Shown here in pieces: positions 1 to 64,000 of a stretch of 64,000 bases of DNA (within the stretch, counting starts at the first letter, position 1; every line of letters begins with the position of its first letter). The position numbers and the translations under genes are program-made. Below the pieces are notes generated by a model that saw only the letters and a program-made list of their open reading frames with translations, was not told where the DNA came from and did no database searches. Source of the DNA: Octopus vulgaris. Lineage: Eukaryota. Where the stretch lies: positions 19,096,001 through 19,160,000 of the forward strand of contig OX597814.1 in assembly GCA_951406725.2 (NCBI GenBank), read 5' to 3'.

Positions 1-1429
1 ATTGGACAATTTTTTTCGAAACCGCAATGATACTTCCAAAATGTCTTTGATATTTTTATTGCTTGTATAACGTTGTAATTAATTGTTTCACAGACTGGTA
101 TACATCATTAGTTACTGTAATTAATCTACTTGAAGTTCTCCTAAGATAAAATGCTTGAAAATGGAAATAACTGCCCGATCGATAAGATGTATGAATATTA
201 TGTATGATGGCATGAAAATTGCTATAGCTATTACATATGTTTATAGTGAATTGAAATTTGAAAGATGACCATACTCTTTGGCCGGCCGAAACCAGAACCT
301 TAAATTATTCTTTTCATAGTAACGTTTGACAGCAGGGGAGAAATGCGATCAATAAAGTATTCGGTAACCATATCCTGTTGAATTCTCAACATCCTCTATA
401 CAATTTCCATATAACATGTACGCAATATTTGGAAACTCGTTTAATTGTTCTTGGAGAAAAAGAACGAATAACAAGCAATGCCTTCAATTTAAGTTTTTAC
501 TGTCATTTTGCTCTTATGCAATAGAATACTTTTCTAGTGTAATTTGAGATTTAAGTTTTAGAAGATAACATTTTAAAAATTATATGTATTTATCTACCTT
601 AAAAGCTAGATTTCCTCAATAATTACTTGTTGCTTTATACGCTAAAATGTTGATGTAATTAATTTCTAATGCTGGAAGTTTGTCAAAGCTTGCTGATGGA
701 TTCGTTTCCCATTGCTTTAAAGATTAAATAGTTACTTGAACTTTACAAACCACAGTAAATTACGAGTCACTAAATGAATTGCTTAGGAATTTTTCTCTTT
801 TTCACAGATTATATTTTAGAAAATTTACTGGATAGAGTGGCCCTATGAAAAACTATACGATAATTTTTTTCATGTTTTAGTATGTAAACATATTACTTCA
901 AAGTGTTACACCAAATTGTCATTTGCAACAATTACAGAAGATTAAAAACATACGAAATTATTGCTCAACCAGAACGATGTAACTAAAGCAAATTCATAAT
1001 ATAAAAGCAAGCAAGGTGAAGAACCTTCAGAGCTTTCATTTGTACGTGATAAAACATCTGCAAGATGGTTTAAATTTAAGCAGGAAATTCGGAGGAAGAA
1101 TTTATATTGTATTGTTTGTGATTTAAAATTGTTGCAATATTAAGCATCTTTATAATAGGGATATGTGCAACAAGGAAATGCAAACTCCGTTTTTGGAGAA
1201 GGCGCCGGAAATCTTAATGGATCTGGAGAAAAGGTTAGCTGATAAAAAAGTGTTGCTCTCGTATTCAAAAACGTATAAATTCATTTCAAATAGTAATTTC
1301 TTGAAATTGTTCCTCTTTCTCATTCAGGCCTGCTAATATTCGCAGCTAGGTCTTAATTTCCTTTACCTATCAGTAAAGGGATATTTTATGAAGGTGAGAA
1401 TTTATCATGTACAAAATATAGTATCTATG

Positions 1430-1570
1430 AATGAATATATATGTATATTAGACATATGTATATATTATATATTATATATATATATAATGTAATATTACAT
1501 TATTAATATACTATACAATATTTTATAAGATTATATTGCATATATATCATATATACTTTAATATATATAT

Positions 1571-1609
<39 letters not shown>

Positions 1610-1667
1610 GTGTATGTGTGTGTGAGCATACATATATACGTAGACAGATAGATAGATAAATAGCTAA

Positions 1668-1738
<71 letters not shown>
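1430..1738. repeat. (TA)n/(TG)n followed by (TAGA)n microsatellite
   Basis: Direct reading of the tandem repeats; source of the spurious YLSI/IYIY ORFs. Confidence 0.95.
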
Positions 1739-2645
1739 TCTTTATTGGCCACACAGGGGACAAATACAAATGTAGAGAAAAAAGGAGGGAAAATAAGAAG
1801 AAAATTCCGATTAAAAGGAATCGGGAAAAACAAACGATCAAAAGGGATCGTGTACGACAAAAGAATTTTTTAAATGTGAAAAGTAAGATCAGGTTTAACC
1901 GTGGAAAGAAAAGCCTACGGAAAATACCACGGTAACCTCAGGAAGAGAGGGAATATACACATGAGAGCAACTTTCTCTCTCTCTCTCTTTTCGATTTAGA
2001 GGATCTTGCTCAAAGTGGTTTGGTCACTGGCACACACTCTCTTTGCTACATTCGCCCACCTTTTTTTGAAACTTTCAAGAGACAAATCCTGACTATCCAT
2101 TCTCACCTTCCTTTTCAAGTGGTACTTGAAAAAGTTGATGAGCGATTGGCCAGAGAGGTAAGTGTTTGTCTCAAATCCTTTCGCTCGAGTCATTCCTTCA
2201 ACATGGCCACACATTCTTTCAACATGGCCACCAGCACGATGAAGACTGTCTTGCCTTCCCGGTTGAGGGAAGGTGGCAGCGCAATCTCTACGATAGACTC
2301 GGCCGATAGGCGGACTCGTCCCACATGAGACCACAGCCGTTCGGCATAATCCCACAGATCCAAAATGGTTGGACACTGCACGAGTGCGAGCAGAACGGAT
2401 TCGTCGCTCTTACCGCATCTCGGGCAAATCGGTTCGTTGTGTCTCGAACCGTACCTATAGTGCTTATCCCGAACGGGTAATGCTTCTCGATAGTACTGCC
2501 AGTTGTCCTGAACCGGCGGGTCAGGTGTTCCACGTCGACGCCCAGATTCTGCCCGAGACCGTTGTCGCACCTTCCCTCCACTAATCCTCTATAGAACGCC
2601 TTTGTTGTAATGAAGTCGCACAAGTTTGGTCCCGGACGGCAGAGT
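1739..2645 (-). mobile_element. 5'-truncated L1/Tx1-clade LINE 3' fragment (ORF2 C-terminal zf-RVT region plus 3' UTR)
   Basis: Frameshifted minus-strand peptide REALPVRDK..ICPRCGKSDESVL.ALVQCP..LW (CCHC-type zinc knuckle of L1/Tx1 ORF2), stop at 1996. The 3' UTR ends TGTGTGGCCAATAAAGA and runs into (TCTA)n. Confidence 0.8.
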
Positions 2646-2750
2646 TGCATACACATACATATGTGTATGTATATATGCATATATTTATATATTATTTATA
2701 TTATATGAGCGAACGCCAAGCATCCTTTTCCAAGCAAATTTTATCTATAC

Positions 2751-2827
<77 letters not shown>

Positions 2828-2829
<2 letters not shown>

Positions 2830-3028
2830 CAATTGCAGCGTGGTAGGTGTTTATAAGCCATTTAAGAAACGCACAAAAACCGTCAAATTAAATTTAAATG
2901 TTGACGTGAATTTAACGGTTTTTGTGTGTTTCTTAAATAGCTTAGAAACACCTACCACACTGCAATTGTTTTCGTTCCAGCACACGATCTCAGATCAGGT
3001 CACTTGCTATGGAAGTACATCTCCGTAA
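2828..3028. mobile_element. Fold-back element: ~62-bp inverted arms plus one-sided extension, inside (TA)n
   Basis: AACAATTGCAGCGTGGTAGGTGTTT... (2828-2889) is the imperfect reverse complement of 2909-2970. Confidence 0.7.
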
Positions 3029-3228
3029 ATATATATATATACTCAAGCACACACATAGATACATAAACAAACACAATGAGAGAATGAGTGAACGAGTGAG
3101 TGCCTCTGAGTTAGTGTAACGATAATATAAAAAGCACTTCCAGTGAAATACGTAATGCGATGAAAATATTGACCCCTCAAGTCGAGTTTTCTCGACGCAT
3201 ACTACGTACGTTGTTTGCCTGAAGATCC

Positions 3229-3471
3229 TCTTTACTCTTTACTCTTTATTCTTTATTCTTTTACTTGTTTCAGTCATTTGACTGCGGCCATGCTGGAGCA
3301 ACGCCTTTAGTCGAGCAACTCGACCCCGGGACTTATTCTTTTTGTAAGCCCAGTACTTATTCTATCGGGCTCTTTTTGCCGAACCGCTAAGTGACGGTGA
3401 CGTAAACACACCAGCATCGGTTGTCAAGCAATGCTAGGGGAACAAACACAGACACACAAATACACTCACAT

Positions 3472-3532
<61 letters not shown>

Positions 3533-3830
3533 GTTAAAAAAAACGAGAAAACACAAAAAACAACAACACGTGGAACAATTACAGTATTATTATTATTAGG
3601 CGCTCAGGAAAATGGAAGAAGGAGGGTATGACGTTTCGAGCGGAGCTCTTCGTCGGAAACATAAGAGAAGGAAGAAAGAAGAATATATACGACAAGCTTC
3701 TTTCAGTTTCCGTCTACCAAATCCACTCACAAGGCATTGGTCAGCCCGGGGCTATAGCAGAAGACACTTGCCCAAGATGCCACGCAGTGGGACTGAATCC
3801 GGAACCATGAGGTAGGTTAGCAAGCTACTT
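3229..3830 (-). mobile_element. tRNA-headed SINE family C (internal TA/CA microsatellite), interrupted by a hammerhead element
   Basis: Matches copies at 29958, 35805, 41513 and 48500; B-box-like GGTTCAGTCC head in the family; AAGAGT-type tail. Confidence 0.9.
3625..3660 (-). ncRNA. Minimal type I hammerhead ribozyme motif (PLE-type variant) in a ~150-bp element at 3530-3682
   Basis: Minus strand GTTT-CCGACGA-A-GAGC.TCC.GCTC-GAAAC-GTC-ATAC. Confidence 0.6.
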
Positions 3831-4329
3831 TTCGTTTTCTCTATCAATCTGTTTCCTTCAACGTCATTTCAATAGTTTTTTTATACTCACATCGACCTTT
3901 TATACACTTTCCAATGAAGCCAAATTAGACGTCGGTTAGAGTACAAATATTAATTAATCAAATTATTATCTCCACGTGTTTGACCAAAGATTTCGACTAC
4001 CGATATTAGAAGATAGTTTCGTTTAAATCTAACTGATGTAGTCTACGTAATTCATTTCAAAGGTTTATTACCGAGCGTCCACTGATCAACGAACGAAAGT
4101 GTAAGATTTCTCAATGATATTAAGTGATATAAAGACATTCTCAATAATTCAGAGAATCAAATAAGTCTCAATGATGTTAGCCATTTTCATGAAATCTGGT
4201 ATTTCGTTTTCGTGTGTGTGTGTGTGTGCGCGTGTCTGTGCGCGTATTTATATATACATATACATGCGTATGTGTGTATATATATTTTTTTTTTTTTTTT
4301 TTATATATATATATATATATATACATACA

Positions 4330-4392
<63 letters not shown>

Positions 4393-4399
4393 ATATATA

Positions 4400-4433
<34 letters not shown>

Positions 4434-4480
4434 TACATACATATATATATATATACATACATATATATATACATATATAT

Positions 4481-4544
<64 letters not shown>

Positions 4545-4546
<2 letters not shown>

Positions 4547-5035
4547 ATGCGCAATGGCCCAGTAGTTAGGGCAGCGGACTCGCGGTCGTAGGATCGCAGT
4601 TTCGATTCTCAGATGGAGTATTGTGAGTGTTTATTGAGCGAAAACACCTCAAGATCCACGAGGCTCCGGCAGGGGGGGTAGTGAACCCGGCTGTACTCTT
4701 TCACCACAACTTTCTCTCACTCTTTATTCCTGTTTCTGTTGTACCTGTATTTCAAAGGGCCGGCCTTGTCACACTCTGTGTCACGCTGAATCTCCCCGAG
4801 AACTACGTTAAGGGCACACGTAGAGCGTTCCGCCACTTGCATTTAATAAATAAGCTGTGACGTCACTGGTGCCAAGCTGTATCAGTCTTTGCCTTTCCCT
4901 TGGATAACATGGAGAGGGGAGGCTGGTATGCGTGGGGGACTGCTGGTCTTCCATAAATAACTGTGCCCAGACTTGTGCCTCGGAGGATAACATTAGGTGC
5001 AATCCCATGGTCATTCATGACCGAAGAGGGTCACA
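4545..5035 (+). mobile_element. Chimeric SINE: family A head/body fused to family B 3' half
   Basis: 4545-4850 matches the reverse complement of 6867-7251; 4855-5035 matches 57130-57318. Confidence 0.8.
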
Positions 5036-5139
5036 ACACAACATATATATTTATATAAATAGATATTTGTGCATGTATTTATATGTGTATATTAATATAT
5101 GCATATATGCATATATATAAATATATGTATAGACATATA

Positions 5140-5171
<32 letters not shown>

Positions 5172-5231
5172 ACACACATATAAACATTTTTTTCCTCTGT
5201 CTTCCCTTCTCAGGATCTTTCCTTCCCCTTT

Positions 5232-5266
5232 GTTTCCGACGAAGAGCTCCGCTCGAAACGTTAAAC
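5232..5266 (+). ncRNA. Minimal type I hammerhead ribozyme motif in a ~190-bp element at 5180-5372
   Basis: GTTT-CCGACGA-A-GAGC.TCC.GCTC-GAAAC-GTT-AAAC; stem I GTTT/AAAC, palindromic stem III region AACGTT. Confidence 0.65.
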
Positions 5267-5846
5267 CCTCCTTCCCTTCTTTCCTGAGCGTCCAATAATA
5301 CTTTATTTGTTCCACGTCCTCGCGTTGCTGTGTTTTTTTGTGTTTTCTTGTTTGGATTAACTATATATATATATATACATATATGAAATTTTACATAGTT
5401 CATATGTGTTTGTGTGCGTATGTGTGTGTGTTTGTGTGGTGTACGTATAACTGTATATTTGTGTTTATATTTTTTGAAGTAAGTGTAAAGATATATATAA
5501 AACACATTTCAGTATTCACAACCAAAGATTTATTGTCAACCAACTCCTCTCGAGGTTCTTAGTTGAAGAGCGATTGCGATACGTTTGCTGGTGTTAAAAA
5601 AAGACATAGTTACGTTTTTATTACCCGAATGCTAAAATGATTTTGCTAATACGAAAAACTTCAGTAAGCCCAAATGTCCAATAAAGATATTTGAAAAATA
5701 TAGTAACAGCCACTTGACGTAATGGAATGAATGCGAAGTTAGATATTCACTGTTTTTATCCGCTATGAAACCCATGGTGTCCGATAAGCTTAATTCCGTC
5801 ATCAAGAAAGGCAGGTATCAAAGTCAACACTTTGCGTATAAATCAC

Positions 5847-5911
<65 letters not shown>

Positions 5912-5998
5912 TTATTTATTTATTTATTCATTTATTTATATATGCGTGTATGTGTGTGAGTATGTATATATGTATGTATATACATATATGTATGTATA

Positions 5999-6297
5999 TC
6001 TTTATATATAAAAGTGAAGTTGTGTGTCTGTCTCCTACGATTTAGATTCCTAACTACTCCCACATTTTGCGGTGCAGTTTAACCAAAAGCGGGCATCTTA
6101 TAGTCGTGATTCATATCGAGGCCTTCTGGGTATTAGCGCGCGTCTACGATGAATCTACGATTTTAAAAAAAATTACCATCATTTTTCCACATTTTTAATG
6201 CATTTTCGCTCGGTTTATATAAGGGAAGTAACTCTCTATAAATGCTTATATAGTTATTTCCCTTACAAACCCGAGCAACGCCGGGCGATACTGCTAG
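5999..6297 (+). mobile_element. Non-autonomous Helitron
   Basis: 5' TC, 3' CTAG, subterminal hairpin CCCGAGCAACGCCGGG, inserted between A and T; homologous copies at 33777 and 62258. Confidence 0.9.
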
Positions 6298-6355
6298 TTA
6301 TATATACATATATATGTATATATATATGTATATATATAGACATACATATATATGC

Positions 6356-6388
<33 letters not shown>

Positions 6389-6866
6389 CATACATATATA
6401 TACCCTTATATGTATGCATGTATGTATATATGCGTATGTGTGCCCATATATATGTATAATGAATATATATGTGTGTGTGTGTGTGTATGTATATATATGT
6501 ATGTATGTATGTATTTATATATATGTGCATACACAGAAAAGAACAATACAAAATAAAAAAGAAGACTATGTTTTCAGAATCAATGTTACCATGATGTTAG
6601 TATGACGCTTCAGTGAAGAGGAAGGCATTTCAGAGGGTGTTCTCCTCAGTATAATGGAGAATTCCAACGAGTAAAAATACACATTGTTGATGTTACAATT
6701 ACAGTAAGGGCTGTAATGAGTAATTCCCACATGCTAGAAATAGATGCCAAATTGCTAAAAGAATTACATTATTTACAACCTTGCACCGACTGAAAGCGAG
6801 AGAAATGAAGAAAAAGATCTTTTTTAAATGGTTTAAACATAGATTGATTTCTAGTTTAGGAATATT

Positions 6867-7251
6867 GGATGGGAAGCACTCCGTCGGTTACGACGACGAG
6901 GGTTCCGGTTGATCCGATCAACGGAACAGCCTGCTCGTGAAATTAACGTGTAAGGGGCTGAGCACTCCACAGACACGTGTATGCTTAACGCAGTTCTCGG
7001 GAATATTCAGCGTGACACAGAGAGTGACAAGGCCGGCCCTTTGAAATACAGGTACAACAGAAACAGGAAGTAAGAGTGAGAGAAAGTTGTGGTGAAAGAG
7101 TACAGCAGGGATCACCACCAACCCTGCCGGAGCCTCGTGGAGCTTTAGGTGTTTTCGCTCAATAAACACTCACAACGCCCGGTCTGGGAATCGAAACCGC
7201 GATCCTACGACCGCGAGTCCGCTGCCCTAACCACTGGGCCATTGCGCCTCC
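6867..7251 (-). mobile_element. tRNA-derived SINE family A, full length
   Basis: Head GGAGGCGCAATGGCCCAGTGGTTAGGGCAGCGGACT...GTTTCGATTCC with A/B boxes; 11-bp TSD TTAGGAATATT (6856-6866 and 7252-7262). Confidence 0.95.
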
Positions 7252-7716
7252 TTAGGAATATTACACCCTTTACCGTCTTCAGCATTGTACAACTCAAAGT
7301 ACATAATTATAAACATTTACACCTACCCATACGAGTATATTGTTATTCACGAGCGAATGTACAAACATTCACACTTATATAACAAGCTAAGTCTAATTTG
7401 TCAACCTCAGCCGCCTGCCAATACAACCAAAATAATCACGGAAGTGGTTTATATTTATCTTTATAAAGATTTTAACCTTTATTATAAAGATAAATATAGA
7501 CCCCTTCAACCGATATATTGTTGATTTTATATATCTGACCATTGTCTGACCAGAAATATGCTGTAGGGCAAGTGACCGAGGAGGAGGAGGAGGAGAACAG
7601 ACGTGTGTCTGTACGGGGGGGGGGGGTTCTGTGTGCGTGCGCGCGTGCTTACATATATGTATTGTGCGTATGGTATGGAATAGCGTTTTTGTGTTTGTGT
7701 GTATGTGTTTGATGAC

Positions 7717-8325
7717 ATTTCGGCATATTTGGCATTAGAAAATTTTTTTCCCTTGCCCTCATTTATGAATTATATAAATTTAACCGTTAAAGGTATTTTT
7801 TAATATGCTTGGCCATGGATAAAATTTTTTTCGAGAACATTTTTTTTTTTTGCGAAAAGAATTTTATCCTCACATTTGATATAAATTTAAGCGTTCACTT
7901 CCGGACTAACTAACTCACTCTGTGAGAGCCTCAGTTCAAATCGCACGTGCCTCAGATGGGCTGGAGTATTTCTATTTTGGATGTATTTGGGGTACTTAGC
8001 TGTGCCCATGACTTAGTGTTTGCTTCTTTCATGGGTATGAGTAAGTATCTCATTTATTTCTTTTACCACATGTGTCGGTCCGATATGGTAATAATGGAAT
8101 TTTTTAGAGATCTCTTTCGACCTTTATTCGAGTATATGGTTAATGGACAATATGTCCAATTTTTCGGCATATTTGGCATTAGAAAATTTTTTTTCCCTTG
8201 CCCTCATTTATGAATTATATAAATTTAACCGTTAAAGGTATTTTTTAATATGATGGCCATTGATAACATTTTTTTCGAGAAAATATTTTTTTTTCGAAAA
8301 GAATTTTATCCTCACATTTGATATA
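7717..8325. repeat. ~165-bp direct repeat pair (7717-7882 and 8161-8325) flanking a ~280-bp core; probable DNA-transposon subterminal region
   Basis: TTTCGGCATATTTGGCATTAGAAAA...CCTCACATTTGATATA occurs twice. Confidence 0.75.
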
Positions 8326-8449
8326 TATATATATATATGTGGATTTTATATACATTTCTCTGTATATATACAATGTTTTATATACATTTCTCTGTATATG
8401 TGCATAAGTGTGTGTAGGAGAGAATGGGTGCTAAATGGAGGGGAAGCAG

Positions 8450-9800
8450 AAATGTACCGTTATATTGTATTTTGAATGTCTCTGAGTACTCATGTCCGAG
8501 ACTCCATCAGTGTCCTAATGTTTGGCAGGTAGAGAGTGCTACGCTTTATGTATCCAGAAGGAAAGTTCAAAACACCTTCGTCGCTTATTTGATAAGCGAT
8601 TCCGGAACACCTTTGTCTAGAGCTGAGTAATTTGGTAGAGCAATTGAGAAACATGATAAAGTTCCGTAAAGTATTTTCTTTAGACAGTCTCCCTTCTGAT
8701 TTTTCAGGTCGCTGTAACCTTTGAGAGATAGCCGACTAAATAGAAGGAAGAATAATATATGCTAGCGATACACTTTATAGCTTTTGTCATCGGAATCTAC
8801 ACTCCTCTCGAAAAATGGGCCGCCGTGCTTGGTCAAAGGAAATCAATAATACTAAGTATGCTGCGTTGCTACAGCCACTTAAGATCTCTTTATTCCCCCA
8901 GTTTATGGAGCGAATCAATCTTGGGAGTACACTGCGGTTGATTTAATTGTTTTGGCTTTGCTACATAATCAGTATCATAAAACATATTTATTCCGGACGT
9001 GGGCGTTGTTATTGTTTTGTTAACACGTATATAGTCTATCAACGAATAAGTCATATTATTAGTTACAATGTCCCAGATAGGGTAATTTTATCTATTTCTA
9101 GGCGATGTGTTATTTATCGCATTCTATACACGATGGTAGATAAAACGAATTTCTTTAAAAAATCGTTTATTTACTGAACATTCTACGTTTGTAGGTGTTA
9201 ACTCTATTGATTAGAATCAAGTTTACAATGTCCGAACAATTCTGTGGACAAACAAATTCCAGCTACCATCATTTCAGTTTTTCTCTTTCACGTATGTTCG
9301 TCCACCATTCAAAAAAGATTCATCTAGTTATCTTCAGGATGGAGTTGGCTACCTTGTCCAGTCCCTGAACGCAAGTGTCTTTGATAACGAGGACAGTGAA
9401 CACGGGCATCAGTGAGAAACCTGATGGCGTATTCCTTATTAGCCTCTCTATATTGTTATTGTTCAACTGCGGTATCTCTGATAGCCCCTTTTCTCTCACA
9501 GCTCTTGTGGTCTGCTGCATACAATTCTCCTCTATTCAATGTCCGGTACTCTAATTCTTTATGGTTTATATTGAAAACCATCAATGAAATCTTAAAATGG
9601 TTTTGCAAGGATTTCTCTGGTCGTCTAAAGAGCGTTTACCGTGCAGAAGTTCGCTACATAGCGGTAACACTGTGAGCCGGTGATGTGTCAGATTTAGTGC
9701 ATGAGAGATTATTTCATCTAATAGGATCTTATTTTTAAGGAAAGCATATAGTGCGATTTGAAGGATAGTTGATCAAGTAAGTACGACCTGGTGATTAGAA
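8450..9800 (-). pseudogene. Possible heavily degraded LINE reverse-transcriptase remnant
   Basis: Only scattered motif-like peptides on the minus strand (EILAKPF, NIERLIRN, GRLSKKILYGTL) with many stops and frameshifts. Confidence 0.3.
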
Positions 9801-9930
9801 ATACGGTCTTACGAGATAGTTTCAGTAAGCAGGCCGTATATTTTATACATCTGCACAGAACATTGATAATATACTTTTCCATACAGCGTCTGGGAATTGC
9901 CTTCTGACAACGATGTTGTAAGTGTTAAAT

Positions 9931-10319
9931 GGATGGAAGCACTCCGTCGGTTACGACGACGAGGGTTCCGGTTGATCCGAATCAACGGAACAGCCTGCTC
10001 GTGAAATTAACGTGTAAGTGGCTGAGCACTCCACAGAAACGTGTACCCTTAACGTAGTTCTCGGGGATATTCAGCGTGACACAGAGAGTGACAAGGCCGG
10101 CCCTTTGAAATACAGGTACAACAGAAACAGGAAGTAAGAGTGAGAGAAAGTTGTGGTGAAAGAGTACAGCAGGGATCACCACCATCCCCTCCCGGAGCTT
10201 CGTGGATCTTTAGGTGTTTTCGCTCAATAAACACTCACAACGCCCGGTCTGGGAATCGAAACCGCGATCCTATGACCGCGAGTCCGCTGCCCTAACCACT
10301 GGGCCATTGCGCCTCCACG
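9931..10319 (-). mobile_element. tRNA-derived SINE family A, full length
   Basis: Near-identical to 6867-7251; TSD AGTGTTAAAT (9921-9930 and 10320-10329). Confidence 0.95.
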
Positions 10320-10599
10320 AGTGTTAAATAGCGGCCAATGAATTCAAGGAGTAATTCCCGCAGCATATGTACTCTTTCAGATATAGGTACAGGGAAATAT
10401 GTCATAGAGGCTATGCGCTTTTGATGAATTTCAAGCCATTGATTTCGTTAATTCTGATATAACACGTTGTCTGCACCTTGACTTTACACCATCCTGCATG
10501 CCAACAATCCAGCAGACACACCACGTCGAACACCACACAGCGCTATTCATCTGCTGTCGCTAAGATATCACTACACCAACCAGACAGTAGCAGATCATC

Positions 10600-11250
10600 A
10601 GCTGGCAGAAACGTTAGCACACCGGGCGAAATGCTTAGCGGTATTGCGTCTTGGCAGAATCGTTAGCACGCCGGGCGAAATGCTTTGTGGTATTTTGCCT
10701 GCCGTTACGTTGTGAGTTCAAATTCCGCCGAGGTTGACTTTGCCTTTCATCCTTTCGGGGTCGATAAATTAAGTACCAGTTACGCACTGGGGTCGATGTA
10801 ATCGACTTAATCCATTTGTCTGTCCTTGTTTGTCCCCTCTGTGTTTAGCCCCTTGTGGGTAATAAAGAAATAGAAATAGGTATTGCGTCTGTCGTTGCGT
10901 TCTGAATTCAAATTCCGCCGAGGTCGACTTTGCCTTTCATCCTTTCGGGGTCGATAAATTAAGTACCAGTTACGCACTGGGGTCGATGTAATCGACTTAA
11001 TCCATTTGTCTGTCCTTGTTTGTCCCCTCTATGTTTAGCCCCTTGTGGGTAATAAAGAAATAGAAATAGGTATTGCGTCTGTCGTTGCGTTCTGAATTCA
11101 AATTCCGCCGAGGTCGACTTTGCCTTTCATCCTTTCGGGGTCGATAAATTAAGTACCAGTTACGCATTGGGGTCGATGTAATCGACTTAATCCATTTGTC
11201 TGTCCTTGTTTGTCCCCTCTATGTTTAGCCCCTTGTGGACAATAAAGAAA
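10600..11250 (+). mobile_element. SINE family D, nested/tandem trimer
   Basis: Two heads (GGCAGAAACGTTAGCAC) followed by three ~190-bp bodies ending AATAAAGAAA; B-box-like GAGTTCAAATTCC. Confidence 0.9.
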
Positions 11251-11485
11251 CAGTTAAATACTCTGTTAAGTAGAAGCCATTCCTTAAAACTCAAGCCTCA
11301 AGTAATGATATCGCCGATGCATCATATATTTCTTATACTTAGTTGACTTAGCGACGCTAACATCAAGATGGAGATGCAGATGTGTTATTGGTGAGTTATT
11401 ACCAGAACAAGGTGACCCTGGTTGACCCATGAGGATTAAGCAATCCATGTAATAAAAATGCAAAGTTCCTAAACTTCGCTTCTAA

Positions 11486-11537
11486 ATATCCGAGGATGTG
11501 GACTTGTTTCTCACGTCCGCGAAACTTTAAGTAACAT
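11486..11537 (+). ncRNA. Type I hammerhead-like motif
   Basis: ATAT-CCGAGGA-T-GTGGAC(11 nt)GTCCGC-GAAAC-TTTAA-GTA-ACAT, upstream of a (TA)n tract. Confidence 0.5.
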
Positions 11538-11629
11538 GAGGTGCTGAATCAGCCTGTTATGCAATAATTACGTACAACTTCAATTATGTCTTAAGTGTTG
11601 CTTCCGTTATTTTATCTACTTGTATATAT

Positions 11630-11687
<58 letters not shown>

Positions 11688-12021
11688 CATGTACTCATGT
11701 AGATAATATTCTCACATGAAATATAATAGTCGAGTAATGTCCTTTAATATATCTATACGGCTATCAGCTGTTTTATAATCTCTTTTATAGTATATAAGTT
11801 GTCAGATTAGTAATTAGCATATACCAGCAACGCAACTGGATTTCAACGGGAAATTACGGCTATTGGTAAGTTGAAATGAAAACTCGTCAAACTGAGAATC
11901 ATTCGGAAAGCTTAAGTATGGTTGACATACTTGTAAAATCTTTAACATCTGTAATTATACTGTAACATAAGTTCATACATATAAATATATAAATAAACTC
12001 TCACATATGTGTACGCATTCA

Positions 12022-12079
<58 letters not shown>

Positions 12080-12081
12080 TA

Positions 12082-12124
<43 letters not shown>

Positions 12125-12280
12125 GTTTATAGGCCTGTTTGTGCGTGTGCATGGGTATATGTGTAAGTGTACGTCAAACTATGTGAGTGAGTGTATAACT
12201 TGGTATGAGTATAGAAGAATAAACGATATAATTTTTACAGATAAACATACAACAGAATAGCAGTACAAATGTATATACGC

Positions 12281-12314
<34 letters not shown>

Positions 12315-12786
12315 ATACACATATATATGTATACGTATATGCATGTATTTATATCTGTATATACACAGGCACACAGAGCGACACACAGGCACACACACAC
12401 TCTCACACACTCACACACACATACATACCTACACACTCCTATATTAGGTGTCACGTCAGCAATGATGGAGTAGTGTTACATTCTTGTAATAGTTTGCTAA
12501 GATTTAGTTTAGCGTCAAATATATTTCGTCAAAAGAAAACAGTTGATTTCACGTCGTATCAAAGTTTGTTATGTTAAAGCAAGCGTTCTCAACAGCCATA
12601 TTGCATGTCACAGACCTTACTAAATTCCACAAAAAAACGCATAGAATTATACAGATGCAGGGTTGATGAGTTGAGAGAATGTATGTCGATATATATGTTA
12701 CATATATGTGTTTGCGTGGGTGTGTATATATGTGATTCTACATATATATATATATATATATATACATATATTTGGGTCTATATATA

Positions 12787-12889
<103 letters not shown>

Positions 12890-12917
12890 ACATACATAGT
12901 TATACATGTATACAAAC

Positions 12918-12959
<42 letters not shown>

Positions 12960-13077
12960 TACACAAACGTGCCCCAAGCTTCGGCAAAAAACGCCTCAGT
13001 TCCTCAAAACGTTAATATTCTACGTGTTTCAAATAACTGAGACTTCAACACGAATACTACATAAACACACACACACG

Positions 13078-13144
<67 letters not shown>

Positions 13145-13961
13145 GCACACACATACACACGCACACGCACACACATGTATGCAGAGACTCGAGTTTTAGA
13201 ACGTACATTTCCCTGACTCAACAGTTGAAAAATAAGTACGGACGCATAAGATACTCTCTGGCTAAAAAAAAAATGTTAGTCACAATCAGAAACGACTTTG
13301 GTCATAGATCTGTTCGATTTTGGCTTACCTGGGGCTAATTAATAACATTATCTCGCATATAATATCCAGCATTCAAATTTGAAAAACCATATCGCTTCTT
13401 AAATTCGTGGAATACCTTATCCATGTTCTTCGTTTGTCTTCTATTTCGTATTTATTTCTTAATACATGTATACATACGTACATGTGTTTGTGTATGCGTG
13501 TGAGCGTGTGTACGTGTGTGGAGGTTGTGGGGGAGGAGCGTGTGTTCGCGTTTTTTAAACTCTTTTGTAATTATCTATATAATGTATGTGAAAGGTGTCG
13601 ATATCTTGTTAGTCAATTTTTTTACGTGGAAAGACTACGTGATAATTTCGGGCGTTACGAGGATGTTGCTCTCTACCAGAAGCTAGATAATGAATTTGAG
13701 GCGGCTTTGTGATGCTATAACATGATTGGGTAAGCTAGGATGCCTGAATATGTAAATTCACCCAACAACTATCATTCTTATTGACGACCCTCTAAGTCTC
13801 GGAAGAAAATGATAATACACATAAAGTTATGTCCTTAGGTCCGTCTAAGTGTAAACACATTCTTACTATTCGTATTGGTTACTTACTATTCATATGTGAG
13901 AGTTAATCATGCAATGGTAAATGCATGGTAAATGCAGGGTTAATCATGCAATGGTAAATGG

Positions 13962-14193
13962 AAGGTGGCGAGCTGGCAGAAACGTTAGCACGCCGGGCGA
14001 AGTGCTTAGCGGTATTTCGTCTGCGTTACGTTGTGTGTTCGAATTCCGCCGAGGTCGACTTTGCCTTTCATTCTTTCGGGGTCGATAAATTAAGTACCAG
14101 TTACGCATTAGGGTCGATGTAATCGACTTAATACCTATGTCTGTCCTTGTTTGTCCCCTCTATGTTTTTCCCCTTGTGGGTAATAAAGAAATA
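13962..14193 (+). mobile_element. SINE family D monomer
   Basis: Full head and body; GGTAAATGCATGG present upstream (13916) and downstream (14194). Confidence 0.9.
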
Positions 14194-14989
14194 GGTAAAT
14201 GCATGGCTATGCTTGGGCAAGGGTTTTTGAGCAAGTAAGGTATGCAAATAATCCTTCTACACGTTATTGCGCCGGGCAAAATGCTTAACGACATTTCGTC
14301 CGACTCTGAGTATGTCTTTCATGCTTTCTGGATCGATAAAATGAGTACCAGTTGAACACTGGGATCGATGCCATGGACTTACCCTTTCACCCGAAATTGC
14401 TTGTGCCAAAATTTTATAATCAATATTCATCCAATGGAAAGGCCATCGCATAGGAGCCGATACAAGGATGACCTTTGTCACCTGCAAGTGTTGTTCAAAG
14501 GATGGAAACTAGTATCGAATGTTATCTCAACAGATAAACGAGATGTTCTCACAATCCACCGCTTTGGGCTGGTTATGTTTTTATATCGCCTCCGCGACAA
14601 TGATAAAACAAAGTTGACTTCGGCGTGTCGGAACAAATACTACTAGGTATTGTACCCACTGCTTTAACATGCTAAACATACCTTCATCCGTTTGTTAGAT
14701 GCTCATTATTGTGAGTGTTATACTTTTGACTTGCATTCTTCTGGATATAATGTCTAATTTATAAGCAAAAACCTAACATTTTGAGAGAGAGTTAATCGAT
14801 ATTATCGATTCTAGTACTTGATTGGTTCTTTATTTTATCGAACCCGAAGCGATAAAATGCAGAAGTGATCTCGTGTGAATTTGAACTCAGTGGCGCAGAG
14901 TGTCACAACCAATCCAGGAGATGTTCTCGTCAACACAATATCGTATTTGTCAATTCGCTGCCTATTCGTCGTGCTCTATGCCAGTGAAA

Positions 14990-15407
14990 AAGGCGGCGAG
15001 CTGGCAGAAACGTTAGCACGCCGGGCGAAATGCGTAGCCGTATTTCGTCTGACGCTACGTTCTGAGTTAAAATCTCCGCCGAGGTTGACTTTGTCTTTCA
15101 TACTTTCGGGGGCGATTAAATAAGTACTAGTTACGCACTGGAACAATATAATCGACTTAATCCGTTTGTCTGTCCTTGCTTGTCCTCTCTGTGTTTAGTC
15201 CCTTGTGGGTAGTAAAGAAATAGGTATTTCGAATGACGTTACGTTCTGAGTTCAAATTCCGCCGAGATCGACTTTGACTTTCATCATTTCGGGGTCGATA
15301 AATAAAGTACCAGTTTCGCACTGGGGTCGATGTAATCGACTTTATCCCTTTGTCTGTCCTTGTTTGACCCCTCTATGTTTAGCTCCGTGTGGATAGTAAA
15401 GAAATAT
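14990..15407 (+). mobile_element. SINE family D dimer
   Basis: One head and two bodies joined at AAAGAAATA|GGTATTTCG. Confidence 0.9.
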
Positions 15408-16056
15408 ATATATATACCAGTGAAAAATGACAAAAATAACGAATAGAAATGCAGTCGAGACACGCTTGAAAACAAAGCTGACTGCGATGCGATATGAGCT
15501 TAGAAACTGACCGAACTAAATGCCACACACTACAGAGTTTGTTAATCCACCGCCATTTTTCCTGGTTTTCAACAAAGGCATAACAGAAAAAAATTGATGT
15601 TGGTTATAATCAATTTTACTGAGCTCCAATGGATGACTTAATTATTTTATCGACTTATGAATCATAAAAAGGTAAAGTTGACACTGGTAAGCTTCGGATA
15701 CAGTATGTAACTGATTCCGCCGATCCGGTGATGACATCCGCTTCAACATTTCATTTTATCTAAACCAAGAATTTAGCTTCGACAGGAATTGAACTCGATA
15801 TGCAAATTACCGTCTCTAAACATTAAAACATATTTTGCTTTTCGCGATTATCATTCTTCCGATTCACCTCTAATGTTAGTAAATATAAGAAGTATATCAA
15901 TAAGCTAAACTATTGTTTTATTACACTAGCATAAAGAAAAAAACATTTAGGGAAGAATAAGATGAAAACTTTCAAGACAGAAGTGAAAGGATTACATGCA
16001 CTTCATAGCGAATTCTGTTAAATTCCGATTTTGCAATGTACGCTTAGTATGATTTC

Positions 16057-16472
<416 letters not shown>

Positions 16473-16794
16473 AGTAATAAATACTTCTCTCCAAAGAACG
16501 AGATACAATGCCAGCCTTTGAATGCTCTGCTCATATATATATACCCTCAGCTGTATACACGAATTGAGGAGTGATACATCACTTCACGCTAGAGATGGAG
16601 ATTGTAAGATAATGTGCAATTTTTTTTTAATGGTGGTGGTGTGGTCGACGGTGTTGGGAATAATGGCGATGATGGTGGGGATGATGGTGGACAGGGTTAT
16701 GGTGGTGCTGAATGTTGTTTGGCGTTGATGGTAGTGGCGAGTGGAGTTCTTTGAGGTGCTATTGTTGCTGTTACTGTTGTTTTAGCTGTTCTTT

Positions 16795-16826
<32 letters not shown>

Positions 16827-17115
16827 ATTGTTGTTGTTGTTGCTGTTCGTCTTCTTCTTCTTTTTCTTCTTCTCCTTCTTCTTCTTCTCCTCCTCCTACA
16901 CCTCCTCCTCCTTCTTCTTCTTCTTCTTCTTCTCCTCCTCCTCCTACGCCTCCTCCTTCTTCTTCTTCTTCTTCTCCTCTTCCTCCTCCTCCTACGCCTC
17001 CTCCTTCTTCTTCGTCTTCTTAACGTGTGATAGAGGTGTAGGAGTTAGTAGGATAGTGACGGATGGGGGGAGGGGCAGCAATAATGGAGAAGTGATTTAC
17101 TTGATGGTGATGATG

Positions 17116-17151
<36 letters not shown>

Positions 17152-17281
17152 GGTGTGATGCTAGCGGTTTGGTTACTCTGCATATGCATGCATTTTTCTG
17201 TATATGTTTGTGTGTGTGTGAGAGAGAGAGAGAGAGAAGAGTGTGTGTGTGAGTGAGAGAAAGAAGAAGAGTGTGTGTATA

Positions 17282-17338
<57 letters not shown>

Positions 17339-17565
17339 ATGATACTGACATTTGATTGTGGTGGTAGTGTTGGTGGGGAGCGTCGGTTAGAATGGTAAGG
17401 GATGGTGCTGGAGATGCTTGGAGTGATGACATTCGTAGAAGTTTGAGGCAGGACCAGAGTAATGGCGGTGGCGCTACCGATTCCAGCGGTGACGAGAGCT
17501 GTTCTGTGATTGTTGATGTAATGATGGAGTCAGTGAAGTAGTTGAATGCGTTCGTTACTGATCCC

Positions 17566-17623
<58 letters not shown>

Positions 17624-17655
17624 CACCAGCACCAGCACCACCATCACCACCACTG

Positions 17656-17708
<53 letters not shown>

Positions 17709-17890
17709 GGTGCAGCTGCTACTTTCGTAGACCTAGAAGCACTTCATATAATCCGCCAGACTTTGTGTAACTTGTGCTTGTAATGTCCTGGTTCATCCGA
17801 GGTTCTTGTGGCAAATAAAGAAGCTCTTGTTATAATAATAATAACAACAACAACAACAATAATAATAACAATAACAACAACAATAATAAG

Positions 17891-17946
<56 letters not shown>

Positions 17947-18099
17947 TAATAATAATAAATGCCCTGATGCAGTTCCAGACAGTGGCTCTCGTAGCTTCTG
18001 ATCTTAACTGATTGGAAGTGTTATCATGTACGTTGTTTTGTTTTGGTATCAAAAGATGGGCTTCAGCAAATATTCTGCTCAATACCACAGATTTGTTTA

Positions 18100-18645
18100 C
18101 ACACACAAGTTTGGCTACTGTCGTTTTTTAAGACGTTAGCCTGGTAGCTTCTTGTAGGTAGGCATTGATCTTGGGCTGCTATGATAAACCCTTTTGTCTT
18201 TGATTTTAGGCCAGAAGACAACCATTGATGGGTAAGGGCTTTGTCAACATCGGCATTATTATATCTGTTTAGGTATTTGCCATTCAAAAATTTTTCTTGC
18301 CATTTATCAGTTTCAGCACGGATTTTCATACGCTTAGCTTTTTCTGTACATGTTTCCAGTACGTCAAATTCTGGCATTTTCTGTATATGGAATTCTCTTA
18401 TATATTTCTTGTTTTGTTACTGAGTATGATGTTTTCTTGTTTTCATGCTTTCAGACAAGTTTTAACATCCACCCATCAGAGTTTTTCAAGTAAGTGCTTA
18501 GGCCAATTGTGACAATCTACATTTTTAATTCCAGTTGTAAAAGGCCACAACCACCCTCTTTTCTTGACATGTAAAGTCGTTCTATATTTGTCTTATTGAG
18601 CGCATTCTACGAATTGTCAACAATTTTCGTATTTTTCTATCAAGA
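18100..18645 (-). mobile_element. R4/Dong-clade non-LTR retrotransposon fragment (region C-terminal to the RT core), copy 1
   Basis: Peptide WQEKFLNGKY...HQWLSSGLKSKTKGFIIAAQDQCLPTRSY; frameshifted. Confidence 0.8.
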
Positions 18646-19215
18646 TTACAGATTGCCATAGAGAGGTTTTTCTTGCCATTTATCATTCAGAATATCTAAG
18701 GCAGCAGTTTTAGCACGGGTTTTCATGCGCTTAGCTTTTTCTGTGCTTGTTTCTTGTATGTCTAATTCCGAAATTTGTTGTATTCGGAATTCACTTAGAT
18801 ATTCCTTTGCCTGTTTTGTTACTGAGTATGATGCTTTCTTGTTTTCATGTTTTGAGACAAGTTTTAACATCCAGTCCTCAGAGTTTTTCAGGAAGGTGTC
18901 TAGGCCAATTGTAGTAATCTTCATTGTTATTGCCAGTTGTAAAAGTCCACGGCCTCCCTCTTTTCTTGGCAGATAAAGTCGTTCTGTATCTGCCTTGGGG
19001 TGGTGCATTCTATGCATTCTCAACAGTTTTCGTATTTTTCTGTCAAGATTACATATTTCAGTAATTGACCAGTTAACGATATTGAAACTGTAAGTCACGA
19101 CTGGTATGGGTAAAATATTGATCGCTTCGATCCTGTTTCTTGCGCTCAGCTCTATCTTGAGTAATGCCCTTGACCTGCGATAACATTCTTTTCTGCTCTT
19201 TTCCCTCATCATTCA
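18646..19215 (-). mobile_element. R4/Dong-clade non-LTR retrotransposon fragment, copy 2
   Basis: 188-aa ORF: ELSARNRIEAINILPIPVVTYSF..W....LDRKIRKLL..RMHHPKADTERLYLPRKEGGRGL...WQEKPLYG. Confidence 0.85.
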
Positions 19216-19217
19216 AT

Positions 19218-19412
19218 GTTTAGCATGCTGGGCAAAATACTTAGTAGTATTTCGCCCGTCTTTACGTTCTGTGGTCAAATTCCACCGAAGGCGATTTTGC
19301 TTTCATCCTTTTAGGGTCGATAAATTAAGAACCAGTTTCGCACTGGGGTCGATGTAATTGACTGGTCCCCTCCTCCAAAATTTCAGGCCTTGTGCGTATT
19401 GTAGCAAATATA
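19218..19412 (+). mobile_element. Divergent SINE D-related element with an alternative tail
   Basis: Shares TTTGCTTTCATCCTTTTAGGGTCGATAAATTAAG..CTGGGGTCGATGTAAT; tail like 22910-23125. Confidence 0.7.
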
Positions 19413-19439
19413 TTCTTCTTCTTCTTCTTCTTCTTCTTC

Positions 19440-19521
<82 letters not shown>

Positions 19522-19929
19522 CATTATTATTATTATCATTATTATTATTGAGAGAGCAGTGCATGCCATCAATGTGACACTGAGGTAAAATATACGAAGT
19601 CCAGTATACCCATCATGACTACCCGTCTGATAAGGGTACACTAGGCACATGCATCAGAACCATATGTGCGCGACATGGTGATCTCATATCAAGATAAACA
19701 GTACATGACCTTGCAGATGGGGACCAGATAGAATTTTCTTCTGGTCGAGTAACCAATCCCGCTCAAATGGTCCCTAAATAAGGGCTGTTTAAAGGTTATT
19801 ATTATTATTATTATTATTATTCCGTAGTTTTATTTTTATAGCGTGCTTTCACTTCACTACCGAGCGCAGCTCTGTGTGCCTTGGGTATGTGCTGTGATTT
19901 GTTGTGATGCTCTGATGGTTATTGTATGG

Positions 19930-19996
<67 letters not shown>

Positions 19997-19997
<1 letters not shown>

Positions 19998-20410
19998 TTA
20001 AAATAAAATATGGTCCGCTGTCTTCAGCTGAACCGGGGTCATCCCTTGACCCTAGGATCACAGCAGGTCCTCATCTCAAGGAGAGTTCACGGCATAAAAT
20101 GTGTGCGGAACCTAGCAACACTCTTTTCTGAAGTTCTCCCACGTTAACGCTGTAAGAGAGTTTGTTGAGCTGCTTATCAAGGCCCTTTTTAATTAGCTCT
20201 AACGCTCCAATCACCCCTAGTGCCGTGCTGACTTTCATTCCTCACATATTGGTCACTTCTATTTCTAGGTCTTTGTACTTAAATAACTTCTCAACTTCTT
20301 TCATGGACACATTTCTCTCAGATGATACTGTCACATCTATCATTAAGCATTTCTTATTCTTCCCATATTTGATCATTATGTCCTGCCTGTTTGCCTTATC
20401 TTTTCCGGTC
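19997..20410 (-). mobile_element. R4/Dong 3' end with restriction-like endonuclease domain
   Basis: Minus-strand KANRQDIMI...CLMIDVTVSSERNVSMKEVEKLFKYKDLEIEV...VIGAL...LQKRVLLGSAHILCREL*, then 3' UTR into (TAA)n. Confidence 0.85.
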
Positions 20411-20429
20411 AGGGTTTTTTACTATTATT

Positions 20430-20662
20430 TTTTTCTTCTGTCTTCAAATTTTCTTCCATTTCTCGCCGAGTGTTTTCCGTACACCTAGGGCAGAGAAGCT
20501 TATTGTATGCATTCCCAGATTACACACGCAAATTCACAGGTAAAATATGTATTATAAATAAATAATAAATTCATGAATGGGTGTTGTTTTCAAAGCGATA
20601 AAGTTCTTCTCGGTACGTGATTCGTTCCAGTTAACACGATTTTTTGCATTCTTGTAGGGATG
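20430..20662 (-). mobile_element. R4/Dong 3' end fragment (different family)
   Basis: Frameshifted PSLQE..K.VLTGTNHVPRRTLSL-like C-terminus plus 3' UTR; adjacent to TTA repeats. Confidence 0.55.
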
Positions 20663-20719
<57 letters not shown>

Positions 20720-20721
<2 letters not shown>

Positions 20722-21026
20722 TCATGTTTGACTTTTGCTTTACATTTGTACAAGTTGACTCCAAGTCTCACCCAGAGACCTCAAGAGACAACAAGTAGGA
20801 AGTTCATGTTGGTGTTATGCATAGGGTGGCATATATTTGGTTTTGTGCACAGTATTATTCTAGAGAATGTTTAAGAAACCATAAGAAAATTATGTTTGTT
20901 TAAAACTTGAGATTACATAGAAAGTATTTTGCATAGGATATGAGCAGTTCCCATGAGCACTATCTTTTGAATTTCTGCCATTTTGGGGTTTCCTGTTATC
21001 TGACCTAAGTAGCAATCAGCCCCTTT
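20720..21026 (-). mobile_element. R4/Dong 3' end fragment flanked by (TTA)n on both sides
   Basis: Minus-strand KGADCYLGQITGNPKMAEIQKIVLMGTAHILCKILSM*. Confidence 0.8.
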
Positions 21027-21038
21027 ATTATTATTATG

Positions 21039-21155
<117 letters not shown>

Positions 21156-21564
21156 GCTGGTAGAATCGTTAAAACGCTGAGCAAAATGCTTTGCGACATT
21201 TCGTCGGCTTTGATCTTCCGAGTAAAATCAGAGTAATCCTGGATCTTTGGTGTTCCTTGGTTTGATGTATATACATTTATCGTATTCCACCGTCTTTTCC
21301 ATTTGTTTCTCCTCACCTTTAAAGTAATTCCCCGCACAAACTATTGTTTGTCTTTGTGGTGTACTCCCTCATCTAACCCCTGTGGCTAATAAGTGAAATC
21401 ATCTCTATCATTGTTATTGTCGTTGTTGATGTCACTGTTGCCATTATAAATATTTTTGTTGTTGTAGTAGTAGTAGTAGCAGTAGTAGTAGCAGCAGTAG
21501 TAGCAGCAGTAGTAGTAGTAGAGGTAGTAGAGGTAGTAGAGGTAGTAGTAGTAGTAGTAGTAGT

Positions 21565-21647
<83 letters not shown>

Positions 21648-21800
21648 AGGTAGTAGTAGTAGTTGTAGTGGTGGTGTCGGCGGCGGGGGCGGTAGTATTT
21701 TCGCGTTCATACCACCTTGTTCTTGCTGGTGTTCTTATGGTCGTGCATGTTTTTGGTATCATCTTTTTTCTTTCGCAGTTTGTAGCTACTGATGTAATTT

Positions 21801-21861
<61 letters not shown>

Positions 21862-22326
21862 ATATATATATCTTCGATGGTAGTTTTTTAAAAATATATT
21901 TTGTAGTTATTGTTGTTGTTTGTTTTTGCATTGAAACACAGCAGAGATATGTGTGTGTAGTTGTTAAAGATTCTCTAAGAAACGAGTGCCATAACCCAAA
22001 GACAAGAATCACTGTTGACAGCTTTGCGAAAACATAGAAATGTTCTTTGAGCATTGAATAGAAGTAGTGTTTATGAAGATAGTTTCACGCTAACATACAT
22101 AAGTATAGATACAGGCGCATTTACGCACATATAGGCATATGTCGTGAGTGAGCTACATATATTTATATTCTGAACCAGAAGTATAGTTATACTCGTATAC
22201 ATACGTATACTACGGATACACGTGTATAAATGTGCGTGTGCATCAACATACACACGCACACATTTTAGACACACATACACACTCATATATATATATATAT
22301 GTATATATACACATATATACATATAC

Positions 22327-22385
<59 letters not shown>

Positions 22386-22479
22386 GTCCCGGGTTGAGTC
22401 GGGGTTAACTACAGTAAATAAAGTACTCAATACATAGCAGAGTAAATTAATTCTAGTCCTGTAGAAGCTCCTTCTATAA

Positions 22480-22515
<36 letters not shown>

Positions 22516-22907
22516 GCGTATATATATGTTTATATATATATATATATATATACGCACACAGAAAGAGGGGTTGAATTCGCGGTCGCCCCACTACTTGTAC
22601 GACTTTTAGCAACATGTTCTCTAAGTTACTTTATGGCTAATTCATCAGTTTATATGTAAACTTATGAATATATTGGATGTAAATATATATTATATATATA
22701 TGCATTTCGTTTTTCTTTACGTGTGAATAGTGATGTAATATGTATTATGTAACTAACTTGATCATGAAACAGCTGTTAACTAATGGAATAAACATCTATT
22801 CTCTCGTTTCACTTCTCTGATACATACATATATACATACATTGGATCTAATTAGCATATTTTTTTCTTCTCTTGGGTCATCATTAATTAAGCAATATATA
22901 GTTAAAG

Positions 22908-23125
22908 TAAGGTGGCGTGCAGGCAGAAAGGTTAGCACAACGGGCGGAATGATTAGCGGCATTTCGTCTGTGTCTATGTTCTGAGTTCGAATTCCGCTGA
23001 GATCGACTTTGCCTTTAATTCATTTGGGGTCGAAAAATAAGTACCAGTTTCCTACTGGAGTCGATCTAATCGACTGGCCTCCCGCCCCCAAAATTTCGAG
23101 CCTTGTGCCTTGAGTAGAAAAGAAT
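22908..23125 (+). mobile_element. SINE D-related variant
   Basis: AAGGTGGCGTGCAGGCAGAAAGGTTAGCAC head, GAGTTCGAATTCC box, alternative tail. Confidence 0.75.
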
Positions 23126-23461
23126 GTATATTTTAAGTTCAATAGCCTTAATTAGAACGCTGAGATAGTTTCCACAGTCTAAAATCATAGAAGGTATTCG
23201 TTGACATTTGTCTTACGTTAACCATAGCTAGATTTGTCTTCTGATTCACAGTGCATTATTCTTAAGATATATATTGATTTATTGACGCAGGCCTTCAAAG
23301 GGGCAAATTTAAAATGTACGCTATCTCCTTATATACTAGTATATTTTGTATCTTATATATTTTCCAAACTGATTTTATTTATTTCATTCATTGGACAGCG
23401 ACCATGCTGGTACAATGCACAGAGTATACTGAATATGCATAAATACATGGTGGTTGTCTAG

Positions 23462-23750
23462 TGAAGGTGTCTGGCGCAGTGGTTAGAGCCTCGAACTTAC
23501 GACCGTGAGGTTGTGAGTTCGAATCTCGGAGCGAGCTGCATGTTGTGTTATTGAGCAAGACACTTTATTTCACGTTGCTCCAGTTCACTCAGCTGTAGAA
23601 ATGAGTTGCGACGTCACTGGTGCCAGGCCGTATCGGCCTTTGCCTTTCCCTTGGATAACATCGGTGGCGTGGAGAGTGGAGGCTGGTATGCATGGGTGAA
23701 GGGTCACTTTCTTGCTGCAATACCATGGTCATTCGTTACCGAAGGGGGTC
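23462..23750 (+). mobile_element. tRNA-derived SINE family B
   Basis: TGGCGCAGTGG A box, GTTCGAATC B box, central TTGAGCAAGACACTT block; homologous to 56986. Confidence 0.85.
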
Positions 23751-23754
23751 TCCG

Positions 23755-25135
23755 ACATGGTGGTTGTCTACTCCTTCTACAGAGTTTGACCACCTCCTGT
23801 ACCTACACCTTAGCATCATCATGACGTCTGTGGTAGCTTTTTACACCAGATAATGTTCTAAAAAGACACCACATAGATTGTACCTCTAATTTGGACAAAC
23901 CAATACCTGCAGGTAAGTTCTTCTCTTTGTGGATCTTAATACGTCTTTTGAGGCCTCCGTTGGATTTGCAAATCTTCTGGCATACACTGCATTCAAACGT
24001 GTGCACAGACATATAGGCAGAATAGTTGGTGGAGATTCGTGTTCCATGCATTCATCTTCTCGATCGTTGCATTCTTCCTTAGATCTCTTTTAAGTCTTAC
24101 TTGTGTTATCCTGGCCTCTTCAAATGCTTTTACTCCACTCCACACCTTTGTTCTCCATTCACCTCGATCGGAAGCAAGCGTTTCTGTATCCCTGAAACAA
24201 TCCCAAGTGACTTCGTAGTAGTCTTTATGCCGTCCTTAAACCCTTTTTTTAAGGTTTACGCCGATAGTGTTTCCTCTCAGCAAGCTCACCATAAAACTGC
24301 TGTTTCGATATGTGTTCATTTGCCACACCATCTCAATTTGTTCCTCAAAATCATAGCTTTGAGGTGATGCTTGAGATGCAAGGAAATCTGTGTTTGGAGT
24401 AAAAGAACCCCATTTAATTTTTAAAATGCGATGAAGGCATTTTTGGTGGAATTTTTCTAACAATTTAAAATATCTTTCGTAACAAGTCCAAATTTCACAG
24501 AGATGGTAAGACAAATGATTTGTAAAGAGCCAGCTTTGTATTCTTGTTTATATGTTGCTGGCACCAAACGCGTGTCTCCAAGCCACCAAATGTTTTAGAT
24601 GCACTTTGAATCAGCAGCTGTATTTCTGTATCAAGATTTCCATCATTTTGAACAGAGCTTCTAAGGTAGACGAACGAATCGACAACCTCAAGTAACTTTC
24701 CCTTAACAAAAATGTTAGTGAGGTTACAAACAACACCACACGCAGGTTGATGCATTACAACTGCTTTTTTCAAGTTGATGGTGAAGCCAAAATCCTCACA
24801 AGCTGAGTCAAATGCATATACAAGAGATTGCAGACCTGTTTCAGAATGACTGACAAGATCGCAATCGTCAGCATACAAAGTTTCCTAATGTGTGAACTAA
24901 AAACCTTCGTTTTGAATTTCAGTCTGGTTACATTAAAAACATTCCCTGTTATTCGATATTTTATGTAAAAACCCGCCTCAGTGTTTTGAAAAGCATGTGA
25001 CAATACAGCCTCAAAGTATATTGCAAAGAGGGTGGGTGCACCAAGGTCTCCTTGCTTTACTCATTTTCCACAGCAAAAGATTCAGAGAGCCTACCACCAA
25101 AATTAACTCATGAGTGCTACTGGTAACATGTTATC
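23755..25135 (-). mobile_element. RTE (BovB-like) LINE, 5'-truncated and frameshifted
   Basis: VKQGDLGAPTLFAIYF, YADDCDLV..SETGLQ, FGFTINLKK, CEIWT, LEKFHQKCLHRILKIKW, C-terminal CSVCQKICKSNGGL zinc finger. Confidence 0.9.
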
Positions 25136-25321
25136 CTGTACAACCTGTCGCATGGTCAGGTCGTCGGCGACTAAACTAGCAACTCCACCAGGCTTGCTTG
25201 GTGAGGAGGGTGGTGTTGGATACCCTATAGGATGAAAAATAAGACATGTCAAATGGCGGATGAACATACACACATAGACGCGCACATACATACATGCATA
25301 CATATGTGTGTGGGATGGGGG

Positions 25322-25630
25322 TGGCTGTGTGCTAGTGAGTGGACAAATTAATGAAGAGGTACTCAATACATTTTGTAGAAGTCATATTATTTAAAACAGT
25401 TTGATTTGGTCCCACTCGGCTTAAACTTTCGTAGGCTTCTTATAGGAAAGTAGCATATTGGGCTGTGATTCGACTACCTGACCTAGAATAGCTAGGTTCC
25501 TGTAATGAACCTACGGAACTTTAAGTTACATGGGGAAGAATCAAACTGTTTTAAATAACAAGGAATATAATTCCTATTAAATGAATTGAGTGCCCCTTTC
25601 TGTCGTTTGTCCATTCATTAGCATGGCCAC
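25322..25630. mobile_element. Diverged fold-back element (~310 bp) with hammerhead remnant
   Basis: TTATTTAAAACAGTTTGATT is inverted to AATCAAACTGTTTTAAATAA; outer GCTAGTGAGTGGACAAA is inverted to TTTGTCCATTCATTAGC; related to 11486-11600. Confidence 0.6.
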
Positions 25631-25906
25631 AACATTTGGGATGAAACGTATAAAAGAATTAAAGAATATATGCTTTTACGTGTGCATATATGTTTGTACG
25701 TACCCAGCAGGTTCACAAAGCCTTTAGAATTGAGCTGAAGGCAATATTTGAAATATGTGACGTGGCATGACGTCACCCTTACCGGAGACACACACCCAAG
25801 GCCATCAACTTCGTAGTTTCCGTTGCAGCTATCCATGTCAGGTTTTACAGCTTTTTTCAGTGATCAGAAAACATTGAGCAGGAGTCAAGATGTCGGTGTT
25901 TTGATA

Positions 25907-26139
25907 AGGCGGGGAGCTGGCAGAGAGGTTAGCACGTCGGACGAATTGCTTAGTGGTATTTCGTCTGCCGCTACGTTCTGAGTTCAAATTCCGCCGAGGT
26001 CGACTTTGCCTTTATTCCTTTCGGGGTCGATTAAATAAGTACCAGTTACGCAATGGGGTCGATATAATCGACTTAATCCGTTTGTCTGTCCTTGCTTGTC
26101 CACTCTCTGTTTAGCCCCTTTGTGGGTAGTAAAGAAATA
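25907..26139 (+). mobile_element. SINE family D monomer
   Basis: TSD GGT(G/A)TTTTGATA (25895-25906 and 26140-26151). Confidence 0.9.
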
Positions 26140-26612
26140 GGTATTTTGATACCGAGCATGAAGTGTCATAATACACGCTACTCTTTTCCAATATTCAGAC
26201 GGCTTCCTGACATCCAAGACAGCCTAACAAACGGTGTTGGTGGGTTTATGTCCACGTGACTTAGAGACTCACCATAAGAGCCCGATGCATTATGTATTAG
26301 CACTGCAGTTTATTCATTCAAATAGAATTCTTGAAGAGGGTACCCTGACATGGGCACTGACTAATGAAGGAAACAAGTAAAACAAAAAACATAACCGATA
26401 CTTACATATATATTCATGTGTGTGTGTGTGTGTGTATGTATATGTATATAATGCACGCACGCACACACACGCGCGCACAGATATGCAGCCACAGGGTTTT
26501 GTTATTTTGTAATTCAAGATACTTTTTGTATTGTATGTTACACCCTTGTGGCCAATAAGAAATTTATCATTCTTGGTATTTTTCTAATTTAGACGATGTT
26601 ATTGTGGATATT

Positions 26613-26633
26613 TTAATAATAATAATAATAATA

Positions 26634-26669
<36 letters not shown>

Positions 26670-26920
26670 GTTATTATTATTATTACTATTATTATTGTTA
26701 TTATTTTTATTATTATTATTATTTTTTATTATTACTATTCTTATTGTTATTATTATTATTATTTTTATTATTATTACTATTATTATTATTATTATTATTA
26801 ATATTATTATTAATATTATTATTATTATCATTCTCATTACTATTATTATTATTATGATTATTATTATTATTATCATTATTATTATTGTTATTATTATTAT
26901 AGTTGTTATTATTATCATCA

Positions 26921-26965
<45 letters not shown>

Positions 26966-27237
26966 TCATTATTATTATTATTATTATTACTATTATTAAT
27001 ATTATTATGGTCATGCGTACGTTTTGATACACATATTTATATATAAACATGAAAGATGAATAGATAAACAAAGAAATACATAATAACACTGTATTTGTTT
27101 ATTGACCTTTGGGGGAATAAACTGTTTATTCTTCTCTCCTGTTTGTTGCTTTAACACTGGGTGTTTTGTTTAGCTTTATATAGATATATGCACAGATATA
27201 GACCTCCGGCAAGAGAAATATATGCAGTAGTAGCAGC

Positions 27238-27293
<56 letters not shown>

Positions 27294-27303
27294 CAGCAGC
27301 AGC

Positions 27304-27357
<54 letters not shown>

Positions 27358-27367
27358 GGTGGTGGTG

Positions 27368-27414
<47 letters not shown>

Positions 27415-27504
27415 GGTCGTCGTCGTCATCGTCGTAGTACGCATATGTATACATGCATATAATACATATATATGCATGTATATATAAACAAACACTCACA
27501 TATA

Positions 27505-27562
<58 letters not shown>

Positions 27563-27830
27563 GTTTGTAAATATATATACGTATGTATATATATATATAA
27601 GTGTGTGTGTGCTTGTTAATATATATATACATACATGTGTGTTTGTGTGTGTGTTGCTCGTTTAAAATGTTTTCCTAGGTGGTGGCGGTAGTAGTAGCAG
27701 TAGTAGTTGTAGTTGTAGTAGTAGTAGTAGTAGTAGTACGCATATGTATACATGCATATAATACATATATATGCATGTATATATAAACAAACACTCACAC
27801 ACATATATATTTATATATATATATATATAT
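26613..27830. repeat. Compound (TTA)n, (TAG/TGG)n and (TA)n microsatellite block with local duplication
   Basis: Direct reading; TACGCATATGTATACATGCATATAATAC at 27438 and 27737. Confidence 0.9.
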
Positions 27831-28391
27831 ATATATTGTGTTTGTTAATATATGTGTGTTTGTTAATATATACACATATATATGTGTTTGTGTCTGAGTG
27901 TGTGTGTATGTTTGTGTGTTGCCCGTTTAAAATGTTTTCCTTTATGTTTGCTCAGACCGTAACAGATTTCGTATTGTGAAAAACAAACAGTATAATACGA
28001 TATCCACACGCAATTTCAGATCCTACCTAGCATCAACATGGTCTTCCATCAAACTTCACTGCACAACGGGGCAAGTTTACTTAATAGCATTAGTTTGTAT
28101 ACCATCATATATAAATATCGATCATATTCCGTCATCTTTCTTGATAAATATCGTTATTTCGTGATATTAATATTATCATTATCATTGTCATAGTCTTGGT
28201 CGCTGACAGTATGTTAATTTTTATTGTCATTTTTTCACTGATATCGTACATGGGAATAAGGGTAGCTGAATAATGACCGAGTTTGTTTTGCAAACATGTG
28301 ATCCCTGATTGGATCATATTGGCTGCATGTGTTTTCTTGTATCTAAGTATATGCATACATATATGTATATGTATGCATGTATGTGTATACC

Positions 28392-28467
<76 letters not shown>

Positions 28468-28471
<4 letters not shown>

Positions 28472-28870
28472 TGTAGGAAGAAATGGAGCTGAACGAAGAT
28501 TTAACAAAATTCCTTTTTATTATTTTCTACATATGTTTCGAAGGCTGCAAAGTCCCTAATTCGGATTGAATAAGGAGTCCATTTTCCTGAAGAGAAGGCT
28601 GCAAAATGGACTCCTTATTCAATCCGAATTAGGGACTTTGCAGCCTTCGAAACATATGTAGAAAATAATAAAAAGGAATTTTGTTAAATCTTCGTTCAGC
28701 GCCATTTCTTCCTACACTTAATATATAAAACTTCAAGTTTCCGCACTAAGGCACGGATTTTATGCCCCATGGTCGTAACTTCAACCGTGCTTTTCCTGTT
28801 GTGATTTTTGCTACCCAGGTATCGGTTATCATTTGAATTATCCGTAATAAGATAATTCATTTATCTACTT

Positions 28871-28872
<2 letters not shown>
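28468..28872 (+). mobile_element. Palindromic non-autonomous PLE/retrozyme-like element in (TA)n
   Basis: 118-bp arms 28468-28585 and 28603-28720 with one visible mismatch, 17-nt spacer, ~150-bp one-sided extension. Confidence 0.8.
28581..28666 (+). ncRNA. Canonical type I hammerhead ribozyme
   Basis: Stem I ATTTTC/GAAAAT; core CTGAAGA; 12-bp stem II GAAGGCTGCAAA/TTTGCAGCCTTC; GAAA; stem III AC-ATAT-GT; predicted GUA cleavage after 28660. Confidence 0.85.
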
Positions 28873-28917
<45 letters not shown>

Positions 28918-29335
28918 GTATATATGTATGTATGTATGGATGTATGTATGTGTATATATATATATATATATATGCATGCATATAAGTGTACAAGACGTCA
29001 TCAACGGTGCAAATAACATGGAATACTTAAACAAACGAATTAACTAGTATACACCGAGAAAAAATGGAAAACAGGACAAGTAAACAGAGAAAGGACAGTT
29101 GTCGGCTGTCCTCATTTCCAACATTCAATCACAATATGAGTCTTCAAAGACAGGTGCTCCCATAAATTCTAAAATAAAATTTAGGCTTTATGGAGTGGCA
29201 AAGTTGGGAACAAAATCATGGCAGTGGAGACGTACAAAGAAACCTAACGAAAACAAACATGAAGGGTCGTTAGACCAGAACGATAGGAAAATAGTGAACG
29301 CTGGGAGAAACATCTTTTTCAAAAGAGTTAATATA

Positions 29336-29545
29336 TGTTTCTTTATTAGCCACACAGGGCTGCACACAGACAGGACAAATTACAACTTAGAGCTTTTCTT
29401 TTGGGGGTAAAAAAAGGGGGTTTGGTTTTCGATCAAAAGGGATCGTAAAGGGAAAGAAAGAGGACAAAAAAAGGGGGGAATAAAAAAAAAGTTTTTTAAG
29501 GAGGGGGGAGAGGAAAAAAAATGATCAATAGGGATCGTTATCACA
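29336..29545 (-). mobile_element. Tx1-like LINE 3' UTR fragment with 16-bp TSD
   Basis: Homologous to 44862-45120 and 1739-1860; TSD CAAAAGAGTTAATATA at 29320-29335 and 29546-29561. Confidence 0.85.
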
Positions 29546-29957
29546 CAAAAGAGTTAATATAATATGAGAGAGAGTAAAAAAAACGTCTATTGTTTGAAAG
29601 TCCGTGCAAGAACAGAAAGATGGTCATCTGAGGAAAAGAAAGATGGACGATGGACACCTGTGAGCAACGAGAGAGAGAAAGAAAAAAGAGAAAGAGGGGA
29701 GACAGAGAAATTTATATATCTTCTCCAAGAGAATGTAAGTAATTTTCGCTAATATTTGTGAAAATTATGAGTAATTTAAATTTGTTTCTTAAAAGCAGTG
29801 TAATAACTCGGTACACTTTATCGTTAGATGTTCATCGACCACTCTTCTGATTACGTTTCATACAAGAAAATTTGAAAAATTGTTACTGCCAAGAACGTTC
29901 CATCTAAATATTATATGAGCGAACGCACGCGCTTGTGTGTGTGCATCTGTGTGCATA

Positions 29958-30372
29958 TACTCTTATACTTGTTTCAGTCATTTGACTGCGGCCATGCTGG
30001 AGCACCGCCTTTTAATTGACCAACTCGACCCAGGGACTTATTCTTTTTGCAAGCCCAGTACTTATTCTATCGGTGTCTTTTGCCGAACCGCTAAATAACG
30101 GGGACATAAACACACCAGCATCGGTTGTCAAACAATGCTAGGGGGACAAACACAGACACAAACACATAGATGCATATATATATATATATATATAGATATA
30201 CATATATACGACGGGCTTCTTTCAGTTTCCGTCTACCAAATCCACTCACAAGGCTTTAGTCGGCCCGAGGCTATAGTAGAAGACACTTGCCCAAGTTGCC
30301 ACGCAGTGGGACTGAACCCGGAACCATGTGGTTGGTAAGCAAGCTACTTACCACACAGCCACTCCTGCGCCT
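29958..30372 (-). mobile_element. SINE family C, full length
   Basis: Head AGGCGCAGGAGTGGCTGTGTGGTAAG...GGTTCAGTCCC; body ending GAAACAAGTA. Confidence 0.92.
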
Positions 30373-30587
30373 ATATGGTAAGAATGTCTTTAGATTCCAA
30401 GGAAATACTATTAACTGACTGGTCATGTGCTCGGTGTTGCAAAGACCAAAACATTGATTTTGGATGACACGACTAGATTACTTGGACTAACGAAGAAAGA
30501 AACGTGATTCCATCAGCTGTGAAATTCAGTATGGCAGACTGAAACCTTGACATTTCGTTTCGTTGCAATTGCAAATCGTTATTGTTA

Positions 30588-30798
30588 CTCTTCTTCTTCT
30601 TCTTCTTCTTCTTCTTCTTCTTCTTCTTCTTCTTCTTCTTCTTCTTCTTCTTCTTCTTCTTCTTCTTCTTCTTCTTCTTCTCTTCTTCTCTTCTTCTTCT
30701 TCTTCTTCTTCTCTTCTTCTTCTTCTTCTTCTTCTTCTTCTTCTTCTTCTTCTTCTTCTTCTTCTTCTTCTTCTTCTTCTTCTTCTTCTTCCTCTCTT

Positions 30799-30834
<36 letters not shown>

Positions 30835-31012
30835 GTTGTTCTTGTTCTTCTTCTTATTATTATTATTATTATTATTAGTAGTAGTAGTAGTAGTAGTAGT
30901 TGTAATAGTAGTAGTATTATCATTCTTCTTCATCATCATCTTCTTCTTCTTCTTCTTATTATTATTATTATTATTATCATTATTATCATTCTTCTTCTTC
31001 TTCTTCTTCTTC

Positions 31013-31076
<64 letters not shown>

Positions 31077-31146
31077 CATTATTATCATTCTTCTTCTTCT
31101 ACTTCTTCTTCTTCTTCCTTCTTCTTCTTATTAATATTATTATCAC

Positions 31147-31179
<33 letters not shown>

Positions 31180-31260
31180 CGTCATCATCATCATCATCGT
31201 CGTTGTTGACGCTGTTGTCGCTGTTGCTGCTGCTACTGCTTTTGTTGATGATGACGAGAT
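30588..31260. repeat. Compound (CTT)n/(ATT)n/(AGT)n trinucleotide block
   Basis: Direct reading. Confidence 0.95.
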
Positions 31261-31532
31261 CGCCGTTGATGTTCTCGTTGTTGTTTTTGTTCAATGTTCT
31301 CGTTCTTGCACATCAATAATTTCACGTTGGCTATTTCAATTGCTCAATTTGAAGAATATCAGTCCATCTTTCTGGCACCACATGCAGATAGGATAACAGC
31401 CAAACTGTTCATATTATGTTTCGTTGCTGTTCTCGTAGTGGCCGCTATAACTTTTGTAGTTTTTCTCCTTAATCGTATACTTCATGTTTTCTTATTCTTG
31501 TAATCGTCATTGTTGCTTTTATACTTAATACC

Positions 31533-32303
31533 TATCTCTTTACTACTCACAAGGGGCTAAACACAGAGGGGACAAACAAGGACAGACAAACGGATTAAGT
31601 CGATTACATCGACCCCAGTGCGTAACTGGTACTTATTTAATCGACCCCGAAAGGATGAAAGGCAAAGTCTACCTCGGCAGAATTTGAACTCAGAACGTAG
31701 CGGCAGACGAAATACCTATTTCTTTATTACTCACAAGGGGCTAAACACAGAGGGGACAAACAAGGACAGACAAACGGATTAAGTCGATTATATCGACCCC
31801 AGTGCGTAACTGGTACTTATTTAATCGACCCCGAAAGGATGAAAGGCAAAGTCGACCTCGGCGGAATTTGAACTCAGAACGTAACGGCAGACGGAATACC
31901 TATCTCTTTACTACCCACAAGGGGCTAAACACAAGGGACAAACAAGGACAGACAAACGGATTAAGTCGATTATATCGACTCCAGTGCGTAACTGGTACTT
32001 ATTTAATCGACCCCGAAAGGATGAAAGGCAAAGTCGACCACGGCGGAATTTGAACTCAGAACGTAACGGCAGACGAAATACCTATTTCTTTATTACTCAC
32101 AAGGGGCTAAACACAGAGGGGACAAACAAGGACAGACAAACGGATTAAGTCGATTATATCGACCCCAGTGCGTAACTGGTACTTATTTAATCGACCCCGA
32201 AAGGATGAAAGGCAAAGTCGACCTCGGCGGAATTTGAACTCTGAACGTAGCTGCAGATGAAATACCGCTAAGCATTTCGCCCGGCATGCTAACGTTTCTG
32301 CCA
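31533..32303 (-). mobile_element. SINE family D tandem tetramer (~184-bp units)
   Basis: One head at 32260-32303 and four bodies joined at AAAGA(A/G)ATA|GGTATT. Confidence 0.92.
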
Positions 32304-32557
32304 ACCGTTAACTTCGTACGTCATTGTAATGCAGCCTTTTCTGTTCCTGTGATTATTCGCGTTGCCGTTATTGTATTGTTGTACTTGACCTTCATCTTGA
32401 CTGCAGCTACACCAGAGTGAAGCTTTGAAGGCTTTCGTAGAATAAATTGACCCAGAACATATCGTTTATAGTCCGGTATCTATTTTATCGGTCAATTGCA
32501 TGTTGTCGAACTACTGTCAGAGTGTTTATGTCCCATATCTTAGTTATTCGGTAAGGC

Positions 32558-32597
<40 letters not shown>

Positions 32598-33028
32598 ATA
32601 TCTCTTATTATAAAAGGCAGATTTTATCTGCCTCCCTTTGGGAGTTATACAAATCTACAATATAGGATTTCTTCAATTACAATTTACCTACCATTTTTGA
32701 GAGTACAATGCATCGCGTCATGCCAGGTCCAGTTTTTAAAATTTAAACTCCAATTAAGCAAAATTTACAGAAAACTCACATTCTGGTGTGTGTGTCAAAT
32801 GCTTTTCTTAGTCTGGTTTACACCACACGCAAACGCACACACACAGTGGGCAACGAATAAAATGAAAGTAAATAGCGACAGTGATTTGAGGAAGACTAAA
32901 GTGAAAGTATTCTGTCTATGACGCTGATAGACACATGAGTAAAATGTATGGGAAGCTAAGAGCTAAGAGTGAGTGAAAATGTTCTTGGGAGAGAGTAATT
33001 AGTAATAAAGTAAACATACACTCATACA

Positions 33029-33060
<32 letters not shown>

Positions 33061-33305
33061 CACACACACACATACACACACACATACATACACACACATA
33101 CATACATACACACATACATACATACATACATATACATACATACATACATACATACATATACATACATACATACACACACACACATGCACACACACACAGT
33201 ATTGAAGCTTGAGAACAATCAGATACATTTGCAACACATCTGTTGAAAATATTATTGTTCACACACATACATATACATATATACATACAGACAGACAGAC
33301 AGATA

Positions 33306-33341
<36 letters not shown>

Positions 33342-33389
33342 ATCCAGCATGGCCACAACCTCAAGGCTGAAACATATAAAAGAATAACA

Positions 33390-33755
33390 GAATATAAATG
33401 TGTGCAAAGTACAAGAAATATTAATGCAGTATATGGGGATTGGACAATAAGCGTAAGGCAGTGTCAATGGTGGTTCCAGAAATCCCGAGCCATAAACTAC
33501 AGCCTAGAAGACGAGCCTCATCCTGAAAGATCTGTAGAACTCGACAAGGACATCCTGAAAACCCTGGTGGAACAAAATATCATCGTAACTGTTGAGGAAC
33601 TAGCAGAGAAGCTTGGATTTGGTCATTCAACCATTCATTGACACCTGTGTGCTATCGGAAAAGTCAGCAAATTGGGTCAATGGGTTCCTCACGAACTTTC
33701 CGAGTCTAATTGCATGCAGAGAGTGAATGTATGCTTTTCTTTGCTGTCATATCTC
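33390..33755 (+). pseudogene. Mariner transposase N-terminal (HTH) fragment
   Basis: RNINAVYGD..ISVRQCQWWFQK...SLEDEP...TVEELAEKLG..HSTIH*HL..IGKVSKLGQWVPHELS. Confidence 0.9.
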
Positions 33756-33776
33756 ACCACTACTGCGCTATGTATA

Positions 33777-34410
33777 TCTATATATATAAAACTGTAGTTG
33801 TGTGAGTGTCTGTCCCCTTCGATTTAGATTCCTAACTACTCCCACATTTTGCGGTACAGTTTAACCAAATTCGGGTAGCTTATAGTCGTGATTCATATCG
33901 AGCCTGTCTGAATATTAGCGCGCGTCTACGATGAGTCTACGATTTTAAAAATAATTTAACATCATTTTTTATTCCATTTTAATGCATAATTTTTCGTGTG
34001 TCGATGGCGGCGGAGTTGGCGTCCACGCTCACACCTGCACCTGTGGGGAAGGGAGTGTAAGGAAATCAACGTCGTAATGCGTTGTCAAGGAGACCAGTGT
34101 TCTTTTAGAACAACGACTTTATGGCTTGAAGACACCAAAACAGAAATGGCTAAGAAAGCGTCTACATGAGTCTACGATTTAAAAAAAATTTACCATCGTT
34201 TTTTTCCATTTTAATGCATTTTTTCGCTATTATATAAGGGAAGTAACTCTCTAAAAATGTCTACGATGAGTCAACGATTTAAAAAAAAATTTACCATCAT
34301 ATTTTTTCCATTTTTAATGCATTTTTTGCTATTTTTTGGCTATAACTCTCTAAAAATGCTTATATAGTTATTTCCCTTACAAACCCGAGCAACGCCGGGC
34401 GATACTGCTA

Positions 34411-34411
<1 letters not shown>
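33777..34411 (+). mobile_element. Non-autonomous Helitron (longer variant with internal repeats)
   Basis: 5' TC, 3' hairpin plus CTAG, A|T target; homologous to 5999-6297. Confidence 0.9.
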
Positions 34412-34449
<38 letters not shown>

Positions 34450-34462
<13 letters not shown>

Positions 34463-34823
34463 GGCAGTTTGTCTGTGTGTGTTTCTGTGTGTCTGTTTGC
34501 TTGTACCCTCACCCTGACCACGGCTTTCAACCGATTCTGATGAAACTTGACACACACATAGCCCAATGTCATAATTCAAAACTAACGCAGCGAAAATTTT
34601 TAAAAGTTCCCCCAGTTCTGAAAAAAATCGATAAATTGACATGGGGTCGAGAATCAGAAACACAAACCACAGACTGTCTAGGGGACGCAACTCGACCTTT
34701 TTAACTCTAAAAAAAAATTATCATTTTTTTCCATTTTTTTGCTATTTTTGGGCTATAACTCTCTAAAAATGCTTTATAGTTATTTCCCTTACAAACCTGA
34801 GCAACGCCGGGCGATACTGCTAG
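34450..34823 (+). mobile_element. Non-autonomous Helitron with a different 5' half and the same 3' end
   Basis: Ends CCTGAGCAACGCCGGGCGATACTGCTAG-T; 5' part AACCGATTCTGATGAAACTTGACAC is unlike the other copies. Confidence 0.8.
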
Positions 34824-34856
34824 TATATATATATGTATGTATGTATGTATATGTAT

Positions 34857-34897
<41 letters not shown>

Positions 34898-34969
34898 TAT
34901 ATGTATGTATATCCTTAAATCCTTAAAAATGTTTTAGCCCGAAGGCCGCGGCCATGCTGGGGCACCACC

Positions 34970-35033
<64 letters not shown>

Positions 35034-35143
35034 TTAGAGATAAAACCACTATTAGGCAAATCATACAATGAAAAACTTAAGCCAATACATAAGATTATTT
35101 AATTTATATTATTTAAATATATAACAAAATTATTAAAAAATAT

Positions 35144-35213
35144 AATTACTACGATCGTTTCATGGCTGTTAATTTCTTAAAATTTTCAAGTTACAGTCAT
35201 TCATCAGGTGGTT
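35144..35213 (-). ncRNA. Type I hammerhead motif in an AT-rich PLE-like end next to (TA)n
   Basis: Minus strand AACCAC-CTGATGA-ATGACTGT(loop)ACAGCCAT-GAAAC-GATC-GTA-GTAATT; intact core, stem I with two mismatches. Confidence 0.7.
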
Positions 35214-35234
35214 TAAATATTTAACTTGGCGAAT

Positions 35235-35700
35235 ATAGAATGGTTGTATACTGTCAATCTAACGTGAACGTGACAGTAGGGGGTTACACCACCGCTGTTT
35301 AGCCCTAGGAAGCATCGACGCCTCCTGATAGCTTTGACACATTTTTCTGTGTCCTTATATACATTTACGAAGGGGAGACAAACACTCCCAGCAGCCAGGC
35401 CTCAACAGCTGACGAGCGTCTGCTACTCTAGACCGTTGAAGAACAATGATCCTGAAACATGCGTGTCTCTAGATGCAGGCCTGGCTGCTGGGGGTGTTTG
35501 TCTCCTCTTCGTAAATGTATATAAGGACACAGAAACATGTGTCAAAGCCATCAGGAGGCGTCGATGCTTCCTAGGGCTAAACAGCGGTGGTGTAACCCCT
35601 ACTGTCACGTTCACGTTAGATTGACAGTATACAACCATTCTATCGTCCCACCACCGTACATATCTCTATGAGAGATTTAGAAATTCAATATTTCTGATAT
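35235..35700. mobile_element. Fold-back element, ~167-bp arms, 74-nt loop, one-sided extension
   Basis: 35235-35402 is the near-perfect reverse complement of 35477-35643. Confidence 0.85.
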
Positions 35701-35804
35701 ACATATATTCTGAACATGCTTCGACTTACACAGTTCCCGTCCACCACATCAGCTCAAAAAGTATTGGTTGGCCAGGTGATATACTCTCTCTGTCTCCCTC
35801 TCTC

Positions 35805-36029
35805 TCTTTTACTCTTTTACTTGTTTCAGTCATTTGAATGCGACCATGCTGGAGCACCGCCTTTAGTTGAGCAAATAGACCCCAGGACTTATTCTTTGTA
35901 AGCATAGTACTTATTCTATTGGGCTCCTTTTTGCCGAACCGCTAAGTTACAGTGACGTAAACACATCTGCATCGGTTGTGAAGCGACGTTGGGGGGACAA
36001 ACACAGACACACAAACATATACACATACA

Positions 36030-36116
<87 letters not shown>

Positions 36117-36294
36117 CATACATACATATATTCATATATTCGACAGGGTTCTTTCAGTTTCCGTCCGTCTACCAAATCTACTCACAAGGCTTTGGTCAGC
36201 CCGAGGCTATAAGTAGATGAAACTTGCAGTGGGAATGAACTCGGAACCATGTGGTTTGTAAGCAAGCTACTTACCACACACCCAATCCTGCGCC
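35805..36294 (-). mobile_element. SINE family C
   Basis: Homologous to 29958-30372, with a small internal deletion and an expanded TA tract. Confidence 0.88.
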
Positions 36295-37014
36295 TTAGGA
36301 GTAGACGTTTTTCAAGGTGTCTTGAAAATGGATTGAACTCCAAAACACGTGGTTCAATAGCAGGTTTGTTTACCATACAACATGCCTATTTACATAGAAT
36401 TTTTCGTCATATGTGCATTCGTGAAGTTTTGCATATTTCTTGAGCGTGGAAGTGGAATATTCTACCTAAGATGTTGTTCCCTCTTTGTATACAATACATG
36501 TCTATTGACACTTATATGCTCTGAGTTTAGAAAAATAGCATTTGATTTCACGTTACCCGAAACGCTGGACCTCTTCCTAAACACGTAGGTAGGACTATCC
36601 CTCTAGTTTATAGAGGAAAAGCTTGCGAAGCGTCGGTAAACAAATATAAAGTATTATCACCAAATATTATAATGTCTAAAGTCCATTTCCAACCAGATGT
36701 ATTCTTAGTCTAAGTCAGTCCTTGAAAATAAACTAAAACAAAACAAAACAAAACAAAACAAAAAAGAGGTAAACAAAGAAACAAAATTACAGCCTTGCAG
36801 AGATAATGGGAACGGTAAGGAATTAGTTTGATATCATCCTATCTTTGGCGTCTTGCCATTTTGGCATTACTTATTTTGGCGACCCGCTACGATCTTCCAA
36901 ATCAATCGGGATTCCGTTCAAAACCAATATTACTGAATTAGAAACGAATGAAAGAGCCTTCAAAATGACATCTCTTCTTTCACCTCATCCTTCCTACATA
37001 TCTTAGTACTCCTT

Positions 37015-37027
37015 TGTTTCTCTTTCT

Positions 37028-37093
<66 letters not shown>

Positions 37094-37096
37094 TTC

Positions 37097-37134
<38 letters not shown>

Positions 37135-37558
37135 CACTCTCTCTCACTCTCTCTCTCTTTCTCTTACGTGTATACTTTGTCCCCTTTTCTCCTCAATCAC
37201 TCATTTCCCTGTTTCTATCTCTCAGTTAACGCACACTTTCTTTACCCTAATTTCATCTTCGCCGATTCAGATCTCCATGTCTCTAGACCCTTCTTTCGCT
37301 GTTCTATTAATTTCTACCTTCGTCTTTTGGAAATATCTGTACCTTTCAGAATGGAGACAAACACGCGTACACATATTCATACACGCTAACGCATGCATAC
37401 ACACGCACGCACACAACATACATACAAAAACGCATCTACACACATATATAAACGTACGCACATTCAAACGCACACGCACGGACTCGGACACGTGGGAATA
37501 CTCACGCATACATACATGCACACACATACAAAAACACTCCCCCACACACACACACACA

Positions 37559-37589
<31 letters not shown>

Positions 37590-38392
37590 GCACGCACGTA
37601 CACGGACACTTGGGAACACTCACACGCATTCACATGTACATCCACACACATACAAACACACTCATACACACGGATACGGATACACGAAAACATTCACATA
37701 CACACTCTCACACATGCTAATACTCATGCCAGCAATTACGCTAACACATACACACATACATTCAGAGACATAGGCAGAGGTTTTGCAGGATACAAACAAC
37801 ATATGCGCATGTATAGGTGAGAGTGTGTCTGTTCCTGTATGAATGTGTCTCTGTCTGTGTCTCTGTGCGCGTGTGTTTGCGTGATGGCGGCATTGAATAC
37901 GCTAGTGTTGTAGGTATGTGCAAGATGTAAGTGCGTGTGTGGATTCCTGTGTAGTTAGGAGTTGTGTTTGTGAGTGTATTAAGATAGGTTGCAACATGAC
38001 GAATGAAATAGAGAACTCAATACCTTTCTTGTAGTATGTAACACACACACATACATACATAAACACACAGACAGCTAGAAAGATAGACAGACAGACAGGT
38101 AGGTAGGTAGGTAAGTAGGTGGGTGGGTAGGTTGGTAATTAGGTAGAAAGGTAGATAGGTATGTATGTATGTATATATGTATGTATGCATGTATGTATGT
38201 ATGTATGTATGTATGTAGGTAGGTAGGTAGGTAGGTAGGTAGGTAGGTAGGTAGGTAGGTAGGTGGATAGATAAACAGAAGGACGGACGGACGGACGGAC
38301 GGACGGAAGGACAAACAGACAGACTGACGGACTGACAGACAGCGAGACTGACAAACAGATAGAGCGACTGACAGACAGACAGACAGACAGAC

Positions 38393-38468
<76 letters not shown>

Positions 38469-38542
38469 TGATTGATTGATGGGCAGATAGACAGAAAGAC
38501 AGCTAGAAAGATAGACAACAGATAGACAAACAGACAGACCGG

Positions 38543-38610
<68 letters not shown>

Positions 38611-39526
38611 ATTTCAGATTACAGGTTCCCTTCTCTGAGTTTCACATCCTCTTCCATCGATTCTCCACAGACGAGACGAGCTGCAGCAATGGATAATCCC
38701 GAATTTAGCATTTATCGACGGAAACATACACACACACGTACACACGTACACACACAAAAGTAATAATAATAACTACTTGTTCTGTTAAGTCGCCCCGTCA
38801 CAGGGAGTATCGAAAGATATTGACATGAAACTCTGAGTAATGGAATGCTGTAATCCGAAATTGGAATTTTTTATGTGTGCATATGCGCTTTCGAGCGTGC
38901 ATGCATGCGTGTGTGTCTTATGTACGTGCACTGCTCACGCATCTTGATACACGCGCACACGCACACGCGCGCGCACATACGCACACGCACACACATACAG
39001 AAATACACAGAGAGCCAGACGTGTGTCTGTGCGTGTATGTTTATGTGTGTGTATGTGTGTGTGTGTGTGTGTGTGTGTTCGTATAACCCTCAAGCGCCTC
39101 TCGAGATATAATTAAACACATGCAATTCTGTGTATATGTCAGTCACACACAAACATGCACGCATGTATACTGGCCAGAACATTTAGGATGAAGTCTCTTT
39201 CTACATATATATATATATATATAGATAGATAGATATACATATACCTATACATATACATACACTCATATGTGCGTATACACACAAACAGTCGTCCGCGCAT
39301 TCATTGATATATAAACGAATGCTAACATGCAAGACAGGCACACACACACACACACACACACACATCTGCATATAAAGGTTTATGGTCACACACACAGACA
39401 CGCGTGCGCGCACACACACACACACACTCACACACGCAAACTTTTCTGTATATGTGTATATGTATACATAATTCTCTCTCTCTTTTTCTACCTATTTTCT
39501 CTTTTCCTTCTCCCTTTCTCTTTGTA

Positions 39527-39561
<35 letters not shown>

Positions 39562-39626
39562 AGTTATATTTCGGAATGGTCATTTTGCCAGTTTATACAT
39601 ACATATACATATATATACCTATATAT

Positions 39627-39690
<64 letters not shown>

Positions 39691-39720
39691 GTATATATAT
39701 ATATATATACATATATATAC

Positions 39721-39752
<32 letters not shown>

Positions 39753-39843
39753 GTGTATATATATGTATACATATATATATATATGTATATATATATCTGT
39801 ATGTATATGTATATACACATATATATGTATGTTTCTATGTATG

Positions 39844-39893
<50 letters not shown>

Positions 39894-39959
39894 CATACAT
39901 GAATGTATGTGTATATATATCTGTATGTATGTGTATATACACATATATATGTATGTTTC

Positions 39960-39995
<36 letters not shown>

Positions 39996-40015
39996 TACAT
40001 GAATGTATGTGTATA

Positions 40016-40080
<65 letters not shown>

Positions 40081-40613
40081 GGATATATACATATATGCAT
40101 ATAGGAATGTTTGCATGTATGTTTATGGGATGAATTTTTCCTTCTGGGGGTTAACGGGCCATCTGCCCATCTGCTCAGTGTTGTGCGACAAGCAAAAGCC
40201 GATATCTGATTAGAAACTGAACGGCGATGCAAAGCATCAAATGAAAAGAAATGTACTTTTCATCCTCCTCCTTATCCTTTTCACTCAGCCTTTTCTCCTC
40301 CTCCTTCATTTTCTCTCTCTCTCTCCCCACTCTCCCTTTCTCTTTCTTTTTCTCCCTCTCTCGCTTTCGCTCGCTCGCTCGCGCGCGCTTTCTCGCTTTC
40401 ATCTTACTCAAAGGGTGAGTGGTACCAGCGGCTGACACTCGTACTGACTGTATAGGGATTACGGTTGTGTTTATTCATGGATCAGAACATGTCCGAAGTA
40501 GCGTCCGAGTTTGGCGTGTAGGCATGCGTAGGGATTAACATTTGTTTTGTCTTATGCCTCTGAGGAACGTTTCTGACAAACGCATACGCGCACACACAAA
40601 CAAATACGTAGAT

Positions 40614-40649
<36 letters not shown>

Positions 40650-40812
40650 ACATAAACAGAAACAGACATACACACACAAGAACAAACGTTCAGACAACAG
40701 ACGCAATTGCACATATATACATGTCTATGCGACTATACAGACAACTACATGTATAAGTGTACAGAATTATGTGTATATGTTTACAATTATGTATATATGA
40801 GTTAGTATATAT

Positions 40813-40861
<49 letters not shown>

Positions 40862-40906
40862 CATATATGAATTAGTATATATATACATATATGTATGTAT
40901 ATATGC

Positions 40907-40955
<49 letters not shown>

Positions 40956-41060
40956 ATGCACGCGTACATACACACATGCACATTCACATACATATAAACA
41001 TACATACAACAACACGCACAGGTACATACATACATATGTATAAATATATACATATGTATT

Positions 41061-41092
<32 letters not shown>

Positions 41093-41198
41093 CGTTTATA
41101 TGTACATGTAAATATATATATATGTATATGTAAATATATATATATATGTGTGTGTGTGTATATACATATATATCGCTCAGTTTTAATATAGCGTATAC

Positions 41199-41249
<51 letters not shown>

Positions 41250-41250
41250 A
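37015..41250. repeat. Microsatellite-dense tract (TTTC, CA, TAGG/TATG/GACG/GATA, TA) with short unique islands
   Basis: Direct reading. Confidence 0.9.
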
Positions 41251-41512
41251 ATGTTTACTCAAGGCAGGTTCAGGTAGTTCTACTAGTCTTTGCTATTTGT
41301 CTATCAGTTGACTTTATAACGTTAAAACAGGAAAGCAAAGCTGGCGATATCGGGGATGTAGGCTGATGGTGGAAGAAAAACTTTAAATGTCTTATATGTG
41401 CACAACATTTTTCTACATACGAACACACACTCACACACACATACACACACACACACACACACACAAGACAGACACACATAAAAACACACACTCACACAGT
41501 CATATGTATACG

Positions 41513-42061
<549 letters not shown>

Positions 42062-42074
42062 ATATATGTGTGTT

Positions 42075-42206
<132 letters not shown>

Positions 42207-42208
42207 TA

Positions 42209-43454
42209 TCAGGCTGGTGCAAAAGTAATTTCCGATTTAAAGAGCTAAGGTTAAAATGAATAAGCCAATGACTATGGAAATATTTATTCATTAACATACT
42301 TACCATTGCTTTCAGTGACCTCATTCCATCTTTCAACAACCTTATAACTGCCTCGCTTGTAAAATCCTTTAGGTTTAGAACCAAAATATGAATCTCTTCT
42401 CTTGTTTTTAACCTAAGTCCATAAAAATGGTTCTGTAATCCTCGGTACAAATGGTAATCAGAAGGAGTAAGGTCAGGAGAATATGGAGGATGAGGCAGTA
42501 TTTCCCATCCAATTCTTCCAAGAGAGTTTTGGTCAGTCGAGCTGTGTGAGGACGAGCATTATCGTGATGGAAGATGACACCCCGTCTGTTAACCAAGGAT
42601 GCTCGCTTTTAGCTCAGAACAGTTTTCTAACGACGAAGTTGCACACAGTTAAGATTAGCATTAATTGTTTGGCTGTTGTCCAACAGTTCATAATGGATTA
42701 CTCCTTTAATACCCTACCATGCACTCAACATGATCTTCTTTGGCTGAAGTCCAGCTCTCGGTTGTTGAATTTGGCCGTCCTCTTCGACTGATCCAAGAAC
42801 GGCGGCGTTTAAAATTATGGTAAAGAATTCACTTCTCATCACCTGTAACAAGCCTGTCTAAAACTGTTGCTTGAAAGTTTCGCGAAAGCAATGATTGACA
42901 ACAAGCAGCACGCTGTTGTCGATTCCCTGGAGACAGCTCGAGAAGGACCCATTTTCCAGCCACTGAAACCTACTCAATGTGTTTTAGCAGGCGTACCACG
43001 GTTGTATGGGCCACGTTTAACTGTTTTGCAAGTTCCCTAGTGGTAACAGAAGGGTTCTCTGAAACAAGAGATTCCAACATTTCGGAATTAAGTTTTGGGG
43101 ACGACCCTCTTTTGGTCCTTCTTTCAAAGTGAAATCCCCTCTTCGGAAACGGCAAAACCACCTCCTGCACCTTCTTTCATTCACTACATCATCCCCATAA
43201 ATGCTCTGAATGGATCTTGCTGCCGCACTTGCATTAACACCTTTATGAAACTCGTAGAGTAAAACATTTCTTATGTGATCTTTAGATGGGACAAATATGG
43301 TGGTAAAATTTTCTGAGAATTATGGCCAGAAGTTAGATGATCTGAAAGAAAATAGTACAAATTAGACACAGAGATATCTTAAAAGAGGTTAGAAAATTAA
43401 TAAATTTGATCTGAAACACTTTTTCTAGAAATCGGACTTCACTTTTGCACCAAC

Positions 43455-43458
<4 letters not shown>
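42209..43458 (-). mobile_element. Full-length (1250 bp) mariner DNA transposon with inactivated DD34D transposase
   Basis: Imperfect TIRs TCAGGCTGGTGCAAAAGTAATTTCCGATTT / AAATCGGACTTCACTTTTGCACCAACCTGA, TA on both sides; motifs HIRNVLLYEF, VTGDEK, HDNARPH, HPPYSPDLTPSDYHL; frameshifts. Confidence 0.95.
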
Positions 43459-43524
<66 letters not shown>

Positions 43525-43533
<9 letters not shown>

Positions 43534-43909
43534 ATACGGGTAGAAATTGATATTAATTAAGTAAAATCAGTGGCCTAGCATATTTCTAAAAAAAATCGAT
43601 GATTAGAAATTTTATACATACAAAATTTAGAGGAATGACCACTAATAGTGGACTGTATGTATGCTAGAAATAGACGTAAAACTCGCCATTTACCACGAAG
43701 AATGTGTTCTCAAGAAAAAATTCAGCAAAAATCCAAGGTGTAAAAATAAGCAAGACAACTATTTATATTTTTATTTTTATTTTTATTTTTTATTTCGTAT
43801 ATTTTCATATGTCTTGCTTATTTTTACACTTTGTTTTTTTGCTGAATGTTTTCTTGAGAACACATTCTTCGTGGTAAATGGCGAGTTTAACGTCTATTTC
43901 TAGCATACA
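43525..43909. mobile_element. Fold-back element, ~100-bp arms plus one-sided extension ending in (TA)n
   Basis: 43658-43757 is inverted relative to 43810-43909. Confidence 0.8.
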
Positions 43910-44776
43910 GGAAAATTAAATAAGGAGACGAATGCTCAGGATGTTGTTAAAACGTTTATATCTTGAGTTTTTCTTCTTACTTCTTTCGAAGGATGCACTC
44001 CAGCATTTAGCTACATTGTAATTATTCCCCTGGATTTTTCCTATAAATTGCAAACTGTGTGGGAGGGGGCTGTGCGCGCGCGTATGTGTGTGTGTATGCG
44101 AATGTGTAAACGTATATATGTCTGTCAGAAGCCTGGTGTCTTTGTGTGATTGTGTTCGCACGTATGTGTATCAGAATGCACGCACACATTCACGCACACA
44201 GACATACATATATATATATATTTATTCTTTTATTCTTTTATATATTTCCGCCGTCTGACTGCAGCCATGCTAGAGCACCCACCGCCTCTTCGTCGAAGAA
44301 ATCGACCCCAAGACATATTCTTTTTAGCCTGGCAATAATTCTATCAGTTTCTTTTACCGAACCGCTAAGTTACGAGGGTGTAAACACACCAACATCTGTT
44401 GTCAAGTGTTTGTTTCAACAATTGTTGGCTTACTAATTAATGGTATAAAAGTATTGGATTAAAAAAAAAAACATTAAATTGCGAATCAAAAGACATGATT
44501 AAATGATAGACATTTTTACGAAATTCTATAATATCCAAAAAGAACGGCGAATAATATGAAAAATGTAGATCAACATGTTTAAATGATTAAATGTTCTCAA
44601 AATTCAATATCACCAGAATTGGTCGGCGAAGAATATAAAAAATGTGGCTTACCTAAATTTCAGTCATACTAAGTCAAGGGAGGGAAGAAAAATGAAAAGA
44701 AGAAAGTAAAGAATAGGGGTTTTGTTACAGTATATGTCACCTTGTATTCTCTTTTCCGTCGCGTGAAGGGTTTTTG

Positions 44777-44861
<85 letters not shown>

Positions 44862-45120
44862 GTTTCTTTATTGGCCACACAGGGCTGCACACAGATGGGA
44901 CAAGTTACAAGGTAGAGCTTTTCTTTTGGGGGATGAAAACAAAAAAACAAAGGAAACAAAAAAAAGGTGGCGTAGGTTTTTCGATCAAAAGGGATCGTAA
45001 AAGGGAAAAAAAGAACAAAAACTAAAAAAAAAAGGAAAAGGAACAAAAGAAAAGAGAAATGAAAAAAAAAACAGGGGGAAAATGGGGAAGAGGAAAAAAA
45101 ACGATCAATAGGGATCGTGT
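44862..45120 (-). mobile_element. Tx1-like LINE 3' UTR fragment embedded in (GATA)n
   Basis: Same 3' end as 1739 and 29336; (GATA)n on both sides (44777-44860 and 45122-45238). Confidence 0.85.
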
Positions 45121-45177
45121 TAGATAGATAGATAGATAGATATATATATAGATAGATAGATAGATGAATAGATAGAT

Positions 45178-45238
<61 letters not shown>

Positions 45239-45576
45239 TGCGAGCATATGGACGTGCACACTCACGTATATATGTACTCACATTGCTCTCAATTACAGCT
45301 TGTTGGTCATGCTGGGGCACAAAATGCAGAATCTTTTTATCGATTAGACCATCGTTGTCATAAAGGCTTCGGATAACAAAATCAGTCATATTTGCAAATG
45401 TGCATTTGTAGTGTAACACATATAAGTATATTGACCGATGTGCCGGCGAGCGAAACGACTTTTACACAGTTACTTTTTCTTCTTTATCCCTCTCCATCTC
45501 TTTCTTTCTCTCTCGCTAGACATATCTTCTTCAGCCCATTCTGTGTATCTCTCTCTCTCTCTCACACACACACACA

Positions 45577-45694
<118 letters not shown>

Positions 45695-46479
45695 ACACAC
45701 ACACACACACACAGACACACACACACAAATACACTTTTGCTCCGGCTCTTTTTTTTTTATTCATCTTCCTTTATCCTTCGTCACATCCATTATTTGTCTA
45801 TGTTTTAAAAACAGCCACTTTACAAAATATACATCATGCTGTAAATATCGATATTTCCTACGCGGAACCCTCTTTAATATCGATCACTGGCCAATATCTT
45901 AGACAAACTTAGAACGCCAATGTCAGAAGATATCCAAGTATTATGTGAAGTTTTTGACGTTTATGCAAAACATATTTGTTTAGTTTACAACTGCTTCGAA
46001 TTTATGTCTCTTCAGTTGAGAAGTTTGCAGACATGTCTGCGAATATTCCCATAACCACAAAATAATACTTTGCTTCAGTGTGTGTAACCTATTTTCTTTT
46101 TAATGACGAAGTCAACGGAGAAATGTCAACACCTGTCAATCTTTTTCGAGCATCTATGTCATGAGAGAATGAAGGGTCGAATGGTCGAATTGCTTATCAT
46201 ACTGAAGATCAGACTGGAGAGCGTATGCATCAGATTTGGTTCCACCAAAGTCACCCACCAACCAGCTGATGGTATTAGACTAAGCGATGCAGTAACTGGA
46301 GTAACTCTTCCGATGTGCTTCCACGCAGTTTCCCCTCTATCAGCTTTCAATCGAAATTAGATTAAAAATTAATGATACCCACACATTGTTTTATTGATGA
46401 GTTACGTTGAGGAGTTATATCTTGGTAATGTAAGCAATATCAAAGGCAATTAGAACTAATCACGTGACATGCAGGAAGG

Positions 46480-46810
46480 GAGTTAGAGCAAGATAAATGC
46501 TCATACATGATAGTCAACCGCGGAGAGATTGTCGAGCTACAGAGAACATGTTCATCAACGGCTTGTCTGTCCCTTTAAGGATGAAAGCTACAGTTATCTC
46601 GGAATCGATGAAAATGTTGCATACGTTGGTGTTTTGACAAAAGTCAGAATAACCAAAGTGTACTTCTGTAGACTCCGAAAAATATGTAACTCGGAGTTGT
46701 CTGCATTTTAACAAGACCATATCTCACAATGTTTTTGCAGTACCGTTGCTAGTACTAACATTAGGGATATTGGTCTGGACACTCGATGAGACGCACAATA
46801 CACCAACTTC
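46480..46810 (+). mobile_element. R4/Dong-like RT C-terminal fragment
   Basis: DKCSYM...ESYSYLGIDE...RITKVYFCRLRKICNSELSAF/NKTISHNVFAVPLL..TLGILVWT. Confidence 0.75.
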
Positions 46811-47250
46811 AATTGAAAAATTTACAAACGCTGAGAAATCTCTTAACTCAAAAGGTTTTGTCACTTTGGTCGCGAGTGGCATGATCTCTTTTAGGAAGCG
46901 CTTTAATGAAACCCAAAGAATTACATACATGCATACGTACATACATACATACATACATACATACATACATACATACATACATACATACATACATACATAC
47001 ATACATTCATACGTACGTACGTACATACATACATACATACATAGATTCATACGTACGTACGTACGTGCTTACATGCATACATACATGCGTCCCCTGTTGT
47101 CGATGTTGAAATTCCAATGAAGGAGCCTTGGATCAAGGTCAAAATACGGTTCTTTATTGGCAAGAAATCTTGAAATAAAACTGAATAATGACTTACATAC
47201 ACACATACATACATACATACATACATACATACATACATACATACATACAT

Positions 47251-47281
<31 letters not shown>

Positions 47282-47401
47282 TAAATGAAATGATTTGGGT
47301 AGTGCACAGAATGGTAAACAGGTAAGAATAATAAAATTTGTTGGAAGAAGTGAATGAATTACTTTCTTTACACGCAGGTATAGAAAGTCATAAAAGGTAT
47401 A

Positions 47402-47636
47402 AAAGGCGGCGAGCTGGCAGAAACGTTAGCACGCCGGGCGAAATGTTTAATGGTATTTCGTCTGCGGTTAGGTTCTGAGTTCAAATTCCGCCGAGGTTGA
47501 CTTTGCCTTTCATCCTTTCGGGGTCGATAAATTAAGTACCAGTTACGCACTGGGGTCGATGTAATCGACTTAATCCGCTTGTCTGTCCTTGTTTGTCCTC
47601 TCTGTGTTTAGCCCCATTGTGGGTAGTAAAGAAATA
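47402..47636 (+). mobile_element. SINE family D monomer
   Basis: TSD AGGTATAGAAAGTCA (47376-47390 and 47636-47650). Confidence 0.93.
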
Positions 47637-48499
47637 GGTATAGAAAGTCACCAAATTTTCTAAGAAAATAAGAATTTGGAGACTATGCATTTACTGAGGA
47701 ACAATTCCTTCATTTCTTTCCTTTTAACAAACCTTATTTTTACCACTGAGTGTGTGCGTGTGTGTATGTGTGTATGTGCGTGTGCATATGGGTGTGTTTG
47801 AGAGAGAGAGAGAGAGAGAGAGAGTGAGTACGTGTGCGTGCGCGGGTATTGATATATATATGAATAAATAAAACAAAATAATCCTCAACAAAACTTACTA
47901 ATTTGGCCAATATTTTCCTTATAATTTTTCAATGTTCTCATTTCATAATTAGCATAATTATCACTGATAATTGTTATTTATATTAATGTTGAAATTATAT
48001 TATTACATTATTTAAATTTTATTCATCGATTTATTTGCATTGTTCAGGAAATATTTGTTTTCTTTAGTAGTTTTTAGTTATATATTATATTTCTTGTAAT
48101 TTAATTTTTTAAAATTTTCACTACGTTTTAGTTTTTCGTGAGTGTGAAGAAAATGCTCACATCTTGATTATTTGAATTTGTATTGGCTAATTTTACCAGA
48201 ATATATTCAGTGACTAATTTACATTTTCTTCCTGTTTGCCTGCTCATACGTGTGTATGATTGTATGGTAGCGACAGAGAGTAGAAATGAGGGAGAAAAAC
48301 ATAATGAATGAAAGAAAGAGGCACAGAAAATACTAAATTTTTATTCGTATAAAAATCTCTTCACTGTCCATGAGCAATAAATGATAAAAGCCCGTATGTC
48401 GTCTCGTAGCTTTCCTCTCACTAGGCTACGATATTTACAAACACCGCCATATACTGAATAAATTGTAACCGAGCGATGTACTCAAAGATAAAAACTACG

Positions 48500-48922
48500 G
48501 GAGTGGCTGTGTGGTAAGTAGCTAGTTTACCAACCACATGGTTCCGGGTTCAGTCCCACTGCGTGGCATCTTGGGCAAGTGTCTTCTGCTATAGCCTCGG
48601 GCCAACCAAAGCCTTGTGAGTGGATTTGGTAGACGGAAACTGAAAGAAGCCCGTCGTATATATGTATGTATGTATATATGTGTATATATATATATGTGTG
48701 TATGTTTGTGTGTCTGTGTTTGTCCCCCTAGCATTGTTTGACAACCGATGCTGGTGTGTTTACGTCCCCGTCACTTAGCGGTTCGGCAAAAGAGACCGAT
48801 AGAATAAGTACTGGGCTTACAAAGAATAAGTCCTGGGGTCGATTTGCTCGACTAAAAAAAGGCGGTGCTCCAGCATGGCCGCAGTCAAATGACTGAAACA
48901 AGTAAAAGAGAAAAGAGAAAGA
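48500..48922 (+). mobile_element. SINE family C, near full length
   Basis: GGAGTGGCTGTGTGG head through AAGAGAAAAGAG tail. Confidence 0.92.
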
Positions 48923-49379
48923 GATAGAAATAATTTATTTTGATATTCGACTTTCAGATCCAAGAGCTGAGTAGAGTGAGTACAATTACTGAAATATAAT
49001 ATACATAGGCGCAGGAGTGGCTGTGTGGTAAGTAGTTTGCTTACAATGGCTCCAATTGGTGGTTGCAGGAGTACCTGCCGGCCGCAAAAGAGTTAATTGA
49101 GGGAGTAATGTAAGAGATTTATCGCTTCCATATGTATAACATTTGTTTCCTTTGTGATGGACTTCTAGTCCAATTTTTTAATATATATTTGTAAGAGGTT
49201 TAATACCTGTATATATATTGTTTTTAAAGAACAATGTTTTAGAGAAGCAGAGGGTCTGCGGGTGTTTTCTGTCTTCTGCCATCTTTATCATTCGCCTCAT
49301 TAATGTCTTGTCCAGCCCGCAAAGCTACATATCTGTGTACTGCCTTTATGGCAAATGATACAAAATAAAATAAGATAAA

Positions 49380-49727
49380 GTAGCATGCTTACAAACCACA
49401 TGGTTCCGAGTTCATTCCCACTGCATGGTATCTTGGGCAAGTGTCTTCTACTATAGCCACGGGCCGACTAAAGCCTTGTGAATGGATTTGGTAGGCGGAA
49501 ACTGAAAAGAAGTCCGTCGTATGTATGTATGTATGTATGTATGTATGTATGTATGTATGTATGTATGTATGTATGTATGTAGGTATGTGTGTGTGTATAT
49601 GTTTGTGTGTCTGTGTTTGTACCCCAACATCGCTTGACAACCGATACTGGTGTGTTTACGTCTCCGTAACCTAGCGATTCGGCAAAAGAGCCTGACAAAA
49701 TATGTACTTGGCTTACAAAGAATAATC
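49380..49727 (+). mobile_element. SINE family C fragment (its head appears displaced to 49007-49045)
   Basis: Homology to 48500-48922. Confidence 0.8.
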
Positions 49728-50097
49728 CACTCGGAAGAATCAACCCTACTTAGATGTAGTATAGCAAGCAGCCGTTGAACAGCAATATTTTTTGAACGTG
49801 AGACGAATATTGTCTCCATTTCAGGAGATAAAACGGCAACTTTGAATGTTTCTATCACATTTGAATACATTAGCACAGCGTTGCCTTATATTGAATCTAA
49901 GTAGATATATCAATTTAAAATATCCAAAAGCGAACATGCATGGCTTGATATTGTTTGCCTACTTCAGATTTGCTATGGATTAGCATTTGACCGACAAATA
50001 AACTAATTTTTAATGGGCTATTCTTCGTGATTCACCATTCTTAAGACGTATTATTTCACGTTCTTGAAGTTTCTAAGTTCTATGGTATCAACAATAT

Positions 50098-50151
<54 letters not shown>

Positions 50152-50448
50152 TCATAAACACACTCACACACACACACTCACACACGCACACATATTTGCA
50201 TATGTGCTAAGGGATACTCAGTTCACATCTAACCTGACTAAGTATCTGTCATACGTATAACTCGGGTATCACACATTATACTAAATAACTCAGTTCTTCA
50301 ATCGCTTCATGAATAGACACCTCATATTTTATAATGCCACAAATATAGACTGTCGCCCTATCCACAGGGATATTATGCGATACCTTCCGAAAGGATTAAT
50401 GTTTCATATAAATATATTTAATAGTCCACATTGATTTATGGAGATTGT

Positions 50449-50517
<69 letters not shown>

Positions 50518-51206
50518 GAGATACATACTGCTAGACTTTGAGCTAACCTTTAAACAACTGTTCGGTTTATATCTGTACTCGCTCATCAAGCTGACAGTTA
50601 ATATTTATCTTTAATTTTGTGTTACTTATGTCTATGACAGCAATTTAATGACAGTAAACATAAAGTTTACAAAACTCTCTAGAGGTAACTAGACTTTAAA
50701 AAAGAATCGCCAGTATATGTAGATTAATAGTAAACGACATTTCTGTTTTTCTTTCTGATAATACGATGAGGTATTTAAGCAAAATATACAAAATATATTC
50801 ATTTACGCATGTATAGGTAATAATATACTGAAGACAATGTATATATATATATAGTCTTTATTATATCACTACCTCTTATATTATTGCTAAGAACACCAAT
50901 ACAGCCATAGCAAGAACTATTCATTATTACTATTTGCATAAATGATAATAATAATTCTTTCTGTCAATGGCACGTGACCTGAAATTTTGGGGAGGAAGCT
51001 AGTCGATTACTTCGAACCTGAGGGCTGAACTTGTGTCTATTTTATCGTAAAGAACGTAAAGGCGGGCGAAATGCCGCTAAGCATATTGTCCGGCGTGTTA
51101 ACGATTCTGACACTTCACCGCCTTAATAACAACTAAAGCAACAACAACAACAACAACAACAACAATTATAATAATGATAATAATGATAATAATAATAACA
51201 ATAATA

Positions 51207-51348
51207 GGCATTACTTGGAACTGCACGCATATTGCGTAAAGTACTGTCTGACTGAGGTCCTTGCTGTAACTTAACAAACAGTACAAACCTCGGTAAAAGA
51301 CAATATCTTCAATCAACAACATCACGAAATTGTGTACTGCGCAACGTC
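51207..51348 (+). mobile_element. R4/Dong 3' end fragment within (TAA)n
   Basis: ALLGTARILRKVLSD* plus short 3' UTR, TAA repeats on both sides. Confidence 0.75.
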
Positions 51349-52073
<725 letters not shown>

Positions 52074-52206
52074 GATTTTCCCAGGTTTGACAGGAATAAG
52101 ACGGTGGGATAAATACAAAGCACAGATATAAAGGCAAGAGACTAACAACAGGTGGATAGATGTAGGGAACCCATAGACGGGGTGGGGTGGGGTGGGGGTA
52201 ATGGAA

Positions 52207-52695
52207 CTGGATGGACAAAATAGAGAGAGAGAGAGAGGGGGGAGGGAGGGAGAAGGAGGACATGAAGTATGAGAAATTGAAGTTAGAGTTGATGAGAAGT
52301 AAATATCTGTTGAACCGTACGAATAAAATGCAGATGTATGCATGAAGTGAGAGAGAGAGAGAGAGAAGGGGGTGAGAGAGAGAGAGAGAGAGAGTAAGAG
52401 AGGGTAGAAGGGAGAGAGAGAGAGTTTGAATGAGTGAGTGATTGGTTCGTTAGTGATTGACTGGATGGACAAAATAGAGAGAGAGAGAGAGGGAGGGAGG
52501 GAGAAGGAGGACATGAAGTATGAGAAATTGAAGTTAGAGTTGATGAGAAGTAAATATCTGTTGAACCGTACGAATAAAATGCAGATGTATGCATGAAGTG
52601 AGAGAGAGAGAGAGAGAGAGAAGGGGGCTAGAGGGAGAGAGAGAGTAAGAGAGGGTAGAAGGGAGAGAGAGAGAGTTTGAATGAGTGAGTGATTG
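52207..52695. repeat. Tandem duplication of a ~250-bp GA-rich unit
   Basis: CTGGATGGACAAAATAG...GAGTTTGAATGAGTGAGTGATTG twice. Confidence 0.9.
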
Positions 52696-52832
52696 CTGGT
52701 GATAATGATTTGACGACAGTTGTTTTTTAACTAATGCTCGAGTACTGGGGTCGATGCAGCTCAACTATTCTCAGTTTAGAGTCAAGTTTTTCAAATATAC
52801 TCATATATTAATGTGTATTTATATATAAATAC

Positions 52833-52908
<76 letters not shown>

Positions 52909-52911
<3 letters not shown>

Positions 52912-53292
52912 CAGGAGTGGCTGTGTGGTAAGTAGCTTGCTAACCAACCACATGGTTCCGGATTCAGTCTCACTGCGTGGCATCCTGGGCAAGTGCCTTC
53001 TGCTATAGCCCCGGGCCGACCAGTGAGGACTTGAGAGTGAGGACGAACCGACGATGATTATTATGATTTTGATCATTTTGATGACGGCTGTGCTGGTGAT
53101 AATGATTTGACGACAGTTGTTTTTTAACTAATGCTCGAGTACTGGGGTCGATGCAGCTCAACATTCCAAGAGACCGATAGAATAAGTACTGGGCTTACAA
53201 AGAATAAGTCGATTTGCTCGACTAAAGGCGGTGCTCCAGCATGGCCACTGTCAAATGACTGAAACAAGTAAAAAAGTAAAAGAGTAAAAGAG
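52909..53292 (+). mobile_element. SINE family C with its middle replaced by locally copied sequence
   Basis: Head 52909-53022, tail 53168-53292; 53093-53162 duplicates 52695-52764. Confidence 0.8.
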
Positions 53293-53767
53293 TATATATA
53301 TATATATATATATATATATAGGCTTAACATCCCTTCTTGTTTGTGTTACTGTTATTCTCCGTGTCCTGTCTTTTACTGTTTATATTTTGTACTGTCGTTA
53401 CTGTCCTGTTTTTGTTACCATTTTTACCCCTCCGCAAAAAAATCTCAAATTTTATTTAATTTGATTTTCGCGGGAAGGAAAGTTTTTTTGAAGTCATGTA
53501 TCGCCTTGACCTTCGAAACGTGGAGTAGATGAAACTAAGACGACTGAAAAGGGGGGATTTTCCTTGTTTTGTATGTCCTGAACTCTATTTTTTCGTTGTT
53601 TAAAAGAAATGTCCATTTCCTTGTTTTTGTGTTTATCTTTTAGTTTCTCATTGTGTCCGACGTTTTTTTTTTTGGTGTCCTGTACCCATATATGCATGTA
53701 TATATACATGTAGAGGTAGGTACGTACATATATGTATGTATATATGCATGTTTTATTTATTAATTTG

Positions 53768-53821
<54 letters not shown>

Positions 53822-54044
53822 CACGAACTAAAGAAAGAGAACTCAATACTTACACTTACAAAATACAATATACAATAAATGAAATAAATTCAGCTGTCAT
53901 TCAAATGTTTCGCGCTTAGTTCAAAGACGATGTGTAATATCCTTTGAGAAAACTGGCTCAAGGCGCAAAATCCAGTAACTCTACTGCTCTCAGTTCATGT
54001 AAATTTATTCACACACACATAGTCACAAACTTGAGTGTTGCATG

Positions 54045-54086
<42 letters not shown>

Positions 54087-54555
54087 TGTGTGTGTGGATG
54101 TGTGTGTGCATGCGCGTGTGTATGTATGGTGGATATATGGGTATGTGCATGGTGCCGGTAAACATATATCATAAGCACACACACACACAAACTAACACGC
54201 AAACACAAAACACACACACATATATATATATTCCTCTAGACATACACATGCACACATGTACAAACGCACATACACACACAAACGCACACCACTCGTAATG
54301 ACATTTTAAATATGTATTTGCTGGTAAGAAATCATGTCACAGACTCAGTAGCATAGCTAAATAAATATAAATTAACATAATCCAGCTAATATACACTTTC
54401 ATTGCGCATATCAATTGTACATTAATATGCCCTTATGTAAACAATGAAACACATGCACGTGTGTGTGTGGCTGCGTCTGTATGCATGAATGTGTGTACGT
54501 TATTTATGTACACACACACCACACACACAGAGACATATATATATATGTATATATA

Positions 54556-54651
<96 letters not shown>

Positions 54652-54734
54652 CATATATATAATATAATTTTTATGTATGCGTAATGAGATAAAAAATCAA
54701 GGCTGTTTAGATATTAGAAAATTTATAGATAGAA

Positions 54735-54790
54735 GGTTTTACAGCTGTTTCCAGGATATTTCTGAATTATATCCTTCATCGGAGACGGTG
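54735..54790 (-). ncRNA. Hammerhead-like motif in a PLE-like end between (TA)n tracts
   Basis: Minus strand GTCT-CCGATGA-AGGATAT(9 nt)ATATCCT-G-GAAAC-AGCT-GTA-AAAC. Confidence 0.5.
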
Positions 54791-54910
54791 TGAGAGGATG
54801 ATTAAGTGATAGTTAGTTTAGATGTGATACAAAATAGAGAGAGAGTAGAAGAAAGAAAATAGATGTAAGATATGGATTGATATTGAAGTTGTAAATCCAT
54901 AGTTGTTTTA

Positions 54911-54964
<54 letters not shown>

Positions 54965-54980
54965 TAGATAGATAGATAGC

Positions 54981-55069
<89 letters not shown>

Positions 55070-55370
55070 GTGCAGAAAATGGAGAGGAAAAATTTGCTTA
55101 TTTAAATTCAATTCCTGATAAACTTTTGTTTAATCAGTTATTACCTGTACCCTATGAGCATACTGTACTTGCATGTCCAGGGATAGCATAGATAAATGAT
55201 ACCGGTAGTAAGAACGGACATTCTTATCCCTTAGACGGTTATTCCAACCGCTAACTTTGCTTAACTGTTTTATATATACATGGGGAGAATTCACAAAAAA
55301 GAAAAGACGAAGGCAGGTGGTGTGGACAACAAACAGATGTATTAGTTTAACGCTCGGGAAGTGAAAAACT

Positions 55371-55406
55371 CTTTAACGTTTCGAGCCTACGCTCTTCCAC
55401 AGAAAG
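55371..55406 (-). ncRNA. Minimal hammerhead motif (A6 mutated) in element 55275-55470
   Basis: Minus strand CTTT-CTGTGGA-A-GAGC.GTAG.GCTC-GAAAC-GTT-AAAG. Confidence 0.55.
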
Positions 55407-55517
55407 GAACACAGAAAGAAACAAGGAGAGAAAATAAAGAATGTGCAGTTGAGTGATCTATCATGCCGAATGACATATATATATATATGTGTGTGACCAC
55501 CATTTTCTTTTCTTCTG

Positions 55518-55610
<93 letters not shown>

Positions 55611-56985
55611 GTGAGTATATAGGGATAAGATTACCCATGCGTGATAGCTCTGAGGTATATTCCAGTTTTCGTCTAACCGCCTCAAGTAGTAATGAGCGTT
55701 AAAGATCGCTTAGTATTAGTAATCCCGATGTAAGTCTTCTGAAGGGTAACTCCAGATTTGCTTCCGATGATTATGAATATTATGAGGAATGTAGATTTCA
55801 AACAATTATAAAGAATGCTGAGACTAGTAAAGAATCTATTTTACAATTGATGATGATGATGATGATATATATATATATATATATATGATAAATCTCAGAG
55901 CGGGTTATAAACAGTAGCAAGAACGCAAACACTTAGAAGACGATACAAAAAACACGGACACATCGTTGATAGGGCACAGAAAGTGTGTCTATAGCCAGCT
56001 GGAGGAGGTGTCCTCCTGGGGCTACAAACTACAGTAGCATTCACCCTTAGGGGTTAGATTTCAAGAAGGATCGAATGTATACGGAACAGAGACAGAAAAA
56101 AGGACGATGCCACACGAATATAAAATACAAAAAACAATAATGAAATATAAATATATATATATATATATATATATGTACGTATGTACGCATGCATATGAAT
56201 AAGAAGGAAAGTAAGGGGAGAGAGAGAGAGAGAGAGAGCGAAAGACAAAGACATTGATAGAGGTATAGGTTTGGGAACCAAAAATTTAAAATTTGTATGT
56301 TTTGGGATGGCATGGTTCTGCATCGTGTCGTGTTGCCATACCATGTTTCTAACAAGACGTGATGTAGCGTGAACTCGCTTGGCGAAACGTAGTGTAATTT
56401 GACTTCAAATGCTATATCGTAACGTGTCGGCGTAACGTGACTGAGTTGGACATTTTGTGGTGTGACTTTGCGTGACGTATAATGAATTAGTTTGCTATAG
56501 CTTAAATGACTTGGCTGAACCTGACTATTTTTATGTTGCTGAATTGTTCGTTATATTATATTATAATATATTATACATTTTTTTCTTGCTGCTGGCTGCC
56601 TTCCATCGAACAGTCATAGAATAAAAAGCCATTCTAGTTATGACTATCTCACCTGTTTTTCAAGTGCATTGCCCCCCGGGCTAAATTAGGAATAAGGCAT
56701 CCTCTTAGAACACATTAGTATATGGTTTAACGGGAGTTTTGCTACTATTTTTGACAGGTATTGTGATTACTTTGGAGGTATCTCCTTGAAGTTTTCAACG
56801 CAGGTTTATTGTTGCGGTATAATATACGACAATACTACTTAGGAATGTGTCTTTTTTTTTTTATAGTCGCTATTTTTGTTGAGCAGAACTTTGACCAATG
56901 ACGTTTCAACCGTCATGTTTCTGTTACATCCACTTAAACATAACTACATTAATCTAATATATGTCTTTAAATATATGTGCGTGTG

Positions 56986-57333
56986 AAGGCGCGTGGCTCA
57001 GTGGTTAGAGCGTCGAACTTACGATCGTGAGGTTGTGAGCTCGAATCCCGGACCGGGCTGCGTGTTGTGTTCTTGAGCAAGACACTTTATTTCACGTGGC
57101 TCCAGTTCACTCAGCTGTAGAAATGAGTTGCGACGTCACAGGTGCCAAGCTGTATCGGCCCTTGCCTTTCCCTTGGACAACATCGGTGACGAGGAGAGGA
57201 GAGACCGGTATGCATGGGCGACTGCTGGTTTTCCATAAAACAACCTTGCCCAGACTTGTGCCTCAGAGGGTAACTCTCTAGATGCAAACCCATGGTCAGT
57301 GTCTGACCGAAGGGGGTCAAAAAAATAAAAAAA
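56986..57333 (+). mobile_element. tRNA-derived SINE family B, full length
   Basis: A box TGGCTCAGTGG, B-box-like GCTCGAATCCC, A-rich tail, TSD ATATGTGCGTGTG (56973-56985 and 57334-57346). Confidence 0.93.
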
Positions 57334-58094
57334 ATATGTGCGTGTGTGTATGTATGTGTGTGTATATATGTATGTGTATGCATATTTAAGTAGTTTATCT
57401 GTTATTTCTAATAGATCAAGCTACGAAGTCTCCTTTTTGTTTTTGTCATTTACAAGCGCGTATACGGCTGTGCTCTCAGGTTCTCTCACTGTACGTGACA
57501 CATTGGGCCACTGTCTTCTTCTATAGCACTGAGACGACCAAAATCTGTGTGAGTGAGTTTGGTAGATAGAAACAGTTGGTAAACACGTCGTATATGTAGA
57601 GGGATATGTATGTGTTTCTCTGAATCCGTGTGTGTCTGTGTGTGCGCGTGTGCGCACTCAAGCATATGTACGCGTGTCTTTGTATTTGCTTTCGTCCACC
57701 CACTACTTGACAACCGGTTTTGGTTGATTTTCGTCTCTGTAACATCGCACTGCTGGAGTCTATGTATTGAACTAAGCCCTCCAAAGCACTGTCTCAGCAT
57801 TAGCGCAGCCCAGTAACGGAAACAAGTAAATGATAAGAGATTTTAACACTTGTTCAGCACTAATTGAACAGAATTATATGCACAGCTGTTCCAGATTCGA
57901 CTATTGCCTATGTTTGTTCTCGCGGCTTTATCATCCACTGTATACATTCACTTCTTAGAGATTATGATGTAAAAGGACAGATTTATATTTGTTAATCCAC
58001 AGTTCAAACGCCAACGAGTAGACATATGTCACATGGTCATTTGAGTCGCGAATGCTCAGTTTTTTCAATGTTTCATATTTTCTCTAGAGAATTA

Positions 58095-58510
58095 TATTTC
58101 TTTATTGCCCACAAGGGGCTAAACATAGAAAGGACAAACAAGGACAGACACACGGATTAAGCCGATTACATCGACCACAGTGCGTAACTGGTACTTATTT
58201 AATCGACCCCGAAAAGATGAATGGCAAAGTTGACCTCGGCGGAATTTGATCTCAGAACGTAACGGCAGACGAAATACCTATTTCTTTACTACCCACAAGG
58301 GTCTACAGACAGAGTGGACAAACATGGACATACAAAGGGATTAAATCGATTGTATCGACCCCAGTGCGTAACTAGTACTTATTTAATCGACCCCGAAAGG
58401 ATGAAAGGCAAAGTCGTCCTCGGCGGAATTTGAACTCAGAACGTAGCGGCAGACGAAATACCGCTAAGCATTTTGCCCGGCGTGCTAACGATTCTGCCAG
58501 CTCGCCGCCT
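58095..58510 (-). mobile_element. SINE family D dimer
   Basis: Head at 58460-58510 and two bodies joined at AAAGAAATA|GGTATTTCG. Confidence 0.9.
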
Positions 58511-59176
58511 GCTTCTGAGATCATTTACGTGTTTCAGATAACAGAACTTGATCTTAGGGAGAATTTACTTCTATTTCTAATCAGACGACAAACCGACAGA
58601 AACCCTTCCTCTTTAGCTCCTAACAACAGATGGCCTGCTGTAGCAGCTGTAATGTACAATAGTTTCTTGAAGCGTCGTATACTGTCGTGGTTTCCCTGGT
58701 GACTCTTACAATGCGAGTTTCTCTGGGATATCAGATACAGCATTGATTGGCGTGAGGTGTTGGATGGGAGATGATGTTGCAATGAAACGATCATGGAAGA
58801 AATCTTCCGTATAAAATCCAATTAGAAATATTGAAACCACTTTATCCATGGACCATAAAGAGATACAGATTATTTCCAACGTTCTTTGTTTTATTTGAAT
58901 TGTCCGTTAAGTTTGCTTTGGATCGGTTTGGTAAATTGGTATAAAATGTATATATGTGTATGTGCGTGTGTGGGTGTGTGTGTGTGTCGGCGTGCGTGTA
59001 TGCGTGCAGGTGTGTCTATGTGTATGTATATATACTTTTATCCTTCTCTCTCTCTCTCTTTCTCTCTCTCTGTCTCTGTCTCTCTGTCTCTCTCTCTCCC
59101 TCTCTCTCTCTCTACATATATATATGTATATATGCATGTATGCATGCACGTATGTATGTATGTATGTATGTATGTA

Positions 59177-59212
<36 letters not shown>

Positions 59213-59942
59213 TAGAGAAGAGAGAGGTTTATGAGTATGTATGCATCTATGTATGTATGTATGTATGTATATATGTAGATAGGTAGGTAGGTATGTAGGT
59301 AGGTAGGTAGGGTAGGTAGGCAGGTAGGCTCAATATTATATGTAATTTGTCTCGACTTTATGCATGTCAAGGTATCCAACGACTTTTGATTTAGAGAGTT
59401 TTTCTTATTTTCTAAAAGGGAACAGATGGATAAATGGACTAAAGGCGTTTGTGCTGCTCTGGTAGTAGGGAGTCACAATAATCTGGTGCTTTATGTTGTA
59501 GAGAAATGCAGCCAAATACATTATACAGTTACAGAAAATTTTGGCAATACTTCATGGATATTTTATTTTTACGATATGACGACAGATGTTTCAATACAGA
59601 ACTTTGCAACAGTCTCCTTTTATAAGAAGTTTGCCTATAGGAGGTTTCCGATTCTGAATATATCTCTCATTCCTCTTCTTTTCACTTTTCATATACAGTA
59701 ATTTTACACAAGATTTTTGCAAACATTCAACGTAGTTATGATAGTATATCGTTCATTCTAGCGACCTAGAGAATATAAAGTTATAGGAGCAGATGTGACT
59801 GTGTGATAAGGAGCGTGCTCCCCAACCATATGGTTCCGGGTTGAGTTCCACTTGGGCAATTGTCTTCGACTATGGCCCTGTGAGTGGATTTGGTAGACGA
59901 AAACTGAAAAAAGCCCCCTCGTGTACGTACACACAAACACAC

Positions 59943-60871
59943 ACGTAAAGGTGGACTACTCAACATCCAGGAATGTAAGTACAAAAATTTCCTCTATAAA
60001 TAAAAAATAAATTAAATAATTATTATAATGGCACAATGAATAATAGCTCTAGCAATTATACAACCGATAGTAAAGGGAGTCATAATCAACAGATAAAAAT
60101 ATGTTCATGTCCTGATAAGACTAAATGTAAGCTCTCTAATAATTGTAATGTTGATAATGTAATTTATAAATGTATAGTAAACTCTAAGAACAAGAATAAT
60201 AAAATTATGAATAAGGTTTATATAGGATCTGCAGCTAAAGAAATTAATAAAAGAATCTCTCAACACTACCAGACTTTCAAAATCCTAATTTAAATAAATT
60301 CACGGGTTTAAGTAAATATATATGGAAATTAAAATCTCGAAAAATAGACTACACCATTAGATGAGTATAACAGGTAGAGCCCACTCTTATAACATTGGCA
60401 ATAAAATGTGTTGATTATGTATAACAGAATTTATGAAACTATTACAGTCTAGAGATGAATTATGAAACACATACGATGAACGAGGTGTTAAATGTAGACA
60501 CAAAAGTAAGTTTACTTTCAATAAAATGAAATACTGTACACCCACCCTTGAATCTAATAATCATGCACTTTTGATTTCTACAGCACTTGAATAGATCATA
60601 TAAATAATTAATTAAATATTACTGAAAATTATTTTATAACAAATTATATATTTTTTGGCTAATTCTGAAATTAAATCAGCAGTTTATATTTGCTGCTGAT
60701 AAGTTGGCGCGATGACGGTAGATTTTGAAAGTTTAGAGTATATATTCCCGAGGCATCGATGCTGTTGCCTCCGGAATACATATTCCCTGGCTTCTTTGCC
60801 GATGAGACGGGCCAGTGGTAAATTGATTTAATTAAATTTAATTTAATTTAATTAAGCTGGTTTTCCAAAAT

Positions 60872-60875
<4 letters not shown>
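59943..60875 (+). mobile_element. Penelope-like element 3' fragment (GIY-YIG endonuclease pseudogene plus 3' end), copy 1
   Basis: CSCPDKTKCKLSNNCNVDNVIYKCIV...VYIGSA..INKRISQH; after a frameshift NSRV/LSKYIWKLK, C.LCITE, KCRHKSK. Confidence 0.88.
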
Positions 60876-60920
<45 letters not shown>

Positions 60921-61162
60921 AACATATACTTCAAACTATATATCAACTATACATGAACTATATATCAACTATACATGAACTCTAAGATATCTGACTCCGT
61001 TGTGTATTATAAATGAATTTCTTGTGTTTGACGGCATGAGCTGTCTCTTTTTATATATAACTTTTTTTGATAAGGTTCATTTCAGGAACTGAAACATGTT
61101 ATAATGTATATATAAAAATTAAAAATTGTATAATACAGCAGCATTTTCGAACTTCATTTTTT

Positions 61163-61223
<61 letters not shown>

Positions 61224-61318
61224 CTCTGCAGTGATAACCATGACTTTGAGCCCCAGTCTCAACCCATGGCTCGCCACTTCAACCTTCATTGATATCCACT
61301 CACCACTATTCACACCAC

Positions 61319-62030
61319 CCGTAAAGGTGGACTACTCAACATCGAGGAATGTAGGTACAATCATTTCTTCTATAAATAAAAATAAATTAAATAATTATTA
61401 TAATGGCACAATGAATAATAGCTCTAGCAATTATACAACCGATAGTAAAGGGAGTCATAATCAACAGATAAAAATATGTTCATGTCCTGATAAGACTAAA
61501 TGTAAACTCTCTAATAATTGTAATGTTGATAATGTAATTTATAAATGTATAGTAAACTCTAAGAACAAGAATAATAAAATTATGAATAAGGTTTATATAG
61601 GATCTGCAGCTAAAGAAATTAATAAAAGAATCTCTCGACACTACCAGACTTTCAAAATCCTAATTTAAATAAATTCACGGGTTTAAGTAAATATATATAT
61701 GGTAATTGAAATCTCGAAAAATAGACTACAACCTTAGATGAGTATAACAGGTAGAGCCCACTCTTATAATATTGGCAATAAAATGTGTTGATTATGTATA
61801 ACAGAATTTATGAAACTATTACAGTCTAGAGATGAATTATGAAACACATACGATGAACGAGGAGTTAAATGTAGACACAAAAGTAATTTTACTTTCAATA
61901 AAATGAAATACTGTACACCCACCCTTGAATCTAATAATCATGCACTTTTGATTTCTACAGCACTTGAATAGATCATATAAATAATTAATTAAATATTACT
62001 GAAAATTATTTTATAACAAATTATATATAT
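61319..62030 (+). mobile_element. Penelope-like element GIY-YIG fragment, copy 2
   Basis: Near-identical direct repeat of 59943-60650 sharing the same disabling stops. Confidence 0.88.
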
Positions 62031-62257
62031 CCTTCAACATAGTTTGAAGATAATAAGAGAAGATAATTTAAATTAAACTATGCGTAGTGGAATTACCTCC
62101 CTTGGTACTATCACCTATAAATTCCCATATTGCTCTGCTATCTTCACTTCCTCTAATCGCCATTTTGAAAGACATCTTGGTTCCATCAAAGGAGGATATG
62201 TATCTTCATTTTTTATGTTATTTTTCATTTTTATTCTGATGTATATTTTATATCTTA

Positions 62258-62657
62258 CTAGCAGTATAGCCCGGCGTTGCTCGGGTTTGTAAGGGAAATA
62301 ACTATATAAGCATTTTTAGAGAGTTATAGCCAAAAAATAGCAAAAAATGCATTAAAAATGGGAAAAAAATGATGGTAATTTTTTTTTAAATCGTTGACTC
62401 ATCGTAGACATTTTTAGAGAGTTACTTCCCTTATTTAATAATGAAAAAAATGCATTAAAATGGAAAAAAATGATGGTAAATTTTTTTTTAAATCGTAGAC
62501 TCATCGTAGACGCGCGCTAATACCCAGAAGGGCTCGATATGAATCACGACTATAAGATACCCGCTTTTGGTTACACTGCACCGCAAAATGTGGGAGTAGT
62601 TAGGAATCTAAATCATAGGAGACAGACAGCACACAACCTCACTTTTATATATAAAGA
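62258..62657 (-). mobile_element. Non-autonomous Helitron
   Basis: Reverse complement of the 5999 family: TC...hairpin-CTAG, A|T site. Confidence 0.9.
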
Positions 62658-62897
62658 TATTTTGTATTTGACATTACATATTTGACTTTATAAGATTGAT
62701 ATATGTTACTAATTCCTATTTATAATGTATAATTTATAATTTACAATTTTTAATTCTTCACTTATATATAATTTTTAAGGTTTGATCTAATGTTTAATTT
62801 AGCACTTAATTTTAAAGTGATGTAAAATTAGATTGAGAATATTTTGAAGAAGCACATGAACATATGTTGGTAGAATTGTAAATCTGGGGACTGCATA

Positions 62898-62988
<91 letters not shown>

Positions 62989-63449
62989 TATAATTTTCGC
63001 AATACTGAAACACACAAAGGGAACGAATTGTTCCTGACGCTATCACCCTTCTCCTTTTACTCTTTTACTTGTTTAAAGTGAAAACAGTTGACTGCGACAG
63101 CGATAAAGAAAACGAATTGGCCTGAATGGAGTGAAAATTTAAAGCAACTGTTTCTTTCGGTGATTTTTCTGAAGAAACTGCACCAAGCCACAGACTTTCC
63201 CAGAAGAGTAAAGCCTTAGACTATTTCTATTTACTTTTTGCCAATGAGCCCATTTGAAATCATTACGGGGCAGAACACGAAACGTTACGCTAAACGTAAA
63301 CAAAACGACAGACACACATAGTTTGTTATTTCCCACAACCTTACACATAAATTAAGGCCTATTTTGCCATATACATATTATTATGGGTTTCAGAAAGTTA
63401 CCCAGAATAACAAATTCTATCGTAAAATTTTGTTGTATACCCAATTGAG

Positions 63450-63940
63450 GCTATTAGCTAATAACCCATTTTCTATAGCGATGTTTGAACAAAATTTTAA
63501 TAATTTTATATATTGTTGAATTTACCTGTATCCACCTGCAATTACAGTCACTTTGTGACAAAAATTATAGAATAGAATTGGTTGAGGACATTTCATTAAA
63601 TTATCTTCCAAAATTCACGTTAATATATTGATAAATAAAAAAGTTATTGTTGTTTAATGAAACCAGACTAAATTTATGATTACGTTAGAAATTAATTGAA
63701 ACACATAAGGGGTGTATTTTGGTCAGAAATATAGTAACGAAAGGGTTAAGAAAAACCAAAAAATATTTTATTCTTTATGTTTTATCTGAAATAGAATGCC
63801 CGCATATCTATTGATCCCTAACGATGAATTATTATTGTTGTTTATTATATAGTTTGTATATTTCTAGATAAATATATAAATATATGACAATCAAGACCCC
63901 ACTGTACGATATGCAGATGCATGTAATGGTAAAGGGTTAA
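63450..63940. mobile_element. Possible piggyBac-type non-autonomous element ends
   Basis: Two AAAGGGTTAA termini (~63749 and ~63940); no convincing matching left end seen. Confidence 0.35.
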
Positions 63941-64000
63941 TACAATTGTTTGTTTGTTTTCCACCTGCCTTCGTCTTTTGTCTATTTTCATAAAGCTTCC

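What the first reader, a model, noticed from the sequence alone, without database searches (positions are those of the whole stretch)
10600..11250. SINE D targets GGTA sites and inserts into itself, generating tandem multimers
Seen: head 1 is cut at GGTATTGCGTCT (10640-10651), a second headed copy follows, and the same 12-mer reappears after its tail (10879-10890), i.e. a TSD inside another copy. Independent monomers have TSDs starting at GGT(A): 14194 GGTAAATGCATGG, 26140 GGTATTTTGATA, 47637 GGTATAGAAAGTCA, and the 31533 array also ends at GGTATT. The element itself contains GGTATT about 50 nt after its start, exactly where every multimer junction lies. Inference: sequence-directed integration makes the SINE its own landing pad. 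Some outer copies (11250, 15407, 58095) lack GGTA, suggesting a subfamily-specific trait.
Basis: partly seen in the sequence, partly recalled or inferred. Interest (0 to 1): 0.75.

Follow-up and report, generated by a model that had tools for sequence, protein, structure and literature searches.

The report
SINE that inserts into itself
A short animal jumping element sits in target sites that begin with GGT(A), and here one copy lies inside the head of another at exactly such a site; it likely homes to its own copies by RNA-DNA pairing, seeding tandem arrays that recombination likely then lengthens.

Summary
A tRNA-headed SINE of about 233 bp has 14 units in 7 loci. At 10600-11250 a headed copy sits inside another at +49, flanked by a 12-bp duplication carrying the outer copy's private variant. 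Monomers B, D and F have 12-15-bp duplications whose 5' copy also starts GGT (GGTA in 2 of 3). All 7 array junctions lie at +49.

Dimers C and G pair non-sister units (30 and 24 differences), as self-insertion predicts. But the third unit at the focal locus is a recombinant duplicate, and the four E units are mutual nearest neighbours, so recombination also builds arrays.

New here: the tail matches an L1/Tx1-like LINE in the window whose 3 ends lack GGTA. A 4-base motif cannot explain how often it self-inserts (P 0.0004-0.002). Contigs of two other organisms show the same junctions.

Best model, inferred: read-through RNA from arrays ends in the element's own +49 sequence and primes on matching DNA, a feedback loop. 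A GGTAT-specific endonuclease is the main rival. New variant of a known kind.

The parts
10600..10651 (+). Outer SINE head (A0), 5'-truncated by about 10 nt, interrupted after the +49 site
10640..10651 (+). 5' copy of the 12-bp target-site duplication, with private G
   Evidence: null fraction 0.002
10652..10878 (+). Inner headed SINE A1 (starts at the A box; tail has a 6-nt reiteration)
10879..10890 (+). 3' copy of the 12-bp duplication
10879..11068 (+). Headless unit A2: recombinant, A3-like through 11031 and A1-like from 11049
11069..11250 (+). Body and tail of the outer SINE (A3); LINE-like tail type, flank not GGTA, no duplication found
13963..14193 (+). Monomer B; 13-bp duplication 13916-13928 / 14194-14206 starting GGTA, with 34 nt of rearranged target-like DNA at the 5' junction
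14991..15404 (+). Heterodimer C (C1 headed, C2 from 15223); outer duplication 14977-14990 / 15413-15426 not starting GGTA; C1 and C2 share a rare variant at position 14 of the site
25907..26139 (+). Monomer D; 12-bp duplication 25895-25906 / 26140-26151 (GGTG vs GGTA start)
31533..32303 (-). Four-unit array E (one head, three headless units), ends in GGTATT, no duplication
47404..47636 (+). Monomer F; 15-bp duplication 47376-47390 / 47636-47650 containing GGTA; A box at +12, B box at +76
58093..58510 (-). Heterodimer G (G1 headed, G2 from 58278); terminal flank not GGTA, no duplication
1739..2650 (-). 5'-truncated, frameshifted L1/Tx1-like LINE (zf-RVT end of ORF2 plus 3' UTR) ending in (TATC)n; shares the SINE's 3' tail; candidate partner family
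29338..29545 (-). 3'-UTR fragment of a related LINE with a 16-bp duplication starting TATAT
44863..45120 (-). 3'-UTR fragment of a related LINE with (TATC)n on both sides

Best explanation
A tRNA-derived SINE sharing its 3' tail with an L1/Tx1-like LINE has a tail variant whose copies lie in targets beginning GGT(A), including position +49 of other copies of itself, likely because RNA read through an array ends in that same +49 sequence and pairs with nicked matching DNA to prime reverse transcription. Shown: the nested insertion with its duplication (locus A), GGT(A) in 5' duplication copies, fixed +49 junctions, non-sister dimers, a crossover-type third unit, and the shared LINE tail. Inferred: (1) the LINE protein mobilises the SINE; (2) array units lack a T4 terminator, so Pol III would read past the tail into GGUAUUUCG of the next unit; (3) 4-7 matching bases suffice in unique DNA, while resident SINE heads match fully and are favoured; (4) joining of the cDNA to the homologous upstream flank, or later loss of the 49-bp head repeat, gives one-headed arrays; (5) the site lies between the A and B boxes, so a seamless insertion rebuilds a promoter, and the duplication regenerates the target; (6) unequal crossover then adds units.
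For: 12-bp duplication with private variant. GGT in 4 of 5 and GGTA in 3 of 5 testable 5' copies; chance about 2e-7 for the three unique-DNA sites, motif chosen post hoc. C1/C2 differ at 30 sites, the largest value in the 14-unit matrix, and G1/G2 at 24. C1 and C2 share a rare variant at site position 14 and diverge at 17, as a hidden 14-16-bp duplication would give (one site only). Flanks extend beyond GGTA towards TTT by 0, 3, 2 and 1 bases (P 0.036). 3 of 7 events in SINE heads is too many for a GGTA-only rule (P 0.0004-0.0017). The 3 LINE ends in the window are followed by TATC, CTTATC and CATATAT, not GGTA. No T4 run in F, C or the E array. In other organisms' contigs: 503 contigs of X8 have the tail as loose end right before +49; X6 shows tail, 15-nt site, then a full head (summed depth 578, against 19-64 for listed single contigs); head-back-to-head joints occur in 5 contigs of X6, 3 of X8 and 0 of X12. 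Precedent for 4+6-base RNA-primer pairing in L1 (PMC3649969, passages) and for target-like RNA ends in SART1/R1Bm (PMC7265360, passages).
Against: Only one headed nested insertion is seen directly. A GGTATT 6-mer rule would explain 3 of 7 without extended pairing (P 0.23-0.47), so pairing and endonuclease preference are not separated. D's 5' copy (GGTG) would mispair within the first four bases. A1's tail reiteration can be read as an RNA that ends at AAATAG. E has no duplication, and its units share private variants. In one search the contig-count consensus behind the tail is AT-rich in X8 (565 contigs) and only partly GTAT in X6 (782 contigs); the letters between the head-to-head joints are not given; 1045 joints were not shown; the raw-read run X22 gave only 23 reads. 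No RNA end was observed. T4 runs exist in A1 and G2.
Confidence: 0.55

Rival explanations
1. Self-insertion is real, but the specificity comes from the endonuclease of a Tx1 family that cuts GGTAT(T)-like sites (for example (GGTA)n microsatellites); the SINE head happens to contain the site.
For: Tx1 families target microsatellites and other transposons, and pass the preference to SINEU (PMC4494074, passages). Two of 3 LINE ends here abut (TATC)n. (GGTA)n tracts exist at 38098-38261 and 59282-59309. A 6-mer rule fits the rate.
Against: No LINE end with a GGTA flank among the 3 in the window. The base left of the site differs among 4 sites (C, T, C, A). The target motif equals the sequence that follows the tail in arrays, a coincidence under this model unless the arrays came second.
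Confidence: 0.27
2. Arrays come from one or a few ancient dimers spread as multimeric masters and by unequal crossover, with gene conversion making units unlike; GGTA is only 3' microhomology, and locus A is an occasional hit.
For: A2 is a crossover product. E units are mutual nearest neighbours with shared private variants. C has a duplication round the whole dimer. Bivalve arrays of the same headed-then-headless form were discussed in terms of unequal recombination (PMC11481361, section 15 and passages). A lone headed nested case is not improbable (P 0.09-0.14 for 1 of 4).
Against: Terminal units C2 and G2 differ at 26 sites and at diagnostic positions 79/82, so they are not copies of one dimer. 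X6 contigs join this tail to +49 sequences resembling the sister family, and to a further full head.
Confidence: 0.13
3. The multimers, notably A2, are assembly mis-joins of near-identical repeats, or units of a non-autonomous LTR element in tandem.
For: A2 is chimeric and differs from A3 at 1 of its first 170 bases. Locus A was not checked against reads.
Against: Units in C and G differ by 24-30 bases. The junction recurs in contigs of other organisms. Duplications are 12-16 bp and the tail is LINE-derived; no terminal-repeat pair flanks the monomers.
Confidence: 0.05

Closest known systems
SINEU-3 and Tx1-Mar of crocodilians (PMC4494074; passages seen)
   Same: SINE linked to Tx1-type LINEs, with a fixed target inside a repeat and tandem copies sandwiching a duplication after sequential insertion.
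   Different: Its target is another element (Mariner-N4_AMi) and its head is snRNA. Here the target is the SINE's own tRNA-like head, and most extra units are headless.
Tandem HCD-SINE arrays of the blood clam Scapharca broughtonii (PMC11481361; section 15 and passages)
   Same: First unit headed, following units truncated at the same head position, one outer duplication.
   Different: About 3% of its SINEs there, against 4 of 7 loci here. Unequal recombination was the origin discussed; the passages read report no target motif or nested duplication.
Alu-in-Alu insertion at the A-rich linker (PMC3014933; passages) and L1 snap-velcro priming (PMC3649969; passages)
   Same: An element carries its own preferred target; RNA end and target pair over 4-10 bases.
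   Different: The motif there is a homopolymer recognised by the L1 endonuclease. Here it is a mixed sequence inside the promoter, between the A and B boxes.
SART1Bm and R1Bm target-like RNA ends (PMC7265360; passages)
   Same: Target-matching sequence at or past the RNA 3' end improves accurate priming.
   Different: Autonomous site-specific LINEs with host repeats as targets.
MetaSINE superfamily (PMC4824008; passages); octopus SINEs of Ohshima and Okada 1994 (title in a reference list only)
   Same: tRNA head plus a central segment shared with distant animals.
   Different: Identity to the published Meta consensus or to the octopus families could not be tested; the label is recalled.
SINE-derived satellites of squamates (PMC10702118; passages)
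   Same: Tandem repeats built from SINE portions.
   Different: First duplication ascribed mainly to unequal recombination, with same-locus insertion mentioned only as more probable.

Membership tests
tRNA-derived SINE | Short interspersed repeat with Pol III A and B boxes | tested here: met
   About 233 bp, 7 loci in 64 kb; A box +12, B box +76 in F and G. ARAGORN and Rfam find no tRNA gene; the G head folds cloverleaf-like but weakly (z -1.6).
tRNA-derived SINE | Target-site duplications | tested here: met
   Found at 5 of 8 SINE boundaries tested (A inner, B, C, D, F); absent at A outer, E and G.
tRNA-derived SINE | 3' tail shared with a partner LINE | tested here: met
   About 50 nt at 75-80% identity to LINE end J; 21 invariant columns across 3 LINE and 5 SINE ends.
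tRNA-derived SINE | Pol III transcript | not testable with these tools
   RNA runs were held only as contigs; none was laid.
MetaSINE | 66-bp Meta domain | tested here: inconclusive
   About 40 nt (F 95-135) is shared with repeats in 121 metagenome loci, but the consensus text was not found in the supplements of 4 papers (one file unsearched in two of them). The label is recalled.
L1/Tx1-clade partner LINE | RT plus zf-RVT, closest to L1 ORF2p | tested here: met
   The window fragment matches P0001/P0002 at 61-64%; these carry RVT_1 and zf-RVT; P0002 hits L1 ORF2p at E 1e-50 against R2 at 1e-24.
Tx1 clade specifically | RT phylogeny grouping with Tx1/Kibi/Koshi; endonuclease specificity | not tested
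   No reference Tx1 proteins were available, and the window copy lacks RT and endonuclease. The Atlas gave unnamed RVT_1/zf-RVT clusters. 'Tx1-like' rests on recall plus the microsatellite flanks.
Target-specific SINE (SINEU-3 type) | A large share of copies in one target repeat (over 20% in PMC4494074) | tested here: inconclusive
   3 of 7 events in one window; no genome held; 23 raw reads only.
Recombination-built SINE satellite | Units within an array are sisters | tested here: inconclusive
   Met for A2/A3 (support 96/94) and loosely for E; not met for C, G and A1/A3.

The most novel reading that the evidence does not exclude
A SINE has acquired its own target specificity, independent of its LINE's endonuclease. 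A first self-insertion placed its +49 sequence behind its tail; read-through RNA now guides new copies to that sequence. This makes every resident head (its own and the sister family's) a promoter-preserving, self-regenerating landing pad: a self-reinforcing route from SINE to satellite operating genome-wide in several related species.
Probability: 0.35. Interest if true: 0.75.

Novelty: new variant of a known kind. Interest (0 to 1): 0.55.

Why it matters
Fixed-junction SINE arrays are usually put down to unequal recombination. This locus shows a retrotransposition step with a duplication and a later crossover side by side. If the RNA-guided loop holds, a non-autonomous element can change where it lands without any change in the LINE protein. 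A very high-copy family makes the split between endonuclease choice and primer pairing directly testable from flank statistics. It would also matter for repeat annotation, since such arrays would be miscalled as satellites or dimeric families. No paper describing this was found in the 8 library searches; the library lacks most subscription papers, and Repbase/Dfam could not be checked.

Tried and rejected
No genome is held, so no genome-wide logo was possible. The tail pattern found 0 matches in viral, metagenome and genome contigs. The core pattern found 0 in viral and genome contigs, and 121 metagenome loci that share only about 40 nt. Earlier scan findings: nothing in 3 look-ups. Raw-read run X22 laid 23 reads of 12.9 million, with loose ends of sister-family type, so it gave no test; 4 of the 24 listed runs were laid, on monomer F only, and locus A was not checked against reads. 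Tail RNA folding gave no significant structure (z 0.35, 1.04, -1.20). The tree of 14 units had 1 of 11 inner branches well supported, so pairwise counts were used instead. Rejected: GGTA as purely the element's 3' end (it is in the 5' copies); a tandem duplication of one head at A (the two heads differ at 7 positions and the private G links A0 to A2/A3); one dimeric master for C and G; a non-autonomous LTR element; 'inner units younger' (not shown). The Meta consensus was not found in supplements.

Full report
Setting. The window is AT-rich, microsatellite-dense animal DNA. No genome is held for it. That it is octopus-like is my recall from the repeat sequences, not a tool result. The element is about 233 bp. 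It has a tRNA-like head with an A box at +12 and a B box at +76, GGTATT at +49, a central segment, and a tail ending AAAGAAA. BLAST and alignment give 14 bodies in 7 loci: A (3), B, C (2), D, E (4), F and G (2). A sister family has the same head and core but another tail.

The focal locus. The outer head (10600-10651) ends in a 12-mer that recurs after the tail of the inner headed copy A1 (10879-10890); 0.2% of 2000 random pairs matched this long. The 12-mer has a G where other units have T (C in E3), and only the outer head and A2/A3 carry it. The two heads differ at 7 positions, so this is not a head duplication. It is a nested insertion with a target-site duplication. One unequal crossover between the inner and outer bodies gives exactly this. 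An assembly mis-join could too; I did not test locus A against reads.

Is GGTA a target or just the tail? An objective search found duplications at 5 of 8 SINE boundaries (A inner, B, C, D, F) and none at A outer, E or G. Five ends are followed by GGTA and could show a 5' copy (A1, B, D, E4, F). Four have a 5' copy starting GGT and three GGTA; E has none. For the three unique-DNA sites, chance is about 2e-7 from window k-mer frequencies, with the motif chosen after the fact. B and F carry 34 and 13 extra bases at the 5' junction that repeat parts of the target. The trait follows tail type: the 4 terminal units with a G(G/A)GTA-type tail are followed by GGTA, and the 3 with LINE-like tails are not (Fisher P 0.029).

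Are arrays made by self-insertion? All 7 junctions are at +49. C1/C2 differ at 30 sites, the matrix maximum, and G1/G2 at 24; C1 and G1 group with D. C2 and G2 differ at 26 sites, so no single dimeric master explains them. C1 and C2 share a rare base at site position 14 and part at 17, as a hidden 14-16-bp duplication would give, but this is one site. Against a pure insertion model: A2/A3 are sisters (96/94), and the E units are mutual nearest neighbours (5-10 differences) with shared private tail variants. They are also close to the majority sequence, and the tree resolves only 1 of 11 branches. Inner units were not shown to be younger. Both processes act.

Partner. The SINE's last 50 nt or so align with three LINE 3' ends in the window. 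The one at 1739-2650 encodes a broken zf-RVT end (E 0.0026, below cut-off). It matches two RT plus zf-RVT proteins at 61-64%, and the longer of them hits L1 ORF2p at E 1e-50 against R2 at 1e-24. 'Tx1-like' is recalled and fits the (TATC)n flanks, but no phylogeny was made. L1-Tx1 families are listed as recently active in Octopus vulgaris (PMC13282606, passages). None of the 3 LINE ends is followed by GGTA.

Outside the window. I laid 4 of 24 listed runs on monomer F. The raw-read run gave 23 reads and no test. In the contigs of X8, 503 have this tail as the loose end directly before +49. X6 shows tail, a 15-nt copy of the site, then a full head (summed depth 578; listed single contigs 19-64). 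It also joins the tail to +49 sequences like those of the sister family. Joints from within the head back to the head start occur in 5 contigs of X6, 3 of X8 and 0 of X12; the letters between are not given. Depth in the bin that holds GGTAT is 0.55, 0.52 and 0.65 of the preceding bin. By my arithmetic roughly two-thirds or more of laid tails continue into GGTAT, biased upward by F's own flank. Against: by contig count, the consensus behind the tail is AT-rich in X8 (565 contigs) and only partly GTAT in X6 (782); sequence before heads is mostly unrelated (agreement 0.38-0.41); 1045 joints and 1226 loose ends were not shown.

Mechanism. Three of 7 events (A1, C1, G1, if the last two are insertions) fall in SINE heads. 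A GGTA-only rule makes that unlikely (P 0.0004-0.0017), GGTAT borderline (0.02-0.06) and GGTATT acceptable (0.23-0.47). Flanks run on towards TTT more than chance would give (P 0.036). I infer that Pol III reads through array units (no T4 in F, C or E; T4 present in A1 and G2), so the RNA continues past the tail into GGUAUUUCG and pairs with the nicked target. L1 needs 4 terminal plus 6 upstream paired bases (PMC3649969, passages), and target-like RNA ends help SART1 and R1Bm (PMC7265360, passages). Resident heads match best. The upstream flank is then homologous to the cDNA, so seamless headless joining is expected; later loss of the 49-bp head repeat gives the same result. The site lies between the A and B boxes, so a seamless insertion would rebuild a promoter, and the duplication would regenerate the target. 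No RNA end or activity was observed. A GGTAT(T)-specific Tx1 endonuclease remains a serious rival (PMC4494074, passages). My odds: real nested insertion at A 0.95, recurrent self-insertion 0.85, pairing as the main source of specificity about 0.55.

Known systems. Closest are crocodilian SINEU-3, target-specific with tandem copies sandwiching a duplication; blood-clam arrays of the same headed-then-headless form (PMC11481361, section 15); Alu in Alu linkers (PMC3014933, passages); and squamate SINE satellites (PMC10702118, passages). About 40 nt of the core is shared with 121 invertebrate-type loci. The Meta label is recalled, and its consensus was not found in supplements (one file unsearched in each of two papers, which may bear on this). 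I also saw passages of PMC4824008, PMC4758252, PMC3747384, PMC8967140, PMC3531059 and PMC5804259; none described this. Eight searches found no report of it; subscription papers and Repbase/Dfam were out of reach, and the family itself may well be catalogued.

Verdict. Real, partly as interpreted, and a new variant of a known kind. Interest 0.55.

Noticed in passing
window 1739-2650 (-), 44863-45120 (-), 29338-29545 (-): L1/Tx1-like LINE ends: two abut (TATC)n, one of them on both sides, suggesting a GATA-microsatellite-targeting family; their 3' UTRs carry repeated CGATCCC..GATCG inverted motifs.
   Followed up: partly
window 19215-19408, 22908-23130, 14295-14407, 14889-14792 (-), 51125-50960 (-), 21155-21223: Sister SINE family or families with the same head and core but a different tail (CCCCAAAATTTC..GGCCTTGTG); the +49 site often reads GGCATT. 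Dominant in run X12, where this SINE's tail is scarce.
   Followed up: partly
window 13929-13962 and 47391-47403: Extra DNA at the 5' junctions of B and F repeats pieces of the target site, like repeated priming or template jumps.
   Followed up: partly
window 10652 and 32303 (-): A1 and E1 are both 5'-truncated at the same point, the start of the A box.
   Followed up: no
window 30000-30300 (-) and about 4560-4610: Another tRNA-like interspersed repeat family with a different core.
   Followed up: no
window 18646-19212 (-), 24495-24884 (-): LINE reverse-transcriptase-region fragments; the second has RVT_1 at E 6e-5, the first no Pfam hit. R4/Dong-like and RTE-like by recall only.
   Followed up: partly
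window 33213-33641 (-), 42037-42558 (-), 61123-61668 (+): Frames resembling mariner transposase pieces and a GIY-YIG/Penelope-like end, by recall; Pfam gave no supporting hit for the two scanned.
   Followed up: partly
window 18308-19057 and 52206-52695: Longer tandem duplications with periods 402 and 251.
   Followed up: no
L001-L121: Invertebrate-type repeats in metagenome contigs share only the 40-nt core with this SINE and have many different tails.
   Followed up: partly

Follow-up and report, generated by a model that had tools for sequence, protein, structure and literature searches.

The near-perfect palindrome at 28468-28872 of the Octopus vulgaris window (the whole 64-kb stretch analyzed here) is very probably a stump made by the proteins of a Penelope-like element (PLE), whichever priming route was taken, a judgment that draws on sequence features and on their agreement with published insertions. 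It probably entered a (TA)n run with most of its 5' portion missing, and is likely dead. The PLE connection proposed in the initial annotation holds up well, as the truncated copy, inverted neighbor, one-sided tail, hammerhead and (TA)n target together match published PLE insertions in all but the length of the tail. These are described as strongly 5'-truncated, often with an inverted truncated copy beside the 5' end, with a 30-40 bp tail often found at one end only, a hammerhead inside the pseudo-LTR, and a preference for microsatellites, (TA)n among them (PMC8557442). The same features are set out for curators in PMC8969392, and in PMC3846280 the inverted pLTR overlaps the direct one by 15 bp, with such junctions interpreted as self-priming and the question left open. 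Recently active Penelope-like families are on record for Octopus vulgaris, PMC13282606 giving 31 families and 336 insertions.

Layout of the palindrome

The 405-base palindrome consists of two 118-nt arms with 17 nt between them. The left arm (28468-28585, minus strand) is an inverted copy of 28603-28720; the spacer (28586-28602, plus strand) carries the CUGANGA core and most of the helix II 5' strand of a hammerhead motif; and the right arm (28603-28720, plus strand) is the forward copy, which continues into a one-sided extension, or tail, at 28721-28872 (plus strand, 152 nt, with a 9-bp hairpin at 28834-28859). AT-type microsatellites, both (TA)n runs, lie at 28395-28469 and 28873-28973 and are likely the two halves of the insertion target; within them a target-site duplication is indistinguishable. 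This recovers the outline first noted from the letters, namely 118-bp inverted arms with a single mismatch, (TA)n on both sides, and an extension of about 150 bp on one. At the junction, 28581-28585 is complementary to 28603-28607 on the same strand, a 5-nt overlap that doubles as the helix I 5' strand and that, besides helix II, is the only inverted match of at least 5 nt within 28581-28660. The left arm lacks the tail, and its outer end falls at the short 3' end of the repeat family, inside a TA-rich patch (28714-28727, plus strand) that is likely the inner priming site. The short and long ends are weakly alike, at 20 of 26 aligned columns with TA letters counted. A 5'-truncated copy, a head-to-head inverted copy of the 3' end and a short overlap are thus all present, and some family contigs go on 5' of the junction. 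The AT-rich microsatellite target is present here, further copies also enter TA repeats, and the tail stands at one end only, with a length of 145-152 nt against the 30-40 bp published.

Near-perfect arms between microsatellites, with a junction that is unspanned among the contigs listed, could in principle be an assembly or library fold-back artifact of a repeat copy, a caveat already raised in the initial annotation. We regard this as very unlikely and the palindrome as real. The sole mismatch (28487 vs 28701) sets a left-arm base shared by ~100% of the family depth against a right-arm base private to this copy. The left arm also halts at the natural short end of the family and does not run into the tail, as a copying artifact would, and both the 5-nt overlap and the layout are as described for PLEs. 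The accompanying claim that the element is young is fair yet loose: this copy departs from 82-100% of public-contig depth at the listed sites 28701, 28737 and 28795.

Stop-free frames that open with an ATG reach no further than about 25 codons in the tail, and the ATG in question is variable among family contigs. Its best-covered part across subfamilies, 28797-28832, includes a pyrimidine run and CAG-GT that might serve in splicing or in protein binding; among contigs aligned from four runs, no joint supports the splice-site-like stretch around 28818.

We found no RT or GIY-YIG sequence linked to the element, either beside it or elsewhere in the window, and the loose ends of family contigs are visible over 30 letters only. 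Two broken 3' ends of a PLE ORF, 97.5% alike, lie on the plus strand at 59940-60651 and 61316-62028; they carry a cysteine linker, GIY-YIG-like and terminal C/H motifs, and match full-length RT-bearing proteins by tblastn (E 5e-14). Their clade is presumably Nematis-like. PLEs therefore occur in this genome, as these broken endonuclease ends attest. No similarity was found between the remnants and the palindrome element. The source RNA may have come from a coding PLE or from a non-coding derivative, perhaps of retrozyme type.

A hammerhead motif that overlaps the junction

A type I hammerhead motif lies on the plus strand at 28581-28666, with a predicted cut after 28660. Helix I pairs 28581-28586 with 28661-28666 (6 bp) and is followed by the core at 28587-28593, a 12-bp helix II (28594-28605 with 28637-28648) closed by a 31-nt loop, GAAA at 28649-28652 and the triplet GUA at 28658-28660. 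Helix III amounts to one pair and a 4-nt loop within a perfect 8-nt palindrome (28652-28659), whose self-duplex is predicted at -7.0 kcal/mol. The full core, all three helices and an NUH triplet bear out the initial reading of a type I hammerhead with a palindromic helix III. That reading had also built the complete motif from the spacer and right arm, and here the motif stands while the sufficiency of those two parts does not: of the six bases in the helix I 5' strand, five (28581-28585) belong to the left arm as its final five, and ribozyme and junction therefore overlap. The left arm lacks the 5' core, and the minus strand accordingly has no hammerhead.

The motif is beyond chance. It is the only match to our type I hammerhead descriptor on either strand of the window, and when the same descriptor was applied to 100 dinucleotide shuffles of the window, matches appeared in none of the 100 with helix II of at least 8 bp and helix I of at least 5 bp, in 1 of 100 at 4 and 4 bp, and in 11 of 100 at 3 and 4 bp. 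The 93-nt hammerhead region folds with a z of -3.4. Cleavage, as modeled, would likely be dimer-dependent, given a helix III of one pair and a palindromic loop; PMC4209133 describes most PLE ribozymes as single motifs of truncated copies with a palindromic helix III, inactive as monomers and of low activity as dimers.

A search with hammerhead models, which the initial annotation had looked to for recognition of the motif, did not provide it: nothing in the window reached the Rfam gathering score, and the 23 weak matches within 28400-28950 included no hammerhead family. This miss likely comes from the long helix II, and an Rfam match does not define the ribozyme class. The miRNA-type Rfam matches fall below gathering score and reflect the hairpin, and we set them aside. 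Elsewhere in the window, at 61067-61105 (plus strand), a candidate decayed hammerhead-like motif has two core mismatches, a 5-bp helix II and a palindromic helix III. It is flanked on each side by a (TA)n run and lies in the interval that separates the PLE remnants.

A large and varied repeat family

The sequence at 28586-28872 is present in 20 of 24 listed runs from 9 studies under three organism labels. Alignment of four runs to 28545-28882 gave 1052, 852, 559 and 61 contigs that are 80-100% alike, with a summed depth of several hundred thousand against 20-60 for single long diverged contigs, a figure that is not a copy count. These data show a large family with subfamilies. Among 24 of 156 loose-end rows, at least 7 contigs in run X5 and at least 7 in run X8 end near 28727 and then enter a TA repeat. 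Of the 32 pieces listed, 6 extend 31 letters or more to either side of 28727, linking the tail to the hammerhead part in diverged copies, which makes the extension a part of the family. In the 5' direction, contigs match up to 28581-28583 and then continue in other letters (records 17 and 18 of X8, and loose ends in X2 and X9, one of 158 letters), and depth left of the junction relative to the right is 0.08, 0.23, 0.18 and 0.04 in the four runs, with left-side depth that may itself come from right-arm contigs. It follows that the overlap bases are the family's own, that the family reaches further 5', and that the junction is not a fixed family feature. No contig crosses this junction among the 32 of 2542 aligned pieces that were listed. 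One X5 contig joins 28629 to 28602 across 9 extra letters in an unstated direction; this may be another junction and was not counted. In one X9 contig 30 letters upstream of 28583 appear, judged by eye, weakly like the left arm.

The expectation that other copies would conserve the core is borne out in a multi-copy family whose listed variants spare all 13 core positions. Of the 49 core-plus-helix positions one varies (G-C to G-U), compared with 37 of the 243 remaining positions (Fisher p 0.009), and within the ribozyme the contrast is 1 of 49 against 6 of 37 free positions (p 0.039). This tally uses 40 of 68 variant rows, or 38 sites, and leaves aside an infrequent deletion of three letters in helix I, at 28662. 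A variant in loop III retains the palindromic pairing through a G-U pair, and the triplet alternates between GUA and GUC.

No second copy was found in the 64-kb window by blastn or tiled local alignment; a look-alike near 43970 scored 68, inside the background (mean 63, maximum 94). A gapped hammerhead pattern had no match in metagenome contigs and none in viral contigs. A 20-nt pattern hit seven metagenome loci over spans of only 20-22 nt, and one genome-contig match lay inside an apparent bacterial gene, all of which we judged to be chance.

The family's shape bears on whether the element could instead be a miniature inverted-repeat DNA transposon (MITE), or a repair-made palindrome with an incidental hammerhead. 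The window does hold mariner remnants and several other palindromes, and the element's flanks are TA. Yet the unit is asymmetric, since the tail lies beyond the right arm; contigs of the family extend over the forward copy and the tail, and in the main not over the junction; and the hammerhead is beyond chance. The terminal inverted repeats that would bound every copy of a MITE are absent, left/right depth being 0.04-0.23. We consider this origin highly improbable and retain that of a PLE stump.

Folding of a read-through RNA

The initial annotation proposed that a read-through transcript could fold either as ribozyme or as a hairpin that sequesters it. Predicted folding argues against such a two-way fold. 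The whole element folds at -230.8 kcal/mol and the 118-bp hairpin at -199.8 kcal/mol; with the left arm present, imposing helices I and II costs 87.2 kcal/mol and their predicted pairing probability is 0.000. The hairpin is thus ahead by 87 kcal/mol and would also form first, since the left arm is transcribed first. When the RNA start is moved 5' from 28581, the predicted probability of helix II falls from 0.91 (start at 28569) to 0.004 (start at 28566), so that 15 nt of arm upstream of helix I suffice to abolish it. A 101-nt piece without the arm does take the hammerhead fold, with predicted probabilities of 0.53 and 0.94 for helices I and II, and helix I is lost again once the armless RNA reaches the long end. 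A plus-strand read-through RNA of this locus is therefore predicted to form the 118-bp hairpin and never the ribozyme, which would be a passenger. Such a hairpin could be edited or diced, as any long hairpin could.

These predictions weigh on the idea that the element is a non-coding, ribozyme-processed unit whose palindrome was already in the master copy and works as a switch at the RNA level or supplies dsRNA to ADAR or Dicer. An intact core, helices spared in the listed variants, and many copies are what such a unit would show; the -199.8 kcal/mol hairpin would form in any read-through RNA; and left-arm depth of up to 0.23 could partly reflect a recurrent junction. Against this stand the missing two-state fold, with its gap of 87 kcal/mol, and ends that lie away from the predicted cut. 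The unit is also single, with no tandem and no joint among the contigs listed, and most family depth ends at 28581. Nor was a host exon found among 148 of the 262 complex frames of at least 50 aa and 9 longer frames searched against Pfam, a scan that returned only transposon domains and sub-threshold matches and would miss short exons. On balance we find this reading very unlikely, and prefer a PLE stump in which the palindrome arose at insertion.

Among the runs listed as carrying the stretch, none is on record as RNA, which speaks neither for nor against transcription. Run X9, which is RNA by guess only, has 11 A>G places against 4-5 in DNA runs. We do not read these as A-to-I editing, because subfamily differences would look alike and 46 of 61 contigs are less than 95% alike. 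The only hint of a host exon among the 148 frames is a weak Serinc match at 40178-40474 (minus strand), with an E of 5.5e-4 that is below the Pfam cut-off.

How the insertion was made

Within the PLE reading, we give about an even chance to a route in which two cDNAs, one primed from each nicked target strand, were joined head to head, and we favor this over fold-back of a single cDNA. By this route, a GIY-YIG endonuclease would nick both strands of the (TA)n run, as PLE biochemistry suggests. One 3' end would then prime at position 28872, the long end, and its partner within the TA-rich patch farther in (28720-28727). Both copies would pass the predicted ribozyme cut, one reaching 28581 and the other 28603, where the arms are in fact seen to end. 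Their complementary 3' ends (5 nt) would anneal and be filled in, and the expected product, a tail-less inverted arm beside a tailed forward copy, is the layout found here. Since both arms pass the predicted cut at 28660, the template must have been uncut or re-ligated, and since neither end lies at that cut, the ends were not set by the ribozyme. In PMC11167929, uncut RNA is the main template, and ribozyme mutants of the one PLE tested in vitro inserted normally. The same source reports that both strands at an AT-rich target are cut and then extended by the PLE protein, which is modeled as a dimer and starts in vitro at two internal RNA sites bounding the tail. In the present family, the left arm stops at most 7 nt from where other copies enter (TA)n.

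The arms agree closely: of 13 arm sites tabulated, 12 carry the allele of this copy in both arms, and at the exception, 28701, the family base stands in the left arm. This is where the two-cDNA route is least comfortable, as independent stops 22 nt apart with identical alleles fit fold-back more simply. In a fold-back, one cDNA would have run to 28581, its 3' end would have paired with its own copy of 28603-28607 and copied back, and the product would have joined (TA)n at the TA-rich patch, leaving a PLE stump by self-priming. The short 17-nt loop and the allele identity of the arms then need no further assumptions; a random second copy would match five spaced sites about 2-5% of the time if the sites were independent, which they are not. 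The internal TA patch gives microhomology for the last join, and PMC3846280 takes junction palindromes as self-priming. Several points count against it. The hairpin needed for fold-back is weak, at -1.1 kcal/mol when taken by itself. In a free first cDNA it is predicted at -4.2 kcal/mol, some 10 kcal/mol short of the -14.7 kcal/mol of the helix II mirror with which it would compete. The copying must also halt exactly where other copies end, and in vitro both strands prime at two internal sites (PMC11167929). We hold fold-back to be a distinct possibility, if one we lean away from.

Extending the preferred two-cDNA route, we tentatively propose, at somewhat under an even chance, that this family bears the mark of twin priming by a PLE protein dimer, in which TA-rich 3' ends about 150 nt apart pair with nicked (TA)n and the cDNAs join by microhomology. 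The terms "twin priming" and "pLTR" were not found together in any of the 10 papers listed by a search of the open literature.

Window context and significance

The 64-kb window is AT-rich, with many microsatellites and transposon remnants. A second large palindrome lies at 35235-35643, with arms of about 170 bp and a spacer that has both hammerhead core halves and, by eye, no closed helices; it could be a PLE fold-back of greater age, or else a MITE. Four more palindromes, 67-294 bp in size and lacking hammerhead cores, lie at 2828-2970, 7441-7507, 25330-25623 and 43658-43909. A dispersed repeat of about 390 bp, presumably SINE-like, contains an internal direct repeat; it occurs at 14990-15380 and in no fewer than 10 further places, and its copies are 83-90% alike. 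Remnants of mariner HTH_48 and of non-LTR reverse transcriptases are found at 43017-43319 (minus), 33213-33641 (plus), 24495-24884 (minus) and 18646-19212 (minus).

The locus belongs to a described kind, that of PLE insertion products, and is a single stump among many. What sets it apart is the tail, which at about 150 nt is four to five times as long as the 30-40 bp in print. As a compact and clean insertion product, it bears on a question that the cited papers leave open, that of self-priming versus both-strand priming. That question becomes testable in a family whose long tail has two ends resembling the target, and the family is apparently large and varied enough for the priming route to be decided by computation alone. 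If such stumps sit in introns, each would add a perfect hairpin of more than 100 bp, a general source of dsRNA.

Comparison with known systems

The closest layout is that of endonuclease-bearing PLE units, as given in PMC8557442 (Fig. 2), PMC3846280 (Pen2a/Pen2) and PMC8969392. These share with our element the truncation, the inverted copy, the overlap and the one-sided tail, and likewise the hammerhead in the terminal repeat and the microsatellite target. This copy differs from them in being without any ORF, in an overlap of 5 nt vs 15 bp in Pen2a, and in a tail of 145-152 nt vs 30-40 bp.

The motif itself resembles the type I hammerheads of metazoan PLEs (PMC4209133; reviewed in PMC6765202) and the axolotl HHR_Amex1 (PMC7229834). 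The full core with G10.1-C11.1, a 6-bp helix I, a one-pair helix III with a palindromic tetraloop, and a long helix II are shared, and the motifs are mostly single and from truncated copies, as here. Our helix II is 12 bp long with a structured 31-nt loop, whereas schistosome motifs have 7-8 bp. The present motif also needs no unpaired base after A9, has no Rfam match, and is a predicted one.

Non-LTR retrozymes (PMC7229834; bioRxiv 10.64898/2026.07.22.740005) share the size of about 300 nt, the non-coding nature, low GC and a type I hammerhead, as well as many copies and a relation to PLEs. They are, in contrast, head-to-tail tandems that give circular RNA, and here there is one unit with a head-to-head inverted arm. 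We found no head-to-tail tandem units in the window, and no such joint was listed across four short-contig runs, which is weak evidence as regards the family as a whole.

For the insertion step, the nearest parallel is PAc (Poseidon of Anolis carolinensis, PMC11167929), which shares two internal 3' ends past the cut, an AT-rich target and an uncut template. In PAc, however, the start sites lack homology to the target and are separated by 30-40 nt, whereas the two ends here are both TA-rich, target-like and about 150 nt apart.

What the first reader, a model, noticed from the sequence alone, without database searches (positions are those of the whole stretch)
44862..44915. SINE D shares its 3' tail with the resident Tx1-like LINE: candidate SINE-LINE partner pair
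Seen: the LINE 3' end (minus strand) CCTTGTAACTTGTCCCATCTGTGTGCAGCCCTGTGTGGCCAATAAAGAAA aligns with the SINE D tail CCTTGTTTGTCCCCTCTGTGTTTAGCCCCTTGTGGGTAATAAAGAAA. The same 3' end is physically linked to zf-RVT coding sequence at 1739-2645. Known: SINEs borrow the 3' ends of stringent LINEs (mostly CR1/L2/RTE), mammalian L1 needs only poly(A), and Tx1-clade elements are often target-specific. Inference: a tail-dependent Tx1/L1 partner mobilises SINE D and could explain its target preference.
Basis: partly seen in the sequence, partly recalled or inferred. Interest (0 to 1): 0.72.

Follow-up and report, generated by a model that had tools for sequence, protein, structure and literature searches.

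The report
Octopod SINE sharing a LINE tail
A short jumping element in what looks like an octopus-type genome ends in the same ~45 bases as a resident L1/Tx1-type retrotransposon, which suggests that it borrows that retrotransposon's copying enzyme through a sequence handle, a pairing rarely described for this enzyme group, though not yet proven.

Summary
The shared tail is real. The LINE-type end at 44863-44912 (-) and a second one at 29338 match the SINE D tail at 34/42 and 35/42 ungapped positions. They rank 1-2 of 121,764 positions even with the last 10 or 20 nt (the AATAAA region) removed. Sister SINEs with the same head and body carry other tails, so the tail is a swapped-in module. Two corrections. 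First, the only coding-linked copy (1739-2645) lacks 14 nt of the shared tail; it is tied to the long-tail copies by twin 3'-UTR hairpins, the last 20 nt and collinear UTR, so it is a related subfamily, not the same 3' end. Second, targets differ: 4 of 8 SINE D insertions have TSDs starting (A)GGT, one inside SINE D's own head, whereas 0 of 3 LINE-type ends do (two abut (TATC)n). The ORF2 remnant belongs to an APE-RT-zf-RVT family with an Argonauta relative, nearest to L1 among solved structures; Tx1 membership was not testable. Verdict: a probable tail-sharing SINE/L1-Tx1-group pair. No Tx1 tail-sharing pair appeared in 10 literature searches; Repbase and Dfam are unchecked. Mobilisation is inferred.

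The parts
44863..44912 (-). 3'-terminal tail shared with SINE D (42-nt ungapped core 44863-44904)
   Evidence: 34/42 identical to the SINE D tail consensus; rank 2 of 121,764 positions
44863..45120 (-). Non-coding LINE-type 3'-UTR fragment with two CGATC-(6-nt loop)-GATCG hairpins (at 45117 and 44997), with (TATC)n microsatellite on both sides
   Evidence: no ORF2 similarity
29338..29545 (-). Second long-tail LINE-type 3'-UTR fragment; 60/66 identical to the 44863 copy at the 3' end; flanked by a 16-nt direct repeat starting TATATT
   Evidence: (35/42, rank 1)
29548..29668 (-). Diverged upstream extension collinear with the 3' UTR (1860-1971) of the coding-linked copy; either part of the 29338 copy or an older relative it inserted into (unresolved)
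   Evidence: best of 628 windows; local p=0.005, anchored p=2e-4 (anchor chosen after the fact)
1739..2645 (-). 5'-truncated, frameshifted LINE 3' end: ORF2 C-terminal remnant with CCHC zf-RVT (about 1999-2641), then about 260 nt of 3' UTR with two hairpins (1850, 1823) and a short-form tail lacking 14 nt; followed by (TATC)n
10600..11250 (+). SINE D nested in SINE D: host head, inserted copy 10652-10878, then two body+tail units that differ by 3 nt
10640..10651 (+). Upstream copy of the 12-bp TSD inside the host SINE D head (downstream copy 10879-10890); both carry the same host-specific substitution
13963..14191 (+). Full-length SINE D; 13-bp repeat starting GGTA, upstream copy 34 nt from the element in locally repetitive flank
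14991..15404 (+). SINE D dimer, ends in (TA)n, TSD of about 11-15 bp not starting GGT
25907..26137 (+). Full-length SINE D; 12-bp TSD, upstream copy GGTG..., downstream copy GGTA...
31535..32303 (-). SINE D tetramer (head plus four body+tail units); 3' flank starts TAGGTA; no TSD found
47404..47634 (+). Full-length SINE D; perfect 15-bp repeat starting AGGTA, upstream copy 13 nt from the element
58097..58509 (-). SINE D dimer; no TSD found
22908..23121 (+). Sister SINE: same head and body as SINE D, different tail (control for tail swap)
19220..19400 (+). Sister SINE, 5'-truncated, same alternative tail type as 22908
14262..14400 (+). Diverged sister SINE with a further tail type

Best explanation
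SINE D is a ~230-nt, probably Pol III-transcribed SINE (A-box head, body shared with sister SINEs) that acquired the last ~42-50 nt of the 3' UTR of an L1/Tx1-group LINE subfamily, represented here by the fragments at 44863 and 29338. SHOWN: tail homology; tail modularity; 12-15-bp TSDs; a related 3' UTR linked to an APE-RT-zf-RVT ORF2. INFERRED: the LINE's ORF2 protein binds SINE RNA through this tail and inserts it by target-primed reverse transcription, so this LINE lineage recognises its RNA 3' end by sequence rather than by poly(A) alone. INFERRED, weaker: SINE D's GGTA(T) bias is set mainly by base pairing between the nicked target and SINE RNA that reads on past the tail into UAGGUAU. 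That motif also lies in SINE D's own head, so copies insert into each other, and unequal exchange then expands them into dimers and tetramers.
For: Tail homology survives removal of the last 10 or 20 nt. It begins about 20 nt after the point where SINE D diverges from sister SINEs, whose tails score only 11-18 against the LINE ends (9 comparisons, best p=0.022 uncorrected). All 5 window matches to the hairpin pattern lie in the three LINE-type UTRs, one with a compensatory stem change; the last 124 nt of the coding-linked copy fold with z=-2.8. The 29338 copy continues collinearly with the coding-linked UTR for about 120 nt. The ORF2 remnant groups with P0079 and Argonauta P0080 at 100/99; relatives carry APE+RT+zf-RVT; the best PDB match is L1 ORF2p (E about 4e-50) against R2 (4e-24). 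No poly(A) run follows any of 14 SINE or 3 LINE-type ends. TSDs were found in 5 of 8 SINE D insertions, 4 starting (A)GGT (post hoc p about 3e-6). The nested insertion carries a host-specific substitution in both TSD copies. 11 of 14 units are followed by (TAGAAA)TAGGTA. The unit consensus has no TTTT, so read-through is possible. At 25907 the downstream TSD copy has the SINE-type base where the upstream copy differs (one case).
Against: No full-length LINE with the long tail was recovered; the two long-tail copies are non-coding, and the coding-linked copy lacks 14 nt of the shared tail. SINE D lacks the LINE's twin UTR hairpins, which may be the real recognition signal. The terminal stem-loop pairs in 86% of cells but shows no covariation (432 of 500 shuffles as high); single-sequence z-scores run from -1.4 to +1.5 and RNAalifold finds only 3 pairs. 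SINE and LINE tails differ by about 17-19% while SINE units are 1.6-9.9% from their consensus, so these LINE fragments are not the immediate donor. The strict B-box pattern matched 0 of 7 copies, and ARAGORN and Rfam found no tRNA similarity. The RNA-pairing model rests on one mismatch that could be a later mutation. Two of the four GGT-type TSDs are 13 and 34 nt away from the element's 5' end.
Confidence: 0.62

Rival explanations
1. One reading: the true partner is a tail-sharing Tx1 subfamily, not sampled in this window, whose endonuclease itself prefers (A)GGTAT. SINE D inherits the target preference from the enzyme, and self-nesting follows because the head contains the target.
For: Tx1 families are often target-specific, and Tx1-dependent SINEU-3 forms tandems sandwiching a TSD that starts AGGT (PMC4494074, passages). 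The window holds at least two LINE subfamilies, and O. vulgaris has 80 L1-Tx1 families (PMC13282606 supplement). The 20 nt of D-specific tail upstream of the homology are unexplained.
Against: 0 of 3 LINE-type ends here are followed by GGTA; two abut (TATC)n and one TATATT. 3 of 8 SINE D insertions end at other sequences. The sample is too small to decide (Fisher p=0.18).
Confidence: 0.2
2. Fossil tail: SINE D captured the LINE end once, by template switch, but is now mobilised non-stringently or by another LINE (RTE, CR1, L2 or Dong/R4); the shared tail is history, not mechanism.
For: Different targets, 17-19% tail divergence, no covariation in the terminal stem, absence of the twin hairpins from SINE D. 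Other LINE types are present in the window (RT fragment at 24498-24884).
Against: The tail is kept intact to the same terminal base in 14 of 14 units. Sister SINEs swap exactly this module, the pattern that marks partner switching (PMC4824008, passages).
Confidence: 0.12
3. The 44863 and 29338 elements are not LINE fragments but a short non-autonomous retroposon (or a chimera that took its end from SINE D), so the match is SINE to SINE and the link to a coding LINE is only the last 20 nt.
For: Both are non-coding and their strong mutual homology starts at nearly the same base, the first hairpin. The coding-linked copy lacks 14 nt and most of the intervening UTR.
Against: Global alignment to the coding-linked UTR scores 73.5 and 51 against shuffle maxima of 29 and 17. 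Shared hairpins; 120 nt of further collinearity upstream of 29545. No Pol III head was seen upstream of either. Even if non-autonomous, they would still derive from this LINE family.
Confidence: 0.05
4. Chance or convergent similarity of a TG-rich stretch plus a poly(A) signal.
For: A TG-rich stretch of another SINE scores 33 against 36 in the gapped test without the last 10 nt.
Against: Ungapped, end-anchored identity of 34-35/42; ranks 1-2 of 121,764 positions on three column sets with wide margins.
Confidence: 0.01

Closest known systems
Tail-sharing SINE/LINE pairs (UnaSINE/UnaL2, CR1-, L2-, RTE-, I/Nimb-tailed SINEs; Ohshima 2013 PMC3747384 Table 1; bivalve pairs PMC11481361 and PMC4824008, passages)
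   Same: Pol III-type head, conserved body, short 3' tail homologous to a LINE 3' UTR end; sister SINEs with swapped tails.
   Different: The partner here is L1/Tx1-group. The table of 58 SINEs lists no Tx1 partner and no mollusc; 'Tx1' occurs 0 times in the main text of both bivalve papers.
L1-clade tail-sharing pairs: maize ZmSINE2/3 with LINE1-1_ZM, Chlamydomonas SINEX-3_CR with L1-1_CR (PMC3747384)
   Same: About 45-nt conserved 3' end shared with an L1-clade LINE, taken as stringent recognition.
   Different: Those 3 are plant or algal, and the maize end has a stem-loop with compensatory changes. This case is animal, has no poly(A) run, and terminal-stem covariation was not shown.
SINEU / Tx1-Mar of crocodilians (Kojima 2015, PMC4494074, passages)
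   Same: SINE inferred to use Tx1 machinery; target preference; tandem insertions around a TSD.
   Different: SINEU has snRNA heads and poly(A), and no LINE sharing the SINEU-1 3' end was found; the link was shared target. Here the tail is shared and the targets seen differ.
Microsatellite-targeting Tx1 families Kibi (TC)n, Koshi (TTC)n and crocodilian (TTCC)n/(TTTC)n families (as described in PMC4494074)
   Same: 2 of 3 LINE-type ends here abut one microsatellite type, (TATC)n.
   Different: Different repeat unit; n=3 in a genome very rich in microsatellites (14,544 of 64,000 bases masked), so preference is not shown.
Octopus tRNA-derived SINEs of Ohshima and Okada 1994 (seen only as citations; the family name OK is recalled) and squamate SINE-derived satellites (PMC10702118, abstract and passages)
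   Same: SINE D may well be one of the described octopus families; tandem SINE-derived units are known in reptiles.
   Different: Identity with OR1/OR2/OK could not be tested (no sequences held). Here a nested insertion with a TSD is visible as the seed of a tandem.

Membership tests
Stringent SINE-LINE partner pair | SINE 3' end homologous to a LINE 3' UTR end beyond poly(A)/AATAAA | tested here: met
   (for the 44863 and 29338 ends)
Stringent SINE-LINE partner pair | The same tail on an element that encodes the RT | tested here: inconclusive
   The coding-linked copy has a short-form tail lacking 14 nt; the family link is by hairpins and collinear UTR
Stringent SINE-LINE partner pair | Conserved 3' stem-loop with compensatory changes shared by SINE and LINE | tested here: inconclusive
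   86% of cells paired but no covariation above shuffles; only 3 consensus pairs
Stringent SINE-LINE partner pair | Concurrent activity (age profiles) | not testable with these tools
   One window only; SINE units are 1.6-9.9% from consensus; only 3 LINE-type fragments
Stringent SINE-LINE partner pair | Tail-dependent trans-mobilisation | not testable with these tools
   Needs a cell assay
L1/Tx1 group of non-LTR retrotransposons | ORF2 with N-terminal APE, RT and C-terminal CCHC (zf-RVT); no other Pfam domain such as RNase H | tested here: met
   On relatives: P0081 and P0087 have all three; P0079, P0080 and P0198 have RT+zf-RVT (5 of 5 scanned); the window holds only the zf-RVT end
L1/Tx1 group of non-LTR retrotransposons | RT closer to L1 than to other clades | tested here: inconclusive
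   PDB: L1 ORF2p E about 4e-50 against R2 4e-24, but only L1 and R2 types were returned; CR1, L2, RTE and I were not compared
Tx1 clade | RT phylogeny grouping with named Tx1 elements | not testable with these tools
   No labelled Tx1 sequence among the hits; the tree has no named reference; the cluster look-up could not be made. RT motif wording looks Tx1-like from recall only
Tx1 clade | Target-sequence preference (frequent, not universal) | tested here: inconclusive
   2 of 3 ends abut (TATC)n
tRNA-derived SINE (SINE2) | A box near the 5' end | tested here: met
   7 of 7 head-bearing copies scanned (pattern recalled)
tRNA-derived SINE (SINE2) | B box and tRNA homology | tested here: inconclusive
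   Strict pattern 0 of 7 (a near match with one extra base is present); ARAGORN 0; no Rfam tRNA hit at E<=10 on one copy
tRNA-derived SINE (SINE2) | Short, non-coding, interspersed, TSD-flanked | tested here: met
   7 loci, 14 tail units, TSDs in 5 of 8 insertions
Known SINE body superfamilies (CORE, Meta, V, Deu, Ceph) | Central domain homology | not testable with these tools
   Three short body motifs were not found in 2 of 3 supplement files of PMC4824008; file 1 was not searched

The most novel reading that the evidence does not exclude
SINE D is the first SINE shown to share a 3' tail with a Tx1-clade LINE, and the first animal SINE with an L1-clade sequence tail. That would mean animal Tx1 reverse transcriptases read their RNA 3' end by sequence, unlike mammalian L1. 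In addition, the SINE steers its own insertion site: its read-through RNA pairs with GGTAT targets, including its own head, overriding the partner's microsatellite preference and seeding tandem arrays.
Probability: 0.35. Interest if true: 0.72.

Novelty: new variant of a known kind. Interest (0 to 1): 0.52.

Why it matters
Whether sequence-specific ('stringent') 3'-end recognition was the ancestral state of the L1 clade is an open question that rests on three plant and algal pairs (PMC3747384). A tail-sharing SINE for an animal L1/Tx1-group LINE would add the missing animal case and give a small, testable substrate (a 45-nt tail and two hairpins). SINEs make up 11.6% of the O. vulgaris genome (PMC13282606), and the octopus repeat passages I read name no partner LINEs for them. 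The visible self-nesting gives a concrete route from a SINE to tandem arrays. The caveat: SINE-LINE tail sharing as such is textbook, and curated repeat databases may already note this pair.

Tried and rejected
1) Word-index search with the 132-aa window fragment against longer proteins: 0 hits among 804 candidates; the exhaustive search then gave 78 hits. 3) Atlas searches gave only generic names, no Tx1 label. 4) The C-terminal tree (30 rows: the window piece and 29 of 198 fetched proteins, picked by hand) places the fragment with the Argonauta-containing group but cannot name the clade. 5) ORF2 remnants upstream of 44863, 29338, 17823, 26563 and 21397: none credible. DNA similarity further upstream was not significant for 45132-45391 (p=0.11) or 29670-29960 (p=0.08). 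6) An older host LINE UTR downstream of 29338: not detected (p=0.6-0.76), so the 16-nt repeat there stays unexplained. 7) Terminal stem-loop: no covariation. 8) tRNA origin of the head: no hit. 9) Ends of other repeat families against the LINE ends: 20 comparisons in the five non-sister rows, of which 15 involve LINE ends, none with p<0.05. 10) The idea that terminal SINE units are more LINE-like is visible only at 1-2 positions in 3 units; not pursued. 11) Literature: 10 searches returned no tail-sharing Tx1 SINE; a 2019 review was not held. Repbase, Dfam and SINEBase were not available, and no eukaryotic genome collection was on hand; the viral and metagenome collections were not searched, and the prokaryotic genome scan was not used as irrelevant. 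No structure or complex prediction was run.

Full report
Setting. The window is AT-rich, non-coding and microsatellite-laden (14,544 of 64,000 bases masked). The closest named relative of its LINE remnant is an Argonauta hians protein, so an octopod genome is the likely source (inference). Self-comparison gives several repeat families. 'SINE D' is the family with 14 tail-bearing units at 7 loci.

Noticed in passing
window 10600-11250 (+), 14991-15404 (+), 31535-32303 (-), 58097-58509 (-): SINE D forms head-to-tail dimers to tetramers whose later units all start at the same GGTATT position of the head; one locus keeps the TSD of the founding nested insertion.
   Followed up: yes
window 1823-1850, 29445, 44997, 45117 (all -): Twin CGAT(C/T)-6-nt pyrimidine loop-(G/A)ATCG hairpins conserved in otherwise fast-changing LINE 3' UTRs, one with a compensatory change; candidate ORF2p recognition signal. 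SINE D and its sisters have a different stem with the same CGAT/ATCG core.
   Followed up: partly
window 17778-17823 (+), 26536-26563 (+), 21340-21397 (+): Three more degenerate ends resembling the terminal TGTGG..AATAA motif; 17807 matches with 1 mismatch (0.05 expected by chance). The 21156-21397 stretch starts with a SINE-like head and has SINE D's length but a poorly matching body. No ORF2 similarity nearby.
   Followed up: partly
window 29322-29337 and 29545-29560 (-): A perfect 16-nt direct repeat flanks the 29338 copy, yet the upstream copy lies inside sequence collinear with the LINE UTR; nested insertion or a longer element, unresolved.
   Followed up: partly
window 3262-3833, 29966-30376, 35822-36295, 41542-42066, 48497-48903, 49377-49725, 52911-53261: Another abundant SINE in two conserved halves separated by an internal (TA)n/(TG)n microsatellite; it shares short body motifs with SINE D.
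   Followed up: partly
window 18308-19212 (-), 24498-24884 (-): Other non-LTR remnants: a tandemly duplicated coding fragment (18308-18654 and 18705-19057) and an RT fragment (RVT_1, E 6e-5); clades not determined.
   Followed up: no
window 33213-33638 (+), 42040-42558 (-): Mariner-like transposase remnants (HTH_48, E 7e-7, for the first; the second judged by eye from its motif, no Pfam hit).
   Followed up: no
window 59940-60651 and 61316-62028: A 712-bp repeat pair flanking an ORF fragment at 61123-61665 that looks like a GIY-YIG/Penelope-type end by eye (recalled; Pfam gave only a weak unrelated hit).
   Followed up: no
window 45282-45389 and 46162-46344 (-): Possible host exons just upstream of the finding (open frames, a splice-donor-like motif after the first); no significant Pfam match.
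   Followed up: partly
window 6011-6298, 33788-34413, 62256-62646: A further repeat family with paired arrangement, not classified.
   Followed up: no
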